A stretch of 25,906 bases of DNA, from assembly GCA_964013405.1 (NCBI GenBank), contig CAXGWI010000036.1:1-25906 (forward strand), written 5' to 3'. Positions 1-25,906 of this stretch are shown here, piece after piece. The notes beneath the pieces are model-generated. The model saw nothing but the letters and a program-made list of their open reading frames with translations. It was not told the origin of the DNA and made no database searches. The stretch comes from an uncultured Myxococcales bacterium. Its GTDB lineage: Bacteria > Myxococcota > UBA4151. The position numbers were made by a program, and so were the translations under genes. Within the stretch, counting starts at the first letter, position 1, and each line of letters opens with the position of its first letter.

Positions 1-119
1 TCCCGCATGCGGTCGGTGCCGACGTCCTGCTTGTTGATCCACCCTGCTGTCAGGAAGGCGTAGACCAGGCCGAGCAAGCCGGCGACCGGAACGATATAGA
101 GCCATGTTTCGGGATTCAT
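1..119 (-). CDS. hppA: Membrane-bound H+/Na+-translocating pyrophosphatase, N-terminal fragment (runs off the window start)
   Basis: Not in the ORF track; translated by hand from ATG at 119: MNPETWLYIVPVAGLLGLVYAFLTAGWINKQDVGTDRMR. A TM helix followed by WIxKQDxGTxRM matches the typical HppA N-terminus. SD AGGAG at 128-124. Only 39 codons are visible. Confidence 0.75.
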   Translation of the reverse strand, partial: MNPETWLYIVPVAGLLGLVYAFLTAGWINKQDVGTDRMR

Positions 120-161
120 TTTTCTCCTACTCGCGTGCGCTATGCGCTTTGAGGCGGGCGC

Positions 162-190
162 CGTATATGGGGGGCCAAGGGGGGGGTCAA
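162..190 (-). promoter_or_regulatory. Putative sigma70 promoter for hppA (TTGACC-N17-TATACG)
   Basis: On the minus strand: TTGACC (190-185), a 17-nt spacer, then TATACG (167-162), 42 nt upstream of the start codon. Confidence 0.55.
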
Positions 191-214
191 GAGCGGTTTA
201 TTACGGAGATTGAC

Positions 215-248
215 GGGGCGAGTCCTGCGTCGCCCCTTGGGATGACGC
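215..248. other. GC-rich inverted repeats downstream of msbA (possible terminator or RNA-stability hairpins)
   Basis: GGGGCGA (215-221) pairs with TCGCCCC (230-236). An overlapping alternative is GCGTC (227-231) with GACGC (244-248). No U-tract follows on the minus strand. Confidence 0.3.
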
Positions 249-276
249 TAGAAGCCCAGCAAGAAGCGAAGAGCAC

Positions 277-2079
277 CTAGGCGTCCTCGAGTTCTACCTG
301 TCGTGCGTAGTAGCCACCCTGAGCCATTAACTCGGCGTGACTCCCCCGCTCCACCACCCGGCCCTTGGCCAACACGAGGATCTGGTGCGCACGACGTACC
401 GTGCCAAGTCGATGGGCTACCACCAACACGGTTCGACCCACCATCAAGCGCTCGAGCGCAGCCTGAACGGCCCGTTCCGCTTCCGAGTCGAGGGCGCTGG
501 TCGCCTCGTCGAGCAGGAGGATCGGCGCATCTTTCAACAGGGCCCTAGCGATCGCAATCCGTTGGCGCTGACCACCACTGAGCCGAACCCCTCGATCACC
601 CACTTGAGTCTCAAGCCCTTGGGGTAGTTCTTGGATAAAATCCCAGGCCTGGGCGGCCTGAGCGGCCTCGATGATCTCGGCCTCGGAGCTTTCCGGGGCT
701 GCGTAGGCGATGTTGGCCCGCACGGTATCGTGAAACAACACCACATCCTGGCTGACCACTGCGACCTGACGCCGCAGGCTCTGCTGGCTCAAGTGACGGA
801 GGTCCTGGCCATCGATGCGAATCGCGCCCTCTGTCACGTCGTAGAAGCGGGGCACCAGCTGCAACAGGGTCGACTTGCCGCAACCGCTCGGACCCACCAG
901 TGCGAAGGTCTCCCCCATGGGTACAGAAAAGTTCATCTCGCTGAGCACCGGCGGCAACAGGACCCCGTCGGACTCAGCATAAGCAAAGGCAACCCCCTCA
1001 AAGCTGAGGCTCTCATCCAAGCCTTGGAGTTCGACAGCGTCCTCAGCGTCCAGGACCTCGGCCTGGCGGTCAATGACCTCAAAGATGCGTTCGGAAGCGG
1101 CCATGCCGGTGGCGACAAAGGTGGAGATTCGACCGAGCTCCTTGATGGGGGCATAGATCAAAACGAGAGTGGCAAAGAAGCTGACGAAGAACTCCGGTGC
1201 CAGATAATCGGGATGGGCCTCCGGAAGGACCATCCGCCCCTGGGCATACCAAAGGACCGCCGCCAAACCGGCGACCCCGAGCAACTCGATCACCGGTGAA
1301 TAGGCGCCTCGGGCCAGAATGGAACGCCACATCACCCCCAGGAACTGCTGATGGGCCTGGCCAACACGGCTGCGCTCCCGCTCCTCGGACGCGCTGGCCT
1401 TGATCAACTCAATACCCGTCAGCCCTTGGGCGATCCGATCGGTCACAGCCCCGAGGGCATCGAGATACTCCCGGGCGATCCGGCGAATCGTCTTTAAAAA
1501 CAGGCTGATCGGCACCACGGCCAGGGGCACGGCCGCAAACGCGACCAGCGCCAACCACACGTCGAGAAGAAAGCATTGGAGAACCAGCGCGACGATGACG
1601 AGACTACTGCGCAAACCACTGGCCATGGCGTCCACCACCGCAAACTCCACTTGCACCACGTCCGTCGTAAACCGGCTCAGCAGATCACCGCCTCTGCGCC
1701 GATCGAAGAAGGCCTTCTCCTGGCCCAGCGTGGCCGCAAACAGTTGGTCGCGCAGATCGACAACCACATTCGATCCGATCCAACGCATCGTGATAAACTG
1801 CAGCCCATAGGCGATGCCCTTGATCACAACGATCGCGACCAACAACCACGCAATCCCCTTCGTGCCATGATCGGCGAGGAAACGGTTAAAGGGCTCAAAC
1901 TCCTGGGCCAGGATGTTGAAGCCCCGATCGCCACCGGTGATCAAATGGGAGAGCCCGGGCCCCAGCAAGAAGGCATAGGCTGCTGTGGTCAGCGCCAAGA
2001 TGACCATGGCGAAAATCGTGACCGGAAAAAGTCGTCGGTACGGCATGATCAGGCGCAATAAGCGCCGGTAGCTGCTCAT
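277..2079 (-). CDS. msbA: Lipid A export ABC transporter, fused TMD+NBD (MsbA-like)
   Basis: N-terminal TM domain; Walker A GPSGCGKS; signature LSGGQRQR; Walker B LLLDEATSALD; H-loop VAHRL; located in an operon with lpxB. Start moved to ATG 2079, giving an ATGA overlap with the upstream stop. Confidence 0.85.
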   Translation of the reverse strand: MSSYRRLLRLIMPYRRLFPVTIFAMVILALTTAAYAFLLGPGLSHLITGGDRGFNILAQEFEPFNRFLADHGTKGIAWLLVAIVVIKGIAYGLQFITMRWIGSNVVVDLRDQLFAATLGQEKAFFDRRRGGDLLSRFTTDVVQVEFAVVDAMASGLRSSLVIVALVLQCFLLDVWLALVAFAAVPLAVVPISLFLKTIRRIAREYLDALGAVTDRIAQGLTGIELIKASASEERERSRVGQAHQQFLGVMWRSILARGAYSPVIELLGVAGLAAVLWYAQGRMVLPEAHPDYLAPEFFVSFFATLVLIYAPIKELGRISTFVATGMAASERIFEVIDRQAEVLDAEDAVELQGLDESLSFEGVAFAYAESDGVLLPPVLSEMNFSVPMGETFALVGPSGCGKSTLLQLVPRFYDVTEGAIRIDGQDLRHLSQQSLRRQVAVVSQDVVLFHDTVRANIAYAAPESSEAEIIEAAQAAQAWDFIQELPQGLETQVGDRGVRLSGGQRQRIAIARALLKDAPILLLDEATSALDSEAERAVQAALERLMVGRTVLVVAHRLGTVRRAHQILVLAKGRVVERGSHAELMAQGGYYARQVELEDA

Positions 2080-2780
2080 GAGCGAACCTTGCTCCGAAGG
2101 CCCCATACGCTCATCATCGCTTCCACGACGATCCCCGAACTCATCTTGGATTCACCGGCCACCCGATCGGGAAAAACGATAGGGAACTCCTTGACCTGAA
2201 AGCCAGCGGACAGGGCCCGGTACTTCATTTCGATTTGAAACACGTAGCCCTTCGCTGCCACCGAGCTCAGATCCAACTGTCGCAGGACCTCTGCTCGCCA
2301 ACCGACAAAGCCGGCCGTGAGGTCCCGGATACGAACGCCCAGCAAGGTGCGCGCATAAAGAGAGCCGCCCCGGCTGATCATACGACGGACGAGCCCCCAG
2401 TTCTCGACCCCACCGCCCGGGACCCAACGGGAGCCAACGGCTACGTCCGCTGCTTCTAGCGTTGCCAGCATGTCGGGTAGGTAACGGGGCCGATGGGAAA
2501 AGTCCGCGTCCATCTCAATGAGCAAATCGTAATCGCGGGCGAGGCCCCATTCGAAACCCGCGAGGTACGCAGGCCCCAAGCCGCCCTTGCCTTCCCGGGC
2601 GAGGAGGTGGAGCCGGGGTTCGGTCGCGGCCATTTCGGCCACGCGGTCGCCGGTACCATCAGGGCTGTTGTCATCGATGATGAGGAGATCCACCGGCGCG
2701 GCAGCGAGGACGGCCGGAATGATCTGATCGATATTCTCCATCTCATTGTAGGTGGGCATGCAGACCAGCGGACGACTCAT
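2076..2780 (-). CDS. Polyprenol-monophosphomannose synthase / DPM1-like GT2 glycosyltransferase
   Basis: Motifs PTYNE, IDDNSPDGTG, GLGPAYLAGF, EMDADFSH, GSRWVPGG, DLTAGF, GYVFQIEM and FPDRVAGESKMS are characteristic of the Ppm1/DPM1-like family. Confidence 0.9.
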   Translation of the reverse strand: MSRPLVCMPTYNEMENIDQIIPAVLAAAPVDLLIIDDNSPDGTGDRVAEMAATEPRLHLLAREGKGGLGPAYLAGFEWGLARDYDLLIEMDADFSHRPRYLPDMLATLEAADVAVGSRWVPGGGVENWGLVRRMISRGGSLYARTLLGVRIRDLTAGFVGWRAEVLRQLDLSSVAAKGYVFQIEMKYRALSAGFQVKEFPIVFPDRVAGESKMSSGIVVEAMMSVWGLRSKVRS

Positions 2781-3364
2781 CAGTCACTCGTTTCCGTTTG
2801 TTCGGTGTGCATCGATGCCCGACCGAGGGCTGCGATGGCGAGCAGAAAACCAAGAGTCAGACCCGCCAGGACGTCTGTGGGCCAATGGGCCCCGATCGCA
2901 ATGCGGCTCCAGCCGACGATCAGAGGCAGGCCAAGCCCCACAAGAGCAGCGGCTCCGGAGCGACGTTGTCGCCACAGTGCGAGGCCAAAAACACCGAAGA
3001 CATAAGCCCCGGTGGCCGTGTGCCCCGATGGCATCGCTCTGGCCTTGAGTTCACCGCCGGGCAGCGAGGCCACTTCGTCGAGCACTGCACCCGGCCGCGG
3101 CCGATCGATACCGAACTTCAGCCCCTGAACCACGACCAACAAAACCAGCCCGCCTCCAATCACGCGAGCGATCGGGATGCGCTGCCAGGCCTTGAACAGG
3201 ACCATACCCAGAACGAAAACCGGCAGACAAAGCCAGGGCTCGCCCAAGTACGTCAACCATTGAGCCACTCCATCGCCCCGACCCGAAAGTGCCCGCAGGC
3301 CCGAAAGATCCGGTGGGAAAACGCCAGGAACAGCCCCGAGGAGGTGCAGTGATGGGTGCGTCAT
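2780..3364 (-). CDS. PAP2-family membrane phosphatase (LpxE/LpxF/BcrC/PgpB-like)
   Basis: C1 KFGIDRPRP, C2 PSGH, C3 SRIAIGAHWPTD and several TM helices. Start moved to ATG 3364 (ATGA overlap with the lpxB stop); the longer track ORF overlaps lpxB. Confidence 0.88.
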   Translation of the reverse strand: MTHPSLHLLGAVPGVFPPDLSGLRALSGRGDGVAQWLTYLGEPWLCLPVFVLGMVLFKAWQRIPIARVIGGGLVLLVVVQGLKFGIDRPRPGAVLDEVASLPGGELKARAMPSGHTATGAYVFGVFGLALWRQRRSGAAALVGLGLPLIVGWSRIAIGAHWPTDVLAGLTLGFLLAIAALGRASMHTEQTETSD

Positions 3365-4437
3365 TGCTGACCAAGGACCGCCTGAGCAACGGCCTCCATC
3401 CCCACCCCACCGGCCATGGCCTGTCGCAGGCGCCTGGACGCATCGAGCTGGGCGACCCGCTCCGGATGGTCTGCAGTGGCCAGGCGGTTTGCCACCTGCA
3501 CGATCGCCTCCGGCTTGGCCTCGCCTTGAAACATCTCTGGCCAGGGGCCCGGGCCTAAGACCAGGTTGGGCGGGGCCGTCTGTTCGAGGCGAACCAGGGA
3601 ACGACCAATGACCCAAGTCACCAGCGGTGCGCGAAACACCACGACCTGCGGTGTACCGATCAAAGCGGTCTCCAACGTCGCTGTGCCGTTACAGACGAGG
3701 GCCACCTTCGCACCGGCGACAGCGGCTTGCACGGTGTCGACCTGTTCCACGGGAAGGCCGGCAAAGCAGGCGCCGACCGCGGCCGCATCAAGAGTCGGTG
3801 CGACGGGCACTCGAAAGGAGGCCGTCGGGTCAGTTTGGAGCATGTGCTCCGCACAGCTTTTGAGCAGAGGCCCCACATAGTCCAACTCGGCCCGGCGACT
3901 TCCAGGCAGCAGCGCGATCGGCCCGTCCACACGAGATGGTGTTGGCTGACAATCATCAGCGATCGGATTGCCCAAATACTGACAATCCACCCCCTGTTCC
4001 CGCCACCAATCAGCCTCGAAGGGAAGGATCACGAACAGCTCGTCATAGGCTTTGCGGGCACTGGCGAGTCGCCAACTCCCCCAAGCCCACAGCTTGGGGG
4101 GAATGAAGCCGACCACACGAATACCGTGGCGACGAAGGGCCTTACCCAGCGGTAGGTGGAAGCCGGAGTAATCCACAAGGACCGCAGTCTTGACCCCCCG
4201 CTCTAGGGCGGCATTCACCAATGCGGTTCGTTGTTTCCTGAGGGTCCGCACCGTACCGATCAGGCGAGAGAAGCCGAAGGCCCCCTCGGCCCGGCAAATG
4301 GCTTCGACGCCTGCTGCCGCCAACTCAGGTCCGATTTTTCCCAAACAGGCCTGGTCGGGGCCGAGGGCGCGGACCAGTGCAGCGGCCTGGCGATCGCCGC
4401 TGGCTTCGCCGACGCTGATCAGGATCGGTGATTTCAT
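3361..4437 (-). CDS. lpxB: Lipid-A-disaccharide synthase
   Basis: Motifs ISVGEASGD, PKLWAW, ILPFE, GNP, LLPGSRRAE, GTATLE and PN near the C-terminus; length 358 aa is typical. Confidence 0.92.
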   Translation of the reverse strand: MKSPILISVGEASGDRQAAALVRALGPDQACLGKIGPELAAAGVEAICRAEGAFGFSRLIGTVRTLRKQRTALVNAALERGVKTAVLVDYSGFHLPLGKALRRHGIRVVGFIPPKLWAWGSWRLASARKAYDELFVILPFEADWWREQGVDCQYLGNPIADDCQPTPSRVDGPIALLPGSRRAELDYVGPLLKSCAEHMLQTDPTASFRVPVAPTLDAAAVGACFAGLPVEQVDTVQAAVAGAKVALVCNGTATLETALIGTPQVVVFRAPLVTWVIGRSLVRLEQTAPPNLVLGPGPWPEMFQGEAKPEAIVQVANRLATADHPERVAQLDASRRLRQAMAGGVGMEAVAQAVLGQQ

Positions 4438-4446
4438 CGTCGAGAA

Positions 4447-5340
4447 CTAGCGCCCAAGCGCCAAGGAAACAACGCTCAGACCCCCGAGGGCCAACCCGGC
4501 TCCCCACAGGACCCTGGCTCGTCCTTCTGCGGCCGAGAGCGTGTCCACTGTCTCCCGCGTGATCGGCCGGGCGTCGAAAGCATCCTGAGCTTGGCTCAAG
4601 GTCGCATAGCTGCTGCCGATCAAACCGACTCCGCCCAAACCCATGCCAAACCCCACCGACCGGAGCCAGGGATGCCCATTAGGCTGCGCAGCTGGTCCTT
4701 GAGACCCCGCCTTGGCAACCGTCGTGCCAGGTCCTGGCTTCGACGCTGGAGCCGACTTCTTTTGCCCCTTATTCTTCGCCAGAGCAGAGAGCACCTGATT
4801 GGCGAGCACCACCGCCTTGTCCGGTCTTAAAACGCCCTGAGGCAAAACTGTGCGTTGCACGAAATGCTCAACACCATCGGGCGCGATGCCGCGAATCACC
4901 GCAAGCGGCTCCCGCTCAACCTGTCGCAAAGTGACCACGAGCACCAAATCAAGAGGGATCAGTTGGCCTAAGGCCTGGACACATTCCCGTCGGCCGCAGC
5001 CCAACAAACGGGCCTGGTCCTCAAGGGGCAACACGCTGCGCAGGTTCGTCGGCTGGAGCACGGGCGACACCTTCTTCGTGCTCTCCAAAGCTTTTGCGAG
5101 TCGCTTGAGAAAACGGCGACCGGTTTTGGCTGGAACCCCGGCCCCTAATTGGGGCTCCATAATCGCAACCCGGGGTTTGTCGATCCGGTGTGGTGCGCCG
5201 ATCACCAACTCCTTCTTGGCCGGTGCCTCATCAAGACCGACGAGGGGCGGCAAACCGCTGTCTTGGGCAACAACGAGACCTGGGCCCATCAACAGAAGGC
5301 CCGGCAGGATGATGGCTGGCAGCACCTGGCTCATGATCAC
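4447..5340 (-). CDS. Hypothetical exported/membrane protein with a myxobacterial CxxxxC alpha/beta domain and C-terminal hydrophobic helices
   Basis: Signal-peptide-like N-terminus ending LVVA-QD; LLGCGRRECVQALGQLIPLDLVLV segment; Lys/Pro linker; two Gly-rich hydrophobic C-terminal segments. SD-like GAGG upstream; start is GTG 5340 or ATG 5334. Confidence 0.65.
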   Translation of the reverse strand: MIMSQVLPAIILPGLLLMGPGLVVAQDSGLPPLVGLDEAPAKKELVIGAPHRIDKPRVAIMEPQLGAGVPAKTGRRFLKRLAKALESTKKVSPVLQPTNLRSVLPLEDQARLLGCGRRECVQALGQLIPLDLVLVVTLRQVEREPLAVIRGIAPDGVEHFVQRTVLPQGVLRPDKAVVLANQVLSALAKNKGQKKSAPASKPGPGTTVAKAGSQGPAAQPNGHPWLRSVGFGMGLGGVGLIGSSYATLSQAQDAFDARPITRETVDTLSAAEGRARVLWGAGLALGGLSVVSLALGR

Positions 5341-5343
5341 TAT

Positions 5344-6369
5344 CTACCTCGTTGTGGGCTCCGGTCCAACCGGTCCATTGACGGGGGGGCGAGCCAAGGC
5401 TTCTGCGACGGCTTCAAGGGTCTGAAATTGGAGCGCTGGTCGCTCGTTGACCAAATGATGATCAGCCCCTTCGATGCGAAGGAACGTCGCCTGGGGCAGC
5501 CGCCTTCGAAGGACATCGAGATTATAGGACCAATGCACAGTGCCATCGACCGTCCCCTGAATCACAAGCAAGCCCTTATCCAAGGGCCCTCCGCGCACAA
5601 AACCGGTCTGCCATGCCTTGAGCGCATTCAACCAACCAAAGGGTATCTTACGCTGTTGCAATGGGTCCTGCTCCCGCAAGAACTTCATGAATTGCTCGTC
5701 GCTGGAGCAGCGACGAAAACGTCTTGGGACCGAGCCAACAAAGAGCGACACGACCGCTTTGGCGACGTTCGACTTACGGAAATGAGCCCAGCGAACCAAG
5801 GGGGCGAGAAGCACCACATTACCGTCTAGGGTACGGCCCTGGTCTAACTCGTTGAGCAATATGCTCGCCCCGGTGCTGTGGCCTACAAAATGAGTGGGCC
5901 CAGACACCGCCGGGAGTCGAGCGACGGCCTGGCGAACAGCTCGAAAGGCCTTCGCATAGTCGGCCATCGCCCGCAGATCTGCTCGGGGTCCCGTACTCAG
6001 TCCATGGCCCGGCAAATCGTAGAGAACGACCCGATACCCCTCCCTTAAGAGTCGCTTCACCAAGGGACCATAGCTTCCCATGTGGTCGAGGTAACCATGA
6101 ACCACGATGACCGTTCCCGAGGGAGCTGCCCGGGGCCTAAAAACCTGAACAGCGAGCCGTTGGTCAGCCACCGGAACCGACCCCAATCGCCAAGAGGCCT
6201 TGATCGAATCGAGACCATAAAAGCCGAGATAGGCTTGAGCCCGAGACGGCTTGAGTCCTTCATGCAATGGGGGCAGAACACGAGCCATGGCCGCAAAACG
6301 CCCGGCCCACTGCTGCCGCTCCACCGCTGGACTCAACAGCACCAAAGACAAGCCCGTTGTGATCAGCAA
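5344..6369 (-). CDS. Alpha/beta hydrolase, lysophospholipase/monoacylglycerol lipase-like
   Basis: VVHGYLDH oxyanion region, YDLPGHGLS, nucleophile GHSTG, acid QGTVD and His in ADHHL. TTG start overlaps the upstream stop; the exact start is uncertain. Confidence 0.85.
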   Translation of the reverse strand: MLITTGLSLVLLSPAVERQQWAGRFAAMARVLPPLHEGLKPSRAQAYLGFYGLDSIKASWRLGSVPVADQRLAVQVFRPRAAPSGTVIVVHGYLDHMGSYGPLVKRLLREGYRVVLYDLPGHGLSTGPRADLRAMADYAKAFRAVRQAVARLPAVSGPTHFVGHSTGASILLNELDQGRTLDGNVVLLAPLVRWAHFRKSNVAKAVVSLFVGSVPRRFRRCSSDEQFMKFLREQDPLQQRKIPFGWLNALKAWQTGFVRGGPLDKGLLVIQGTVDGTVHWSYNLDVLRRRLPQATFLRIEGADHHLVNERPALQFQTLEAVAEALARPPVNGPVGPEPTTR

Positions 6370-6803
6370 AGCGCCAACCGCCGCTTCATTTCCCGGTGGG
6401 GAATGCCCAACTCAAGGTAGTCTTCAGAGCTCGCAGTGTAGCCCAGTCGGGTATAGAAAGGCGCCGCGGTCACCCTCGCATGGAGAACCACCTCAACGAT
6501 GCCCTTCTCCACCAAGGCCTCCTCCAGGCCCCGAACGAGGGCCCGACCCAAACCTTGCCCCTGACAATCGGCGGCCACAGCCATCTGATACAAGCGACCA
6601 GATCGACCCCTTGGGTGGAACAAAACGCAACCAACCAACCGGTCGCCGTCCACGGCCACAAAGTGAAGACTCTCTCGTTCGAATGGGAACTCGTTGGGAT
6701 CAAAGGATCGCCCAATCGGTTGGCGAAGGACGGCATCACGCAGTTTCTTTTCCGCCTCATACCAGTCACCATCCGGTTCGATGAATCGAAATTCCAGAGC
6801 CAT
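6363..6803 (-). CDS. GNAT family N-acetyltransferase (ElaA/YjcF-like)
   Basis: Acetyl-CoA motif A QMAVAADCQGQGLGRAL; LHARVTAAPFYTRLGY; GIPHREM. Start set to ATG 6803 with GAGG upstream. Confidence 0.88.
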   Translation of the reverse strand: MALEFRFIEPDGDWYEAEKKLRDAVLRQPIGRSFDPNEFPFERESLHFVAVDGDRLVGCVLFHPRGRSGRLYQMAVAADCQGQGLGRALVRGLEEALVEKGIVEVVLHARVTAAPFYTRLGYTASSEDYLELGIPHREMKRRLALC

Positions 6804-6883
6804 TGTGTTGCGCCTCGCTGCGAGAATAGTCGGCTCTCTCAAGGCTCGCCAGCCCCTTTGGTTTCGGGCATGAGGAAAGGGCC

Positions 6884-7444
6884 ATGGATGTGTATCGATC
6901 CCTTTTCGATGGTGCCGTCAAGGTGCTGCAACCTCGTCGTTTCGAAGACGAACGGGGCTATTTTATGGAATCTTGGCGAGAGGAGACCCTGGCGGAGGCC
7001 CTTGGTATGGATCTCGCCTTTGTTCAGGACAATGAGAGCCTGTCGGCCCGCGGTGTCCTGAGGGGTCTCCACTACCAATGGGATCCACCCCAAGGAAAGC
7101 TCGTGCGCTGTGCCCACGGTAAGGTCCTCGATGTTGCCGTGGATTTGCGCCGGTCGTCACCCACCCTTGGACAGGCAGAGGTCATCGAATTGAGCGCTGA
7201 CAACCGGCTCCAGATCTGGATTCCACCGGGCTTCGCTCACGGTTTCCTCAGCCTGACAGACGATGCCCTGGTGTTGTACAAATGTACGGCCCGCTGGTCA
7301 GCGGAAGGGGAGAGTGGGCTTTGGCCCCTCGATCCAGAACTCAACATCAACTGGCCCTGCGCTGCCGATGAGATCACCCTGTCGCCGAAGGACGCCGAGG
7401 CCAAAACGCTCGCTGACTATCTGGCGGATCCAGTCTTCGACTAG
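6884..7444 (+). CDS. rfbC: dTDP-4-dehydrorhamnose 3,5-epimerase
   Basis: Motifs FEDERGYFMES, FVQDNESLS, RGLHYQ, QGKLVRC, DVAVDLR, IPPGFAHGF and LYKCT; purine-rich SD upstream. Confidence 0.95.
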   Translation: MDVYRSLFDGAVKVLQPRRFEDERGYFMESWREETLAEALGMDLAFVQDNESLSARGVLRGLHYQWDPPQGKLVRCAHGKVLDVAVDLRRSSPTLGQAEVIELSADNRLQIWIPPGFAHGFLSLTDDALVLYKCTARWSAEGESGLWPLDPELNINWPCAADEITLSPKDAEAKTLADYLADPVFD

Positions 7445-9693
7445 TCGAGTCGAGGCCGGCAGCAGAACACCGCCATCCGAGCGTTGGTAAAGTCCCGACG
7501 CCGACCAAAGTTGTCGAGGCTGCCCTCGGCATAAAAACCATTGTCCCAGCCGCACCAGTTCTGATCCCCGATCATGAGCGTCTGCTGGTTATTGCTGTAG
7601 AGGAACTTACCGGCCGTTGAGGTTGGCTCGCCATTCTCGTGATTCATCGGAAAGCACGGGTTACCACAAAAGTTCTGGTTGCTCGCGCCGCGTAAATTGT
7701 CGGGCCAGGCATAGAGCCAACGCCCGGAACAGCGCTGAGCGACCGCCTCCCCCCAAGTCGATTCTGTTCCCCCCGGATCCTGACCTCGTGGATACCTCGC
7801 TTCCCATTCGGCGAGGCTACAGACGTGCCAACCCTCCGCACAGGCCTGATCGACCGTGTCGCGGCGGAACTCGCCGCCGCAGAGGGCAGCATCCCGACTC
7901 GCCGGCGTAAAGGCCGGGTGCTCTGCTTCCCGCTCTCGACAGCCATTGGGTGCTGGTTCGCTCTGGCAATCGGCTGCGCACAGGTCACCATCTTCCACAT
8001 TCCCATCATCGCAGACTTCATGACCCGGATCGCCAAACAGAAGCTCCTCTGCCTCACCCTCGACCATGCGGTAACGCCGAACCACTCCATCGCCACAGCG
8101 GGCGATCGTACAGTCATTGGTGCACTCATCGGCGTCCTCTTGGTTGCCGTCGTCACAGCCCTCATACCCTTCGTCGCCAGGTTCAAGGTCGCCATTTCGA
8201 GCGAAACCGTCGCCACAAACGGCCCGCTGACAGGCTGCGGTACAACGGTCGTTGGAGAGCCGGTCACCGTCGTCACAGGCTTCATAACCCGCCTCGCCAG
8301 GTGCGAGTTCAACCCGCTCCCCCTGTAGCCAGGCATAGCGGCGCACGACATCATCACCGCACACAGCTGTTTGGCATGCATTGGTGCAGGCATCCGCGTC
8401 TTCATCGTTGCCGTCATCACAGGTTTCTGCACCGACGGCGACGACGCCATCGCCACAGACGGCCTCTTCGCAGTTGTTCAGACAGGCATCCGCGGGGTCA
8501 TCGTTGCCGTCGTCACAATCCTCGTTGCCAAACCACTCAAAGCCATCGCCACAGCGGGCCGCTCGACAGCCCTCAACACAGGCATCCACATTGCTATCGT
8601 TCGCATCATCGCATTCTTCGTATCCGACTTCACCGATCCGTATGTTCGTGCGGAGGATCCCATCCCCGCAGCGGGCTTCTCGGCATTCGTTCGTACAGTC
8701 GTTACCGCCGTCTCGGTCACCATCATCGCAGGTTTCTTCCCCCACCCAGATGTGGCCGTCACCACAGCGAGCCACCATGCAGTCCGTCGTACAACCGTCG
8801 TCGTTGGAGTCGTTGCCATCGTCACAGCCCTCGTGTGCGGGGTCCTCAACGGCCACATCTGTGCGCCGCACCCCATCGCCACAGCGGGCCGGGCGGCACA
8901 CATTAGTACAAGCATCTCCTTCGTTGAGATTGCCATCATCACAACTCTCTACCCCCTCGCGGAGGTAACCATCGCCGCAACTGGCGGCCACGCAAGTGCT
9001 CAGGCACCCATCCGTATCCGAGTCGTTGCCATCATCGCAGACCTCACCGGCCTGCACTGCCCCATCGCCACATCGAGCATCCGCACAGTCGTTGCATGCG
9101 TCCGTTGGATCGTCGTTGCCATCGTCACATTCTTCCACCCCTGCTTGGACGAAGCGGTCACCACAACGGGCTTCGCGGCAGTTCTCCACACAGGCGTCGT
9201 CGTTGTCTTCGTTGCCATCGTCGCAGACTTCCGATGGAATGGTGCCGGGCTCCGTCTCGACCGTTCGCAGGATGCCATCGCCGCACCGAGCCAGCAGGCA
9301 AACGTTGGTACATGCATCGCCAGCTTCTTCGTTGCCGTCATCACAGGCCTCAAAGCCGAGCTCGCCCTCGGCCCGGTCGAGACGCTGGATCCCGTCGCCG
9401 CATCGGGCTTCAACGCAATTGGCTAAACAGCCATCCTGCTCATCTGAATTGCCATCATCACAGGCCTCGTAGCCATCATCACCGGGGCTCAGATCCTGCC
9501 GAGTGATCGCATCGCCACAACTGGCTGCCTTGCAATCGCTCAAACAGCCGTCGGTTGGCGAACTGTTGCCATCATCGCAGGCCTCGCCGGCATCCAGGAC
9601 ACCGTCACCACAGCGAGTCAGGTCGACTGGGTCATCACCGGGGCAGGCCGCCAGCAGTAGCCAAGGCAGGGCCAGCAAGAGACGATGGGCCAT
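7441..9693 (-). CDS. Lipoprotein with 15 Myxococcus Cys-rich (DUF4215-type) repeats and a C-terminal Cys-containing globular domain
   Basis: Lipobox LLAA-C17; 15 counted copies of CGDG..E.CDDGN....D.C...C; strong SD GGAGGT 5 nt before the ATG. Confidence 0.88.
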   Translation of the reverse strand: MAHRLLLALPWLLLAACPGDDPVDLTRCGDGVLDAGEACDDGNSSPTDGCLSDCKAASCGDAITRQDLSPGDDGYEACDDGNSDEQDGCLANCVEARCGDGIQRLDRAEGELGFEACDDGNEEAGDACTNVCLLARCGDGILRTVETEPGTIPSEVCDDGNEDNDDACVENCREARCGDRFVQAGVEECDDGNDDPTDACNDCADARCGDGAVQAGEVCDDGNDSDTDGCLSTCVAASCGDGYLREGVESCDDGNLNEGDACTNVCRPARCGDGVRRTDVAVEDPAHEGCDDGNDSNDDGCTTDCMVARCGDGHIWVGEETCDDGDRDGGNDCTNECREARCGDGILRTNIRIGEVGYEECDDANDSNVDACVEGCRAARCGDGFEWFGNEDCDDGNDDPADACLNNCEEAVCGDGVVAVGAETCDDGNDEDADACTNACQTAVCGDDVVRRYAWLQGERVELAPGEAGYEACDDGDRLSNDRCTAACQRAVCGDGFARNGDLEPGDEGYEGCDDGNQEDADECTNDCTIARCGDGVVRRYRMVEGEAEELLFGDPGHEVCDDGNVEDGDLCAADCQSEPAPNGCREREAEHPAFTPASRDAALCGGEFRRDTVDQACAEGWHVCSLAEWEARYPRGQDPGGTESTWGEAVAQRCSGRWLYAWPDNLRGASNQNFCGNPCFPMNHENGEPTSTAGKFLYSNNQQTLMIGDQNWCGWDNGFYAEGSLDNFGRRRDFTNARMAVFCCRPRLD
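7966..9612 (-). repeat. Coding tandem repeat: 15 Cys/Asp-rich units of 31-48 aa
   Basis: Counted in the translation. The DNA shows recurring gttgccatcatc/gtcgtcaca-like words on the + strand. Confidence 0.9.
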
Positions 9694-9698
9694 TTTTT

Positions 9699-9721
9699 AC
9701 CTCCCCGCGTGCGGGGGAAGG
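9699..9721 (-). promoter_or_regulatory. Hairpin that includes the Shine-Dalgarno sequence of the Cys-rich repeat gene
   Basis: The mRNA reads CCUUCCCCCG-CACG-CGGGGAGGU-AAAAA-AUG; the 3' arm of the stem contains the SD. Confidence 0.45.
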
Positions 9722-9732
9722 CTACCCGAGGC

Positions 9733-12078
9733 TCAGGCGAACAACAACTTCCGGCCCCGAAGTGCCATCAGAACGAGCAGTACCCAGGCCAGGCCGCCGG
9801 CATCGGAACCGGAGCAGCCACAACCCTCGGGGGTGGCTGCGCCCGACGGTACAGCGTCTGGCTCATCGGTGGTTTCGGGTACGCAGGAGCGGGCCAAATC
9901 GTCATCCCACTCCACGGCCACATTGAAGTCGCCGAGACGAGCCCCACCCGTCTTTGTCCCTAGACTCACATAAAGAGGACCGCCACAGGCCGTATCGAGG
10001 CCATCGACCTCTAAGAGGCCACCTTCCCCCTGAACCACAACGGGGTAAAGACGAGCGTCATCGTTGTAGGACACCCGTCCATCGTCGTAATTGAATTCGA
10101 TCGGCGCACCATCTCGAAGCACGGCGGTCAGTTCGGGGGCTTCCTGCTGTTGCCCCATGAAGTCACCGCCACCGGCCATCGAGAACCGCAACTGCACGCT
10201 GACGGTACCCGGCGGCATCATGATTCGGCCCTGGAAGAAAGTGGGTGCGTGCTCCCCTTCCCGAACGCCGACTTGTTGGGCGCCAGCTAAGTGGACTTCT
10301 TCGGGGCCTTGGGAGACCATTTCCGGCCGTTGCCCCTCGTGCTCCACCAGCTTCAACAAGTCCAACACCCGCTCACAGTCGATCAGGCCCGCTTGGGTCA
10401 TATGCTCGATGAAGGACTCCGCCCGCGCTACATCCAATTGCAGTTCCAACTCCGCGGCGATGGCGTCGGCAGCATCGGTGTAGCCGGCCATCTGGGTCGG
10501 AATCGCCGCCATGCCCATCACCACAGCGGTGTCGAAGAGGACCTGGTCATCGTCATCAAGACCGGAGCGAAAGGCCCATAGCTGACTCGCCAGAGGGATC
10601 CCATCGTGGTGGACTTCACCAATGAGATCATCAGGGCAGCGCTTTGGCACGCTATGGTCTCTGATGCCTTCGGCACCACCGACAAACTGTCCCATCTGGG
10701 GAGAGCCAGCCATCACCATGGACATATAGTCAGCGAAGCCCTCGTGCAGAGAACCAGGTGTCAGGTGCGTCCCCCATCGATCCTGATGAGCACCCGCAAG
10801 CCGCGAGGTCCGCGAGATCGCGGCGTGGGTGAGTTCGTGGTACAGCACGTCAGCATCGTAGACGAAGGGTCCCACCGTCCCATGGAACATGAGGACCGAG
10901 TCGAAATCCCGCTCCATGGGAAACGGCGTCTGCTCTGAACTCTCGCCGATCGCGGGGATGAACACCGCGTTATCCATGGGCATGAAACAGCTGATCTCTT
11001 GCGACAGCATGTTGATGCAGCCGGCTGCACTCAAAGCCTGAATCCCCTCCTGGCCACCGAAGGGAATGGAAGGCACCATGAAGTTGACCGTGATGGCGAA
11101 ACCGGCCCCGCCACCGGAGAGGCTGAATCCCTCCAAGCCATGTTGCCGAAGAAATTCGAGAAACAGGTGGGCGTGATAGTAGCCCTGGGTCTCCGCGAAT
11201 GAATCCCGGTGCGGCGCATCAGCCAGGGTCACATCCGCTGGCAGCGTCCGAGTCATCAAACCAGGCTGCGTCGGCATCCAGTTGGTGACGCGGGCATTGT
11301 ATAGAAAGTCTCCCGCCTCGTCTGGTCGGGCTTCGGGGCGCTCGTCACAAAAGGGCATCGTGACGTTAAACTGACCGAAGGGCATCGTGACCTTGATGGG
11401 CCCGTTGCCCGGCTCGCAGCCCTCTTCGATACAGCAGGCGCGAATCTGAAATTCTTCGCTCTGCAACACCCGGCCCGCGGGTGCAGGCTCTAGATCGACT
11501 GTGATCACATCGGTGAGATCGCGACCGACGCCCGGGCTGCGTTCAAACACATGGGCCTGGGCTTTTTTGACGAGGTTACGGCGGGCCAGGATCTCCCCTG
11601 TGACACCGTCCACTCGAAACTCTAAGAGCTCGTAGGGCATGGGTGAACTCAAGTGAATGACCCAGGTCGGTGCCAGCCCCTTTGCGACCACACGCCAGGC
11701 CTGACGGGCCGACCAGTTCCCCGGCTGCATTGGATCGAGGTGAGGAAACTGTGGACCGCGTTCGATCGTTGTCCTGAGGGCCTCGTCCCGATCCACGCGA
11801 AAGGCTGCGATCCCTTGGACCCGATGCAAAGGCTTCACCTCTTTTTGGTAGACCAGACCTCGGTCATGATCCCAGCGACGAATCAGCTCATGATCAAGGA
11901 CCATCAGGCCTTGGTAGACCCGGCGAAACCGATAGACTGCGCCGTTTGTTACCTGCGTTTCTCGCTCAAGACGGTAGCCGACCGGGGGCTGGTCGATTTG
12001 GGTCACATCCATGCCAGGCTCGGCACTCGTGGCACCACCGACTGTGAATAGGCTCGCAAAAGTGATCGTTAGCAGCAC
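9733..12078 (-). CDS. Secreted zinc metallopeptidase (M36/M4-like) with propeptide and MYXO-CTERM-like sorting tail
   Basis: Signal peptide; FTP/PepSY-like propeptide (YRFRRVYQGLMV, FRVDGVTGEIL); HELTH; GSLHEGFADY third ligand; GEVHHDG; C-terminal GCGCSGS-hydrophobic-RGRK. SD GGAGG before the GTG. Confidence 0.85.
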   Translation of the reverse strand: MLLTITFASLFTVGGATSAEPGMDVTQIDQPPVGYRLERETQVTNGAVYRFRRVYQGLMVLDHELIRRWDHDRGLVYQKEVKPLHRVQGIAAFRVDRDEALRTTIERGPQFPHLDPMQPGNWSARQAWRVVAKGLAPTWVIHLSSPMPYELLEFRVDGVTGEILARRNLVKKAQAHVFERSPGVGRDLTDVITVDLEPAPAGRVLQSEEFQIRACCIEEGCEPGNGPIKVTMPFGQFNVTMPFCDERPEARPDEAGDFLYNARVTNWMPTQPGLMTRTLPADVTLADAPHRDSFAETQGYYHAHLFLEFLRQHGLEGFSLSGGGAGFAITVNFMVPSIPFGGQEGIQALSAAGCINMLSQEISCFMPMDNAVFIPAIGESSEQTPFPMERDFDSVLMFHGTVGPFVYDADVLYHELTHAAISRTSRLAGAHQDRWGTHLTPGSLHEGFADYMSMVMAGSPQMGQFVGGAEGIRDHSVPKRCPDDLIGEVHHDGIPLASQLWAFRSGLDDDDQVLFDTAVVMGMAAIPTQMAGYTDAADAIAAELELQLDVARAESFIEHMTQAGLIDCERVLDLLKLVEHEGQRPEMVSQGPEEVHLAGAQQVGVREGEHAPTFFQGRIMMPPGTVSVQLRFSMAGGGDFMGQQQEAPELTAVLRDGAPIEFNYDDGRVSYNDDARLYPVVVQGEGGLLEVDGLDTACGGPLYVSLGTKTGGARLGDFNVAVEWDDDLARSCVPETTDEPDAVPSGAATPEGCGCSGSDAGGLAWVLLVLMALRGRKLLFA

Positions 12079-12246
12079 AGATCCTCCGGAATGCTTATGC
12101 GACTCGTTATACCTTACCCCTACAGAAACCTACTGCCGAGTAGACTCCGTCATTCCTCGGATGCGCCCAGTGGGCTACCCGAAGGTTTTTCTGCTAAGGG
12201 CTGCCCGCCGAGGTGCCGTTGGGTGCCTCAAGGAGCCATTTTCACC

Positions 12247-12930
12247 ATGCGATTCACCATCCTTGCCTTGTTGCTTCTGACACCGGCCCTTGCGAGCGCC
12301 AGTGCACCAGCGGACGCCCTTCAGTTCACGAAGGAACAATTTTCAACCTATTGCGCCTTCAAAAACTTCATGGCGGAAGACGGCGAGTGGAAGAAGTTCA
12401 AGACGCCCGAACGAGCAAAGAAGAAGTTCGCCAAGAACTATCGAATGAAGGAGGCTGCACTCGACGCCTTGATCACGGCCGGTGAGCGTGTGGGTTCTTG
12501 CGCCGACTTTAAGGCCCGCTGGGAGGCTGACCTCAAGGCGGCCTTGAAGGCGATTCCTAAGCGGGGTGATCTGGTGCGAGGCTTCAAGGAGCCTATTTTC
12601 GCCCGGCGGATCAACTGGGTGGAAGTGAACGTCGACAACAGCGACCACGTGATCGTCTGGGTCAGTTGGCTGTGGTTTAACGATCGATTTGTGGAGGAGG
12701 AGAGCGCCATCGTCGGCGCGATCGTCCACGAAGTGCTGCCGGCCGCGGGGACCCTGCTGGTCTTCGCTCGCAAGAAGTCGGAGAAAGAAAAGAACATGTT
12801 TGAAGCGAAAATTTCCGGCTCCCGGCTGGGGACGATCAAGCTCAAGAAGGTGGGTGATTACGCCAAGAAACGCTATTGGCGCTTCTTCGAAGGTATCAAA
12901 TTCGACGAGAGCATCTCACGCACGAACTAA
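12247..12930 (+). CDS. Secreted Lys-rich hypothetical protein
   Basis: SD AAGGAG upstream of ATG 12247; signal peptide MRFTILALLLLTPALASA; coding-like codon usage; two Cys residues. Confidence 0.75.
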   Translation: MRFTILALLLLTPALASASAPADALQFTKEQFSTYCAFKNFMAEDGEWKKFKTPERAKKKFAKNYRMKEAALDALITAGERVGSCADFKARWEADLKAALKAIPKRGDLVRGFKEPIFARRINWVEVNVDNSDHVIVWVSWLWFNDRFVEEESAIVGAIVHEVLPAAGTLLVFARKKSEKEKNMFEAKISGSRLGTIKLKKVGDYAKKRYWRFFEGIKFDESISRTN

Positions 12931-12973
12931 AGGGTGACTTGACCCAAGGGCTCAAGAGTCGTTCCATGGGCTC

Positions 12974-14530
12974 GTGACAGACCCTAGTTTACCAGAAACC
13001 ATCGGCCGCTATCAGGTGCTCCGCCACCTGGCGTCTGGTGGTATGGCCGACCTGTTCTTGTGCCGTCAGGAAGGCCCTGGCGGCTTCCAGAAGCTGGTGG
13101 CGGTCAAACGGATTCGCGAGGAATTCTGCCTCGACTCCGAGTTCACGACGATGTTTCTCGATGAGTCACGGATCGCCGCGCTGCTCACCCACGCGAACAT
13201 CGCACAGATTTACGAGCTCGGACTTGAAGACGACCAGCCCTTCCTCGCGATGGAGTTCGTCAACGGCCGCAGCGTCAGTCACATCATGAAGGTGATCCGC
13301 CAGCGGGGGAGCCGTATTCCCCCCCCCTTGGCCGTCCAAATTCTCATCGGCGTCCTGCGAGGACTCGACTACGCCCACGGCAAACGGGACCTTTCTGGGC
13401 AAGCTCTCAACCTCGTGCACCGAGATGTGACACCGCAGAATGTGCTCATCAGTGTCGATGGCGAGATCAAGTTAGTCGACTTTGGCATTGCGAAAGCAAG
13501 CACCCAAGTGGCTCAGACTCGACACGGTGTTCTCAAGGGCAAATACGCGTACATGAGTCCCGAGCAGGTCAAAGCGGGTCAAGGCATGCGACTCGATGGT
13601 CGCAGTGACCTCTTCGCATGCGGGATCCTCTTGTACGAGTTACTGTGCAACCAACGGCCTTTCCGGCGCGACTCGGCCATCGAAACGCTCAAGGCCATCG
13701 TCGCAGAAGCGCCCCCGGACCCACGGCAATTCAATCCGTCTCTGCCCACCGATCTGGTGAAAATCATGGGGCGCTCCCTGTACAAGAACCGGTCCAAGAG
13801 ATTTTCCGATGCCAACGCCATGGCCCAACCGTTAGAGCGGTGGCTCTACAAACAACCCGACCCGCCGGGCCCCCGAGACTTGGCCAACTGGATCGAGGCC
13901 TTGTTTGAAGAAGAACGAGCCCGGGGTGAGGGCACCATGGTGGTCCGAGATGTCGGCGAAATCATGATTCCTGCTAACGATGAGCACAGCAGTGTCCGTC
14001 CCACACCCGAAGCAGCAAGCGGTGTCCCCCAAGGCAGCGTGAACACGATGCTGAGTCAGGTCCAAGGGCCTCGAACCGGCGAAATCTCCGTCAGCTTCGA
14101 CCACAGCCTCGATCTCGACCAACTCGAGGTCGAAGCCACCGGGACTGAAAACACCGTCCCGATGACCGGCACGGCCCCCGACCCGACCGTGGTGTCTGGG
14201 CCACCGGCAAGCCTCGCTGACCCATCCCTCGATGGCCGCACGGTCGCAGACGTCCAGGGCAGTATCGCCGAAAACGCTCGCCTGCCTTCACCGCCCCCGC
14301 CAGAGGTCCACTCCGCGGCGGTGCCCGACCCGATCATCGAGGCGCCCGCGAGCCCAGCACCCCAGCCCTTGCAGCAACATCAGCCTCTGCCGCCGGCGGC
14401 GACGGCTGCCGACCTCGAAAAGGTTGCAGCGGCAGAGGATCGGCCGGCAAACCATATGCAAATGGTCCTGGCCGCTGTCGCTTTCGGCCTCTTTGTCTTA
14501 GTGATCTACTTGATGTTCTTCGCAGGATGA
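12974..14530 (+). CDS. Hanks-type Ser/Thr protein kinase with Pro/Thr-rich linker and C-terminal membrane anchor
   Basis: Motifs LASGGMA, VAVKRI, HRDVTPQN, DFGIAK, GKYAYMSPEQ and DGRSDLF; ends in the TM segment VLAAVAFGLFVLVIYLMFFAG. Confidence 0.93.
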   Translation: MTDPSLPETIGRYQVLRHLASGGMADLFLCRQEGPGGFQKLVAVKRIREEFCLDSEFTTMFLDESRIAALLTHANIAQIYELGLEDDQPFLAMEFVNGRSVSHIMKVIRQRGSRIPPPLAVQILIGVLRGLDYAHGKRDLSGQALNLVHRDVTPQNVLISVDGEIKLVDFGIAKASTQVAQTRHGVLKGKYAYMSPEQVKAGQGMRLDGRSDLFACGILLYELLCNQRPFRRDSAIETLKAIVAEAPPDPRQFNPSLPTDLVKIMGRSLYKNRSKRFSDANAMAQPLERWLYKQPDPPGPRDLANWIEALFEEERARGEGTMVVRDVGEIMIPANDEHSSVRPTPEAASGVPQGSVNTMLSQVQGPRTGEISVSFDHSLDLDQLEVEATGTENTVPMTGTAPDPTVVSGPPASLADPSLDGRTVADVQGSIAENARLPSPPPPEVHSAAVPDPIIEAPASPAPQPLQQHQPLPPAATAADLEKVAAAEDRPANHMQMVLAAVAFGLFVLVIYLMFFAG

Positions 14531-14577
14531 GTCTGCGGCCCATGCCCCCAGAAACCCTGCTTCCGCGAGTGCGCTAG

Positions 14578-17508
14578 GTGCCCCTCCTCCTCGCCATCTG
14601 CTTCTTCGCCTCCGGCGCAACAGGCCTCGTTTTTGAGGTGATCTGGTCCAGACTTCTTGGCCAAGTCTTCGGCGCCACAACCCCGGCGGTGGCGACCACG
14701 TTGTCCTGCTTTATGGGTGGGCTCGCCATCGGGGCCCACCTGATCGGCAAGGTGATGCACCGCATCAAAAGGCCAGCGCTCTGGTATGCCGGCTTTGAAG
14801 CGTGCATCGGCCTCTACGCATTGGCGATCCCGACCCTGTTGGATCTGGCCATCACCGTCCAGCGAACGGCCTGGCCCGCCGATGACAGCCGCTTCATCGT
14901 CTACTCCCTCGTACGCCTCGCTGTGGTGGCAGCGATTCTGCTGCCGCCCTCGGCCTTTATGGGCGCAACACTTCCTCTCTTGGCTGAAGCGATCGCCCGC
15001 TCGGGCTGGGGTCCGGGCAAAACCGTCGGCATGCTCTACGGGCTCAACACCCTCGGCGCCGTTGTGGGCGCCGGCGCTGTCGGCTTCTTCCTCTTGCCCT
15101 GGCTCGGTCTCAATCTGACCAACCAACTCGCCGCTGGAACCGACATCGTTCTGGCCGCACTCCTCGTCGCGCTTCTACCAAAGTTTGGCCAGGATTCGTC
15201 GGCCTCCGAAGCACCACCGCTTGAAGTGGAGGCACCGGTCCCGCAAGAAGACGAGCCATCGGGCATCCTCGGCGGTCGGGCCCGCTTACTCATTGCGGTC
15301 GTCGCCGTCTCCGGCGGAATCTCCATGGCCTTACAGGTCCTTTGGACCCGCGGCCTCTCCATGGTCCTGGGCGCATCCACCTACGCATTTACCACCATCT
15401 TGGTCGTGTTCCTCACCGGCCTTGCAGTGGGCTCTGCTGTGGCAAGTTTGACGGCGGATCGAGACCCTGCGCCGACCCGGCGGCTGGGTATCCTTCTCGT
15501 CCTCGCCGGCATCTTTGGGTTCATGGGGACGCGGGCGATCGATCAAATGCCCCATTGGCTCCAAAGTTTCGTCGTGGACCCAGAACTCACGACCCTCGGC
15601 TTAAACACGGTCCATCTCAGTTTCTGCAGTCTCACCATGTTGCCCGCGACCCTTCTGCTCGGTGCGGTCTTTCCCTATGTCGTGCGCGGCCTCCGGCCCG
15701 ACGCAGGCCTGGGCGCGACCGTCGGCGAGGCCTACGCCGCCAACACCATTGGGGCCATCGTCGGCTCCGCCGGGGCCGGCTTTGTTGTGATTCCCCTTGT
15801 CGGCATCTACACGGGCCTGTGCCTGGGTCACACCTTGCACATACTCCTCGGCGTCCTATTGATCGTCCGGGAACAAGCCTCCGGGACCACGCGGGAATCT
15901 CGCCTCTCCCACGGCTTTCTCGCCCTGGCTTTGGCCGGTCTGATCTGGCTGGTGCCGCCCTGGGACGTCTCTCGCTGGAGCCTGGGGATGTTCCGGGTCT
16001 CCGTCGCCCGTGTTTTCGGCGATGAGGCTGCGCAAATCTTCGGCCGTCTACTGTATCACCGCGATGGCCTCGCAACCACGGTCACCGTGGAACGCAGTGA
16101 CGATGTCACCCTCTTGAAAGTGAACGGGAAAGTGGACGCGTCAAGTCACGGCGATATGCCAACCCAGGTTCTCAGTGGCCTCCTCCCCCTGGTCCTTCAT
16201 GGTCAAGCAGAGCAGGTGGCTATCATCGGCTGGGGCAGCGGGGTCACGGCCGGCGCAACCCTGTCGATGCCTGTCAAACGGGTGAAGATGATCGAGATTG
16301 AAGAAGCCGTGGTTGAAGCGGGTCGCTTCTTTGCTGATGTGAATCGCTCCCCAGAAACCGATGCGCGCATGCAAATCATCTACGACGACGGACGTAACGT
16401 CATGCACAGCAGCGATGAAACCTTCGACGTCATTATTAGTGAGCCGAGTAATCCCTGGATGTCCGGCGCTGCTGCTCTCTTCACCGAGGAGTTCTTTCAG
16501 GTCTTAAAAAGTCGGCTCAAACCCGGTGGTGTTAGCCTCCAGTGGATTCAACTCTATGAACTGAGCCCAAAGGCGATCAAAGCCCTGCTCCGAACCTACG
16601 CCTCAGTCTTCGAGGAAATTCTCGTCTTTTCGGCCCATCCGACCAGCAATGATATCTTTCTGGTCGGCTCCTCCAAGGAACTTAAACTCAACCGTGACCA
16701 TCTACTGACGGCCATGTCGTCGCCGGATCGGATGACCTGGTTTCAAGCGGCCAAACTCCCGGAACCCGTGGACTTATTACCTCGACTGATCTTCGGGCGG
16801 GACGAGATCATGGCCTGGGTTGGGGATGGCCCACTCAACACCGATGACAACGGATTGGTTGAGTTCCTGGGCCCGGTCGACCTCCTTCATTACGCCGACA
16901 GCAGCGCTGAACTCCCCTTTCTCGACATCCTCGATGGACGCCGCCAGGCGATGGTCGAAAAGTACACCCGAGGATGGGCGTCCGGTGGCCGATCCATGGC
17001 CTGGGGAATGGCCCGGGCCGGGCGCTACGAAGATGCACGATCGATGGTTGCAGGCGGGGAAGACCCAGATCTGATTTGGGTCCTCGACCGTATGGAGGAG
17101 TCGGCCAAGGTGTCGATCTTGGATGAAGGGCTGAGCGAAACAGATCCCGACTATCGCCGGGTCGCCGAAGCCATGCTCTACGAGGGGCCGGAAGCCGCTG
17201 AGCAATTGCTTATGGACGAGGAGGGCTTGGCAAACCGCTCCCCCGGCCACCAACTGCTCGCCGGCTACATCGAGTTTCATATGGAAGACCTCTCCGCGGC
17301 CATCACACTGCTGCAGCGGGCGGCCCGCGACCAAGCCTATCGAGAAGGGATGCCAGCGGTGGACTACTACCTGGCCCGGGCGTTGGTGGAATGGGGCGAA
17401 CCGGCGGAAGGCTTAGAAGTCATGCTTCGCCTTGGACGGCGCCTGCAGCGCGCAGGCCAGCGGGATCAGGGCAACTGGATGCGAGGGTCCTCGCCCCGCG
17501 GCCGGTAG
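14578..17508 (+). CDS. Fused multi-pass membrane / spermidine-synthase-like SAM-dependent transferase with C-terminal TPR-like helices
   Basis: FFASGATGLVFEVIWSR, MGATLP and LYGLNTLGA motifs duplicated in two membrane halves; IIGWGSGVT; IEIEEAV; DDGRN; FDVIISEPSNPW; NTDDN; TPR-like tail (YYLARAL). Confidence 0.88.
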   Translation: MPLLLAICFFASGATGLVFEVIWSRLLGQVFGATTPAVATTLSCFMGGLAIGAHLIGKVMHRIKRPALWYAGFEACIGLYALAIPTLLDLAITVQRTAWPADDSRFIVYSLVRLAVVAAILLPPSAFMGATLPLLAEAIARSGWGPGKTVGMLYGLNTLGAVVGAGAVGFFLLPWLGLNLTNQLAAGTDIVLAALLVALLPKFGQDSSASEAPPLEVEAPVPQEDEPSGILGGRARLLIAVVAVSGGISMALQVLWTRGLSMVLGASTYAFTTILVVFLTGLAVGSAVASLTADRDPAPTRRLGILLVLAGIFGFMGTRAIDQMPHWLQSFVVDPELTTLGLNTVHLSFCSLTMLPATLLLGAVFPYVVRGLRPDAGLGATVGEAYAANTIGAIVGSAGAGFVVIPLVGIYTGLCLGHTLHILLGVLLIVREQASGTTRESRLSHGFLALALAGLIWLVPPWDVSRWSLGMFRVSVARVFGDEAAQIFGRLLYHRDGLATTVTVERSDDVTLLKVNGKVDASSHGDMPTQVLSGLLPLVLHGQAEQVAIIGWGSGVTAGATLSMPVKRVKMIEIEEAVVEAGRFFADVNRSPETDARMQIIYDDGRNVMHSSDETFDVIISEPSNPWMSGAAALFTEEFFQVLKSRLKPGGVSLQWIQLYELSPKAIKALLRTYASVFEEILVFSAHPTSNDIFLVGSSKELKLNRDHLLTAMSSPDRMTWFQAAKLPEPVDLLPRLIFGRDEIMAWVGDGPLNTDDNGLVEFLGPVDLLHYADSSAELPFLDILDGRRQAMVEKYTRGWASGGRSMAWGMARAGRYEDARSMVAGGEDPDLIWVLDRMEESAKVSILDEGLSETDPDYRRVAEAMLYEGPEAAEQLLMDEEGLANRSPGHQLLAGYIEFHMEDLSAAITLLQRAARDQAYREGMPAVDYYLARALVEWGEPAEGLEVMLRLGRRLQRAGQRDQGNWMRGSSPRGR

Positions 17509-17759
17509 AGAATCCAAACTCGCCCGATCACGGCGACCGCCTCACTAGCCGTCCGTTGCGCGAGGGTCCCAATCGCTTCCTTTCGGTCGATGCCGGTCTC
17601 TTTGCCCACCTTCACCTTGATCAACTCGTGGGCCTCAAGAGCCACATCGGTCGCTTGACACACGGCGTCTGTGAGCCCGTTGGCACCCACCTGTACAGAT
17701 GGTGAGAGCCCGTGGGCCAGCCCCCGCAGGTAGCGGCGTTGTTTGGGTAAAAGACTCAT
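17466..17759 (-). CDS. yhbY: Ribosome-assembly RNA-binding protein YhbY (CRM domain)
   Basis: Motifs KQRRYLRGLAHGL, VQVGANGLT, ALEAHELIKVKV and IGRVWILYR; 97 aa. Confidence 0.92.
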   Translation of the reverse strand: MSLLPKQRRYLRGLAHGLSPSVQVGANGLTDAVCQATDVALEAHELIKVKVGKETGIDRKEAIGTLAQRTASEAVAVIGRVWILYRPRGEDPRIQLP

Positions 17760-19273
17760 CCGTCGGCAAGCCGGCGGGCTTGGCCGAGAAAGACTTTCGC
17801 GAGTTTCTCGTTATCGGCTCGCGCATAAATACGAGAGAGCAGGAGGGGTGCCACAAAGTCCTCTTGGTGTTCTTGGCTATAGGTCTGAATCTCGGCCAAA
17901 GCTCGATTCATCGCGCCGCCCGGATCGTGACTTCCCGGATCCAAAGTCTCTAGGTAGCGCTCGATGATCACCTGCCGCTGCTCAGAGAATCCACTGTCCC
18001 GTAGTTTATCTCGTGCACTGAGAACGTGGTGCTTCCGCATGAGTTCAAGGATCTCATGGAGAATGGCCATCGCATCCTGGTCGGTCGCCGCCGAGTCATC
18101 TTCCGGCGGCTGCTCCTGGGCTGGTTCCTCAGCCTCCCAGATGGGATCGGGCAAGCCCTCTTCGACGCTCGGCTCCTCGACTTCATCCTGCTCTCGCAGG
18201 GCCGGCCTGTCTTGGGTTCCAGGCATGGCGTCGCGAACCCCGGTGGACTGGGTCCAGCGATCCCGCCCCGTGCCTGCCCTCGGTCGGGCATCAGGGCTGG
18301 GCAGGGGCTCGATCACCCGAGTTGTCGGCGGCTTGATCCGCTGACCGGGCATACGAGGTGGGGCGGACAGAGGCGGCGCAGAGACCGGCGGGAAGGGTGA
18401 TGGCGCGGCGACCGGTTCGGCCGGCATACTCGCCGCCAGGGGTGGCGGCGGTGCGGATGCTGGGCTTGGGGGCCTGGCGGGCGCCGAGGCACCGGGAGGC
18501 CGAATCCGAGGCATCCCGCTCAGCGTCCCCATTCCGATCGGTGCCGAGGTCTGGACCGCAGGACTGGGGGCAGGGGCCGATTCGGATACGAGGAGACCAG
18601 CCCCCCACATGACGACAAAGGCTGCCATACCCGCCGGGTCCCCCTCGGGAGCCGTCAAGCCGCCAATACCCGGCCCGGCCGCATGCAGTTGCTGGGCCAA
18701 GCCTTCCGGCAAGCCCAAATCCTCCAATGATGGCTCCATCAAATCAGTCCGACGGAAAGGAGGACCGATGGTCTGAAGGACCTCGTCGAGTTCGGAGCCC
18801 GTCAGGGCAGCCAAGGCATGGAAAGGCAATTCAAGGCACGAGAAACCCAAATCCTGGCCGGCATCACTCACCTCGTCGCTCACCTGCAACGACTCACCAC
18901 TTTGCAGGACGGCGCAGAAACGCTCCAGAAGGTGAGACGCCCGGGCATCGCGGGAGGCATCGACGCCCAACAAGTGGTCTACCGAAGTCCAAGGTCCCGC
19001 ATCGCCAGCCTCGGTCCCGGCCCACTCGAGCAGCCGAGCCTCTCGATCGCTGATCAACCCCTGATCTACCAGTTGAGGAATCAAGCTCTCTTGGCTGGCA
19101 CCACAGGCAAACCCCACCACTCGTCCCGACCGAATGTGTAGCGTGCTGGCCCCGATTCTGAGGCAGCCCGACTTGCCGGGGATGGCAAACGCAAAATAAT
19201 CGGATAAGAGTTTGTTCACACACTCCTCGATTGGCCTTCGTGCCCGGGGCGTGCGCGACTTTAACACTCCCAT
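17756..19273 (-). CDS. Hypothetical protein: DUF4388-like N-terminal domain, Pro-rich linker, helical/TPR-like C-terminus
   Basis: SGCLRI..LHIRSGRVV..LVDQGLIS resembles the myxobacterial DUF4388 pattern. ATGA overlap with yhbY. Start is uncertain: ATG 19273 (GGAG SD) or GTG 19219. Confidence 0.6.
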   Translation of the reverse strand: MGVLKSRTPRARRPIEECVNKLLSDYFAFAIPGKSGCLRIGASTLHIRSGRVVGFACGASQESLIPQLVDQGLISDREARLLEWAGTEAGDAGPWTSVDHLLGVDASRDARASHLLERFCAVLQSGESLQVSDEVSDAGQDLGFSCLELPFHALAALTGSELDEVLQTIGPPFRRTDLMEPSLEDLGLPEGLAQQLHAAGPGIGGLTAPEGDPAGMAAFVVMWGAGLLVSESAPAPSPAVQTSAPIGMGTLSGMPRIRPPGASAPARPPSPASAPPPPLAASMPAEPVAAPSPFPPVSAPPLSAPPRMPGQRIKPPTTRVIEPLPSPDARPRAGTGRDRWTQSTGVRDAMPGTQDRPALREQDEVEEPSVEEGLPDPIWEAEEPAQEQPPEDDSAATDQDAMAILHEILELMRKHHVLSARDKLRDSGFSEQRQVIIERYLETLDPGSHDPGGAMNRALAEIQTYSQEHQEDFVAPLLLSRIYARADNEKLAKVFLGQARRLADG

Positions 19274-19292
19274 GGCGGCTCCGCTAATATTA
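19261..19292 (+). promoter_or_regulatory. Putative promoter TTAACA-N18-TAATAT with palindromic -10 (TAATATTA) between divergent genes
   Basis: TTAACA at 19261-19266; TAATATTA at 19285-19292, an AT-rich spot in GC-rich DNA. Confidence 0.4.
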
Positions 19293-19310
19293 CGATGGAG
19301 GGAAATCAAC

Positions 19311-20666
19311 GTGGCATTTCTGCTTGCCCAGGGGGCAACCGATATCGGACAGCGCCGCGAGCACAACGAAGACCGCATCTTTTGCGACCCGAATATGGGG
19401 CTCTTCGTCGTCTGCGACGGTATGGGTGGTCACGCAGCGGGAGAGGTTGCTGCGGAAATGGTGGTGGAGTCGATCGTCCATCATCTTGAGGAATGCCTCA
19501 GCGAGCTTCCTGATCACCTCGACGAAGAAGATGCTGCAAACCAGCTTGGAAATGCCCTGGAGCAGGGCATCATGGCCGGCAATGCAGCGGTCCACGCCCG
19601 AGGCCAGGCCGAAGGGCATCAAGGTGGCATTGGCACCACCTGTACCGCCTTGGTCGTTCACGGCCGACGAGCATGTCTGGGTCATGTGGGGGACTCACGC
19701 TGTTATCTGGTGCGGGATGAGAAGCTCTATCAATTGAGCCAAGACCACAGTTGGGTTGCGGAAATGGTTCGGACCGGCCGCATGACGGTGGAGGAAGCTG
19801 AGCGCAGCCCCCAGCGAAACCTTCTCGTCCGTAGTGTCGGCCCTCAACCCGTCGTCAAAGTGGACAGGCTGTCGATCGACCTGGTGGCCCATGACACCCT
19901 ACTGCTTTGTTCCGATGGCCTTCACAGTTACTTTTCGTCGCCTAGCGAGTTGGTGGAACTCCTGGAGCGGGGCGATGTCTCCCGACTCCCCGAAGAACTC
20001 ATCGGACTGGGCAACAGCCGTGGGGGCCATGACAACCTAAGTGCCGTTTTGGTACGCATGCCTTCAGCTGATGACCTCCCCCCCAGCGACCGAGACCCTC
20101 GCGTCGAGTTGGCCTTTCTTGGCAGCCTGGACCTCTTCTCAGAAATGGGGTTGCCCGAACTCGTTCGGGTGCGATCGATCTGTAGTCACGTGACTTTCGA
20201 GGCCGACGAGCCCATCTGCCGGGAGGGTGCGGTGGGCGACAGCATGTATGTGCTCCTGAGTGGTTCGGCGAATGTGCTCTCGAACGGCCAGGTCCTGACC
20301 GATCTATCGCCCGGCGATCATGTCGGCGAAATGAGTCTCGTTGACGCACGCCCCCGATCGGCCACGGTCATCAGTCATGGAGAAAGCCGCTGGCTACGTA
20401 TTGCGAGGGGCGAGATCTTCCGAGTGGTCCGGCAAGAACCAGAGTTAGCGGTCAAGCTGCTGTGGAACTTCGTGCGCGTGCTGTCGTCCCGATTGCGGGA
20501 CACGAATGCGGCCCTGCAAACTGGCCGGGGCTTACGACCCCTGGCCGGCGAGAGTCTATCCAGTGTGGTGGGCGAGGCTTCAGACAGCTTCGAGGTCGAG
20601 TTCAGCATCGACGAGCAGCACGCCGGTTTCGAAGTCGAGATTGATGAGGATCCAGAGGACTATTGA
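19311..20666 (+). CDS. PP2C/PPM Ser/Thr phosphatase fused to a cyclic-nucleotide-binding domain, with acidic tail
   Basis: PP2C motifs RREHNED, VCDGMGGH, GTT, HVGDSR, DHS, CSDGL and GGHDN; cNMP cassette GEMSLVDARPRSATV. Start GTG 19311 after SD GGAGGG. Confidence 0.92.
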   Translation: MAFLLAQGATDIGQRREHNEDRIFCDPNMGLFVVCDGMGGHAAGEVAAEMVVESIVHHLEECLSELPDHLDEEDAANQLGNALEQGIMAGNAAVHARGQAEGHQGGIGTTCTALVVHGRRACLGHVGDSRCYLVRDEKLYQLSQDHSWVAEMVRTGRMTVEEAERSPQRNLLVRSVGPQPVVKVDRLSIDLVAHDTLLLCSDGLHSYFSSPSELVELLERGDVSRLPEELIGLGNSRGGHDNLSAVLVRMPSADDLPPSDRDPRVELAFLGSLDLFSEMGLPELVRVRSICSHVTFEADEPICREGAVGDSMYVLLSGSANVLSNGQVLTDLSPGDHVGEMSLVDARPRSATVISHGESRWLRIARGEIFRVVRQEPELAVKLLWNFVRVLSSRLRDTNAALQTGRGLRPLAGESLSSVVGEASDSFEVEFSIDEQHAGFEVEIDEDPEDY

Positions 20667-21589
20667 ACGCGCACTGGGAGGACGATGAGGAAGCGACCCG
20701 TGTCGCACCTGCGGACGTTGACCTGCTCGCCAGGCACGACGAAGGGCCGATCTCCATCGTCCAGATTTACGGCCCTGAGATCGGGCGCCTCATCGATCTC
20801 GACACCGACGGCATCGTTCTCGGCCGAGGCATCGACTGCGATATCCTGATCAACAGCGACACCGTCAGTCGGCAGCATGCCGAGCTCCGATGGGTAGGGA
20901 GCACCATCACGGTTCAAGATCGGGACAGCTTGAACGGCACCTACGTGGACGAACGCCGGGTGCGTGGACCCACACCACTTGAGGGCGGCCAGAGCCTCCG
21001 CCTGGGTGGCGTCATCTTTAAGGTGTTGCGTGGCGCTGATCTCGAGCGCCGCTACCATGAAGAAATTTACCGGATGGCCATCATCGATGGTCTCACAGCC
21101 ATCCACAACAAGCGTTACTTTGTGGACTTTCTTGACCGGGAGCATGGGCGAGCCATTCGACATGATCGGCCCCTCTCCATGATTCTTTTCGATGTGGACA
21201 GCTTCAAGGCGCTGAACGACAAATTCGGTCATATCAACGGTGACCGTGTCCTCGAGCAAATGGCCTCCCGGGTGCGAGGCTTTGTTCGAAGGGACGAATG
21301 CTTCGCTCGCTATGGAGGCGAAGAGTTCGCTCTGATTTTGCCCGAGTCACCGGAAGAGGGGGCCGTCGCCCTTGCCGAGAAGATCCGAGCCGCTGTGGAG
21401 GAGTCACCATTCCGGCTTGAGGATGATCAAGATGTGCAGGTGACCGTAAGCCTCGGTGTGGCGACACTGCGGGAGAACGAGACGGTCCAGGGCCTTGTAT
21501 CCCGGACCGATGACGCCCTGTATGATGCTAAGAACGCCGGCAGAAATTGTACCCGAACGTGGGGCAACGCTGGTGATGCTCCCCCTTGA
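20663..21589 (+). CDS. FHA-domain diguanylate cyclase (FHA-GGDEF)
   Basis: FHA motifs LGR, SRQHA and SLNGT; GGDEF motifs DGLT, DVDSFKALNDKFGH..GD, RYGGEEF and ALYDAKNAGRN. TTG start overlaps the upstream stop (TTGA). Confidence 0.93.
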   Translation: MNAHWEDDEEATRVAPADVDLLARHDEGPISIVQIYGPEIGRLIDLDTDGIVLGRGIDCDILINSDTVSRQHAELRWVGSTITVQDRDSLNGTYVDERRVRGPTPLEGGQSLRLGGVIFKVLRGADLERRYHEEIYRMAIIDGLTAIHNKRYFVDFLDREHGRAIRHDRPLSMILFDVDSFKALNDKFGHINGDRVLEQMASRVRGFVRRDECFARYGGEEFALILPESPEEGAVALAEKIRAAVEESPFRLEDDQDVQVTVSLGVATLRENETVQGLVSRTDDALYDAKNAGRNCTRTWGNAGDAPP

Positions 21590-21666
21590 GCCGGTATAGG
21601 GCATCCGGCGGAGCATCGCTCTCGTTTCAAGGGCGATAAACTCAGGGACCAAAAAAGGGGGGTCGT

Positions 21667-24600
21667 ATGCCTCGCATCCCAGGTGGCAGAAATAACGGCG
21701 GCAGCAACGAGACGCCGACCGTGACTGAGCGGGAGCGCACTCGCTCTCGAACCGGTGACGACCGTGACAAGGCCAAGTACGATAACGGCCGAGTTCGTTA
21801 CGACTGGGATGTCTACACGGACCCACAGGGGGACCATCGGGGTAAAGTCGGCCTGGGCCACCGGGACGAGAAGAACGACATCTACGGCTCCATCGAGTTC
21901 AACGAACGAACGGATCGCCTCAAAGGCACCGTCGAAGCCGAACGCGAGATCAATGAAAACCTAGATGTGCGTGGTGCACTCGGCCGCGACAACGACGGCT
22001 ATCATAGCGGCCGTCTCGGCGGCCGGGCCAGCGGCGAAGATGGCTGGGTCGACCTGCAGATGGATTTCAACGAAAAGACCGATCGTCTCGATGGACGGCT
22101 GAAGTCCCGTTACAAGGTCTCAGACGATACCACGGCCCGGGTCGAGTACACGGCGCGCAATAACAAGGCCGACAGTTGGGAAGTGGGTGCCAAGCACCGG
22201 ACTGGCCCCGGCGACTATGTGGATGGCGAAGTCGGCAGGGGTTCGACCATGGGTGGCTACGGTGCTGGCCGCTGGGTCCGCAAGGATGACGGTGAGCTGC
22301 TGGATGACCACTGGGTCCGTTACAGCGAGAAGAAGGGCCTCGAGATCAAATCGAAGGCCCACCGAGAAGGCGAAAACTGGGAGGCAGACCACTCGCTGAC
22401 CCGCAACAAGGGTGTGACCAAGCACAAGTTCAGCGCCGAGCACGAAGGGGAAGACGCCAAGCATACAATCCGCACGAACTTCGAGCACGACGCCAAAAAC
22501 CGCACCGCCGGGGACGTCACGGTCGGCCGGCAAGGCGAAGATTACGACGCGGCTTTGCGCCTGCGTAAAGACAAGAGCGGACTCAAGAAGGCCCGCCTCA
22601 CTGGCTCGAAAGACATCTCGGACGACACAACCCTCGCTGGACGAATCGACATCGACGACAAGGGACGGTGGAAAGCCGGTGGTACGGTCGACCATGAAAT
22701 TAACGACGACCTCAGGGTCCGGGAAGGGATCGCTGTCGACCACAAAGGCGTGGTCTCCCACGAGCACGGTGCTCAGATTGATTTCGCTGATGACAAGGGC
22801 GTGGTCGACGCCAGTATGACCCACAGCAGTGACGGCGCCCACCACGAGCGCGTCACGGTCGGCTACAATACAGAATCCGGGGGTCGCCACAGCGGCTCGG
22901 TTGAACACCGAGAGACAGCCACAGGTCGAACCACCAACAGGGCCGAGTATCGCTACAGTAATCCGGAGGGTCGACGGGTCCGGGCCGACATCGGCAAAAC
23001 CGAAGAGAACCGCTTCCTTGGGGTTGGTGTCTCCAATCGGGTCGATGCCCGCACCACCGAGCGGTTCGATGTGGACTGGAGCGACGATCGAGGGCTGGAG
23101 GGAAGCGGTGGCATCCGCCGGGATATCAACCATGACACCCATATCGAGGGCCGACTGAGTGGCTCCCTGAGGGATCGAGACATTCGGGCGGACGTCAGCG
23201 TTGGGCACGAATTCGACGAAGATGTGAGCATGGATGCGGGCCTGAGCTTCGCCCGACGAGATGGCAAGATCGCCGGTAACGTCAGTGTCACCGATGCGAT
23301 GGGCGACGATGATCTTGGCGCCAGCCTGCGATTGGGTGCTGGACGAACCGACCGGCACGTCCACGCCGAAGCCGGTGGTGACGTCAGCTTCGGTAACGTC
23401 TTCGGCGCCAGCACCGGCAATATCGGTGGCGATGTAGGAATCAAGGTCACCAAACGGGTGGCTGTGAAGACTGGCCGCGGGGAAGCAGGCAAGCTGCGGG
23501 AAGAGATGCTTGCCGAGCAACCCGAGGGCGCCGGCTATGTTCGCTACGGTATCAAGGGCAAAGCCAGTGGCAAGGCAGGGATCTCGTTACCCCTGGGCCC
23601 TGGCTACGTCGAAACTGGCTTGAAGGCCGGCAAGACCTACGCTGTCGAATTCACCCGCCTTGACGAGAATCCCGACCTAGGCCGCCACCCCACTCGTGCC
23701 GAACTGGCCATTCCAGGCACTGCCGACGAACTGTTGGCCTTGAAGGCCGGCGAGGCTGTCGCCATTTCCGGTGAGACGACCCACGCCTACATGGCCGGTG
23801 GTGGCTTTGGTGCAGCCATGGGTGCCGTCGGCATCGGCGAAGCGGGCATCAAAGCGGGGGCGGACGCCACCTATGCGATCACCGGAAAGACCCGGACTGA
23901 AGTCCTCCGTGGCGGTGATAGTTCAGCCCGCATGACGCTCCGTGCCAGCGATATGCATACCAAAGACGCAGGCCTTAAGGTGAAGGTGGGGATCACCCCG
24001 AACCTGCCCGATCTCGGCGCCGACGTAGGTCCCGTCGGGGACGTGGCGACAGGCATTGCGAAGGGTGTCCTTAGCCAATGGATGAGCGTCGGGGTTCGCA
24101 AGTCGACCGAGAAGGGCGAAGGGGACAACCGCCTTATGGATGTCCGCCTAGACCTGTCCGATGATGAGGCGAAAACCGCCTACGACGCGGCCATGAAGGG
24201 TGACTGGAGCGCGATCAAAGCAATGCACGATGCCGGTCACCCCGCCGTGAAACTCGAAAAGACGATTCTCACGGACATTCACGAAAAAGCTACACCGCTC
24301 GTCGTCCATGGCCTGGGCATGAGCTACGTTTCAGAAAACCGTGAGGTGAAAAAAGACTCACAAGTCGAAGTTGGGGACCGCCAGTTCAATGTCGAAAGCG
24401 ACAAGGATAGTAACACCCGGGCAAAGGATGGCTGGTTCCTCGACACCAAAGTCGAAGTCTCTGACTACAGCCGCACGGTCCGCCCCGAAGAAGGCAGCGA
24501 CTTGGGTCGAGTGAAAGGGGAGGAGCGCTACCTCTCATGGAGCCGCTCCCGAACCGATAGTTTCAGCAGTAAAGACGAAGTTCTCGAGCAGTTAGGTCTC

Positions 24601-25233
24601 GCTGGTTTCGTCATTGGTGCCGATGGTGACAAGACCCTCTCGAAGTACGAGAAGAAGATCGCCAAGATCGATAACCACCGGAAACTCTGGATTGGTCCAC
24701 GCAATGAGCTGCGCAAGACCAGTGTGCGCACGGAGATCACGTTCTCAGATGCCGGTCTCGATCGCCTTGAGGGGAAAACGGAAGGTGATATCTGGTCGGC
24801 CTTTGCCACGGCGAAGAATGCCCTCAACGACGCGGCAGACCGGCCCGCATGGACCGATCCCGATCGCCGGGCAAGCCTTGCCAACGGGACCGCGAGTTTC
24901 CGGGTCAACTCCGGCGCGATCATCACCAACGACGCCGACGCCTATGACCGGGCATCGTATCGCCAGGCGAAGCGCTTCGTGACTGGACTCACCGCCGCTG
25001 CGAAACTCCCAGAAGAAGACCGCAACGACGCGATCCGCGAGACCCTTGCCACGTTCAAAGGGGACCCGGCGACCATCGGTGCCATGGTTGAGTTGCTCGG
25101 TCGGGATGTGGTCCGCATGGACCTTAAGGTGGACAGCAACGCGGGTAAGAAGAAGACCCAATACGACTTCAAGCTGACCACCAAGGGTGACGAGTACGAC
25201 GTAACGAAGACAACCTTCGGCGCCAATCTCTAA
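21667..25233 (+). CDS. Large hypothetical protein (1188 aa): about 28-aa beta-hairpin repeat region plus unknown C-terminal alpha/beta domain
   Basis: Long uninterrupted ORF with strong GC3 bias and SD-like AAGGGGGG; no Cys and no Sec signal seen. Confidence 0.85.
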   Translation: MPRIPGGRNNGGSNETPTVTERERTRSRTGDDRDKAKYDNGRVRYDWDVYTDPQGDHRGKVGLGHRDEKNDIYGSIEFNERTDRLKGTVEAEREINENLDVRGALGRDNDGYHSGRLGGRASGEDGWVDLQMDFNEKTDRLDGRLKSRYKVSDDTTARVEYTARNNKADSWEVGAKHRTGPGDYVDGEVGRGSTMGGYGAGRWVRKDDGELLDDHWVRYSEKKGLEIKSKAHREGENWEADHSLTRNKGVTKHKFSAEHEGEDAKHTIRTNFEHDAKNRTAGDVTVGRQGEDYDAALRLRKDKSGLKKARLTGSKDISDDTTLAGRIDIDDKGRWKAGGTVDHEINDDLRVREGIAVDHKGVVSHEHGAQIDFADDKGVVDASMTHSSDGAHHERVTVGYNTESGGRHSGSVEHRETATGRTTNRAEYRYSNPEGRRVRADIGKTEENRFLGVGVSNRVDARTTERFDVDWSDDRGLEGSGGIRRDINHDTHIEGRLSGSLRDRDIRADVSVGHEFDEDVSMDAGLSFARRDGKIAGNVSVTDAMGDDDLGASLRLGAGRTDRHVHAEAGGDVSFGNVFGASTGNIGGDVGIKVTKRVAVKTGRGEAGKLREEMLAEQPEGAGYVRYGIKGKASGKAGISLPLGPGYVETGLKAGKTYAVEFTRLDENPDLGRHPTRAELAIPGTADELLALKAGEAVAISGETTHAYMAGGGFGAAMGAVGIGEAGIKAGADATYAITGKTRTEVLRGGDSSARMTLRASDMHTKDAGLKVKVGITPNLPDLGADVGPVGDVATGIAKGVLSQWMSVGVRKSTEKGEGDNRLMDVRLDLSDDEAKTAYDAAMKGDWSAIKAMHDAGHPAVKLEKTILTDIHEKATPLVVHGLGMSYVSENREVKKDSQVEVGDRQFNVESDKDSNTRAKDGWFLDTKVEVSDYSRTVRPEEGSDLGRVKGEERYLSWSRSRTDSFSSKDEVLEQLGLAGFVIGADGDKTLSKYEKKIAKIDNHRKLWIGPRNELRKTSVRTEITFSDAGLDRLEGKTEGDIWSAFATAKNALNDAADRPAWTDPDRRASLANGTASFRVNSGAIITNDADAYDRASYRQAKRFVTGLTAAAKLPEEDRNDAIRETLATFKGDPATIGAMVELLGRDVVRMDLKVDSNAGKKKTQYDFKLTTKGDEYDVTKTTFGANL

Positions 25234-25236
25234 GCC

Positions 25237-25905
25237 TTAGACCTTGCCCCCAAGACGGCGATAATTTCGAGCGGCCGCATGGTCGGACCGGTTCTGATCA
25301 AGGGCAGCGCGAAAATGGCGCTTGGCCGATTCAGGACGATCGAAACGCAAAGCTAACTCGCCGAGCATTCGCTCCGAGCCAACAAGAACGAGGTCCTCAA
25401 GGCGTTCTTTCAGGGTCTCGTAGACCGTTTCCGCATCCAACTCCCCGCCCATGGCGGCACAGAAGTCGTTGAGCATTTGGAAGCGTGGGTCGGCCGGATT
25501 GACTTCGACGAGTTCTTGAACCAGGCGGTTGGCCTGCTTGTACCGAGACTCAGCGAGCAAGCGTTCGACCCGACGCATGGTCCCATCCGTCGCCAAGAGC
25601 ACCTCCACGTCGCTGGACGCACCGCTGGCTTCCCGGTCGAGCTGAGCATCGTATTCCTTACGCTTATCAGGGTCGGAGAGCGCCTCCCTGGCCACGCCAG
25701 CAGCCGCTTGGATACGGGCCACAAGTTCTTGGTCGCTGCCCAGTTCAATGTCCCGCAGACGATCCGCATGATAACGGACAAAAATAGCTCGAAAGCCATC
25801 CTGAACCGCCTGTTTATCCGCTGACTTTTCGACCCCGAGCACCTGGTAATGTGTCAGATGAGGCAGGTTCATGGCGAACTCCCGGATCCCCTCTCGGATC
25901 TCCCG
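25237..25905 (-). CDS. J-domain-like + TPR protein (probably 5'-partial)
   Basis: HYQVLGV..YHADR..AREALSDPDKRKEYD J-domain pattern followed by TPR-like helices (AKRHFRAALDQN). The frame stays open to the window edge (REIREGIREFA-MNLP), so the real start probably lies outside the window. Confidence 0.8.
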   Translation of the reverse strand, partial: REIREGIREFAMNLPHLTHYQVLGVEKSADKQAVQDGFRAIFVRYHADRLRDIELGSDQELVARIQAAAGVAREALSDPDKRKEYDAQLDREASGASSDVEVLLATDGTMRRVERLLAESRYKQANRLVQELVEVNPADPRFQMLNDFCAAMGGELDAETVYETLKERLEDLVLVGSERMLGELALRFDRPESAKRHFRAALDQNRSDHAAARNYRRLGGKV

Positions 25906-25906
25906 A

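What the first reader, a model, noticed from the sequence alone, without database searches (positions are those of the whole stretch)
277..4437. lpxB-PAP2-polyprenol-P-mannose synthase-msbA: candidate pathway for replacing lipid A phosphate with a sugar
Seen: the four genes are chained by stop/start overlaps (ATGA, TGATG, ATGA). Established: LpxE/LpxF are PAP2 lipid A phosphatases acting after MsbA flipping; polyprenol-P-sugars are donors for periplasmic lipid A glycosylation; Bdellovibrio bacteriovorus lipid A carries mannose in place of phosphates. Inference: this organism may dephosphorylate lipid A and add a hexose to give neutral lipid A. The required GT-C transferase is not in this window.
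Basis: partly seen in the sequence, partly recalled or inferred. Interest (0 to 1): 0.7.

Follow-up and report, generated by a model that had tools for sequence, protein, structure and literature searches.

The report
Myxobacterial lipid A phosphate-trimming operon
Four chained genes in a myxobacterium build and export the outer-membrane lipid A, likely strip a phosphate from it and likely load mannose on a lipid carrier, but the enzyme that would attach that mannose to lipid A, found beside these genes in many relatives, is missing from this genome assembly.

Summary
The operon is real: lpxB, a PAP2 phosphatase, a DPM1/Ppm1-type GT2 and msbA, chained by ATGA/TGATG/ATGA overlaps in a Myxococcota genome. 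The link is phylum-wide: the GT2 lies within 5 kb downstream of lpxB in 66 of 79 genomes holding both, and this PAP2 clade sits directly upstream of the GT2 in 10 of 10 genomes. An ArnT-fold GT-C clade occurs only in genomes with lpxB (62 of 92, versus 0 of 29), often beside lpxB-GT2, and in 26 of 26 Bdellovibrio-family genomes. This mirrors rhizobial LpxE/RgtE/RgtF, likely with mannose. But this genome (94% complete) and its congener lack that GT-C; its own GT-Cs and the GT2 persist in myxobacteria that lost lipid A genes. Best reading: LpxE-like dephosphorylation of lipid A, with the mannose donor spent mostly elsewhere; neutral mannosyl lipid A in this organism is a minority reading. Sequence cannot separate LpxE from a C55-PP phosphatase. 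The scan proposed Bdellovibrio candidates earlier on other DNA (e1-9812656).

The parts
3361..4437 (-). lpxB, lipid-A-disaccharide synthase (358 aa), only copy in the assembly
   Evidence: Pfam PF02684 E 1.9e-59; TIGR00215 182.7 bits, just under the 190.25 cut-off; single phmmer hit in genome
2780..3364 (-). PAP2 lipid phosphatase (194 aa), LpxE/YodM-type fold, candidate lipid A phosphatase
   Evidence: K83-X6-R90-P91, P112-S-G-H115, S153-R154-X5-H160-X3-D164 intact; AF2 model pLDDT 85.7, VIA-align Z 18.1 to Aquifex LpxE 6ebu, 16.7 to YodM 5jki, 10.1-12.2 to PgpB
2076..2780 (-). GT2 polyprenol-phosphate-mannose synthase of the DPM1/Ppm1 type (234 aa, catalytic domain only)
   Evidence: Profile scores 163.7 bits on P. 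furiosus DPMS 5mlz versus 48 on ArnC and 36 on GtrB; DPMS catalytic residues kept; close homologs annotated polyprenol monophosphomannose synthase
277..2079 (-). msbA, lipid A flippase (600 aa; start at 2079 by the ATGA overlap)
   Evidence: TIGR02203 best model, E 3.4e-155, below cut-off; same position in relatives

Best explanation
The four genes form a conserved Myxococcota lipid A operon in which LpxB builds the disaccharide, MsbA flips it, the PAP2 likely removes a lipid A phosphate on the periplasmic face as LpxE does, and the GT2 likely makes polyprenol-phosphate-mannose, while the GT-C that would put the mannose on lipid A is absent from this assembly. Shown: gene identities, order, intact active-site motifs, phylum-wide linkage, and absence of the lipid-A-linked GT-C clade from this assembly. 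Inferred: the PAP2 acts on lipid A (probably the 1-phosphate, and probably on C55-PP too, as characterised LpxEs do); the GT2 uses GDP-mannose; in the ancestral module the donor fed an ArnT-fold GT-C that glycosylates lipid A/LPS; in this lineage that GT-C was lost, so the expected product is a mono-phosphorylated lipid A without mannose, and the donor is spent by the genome's other GT-Cs on non-lipid-A targets.
For: GT2 within 5 kb downstream of lpxB in 66 of 79 genomes with both, of 121 sampled. The PAP2 clade (over 116 bits) is in 10 of 121 genomes, all with lpxB and all directly upstream of the GT2; 3 of the 10 were not in the model. Natural deletion: G098 has lpxB-PAP2-GT2-msbA-lysS-lolE-lolD, whereas 4 examined family-f17 genomes have GT2-lysS-lolE-lolD with no lpxB or lpxC, and their GT2s nest with G098's (SH-aLRT 99): the PAP2 goes with the lipid A genes, the GT2 stays. 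The genome already has BacA and three other PAP2s. Short basic loops 57-67 and 131-138 put the catalytic motifs on the periplasmic side (predicted). ManC-type GDP-mannose pyrophosphorylase present. Lipid-A-linked GT-C absent: best score 39 bits against at least 334 for members, none in congener G001 or in G003, G004, G010; own PMT_2 GT-Cs fall outside the clade (98) and occur in 7 of 7 f17 genomes.
Against: Unrelated small PAP2s also rank LpxE first in the PDB (59, 77 and 36 bits), and NCBIfam's best hit is the undecaprenyl-diphosphatase SepP, far below cut-off, so substrate is not shown. In G008 and G028 the PAP2-GT2 pair sits away from lpxB, which fits a PAP2-GT2 partnership as well as a lipid A role. 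The PAP2 tree is poorly resolved. The assembly is 94% complete in 244 contigs, and same-family G002 has a copy of the GT-C. 17 of 17 family-f3 genomes have the GT-C but no PAP2 match at E<=1e-18, so phosphatase and transferase are not an obligate pair. Genomes are related, so the counts are not independent events.
Confidence: 0.45

Rival explanations
1. The full phosphate-to-mannose swap works in this organism: PAP2 dephosphorylates lipid A and a GT-C (one of the genome's other GT-Cs, or one lying in an assembly gap) transfers mannose from the GT2 product.
For: lpxB-GT2 linkage is kept in genomes lacking the lipid-A-linked GT-C (24 of 79 with lpxB and GT2 had no match at E<=1e-25), which suggests continued LPS use; the genome has at least four PMT_2-type GT-Cs including an ArnT-like one at C6:5300-7600; Francisella FlmF1/FlmK add a hexose to lipid A through a DPM-like synthase and an ArnT homologue (PMC2233673, passages).
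Against: The ArnT-like protein and the C1/C10 pair are in 7 of 7 lipid-A-less f17 genomes; two independent assemblies of the genus lack the lipid-A-linked clade; only one candidate phosphatase is in the operon and the PHP protein seen beside msbA elsewhere is absent.
Confidence: 0.2
2. The PAP2 is a carrier-lipid (C55-PP) or PGP phosphatase that supplies polyprenol phosphate to the GT2; the mannose goes to proteins or other glycolipids; the pair merely rides in an envelope operon and lipid A keeps both phosphates.
For: PAP2 directly precedes the GT2 in 10 of 10 genomes, in two of them away from lpxB; the GT2 family is common in monoderms and Bacteroidota, and only 3 of 80 top loci outside the close relatives lie by lpxB; GT2 retained in 9 of 29 lpxB-less genomes; Aquifex LpxE is faster on C55-PP than on Kdo2-lipid A (3.58 vs 2.04 umol/mg/min; PMC6581854, passages); a TPR-bearing membrane protein lies beside the pilin genes.
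Against: The PAP2 clade never occurs without lpxB (0 of 29) and is missing where lpxB and msbA were deleted around a retained GT2; BacA is present in 5 of 5 genomes tested.
Confidence: 0.25
3. The polyprenol-phosphate-mannose is used for late mannosylation of the LPS core rather than the lipid A backbone, with the PAP2 acting on lipid A independently.
For: Myxococcus xanthus core carries a non-stoichiometric Man(1-2)Man branch (PMC9535733, passages), and Myxococcaceae have lpxB-GT2 adjacent (L056, L058); rhizobial RgtA-C decorate the core from a polyprenol-P donor (recalled).
Against: No core structure is known for this lineage; cytoplasmic GT4 enzymes beside kdtA could make the branch; no transferase identified.
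Confidence: 0.1

Closest known systems
Rhizobial LpxE / RgtE / RgtF (and LpxF / RgtD) pathway, Mesorhizobium loti and Rhizobium leguminosarum
   Same: PAP2 phosphatase, GT2 polyprenol-P-sugar synthase and GT-C acting after flipping; lpxE, rgtF and rgtE are clustered in M. loti (PMC5644692 and PMC7795004, passages).
   Different: Sugar there is galacturonic acid; here the GT2 is a DPM1/Ppm1-type enzyme predicted to use GDP-mannose, the genes are welded to lpxB and msbA, and this genome lacks the linked GT-C. Orthology of the Myxococcota GT-C to RgtF/RgtD was not tested (no reference sequence obtainable).
Aquifex aeolicus LpxE (aq_1706, PDB 6EBU)
   Same: Best sequence and structure match; same tripartite motif and size.
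   Different: 22-24% identity; the rank is shared by unrelated small PAP2s; PSGH is intact here, PSGD there.
Dolichyl/polyprenyl-phosphate mannose synthases (P. furiosus DPMS 5MLZ; DPM1; actinobacterial Ppm1)
   Same: Equivalents of Tyr10, Glu12, Asp39, Gly68, Leu69, Asp89, Asp91, His94, Arg117, Arg131, Ser135, Gly158, Arg202, Lys208 are kept.
   Different: Gln93 is Ser95 and Phe177/Lys178 are not kept; no C-terminal membrane domain; no GtrA-like flippase found with a single-sequence query (weak test).
Francisella novicida FlmF1/FlmF2/FlmK
   Same: DPM-like synthase plus ArnT-like transferase add hexose or galactosamine to lipid A (PMC2233673, passages).
   Different: Not tied to lpxB/msbA; FlmF enzymes are described as PmrF/ArnC homologues, a class that scores only 46-48 bits against this GT2 profile.
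Bdellovibrio bacteriovorus mannose-substituted neutral lipid A
   Same: Structure known, genes not named in the 2026 review passage seen (PMC13689555); the same GT2 family and GT-C clade are in Bdellovibrio-family genomes.
   Different: There the GT2 is not beside lpxB (0 of 8 Bdellovibrionota loci), lpxB sits with a gnnA-like gene (5 of 5), and most genomes have two GT-C copies; this genome has neither gnnA nor the GT-C.

Membership tests
LpxE lipid A 1-phosphatase | PAP2 tripartite motif KX6RP / PSGH / SRX5HX3D | tested here: met
   invariant in 9 of 9 operon PAP2s
LpxE lipid A 1-phosphatase | Closer to LpxE than to C55-PP/PGP phosphatases | tested here: inconclusive
   LpxE ranks first but also for three control PAP2 sets; Foldseek E-values for LpxE and YodM tie
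LpxE lipid A 1-phosphatase | Passes curated LpxE model NF007159 | tested here: not met
   No hit at E<=0.001 for the window protein; G010 homologue 23.8 bits vs cut-off 177. Weak test: known LpxEs share only about 14-17% identity (PMC6581854)
LpxE lipid A 1-phosphatase | Active site on the periplasmic face | tested here: inconclusive
   Predicted only, from the AF2 helices and the positive-inside rule
LpxE lipid A 1-phosphatase | Removes the 1-phosphate of lipid A | not testable with these tools
   needs enzyme assay or MS
DPM1/Ppm1 polyprenol-P-mannose synthase | DAD motif, guanine-binding Asp, acceptor-phosphate Arg/Arg/Ser, acceptor-loop Arg/Lys, Gly at the GtrB Asp157 site | tested here: met
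   Gln93 and Lys178 equivalents differ
DPM1/Ppm1 polyprenol-P-mannose synthase | GDP-mannose supply in the genome | tested here: met
   GMP domain of TIGR01479 matched at E 1e-77, C12:12944-13957, below the full-length cut-off
DPM1/Ppm1 polyprenol-P-mannose synthase | Uses GDP-mannose rather than another NDP-sugar | not testable with these tools
   needs donor assay
LpxE/RgtE/RgtF-type phosphate-to-sugar replacement | Lipid-A-linked GT-C in the same genome | tested here: not met
   genome 94% complete
LpxE/RgtE/RgtF-type phosphate-to-sugar replacement | The phylum's lpxB-linked GT-C has an ArnT-like GT-C fold | tested here: met
   Foldseek best hits ArnT 5ezm/5f15, E 4.5e-7, model pLDDT 67; protein from relative G033, not from the window
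LpxE/RgtE/RgtF-type phosphate-to-sugar replacement | That GT-C is an orthologue of RgtF or RgtD | not tested
   no reference sequence from a tool; the motif resemblance is recalled
LpxE/RgtE/RgtF-type phosphate-to-sugar replacement | Native lipid A carries a sugar in place of phosphate | not testable with these tools
   no structure for this lineage found

The most novel reading that the evidence does not exclude
The lpxB-[PAP2]-GT2-[GT-C]-msbA module is the genetic signature of mannose-for-phosphate lipid A across much of Myxococcota, sharing its donor synthase and its ArnT-fold transferases with Bdellovibrio, whose two ancient GT-C paralogues would be the 1- and 4'-mannosyltransferases; a PHP-domain protein tied to msbA and to one of those paralogues would be a new class of lipid A phosphatase or its partner. 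This genome would be a reduced member of that family.
Probability: 0.35. Interest if true: 0.75.

Novelty: new variant of a known kind. Interest (0 to 1): 0.5.

Why it matters
Lipid A charge sets resistance to cationic peptides and immune visibility, and in bacterial predators a distinct lipid A may separate self from prey. The chemistry (phosphatase, lipid-linked sugar, GT-C) is known from rhizobia, but a mannose version welded to lpxB and msbA across a phylum was not found in my literature searches. It gives named, cloneable candidates in tractable hosts (Myxococcus, Anaeromyxobacter, Bdellovibrio) for the unassigned mannosyl-lipid A pathway. For this window alone the gain is smaller: a probable new LpxE-type phosphatase and evidence that the mannose donor has a second, lipid-A-independent job.

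Tried and rejected
PDB rank as proof of LpxE identity: rejected after controls. PAP2 phylogeny (76 rows, quick tree): the 12 GT2-linked PAP2s lie on one side of a weak branch (82) apart from this genome's three other PAP2s; unresolved, and no characterised LpxE/LpxF/BcrC could be included. TMEM260-like, TMTC and GT87 families: no match in this genome (the TMTC search rang in no control). ArnT-like C6 protein and C1/C10 pair as the lipid A transferase: disfavoured because present in lipid-A-less genomes; C178, C3, DUF2079 (C117) and C1:95448 candidates were not profiled. One tblastn step failed and was replaced by HMM searches. My first PAP2 HMM wrongly held a non-PAP2 (L049:7100-7753); its hit in L023 is an artefact and the row was dropped from A4. 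PHP protein as an active phosphatase in Bdellovibrio: doubtful, metal ligands degenerate in 5 of 5. Promoter/terminator scan uninformative. Brown et al. 2013 (rgtF) was not held; the M. xanthus LPS structure is in a figure that could not be read.
Full report
Observation. The window is contig C36 of a 3.9-Mb, 94%-complete assembly. Four intact genes run on the minus strand: lpxB 4437-3361, a PAP2 3364-2780, a GT2 2780-2076 and msbA 2079-277, joined by ATGA, TGATG and ATGA overlaps. Pfam and NCBIfam confirm the families; lpxB and msbA fall slightly under the curated cut-offs but are the best models. Overlaps of this kind make up 377 of 1972 co-directional pairs in this genome by a rough caller, so they mark an operon and no more. 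The organism is a Myxococcota member: a 90%-identical GT2 is labelled Myxococcales and named Myxococcaceae loci share the layout of same-phylum genomes. The rest of the Raetz pathway is present: lpxA, lpxD, kdtA, lpxC, lpxK.

The PAP2. All three catalytic motifs are intact. Aquifex LpxE is the best match by sequence (36.7 bits single, 106.5 profile, against 72.6 for YodM and 51.6 for PgpB) and by structure (Z 18.1, rmsd 2.6, 159 aligned; YodM 16.7). This is not diagnostic: two other PAP2 sets and this genome's C9 paralogue also rank LpxE first, and characterised LpxEs act on C55-PP as well (PMC6581854, passages). Predicted topology puts the motifs on the periplasmic side. Context carries the argument. 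A clade scoring over 116 bits occurs in 10 of 121 phylum genomes; all have lpxB and all lie directly upstream of the GT2; 7 were in the model, 3 were not. In 8 the pair is in the lpxB operon, in 2 (G008, G028) it is elsewhere. The genome has BacA and three other PAP2s.

The GT2. Its profile scores 163.7 bits on P. furiosus DPM synthase against 48 for ArnC and 36 for GtrB. Fourteen residues named in the DPMS paper for nucleotide, metal, mannose, acceptor phosphate and loop closure are kept; Gln93 and Phe177/Lys178 are not (PMC5526996, passages). A ManC-type enzyme is present. GDP-mannose is therefore likely but unproven.

Conservation. Of 121 genomes (this one included, drawn evenly from the phylum, at least 90% complete), 92 have lpxB, 88 the GT2, 79 both; in 66 the GT2 is within 5 kb downstream on the same strand, 54 of them adjacent and 7 with one small gene, the PAP2, between. 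Outside the phylum the GT2 family is widespread, including monoderms, and only 3 of 80 top loci lie by lpxB (two Myxococcaceae, one Nitrospinota). Related genomes are not independent, but the linkage spans most families sampled.

The missing transferase. In many relatives a PMT_2 GT-C follows lpxB or the GT2. Its model folds like ArnT. It is found in 62 of 121 genomes, all with lpxB, and in none of the 29 without; 27 of the 62 have it within 5.5 kb of lpxB (I entered coordinates for 29 and judged the other 33 unlinked). The 29 negatives are few lineages (13 are one family of small genomes, 7 are family f17). The clade is also in 26 of 26 genomes of the family of a Bdellovibrio sp. genome, twice in 20, as two old paralogue groups, which matches the two mannoses reported for B. 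bacteriovorus lipid A (seen only as cited in PMC13689555 and PMC7795004). This genome lacks the clade: weak hits only, best 39 bits with a 27-member profile whose members score at least 334; the copy from same-family G002 finds nothing in G000, G001, G003, G004 or G010 (no positive control in that call). Its own PMT_2 proteins branch outside, and the ArnT-like C6 protein and the C1/C10 pair are in 7 of 7 f17 genomes. Of 79 genomes with lpxB and GT2, 24 had no match to the clade; some may be misses, since at most 13 candidates per genome were scored. Seven genomes have the GT-C without the GT2.

A natural deletion. Family f17 has no lpxB (0 of 7) and no lpxC (0 of 4 tested) yet keeps the GT2 (7 of 7). 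G098 has lpxB-PAP2-GT2-msbA-lysS-lolE-lolD; three of the four f17 loci examined have the GT2 directly before lysS-lolE-lolD on the same strand and so does the fourth (L202-L205), and their GT2s nest with those of G098, G024 and G031 (99, quick tree of 48 rows). The simplest reading is that lpxB, the PAP2 and msbA were lost around a GT2 that was still needed; that the f17 ancestor had the PAP2 is inferred. This supports a lipid A role for the PAP2 and a second role for the GT2.

Mechanism. Shown: operon, motifs, linkage, absence of the linked GT-C. Inferred: LpxB and LpxK/KdtA make Kdo-lipid A, MsbA flips it, the PAP2 removes a phosphate (1-position by analogy with LpxE) and may recycle C55-PP; the GT2 makes polyprenol-P-mannose on the cytoplasmic face; how it is flipped is unknown. 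In relatives with the GT-C the mannose would go to lipid A or inner LPS; here it likely goes to other GT-C targets (0.45). Rivals: full swap by another or unassembled GT-C (0.2); carrier-lipid phosphatase with non-lipid-A mannosylation (0.25); core mannosylation as suggested by the Man-Man branch of M. xanthus (PMC9535733, passages; 0.1). I recall that M. xanthus lipid A was reported with a 1-phosphate and no mannose; no call confirmed this.

Comparison and novelty. The logic is that of LpxE/RgtE/RgtF (PMC5644692, PMC7795004, passages) and FlmF/FlmK (PMC2233673, passages). Membership of this genome in that kind fails on the transferase; 'works like LpxE' remains open. I found no paper describing the lpxB-linked mannose synthase module or naming Bdellovibrio mannosylation genes in eight searches of an open-access library; subscription papers are mostly not held. 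Verdict: new variant of a known kind, interest 0.5; the phylum-wide and Bdellovibrio reading has probability 0.35 and would merit 0.75.

Noticed in passing
L035, L036, L038, L039, L041, L045, L190, L197, L199, L268 (after msbA); L254/L257, L255/L259, L251/L260, L285, L287, L292, L293, L294 (after the GT-C): A membrane-anchored PHP-domain protein follows msbA in Myxococcota lipid A clusters and follows the short GT-C paralogue in 8 Bdellovibrionota loci. Strong matches (E<=1e-60) in 43 of 121 genomes, all with lpxB. All ten checked metal ligands are intact in 6 of 10 Myxococcota members and degenerate in 5 of 5 Bdellovibrionota members. Absent from this genome. Candidate non-PAP2 lipid A phosphatase.
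   Followed up: partly
family of G126 (Bdellovibrio sp.), L248-L294: The lipid-A-linked GT-C clade is in 26 of 26 genomes, two copies in 20, forming two old paralogue clades. In L286 a GT-C abuts a PAP2-like gene.
   Followed up: partly
L036, L038, L040, L043, L190, L191, L195, L199: A MarC membrane protein follows the GT2 in several families and sits between lpxB and msbA in G043, which lacks the GT2; possible lipid-handling role, untested.
   Followed up: no
L042, L046-L048, L198, L263, L275, L315-L319: A GnnA-like dehydrogenase precedes lpxB in family f3 and the Bdellovibrio family, and precedes the GT-C cluster in Nitrospinota G130, suggesting diaminoglucose lipid A there; not found in this genome.
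   Followed up: partly
G000:C12:11573-15327: bacA lies two genes upstream of manC and a phosphomannomutase-like ORF (the latter named from a recalled motif), a second link between carrier recycling and mannose supply.
   Followed up: no
G000:C2:84095-86299 (L170:4096-6300): TPR-bearing polytopic membrane protein between pilD-like and pilA-like genes; resembles TMTC-type O-mannosyltransferases by eye but the Pfam TMTC model did not match.
   Followed up: partly
window 4447-6842 (-): Upstream on the same strand: GNAT acetyltransferase, alpha/beta hydrolase (phospholipase BipL model 244 bits, cut-off 450) and a 297-aa protein without Pfam whose Atlas neighbours are CsgG/LpoB-like; order kept only in congener G001, while G002/G003 have lysS-lolE-lolD-bamA there.
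   Followed up: partly
L182:5117-6274 (G098): lpxB of G098 has an in-frame TAG after residue 267: assembly error or broken gene.
   Followed up: no
window 9733-12078 (-), 7441-9693 (-), 21667-25233 (+), 14578-17508 (+): 781-aa protein with an HExxH motif and a Cys-containing hydrophobic tail (metalloprotease-like, MYXO-CTERM-like from recall, no Pfam); 750-aa DUF4215 cysteine-rich repeat protein; 1188-aa protein without Pfam; 976-aa membrane protein fused to a spermidine synthase domain.
   Followed up: no

Follow-up and report, generated by a model that had tools for sequence, protein, structure and literature searches.

What does a protein do that consists for half its length of tandem β-hairpins and yet carries no recognizable export signal? 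The question is raised by a complete open reading frame at 21667..25233 (+) in a contig of a marine, uncultured Myxococcales bacterium, the analyzed window being the whole 25,906-nucleotide stretch. The encoded protein, P0001 (1,188 aa plus stop; 129 kDa; pI 5.95), has abundant Gly (12.3%) and Asp (10.4%) and is highly charged (36% DEKR overall; GRAVY −1.09). The initial annotation described it as Cys free, without a Sec signal and without a terminal Phe, and all three statements hold: Cys = 0, the C terminus is ...TFGANL (final Leu), and the best 12-residue Kyte-Doolittle window in residues 1 to 70 is −1.0. Absence of a signal was judged from hydropathy windows and from a stop codon 9 codons 5′ of the ATG, and therefore no signal peptide is concealed upstream. 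The purine-rich stretch AAAAAAGGGGGG (21651..21662, +), 4 nt 5′ of the ATG, is the likely ribosome-binding site. The chain opens with a conserved MPRI, and its polar, Arg/Thr/Gly-rich N-terminal tail (residues 1 to 20; 21667..21726, +) is modelled as disordered and has no hydrophobic core. Comparison with a 79%-identical orthologue (pN 0.13, pS 0.75; for the array described below, pN 0.14 versus a saturated pS of 0.75) indicates that the gene is under purifying selection.

P0001 is built from two modules, a hairpin array followed by a C-terminal module. The array occupies residues 21 to 601 (21727..23469, +) and, as delimited by AlphaFold, self-alignment and dyad faces, comprises 40 to 41 strands of ~10 aa separated by turns of ~4 aa; the repeat span originally proposed (21769 to 23460, residues 35 to 598) was thus essentially right. 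Hairpin units are best defined in a consecutive series of 18 (residues 43 to 551; 21793..23319, +), which are 26 to 32 aa each (mean, 28.3 aa) and follow one layout: a strand, a turn of mixed or basic character, a second strand and an acidic turn. All eight motifs reported earlier are found where they had been placed. FNERTDRL (residue 78, nt 21898) and FNEKTDRL (residue 134, nt 22066) lie 56 aa apart, DISDDT, EINDDL and DFADDK (residues 316, 344 and 372) are spaced by 28 aa, and RVDART, DINHDT and EFDEDV (residues 458, 486 and 515) are spaced by 28 to 29 aa. The 28-aa periodicity exceeds chance. BLOSUM autocorrelation gives a z of 3.1 at lag 28 and 2.8 to 3.2 at lags 55 to 56, and profile self-alignment of residues 35 to 600 gives off-diagonal scores of 122.7 (offset, 56 aa) and 115.6 (offset, ~142 aa), compared with 40.6 for the reversed profile and ≤20.2 for eight column shuffles; weaker self-matches (scores of 39 to 47) are no better than the reversed-profile control. 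The number of hairpins differs among relatives, a point not seen in the initial annotation; examples are P0016 (1,236 aa in total) and P0033 (953 aa, with only ~380 residues ahead of the C-terminal module). A hairpin number that varies in this way is more readily reconciled with an open repeat array than with a single closed barrel.

The two faces of the strands differ. Alternation of hydrophobic and polar residues, noted initially in P0001, is preserved in 39 of 39 strands across eight family members. The suggestion that the protein is too polar for a normal outer membrane (OM) protein is not supported, in that form, by comparison with six genuine OM barrels from the same genome by the same dyad-window measure: the apolar face of the array (Kyte-Doolittle hydropathy [KD], 1.51; 6% DEKR) matches those of the barrels (KD, 1.56 to 1.93; 4 to 6% DEKR). 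What is unusual is the charge of the other face (60% DEKR versus 33 to 41%) and of the protein overall (36% versus 16 to 23%), not the apolar face. When strand boundaries are taken from the model, 21% of residues on the apolar face are strongly polar, including 18 His. Aromatic residues are scarce (FWY fraction of 0.06 overall versus 0.08 to 0.14 in the OM barrels). The turns are short (~4 aa) at both rims, and the two rims are chemically distinct, one acidic and the other mildly basic, with net charges of −29 and +11 in P0001 and family means of −12.2 and +3.5.

The AlphaFold model of the full-length protein (six sequences; pTM 0.34) contains 40 to 41 successive antiparallel strands in residues 21 to 601, with pLDDT values of 65 to 86. 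It therefore bears out the proposed meander of about 40 strands and displays neither the disorder nor the β-helix that would have spoken against it. In the fold search, residues 212 to 518 (22 strands; 22300..23220, +) superpose on OpdQ (Z, 15.4; 247 aa, 4.7 Å), Tom40 (Z, 14.9; 231 aa, 3.9 Å), FyuA and FptA (Z, 14.9; 297 to 299 aa, 3.8 to 4.2 Å) and VDAC1 (Z, 14.2), spanning whole 18-, 19- and 22-strand barrels at 3.6 to 4.7 Å. Among the matches listed, all 50 neighbors of the array model are transmembrane β-barrels (Z, 9.2 to 15.4). The modelled curvature is that of 18- to 22-strand barrels, which suggests that the array may form about two turns of wall or two tandem barrels. Barrel closure is putative, being deduced from superpositions, and AlphaFold may be biased toward curling amphipathic meanders of any kind into barrels.

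The C-terminal module (residues 606 to 1188; 23482..25230, +), delimited by alignments A5 and A6 and by AlphaFold (pLDDT 83.5, pTM 0.78), was missed by the initial annotation. It is a separate unit, better conserved and far more widespread than the array. A sheet of 11 long strands of 12 to 26 aa (residues 623 to 963; 23533..24555, +), interrupted by helices at 784 to 805 and 833 to 855, is followed in the model by a mostly helical subdomain (residues 969 to 1144; 24571..25098, +) and by conserved C-terminal strands ending in ...VFGA(N/D)L (residues 1149 to 1188; 25111..25230, +). Within this otherwise soluble-looking all-β module lies a long, weakly amphipathic Gly/Ala-rich hairpin (residues 697 to 748; 23755..23910, +), with pLDDT falling to 64 at its tip, which contains the 19-residue window of highest hydropathy in the whole protein (Kyte-Doolittle, 1.06). 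It presumably resembles the glycine-rich stem hairpins of β-pore-forming toxins. P0001 has no sequence match to toxin families (aerolysin, hemolysin, MACPF/CDC, gasdermin), and none of these is among the 50 PDB fold matches listed per search. All 50 of the listed neighbors of the C-terminal module are likewise membrane barrels (Z, 8.1 to 12.5). Strands 8 to 11 of the sheet are polar on both faces, and so the module, as modelled, is not a conventional membrane barrel. Foldseek searches of the module gave at best an E value of 1e-3 with a TM score of 0.16 against the PDB and nothing at an E value of ≤0.001 against viral models; there was no sign of a phage link. A LysM peptidoglycan-binding domain stands at the start of 3 of 16 large paralogues with this module, and these three are also signal-less, which points to function outside the cytoplasm via a non-Sec route.

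No confident match to a characterized family emerged from Pfam, NCBIfam or PDB sequence searches of P0001, in agreement with the initial annotation, which regarded it as the window's best candidate for something undescribed. No Pfam family was found at an E value of ≤1, the NCBIfam and PDB searches returned chance β-lactamase matches only (E values of 0.17 and 0.28), family profiles retrieved nothing relevant from PDB sequences, and neither PHROGs nor PADLOC gave a match to P0001 or to the 783-aa relative. RTX calcium-binding nonapeptide repeats and RHS/YD repeats were likewise absent from P0001 in Pfam at an E value of ≤1. In Atlas searches, the best score was 0.77 for the whole protein and 0.93 for the C-terminal module, the latter to unnamed clusters of ~720- to 750-aa proteins, mostly from Acidobacteriota; kinship with these clusters is a lead only. 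A literature search, covering sources other than subscription journals, found no description of the family. The C-terminal module is present in 43 of 401 Myxococcota genomes and the hairpin array in only 11, and P0001-type proteins are a rare family of marine Myxococcota. Inspection of the weakest matches of the exhaustive search showed that P0042 and P0044 are unrelated low-complexity repeat proteins.

The genes preceding P0001 encode signaling proteins. An FHA-GGDEF gene (20663..21589, +) lies 78 nt 5′ of the open reading frame, next to a PP2C phosphatase with a cNMP-binding domain (19212..20666, +); for both, synteny is confined to the window's own taxonomic family. A Ser/Thr kinase is also among the neighboring genes. 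Conservation of the neighborhood does not extend beyond that family: two loci farther removed and 16 distant homologues have no partner gene in common, and no secretion genes were found adjoining P0001 or those 16 homologues.

Bacterial β-barrel membrane proteins are thought to depend on a signal peptide as well as on the BAM machinery, whose substrates usually end in an aromatic residue. P0001 shares with OM barrels (18-strand OccD/OpdQ and 22-strand TonB-dependent receptors) an antiparallel hairpin meander in which all strands pair with their next neighbors, an apolar face of comparable hydrophobicity and, for residues 212 to 518, superposition at a Z of 14 to 15. Unlike them, it lacks a signal peptide, long extracellular loops, a C-terminal aromatic residue and any sequence family match, and it also differs in its few aromatics, a presumed lumen face that is 60% charged, about twice as many strands and a hairpin number that varies among relatives. 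With respect to the features of BAM substrates, the dyad face is compatible with lipid, hydropathy reveals no cleavable Sec signal, and the last strand of the array is internal to the chain rather than C terminal. Chains of 38 to 40 strands and multibarrel chains as such were already predicted in print, which the initial annotation had not noticed. In the accessible part of Solan et al. (PNAS 2021; PMC8346858), 36 strands is given as the maximum among solved barrels made of one chain, single chains are predicted with 38 to 40 strands or several barrels, and giant or multibarrel proteins are considered to arise via hairpin amplification. The families in that part of the paper were recognized by their sequence homology with established OM barrels, and most of them come from Proteobacteria and Bacteroidetes, whereas P0001 has no such homology, no signal peptide and a fused, unrelated 580-aa module.

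The explanation tentatively preferred is that P0001 is a Sec-independently exported protein that resides in or perforates a membrane, with the array forming a porin-like amphipathic wall. Its roughly twenty tandem 28-aa hairpins would constitute the wall, the apolar face turned toward lipid and the 60%-charged face lining a water-filled lumen. Lipid head groups might lie at the basic rim and water or divalent cations at the acidic one, and export would proceed independently of an N-terminal signal. The C-terminal module, in which very long strands, among them the Gly/Ala-rich hairpin, are predicted to form a curved sheet around the helical subdomain, may be the functional core, and the array its lineage-specific extension. 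Counted in favor of this explanation were the repeat and the meander themselves, the OM-like apolar face and the alternation in 39 of 39 strands, the barrel-only neighbors of both modules among the matches listed, and the short turns on two rims unlike in charge, together with the absence of a signal peptide, the signal-less LysM-bearing paralogues, the hydrophobic Gly/Ala hairpin (697 to 748) and purifying selection. Counted against it were the strongly polar 21% of the apolar face, the few aromatics, the variable hairpin number, the final Leu, the lack of linked secretion genes and the polarity of both faces of strands 8 to 11 in the C-terminal sheet. A bolder version, in which one chain without an export signal forms a giant or tandem ~40-strand barrel that inserts itself into a foreign membrane or its own, with the C-terminal module as a new membrane attack or docking domain, appears rather unlikely.

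A soluble cytoplasmic or periplasmic β architecture (a two-layer ribbon, cage or scaffold) is a serious rival to the membrane wall and only slightly less probable. The apolar faces would be buried against each other, on the C-terminal module or on a bound hydrophobic cargo, and the charged face and acidic rim would be turned to solvent or bind ions or polymers. Lack of any recognized export signal, the very high charge (36% DEKR; GRAVY −1.09), the variable hairpin number and the His-rich apolar face all agree with solubility, as do the cytoplasmic signaling proteins encoded nearby (FHA-GGDEF, PP2C-cNMP and Ser/Thr kinase), the part of the C-terminal sheet that is polar on both faces and the ApoB100 amphipathic β-sheet entries among the Foldseek matches. 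However, the model curves into wide open barrels and not into a sandwich, a barrel of 22 strands lacks a protein core in which an apolar face could be buried, the hydrophobicity of the apolar face of the array equals that of genuine membrane barrels, and the LysM domains of paralogues suggest that the superfamily acts outside the cytoplasm. A further possibility is a surface or extracellular structural protein (S-layer- or adhesin-like, or of a matrix) exported through a type 1-like C-terminal signal and folding outside the cell with the aid of divalent cations at the acidic rim. Large, acidic, Cys-free, Gly/Asp-rich and signal-less proteins are typical of type 1 secretion substrates, and P0001 has this profile, a conserved C terminus, one strongly acidic rim and a marine host. 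This is nevertheless doubtful: Pfam gave no match to RTX or to another family of calcium-binding repeats at an E value of ≤1, the pI is 5.95 and not ~4, and no ABC/MFP/TolC-like genes are adjacent at P0001 or related loci. The sole ABC exporter in the window (277 to 2106) lies 19.5 kb away, next to lpxB; linkage is not obligatory for such genes.

The two remaining alternatives place the protein in known β families. A lipid-carrying groove of the LptA/TamB/AsmA/repeating-β-groove type is improbable. Like the ApoB100 β-belt and the LptA and TamB grooves, the array strings together short amphipathic strands without interruption and has one apolar face, and LptD entries top the Foldseek list of the full-length model (E value of 1e-7), but with TM scores of 0.15 to 0.22 and an rmsd of >20 Å. 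The ApoB100 matches are equally poor (TM ≤ 0.22, rmsd > 20 Å). Exhaustive alignment with LptD gave a Z of 9.2 to 11.0 at an rmsd of 14 to 19 Å, behind 41 other barrels among the matches listed. The array further differs from these proteins in its barrel curvature and in having no signal or anchor and no hydrophobic segment, and the Pfam matches to LptD and TamB (PF04453 and PF04357; one of 13 members each, with E values of 0.14 and 0.15) are far under threshold and do not establish LptD/TamB/AsmA membership. Homology to the mitochondrial porin superfamily, a lead of the initial annotation, is very improbable. VDAC and Tom40 are likewise polar in composition, lack a cleavable signal, connect ~10-aa strands by turns that are short on either side, and align at a Z of 14.2 to 14.9; in addition, one family member, P0007, matches Pfam Porin_3 at 27.4 bits (E value of 2.8e-6). 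That score is under the 28.4-bit gathering cutoff and was obtained for one of 13 members only, whereas the Porin_3 model is silent on the P0001 gene in 5 of 5 family genomes. Moreover, the family profile retrieved no VDAC/Tom40 chain from PDB sequences at an E value of ≤10, the fold search gives bacterial porins and TonB-dependent receptors scores that are as high or higher, and VDAC and Tom40 have 19 strands and an N-terminal helix, compared with ~40 strands and a disordered tail in P0001. The lead fails as family membership, and assignment to VDAC/Tom40 (PF01459) is largely refuted.

A porin-like, signal-less chain of ~40 strands would represent a new means of delivering a barrel to a membrane, a new soluble use of the wall motif or a clean natural example of barrel growth via hairpin amplification. 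If P0001 does insert itself, it would be a monomeric β-barrel pore of marine Myxococcota made from 28-aa hairpin repeats, and the C-terminal module would be a new membrane attack or docking domain in about a tenth of Myxococcota. That module, confidently modelled, undescribed in databases, sometimes combined with LysM and present in 43 of 401 sampled Myxococcota genomes, merits a family definition of its own.

Eight short contigs from three marine metatranscriptome libraries (three studies) fall inside the P0001 open reading frame and are compatible with, not proof of, its transcription. The RNA runs were picked by words of this frame itself, and the lack of contigs from flanking genes is therefore uninformative on relative expression. 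A long antisense open reading frame opposite P0001 (22120 to 23520, −) was interpreted as a side effect of the high G+C content.

P0001 is a two-module, all-beta protein, in the first half of which repeated hairpins form a meander of porin-like amphipathicity. It is encoded by a 1188-codon open reading frame (ORF) on the forward strand (21667 to 25233), the ATG of which is preceded, 4 nt upstream, by the purine-rich sequence AAAAAAGGGGGG and, 9 codons upstream, by an in-frame stop codon, so that translation starts no earlier. The protein (129 kDa; pI 5.95) contains 12.3% Gly, 10.4% Asp, 9.1% Ala, and 8.8% Arg and no Cys. The best 12-residue Kyte-Doolittle mean within residues 1 to 70 is -1.0, with no hydrophobic stretch, and the top 19-residue window over the entire chain reaches only 1.06; judged by these windows, P0001 therefore lacks a signal peptide and transmembrane helices. 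Hydropathy, the upstream stop codon, and composition thus bear out the absence of a Sec signal and of Cys proposed in the initial annotation.

The array, i.e., the N-terminal hairpin repeat region (residues 21 to 601), contains all motifs previously quoted for it at the same positions and spacings, and the 28-aa periodicity claimed from them is real. BLOSUM autocorrelation over residues 35 to 600 peaks at lags of 28 and 55 to 56 (z of about 3), and the C-terminal half gives no comparable signal at these lags. Self-alignment of a profile of 9 to 10 family members yields off-diagonal scores of 122.7 and 115.6 at offsets of 56 and about 142 aa, versus 40.6 for the reversed profile, which preserves composition and strand periodicity, and a maximum of 20.2 over 8 column shuffles. 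Weaker self-hits (39 to 47) are not separable from mere pattern, because the reversed profile reaches 40.6. Cutting the chain at AlphaFold strand boundaries gives 18 consecutive hairpin units of 26 to 32 aa (mean, 28.3). Hairpin number is variable, with the relative P0033 (953 aa) having only about 380 residues ahead of the C-terminal module.

In a whole-chain AlphaFold2 model built on a shallow alignment of 6 sequences (mean pLDDT, 57; pTM, 0.34; pLDDT of 65 to 86 for residues 21 to about 480), residues 21 to 601 form 40 to 41 consecutive strands of about 10 aa separated by turns of about 4 aa. The model agrees with the meander of about 40 strands first suggested and predicts neither disorder nor a beta-helix. 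All 50 matches listed in an exhaustive structural alignment of the array are transmembrane barrels. Residues 212 to 518 (22 strands) superpose over complete barrels, including OpdQ (Z, 15.4; 247 aa; 4.7 Å), Tom40 (Z, 14.9; 231 aa; 3.9 Å), FyuA and FptA (Z, 14.9; 297 to 299 aa; 3.8 to 4.2 Å), BtuB and YncD (Z, 14.6), and VDAC1 (Z, 14.2). To superpose around a complete 22-strand barrel at about 4 Å, this segment must go once round with about 20 to 22 strands, and the 40 strands of the array would make about two turns, as two tandem barrels or a spiral, and not a single 40-strand ring. Alignment with LptD, which spans more of the array, is poor (rmsd, 14 to 19 Å), and the top Foldseek matches of the full model (LptD, FimD, VDAC, and ApoB100) have TM-scores of ≤0.22, indicating local meander likeness only. 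According to Solan et al. (PMC8346858), solved barrels have 8 to 36 strands, and 38- and 40-strand families and multi-barrel chains are predicted; about 40 strands per se would thus not be unprecedented.

Apolar/polar alternation, averaged across 8 homologues, is found in 39 of 39 strands. With the model strand boundaries, one face of the array comprises 50% VILMFWY and 23% Ala/Gly, with 11% DEKR and 18 His, and the other comprises 50% DEKR. Turns following odd strands sum to a net charge of +11 in P0001 (family mean, +3.5), and those following even strands, the DxDD-type turns flagged initially, to -29 (family mean, -12.2). Three TonB-dependent receptors and three Omp85 barrels of the same genome served as controls under one dyad-window measure. 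Hydropathy of the apolar face is 1.51 in the array versus 1.56 to 1.93 in the controls, with charged-residue fractions of 0.06 and 0.04 to 0.06, respectively. The array was described as too polar for a normal outer membrane protein, but its apolar face is comparable to those of the six barrels, and its polarity is therefore compatible with a membrane seat. The unusual traits are instead the heavily charged other face (DEKR, 0.60 versus 0.33 to 0.41; overall charge, 0.36 versus 0.16 to 0.23) and the scarcity of aromatics (0.06 versus 0.08 to 0.14).

The C-terminal module (residues 606 to 1188; 23482 to 25230) is the better conserved half, with 51 to 52% identity over 583 residues to the same three relatives with which the array shares 33 to 37%. 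Its model, from an 18-sequence alignment including distant relatives (pLDDT, 83.5; pTM, 0.78), has eleven strands of 12 to 26 aa (residues 623 to 963) with two helical insertions among them, followed by a helical subdomain (residues 969 to 1144) and two terminal strands. Residues 697 to 748 form a Gly/Ala-rich hairpin; several strands are amphipathic, and strands 8 to 11 are polar on both faces. Foldseek found no convincing match in the PDB or viral models. The matches listed by the exhaustive aligner are membrane barrels only, with the module covering about 11 to 13 strands of 18- to 22-strand barrels, e.g., HasR (Z, 12.5; 279 aa; 5.5 Å), VDAC1 (Z, 10.5; 191 aa; 4.2 Å), and OccD2 (Z, 8.1; 188 aa; 3.4 Å). 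The module is probably an open curved sheet, resembling a barrel wall, that cradles the helical part; the fold search points to no specific family. A protein-atlas feature search scored it at 0.93 (182 to 187 shared features) against unnamed clusters of proteins of ~720 to 750 aa, mostly from Acidobacteriota, which hints that it extends past the Myxococcota.

No match to P0001 or its family was found in Pfam, NCBIfam, PHROGs, PADLOC, or PDB sequences, and a literature search found no description of the family. Word-indexed searching of 5.8 billion clusters recovered 5 proteins with the full-length query, 8 with the C-terminal region, and 3 with the profile of the module alignment (A6). When 1.84 billion representatives were searched exhaustively with the array HMM profile, 34 proteins matched at an E value of ≤0.001 (23 at ≤1e-10), most of them short fragments; among four inspected, the two strong matches belong to the family and the two weakest are low-complexity proteins with no relation to it. 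Records with names come from uncultured marine Myxococcota/Myxococcales MAGs (6 loci) and from one Bdellovibrionales-labelled MAG (2 loci), and the family has no cultured members. A metagenome scan found 5 loci, and the runs containing portions of the gene are of marine origin.

Of 401 sampled Myxococcota genomes, 11 have the array, in three families (4/5, 5/6, and 1/1 genomes), and 43 have the C-terminal module, counting the unpublished genome G195. Both share an open frame in 10 of the 11 genomes and lie at contig ends in the eleventh. The gene is single copy in the window's own family; genomes G060, G095, G100, and G121 (family f24) carry multiple copies or fragments, with as many as 5 array matches in one genome. 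In open frames elsewhere (545 to 2666 aa), the module is preceded by different N-terminal regions, and its sub-elements are tandemly repeated in several of these proteins. Such repeats, at profile positions of about 5 to 170 and 206 to 295, occur in Myxococcota proteins at L053, L054, L061, and other L049 to L064 loci (open frames of 1092 to 2666 aa). LysM is present at the N terminus of 3 of 16 module-bearing proteins, and no other Pfam domain was found in those examined; the three with LysM also lack a signal.

Upstream on the same strand are a PP2C/cNMP-binding phosphatase gene and then an FHA-GGDEF cyclase gene 78 nt from the ORF, with genes for a Ser/Thr kinase and a spermine-synthase-like protein farther upstream. 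Three relatives from the window's own family share this order, which is absent at two more distant loci and around 16 distant homologues, so it may simply mirror close kinship. Relative to a 79%-identical orthologue, pN is 0.14 for the array and 0.12 for the C-terminal module, low compared with a saturated pS of 0.75, indicating strong purifying selection on both. Eight contigs of 151 to 233 nt from three marine metatranscriptome libraries (three studies) fall inside the ORF; because DNA can occur in RNA libraries, they are compatible with transcription rather than proof of it.

A membrane role following Sec-independent export is tentatively proposed for P0001. The apolar belt of the array would be embedded in lipid, its strongly charged lumen would be accessible to water, and orientation would be set by the two rims, one acidic and one basic; the C-terminal module, which is widespread and contains the Gly/Ala-rich hairpin, would be the functional core. 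The LysM domains of paralogues support a role outside the cytoplasm. A soluble ribbon, cage, or scaffold is the main rival and only slightly less likely; it is favored by the extreme charge, the variation in hairpin number, the cytoplasmic signalling genes nearby, and the absence of any recognised export signal.

A secreted, type 1-like surface protein is less likely, and a lipid groove seems improbable. Common descent with VDAC/Tom40 is highly improbable and fails every sequence test run. The novelty of P0001 lies in the absence of a signal and of any sequence link to known barrels, the clean 28-aa repeat, the distinct charge pattern, and the fusion to an undescribed module.

Among the other products of the window are LpxB, a PAP2 phosphatase, and an MsbA-like ABC exporter, and lipid A therefore appears to be made. 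The Pfam LptD model (PF04453) has no match in the window's genome, G000 (94% complete), with window genes at 2780 to 4437 taken for comparison; the LptD of this genome may be divergent or unassembled. No Pfam family was found at an E value of ≤0.001 for ORFs at 17756 to 19378 (-; 540 aa), 12091 to 12930 (+; 279 aa), and 4447 to 5340 (-; 297 aa). A 781-aa protein (9733 to 12078, -), also without a Pfam family, adjoins a 750-aa protein that contains five DUF4215 repeats (7441 to 9693, -). A 976-aa protein (14578 to 17508, +), in which a spermine/spermidine-synthase domain occupies only midchain residues 536 to 681, is conserved beside a Ser/Thr kinase in three related genomes.
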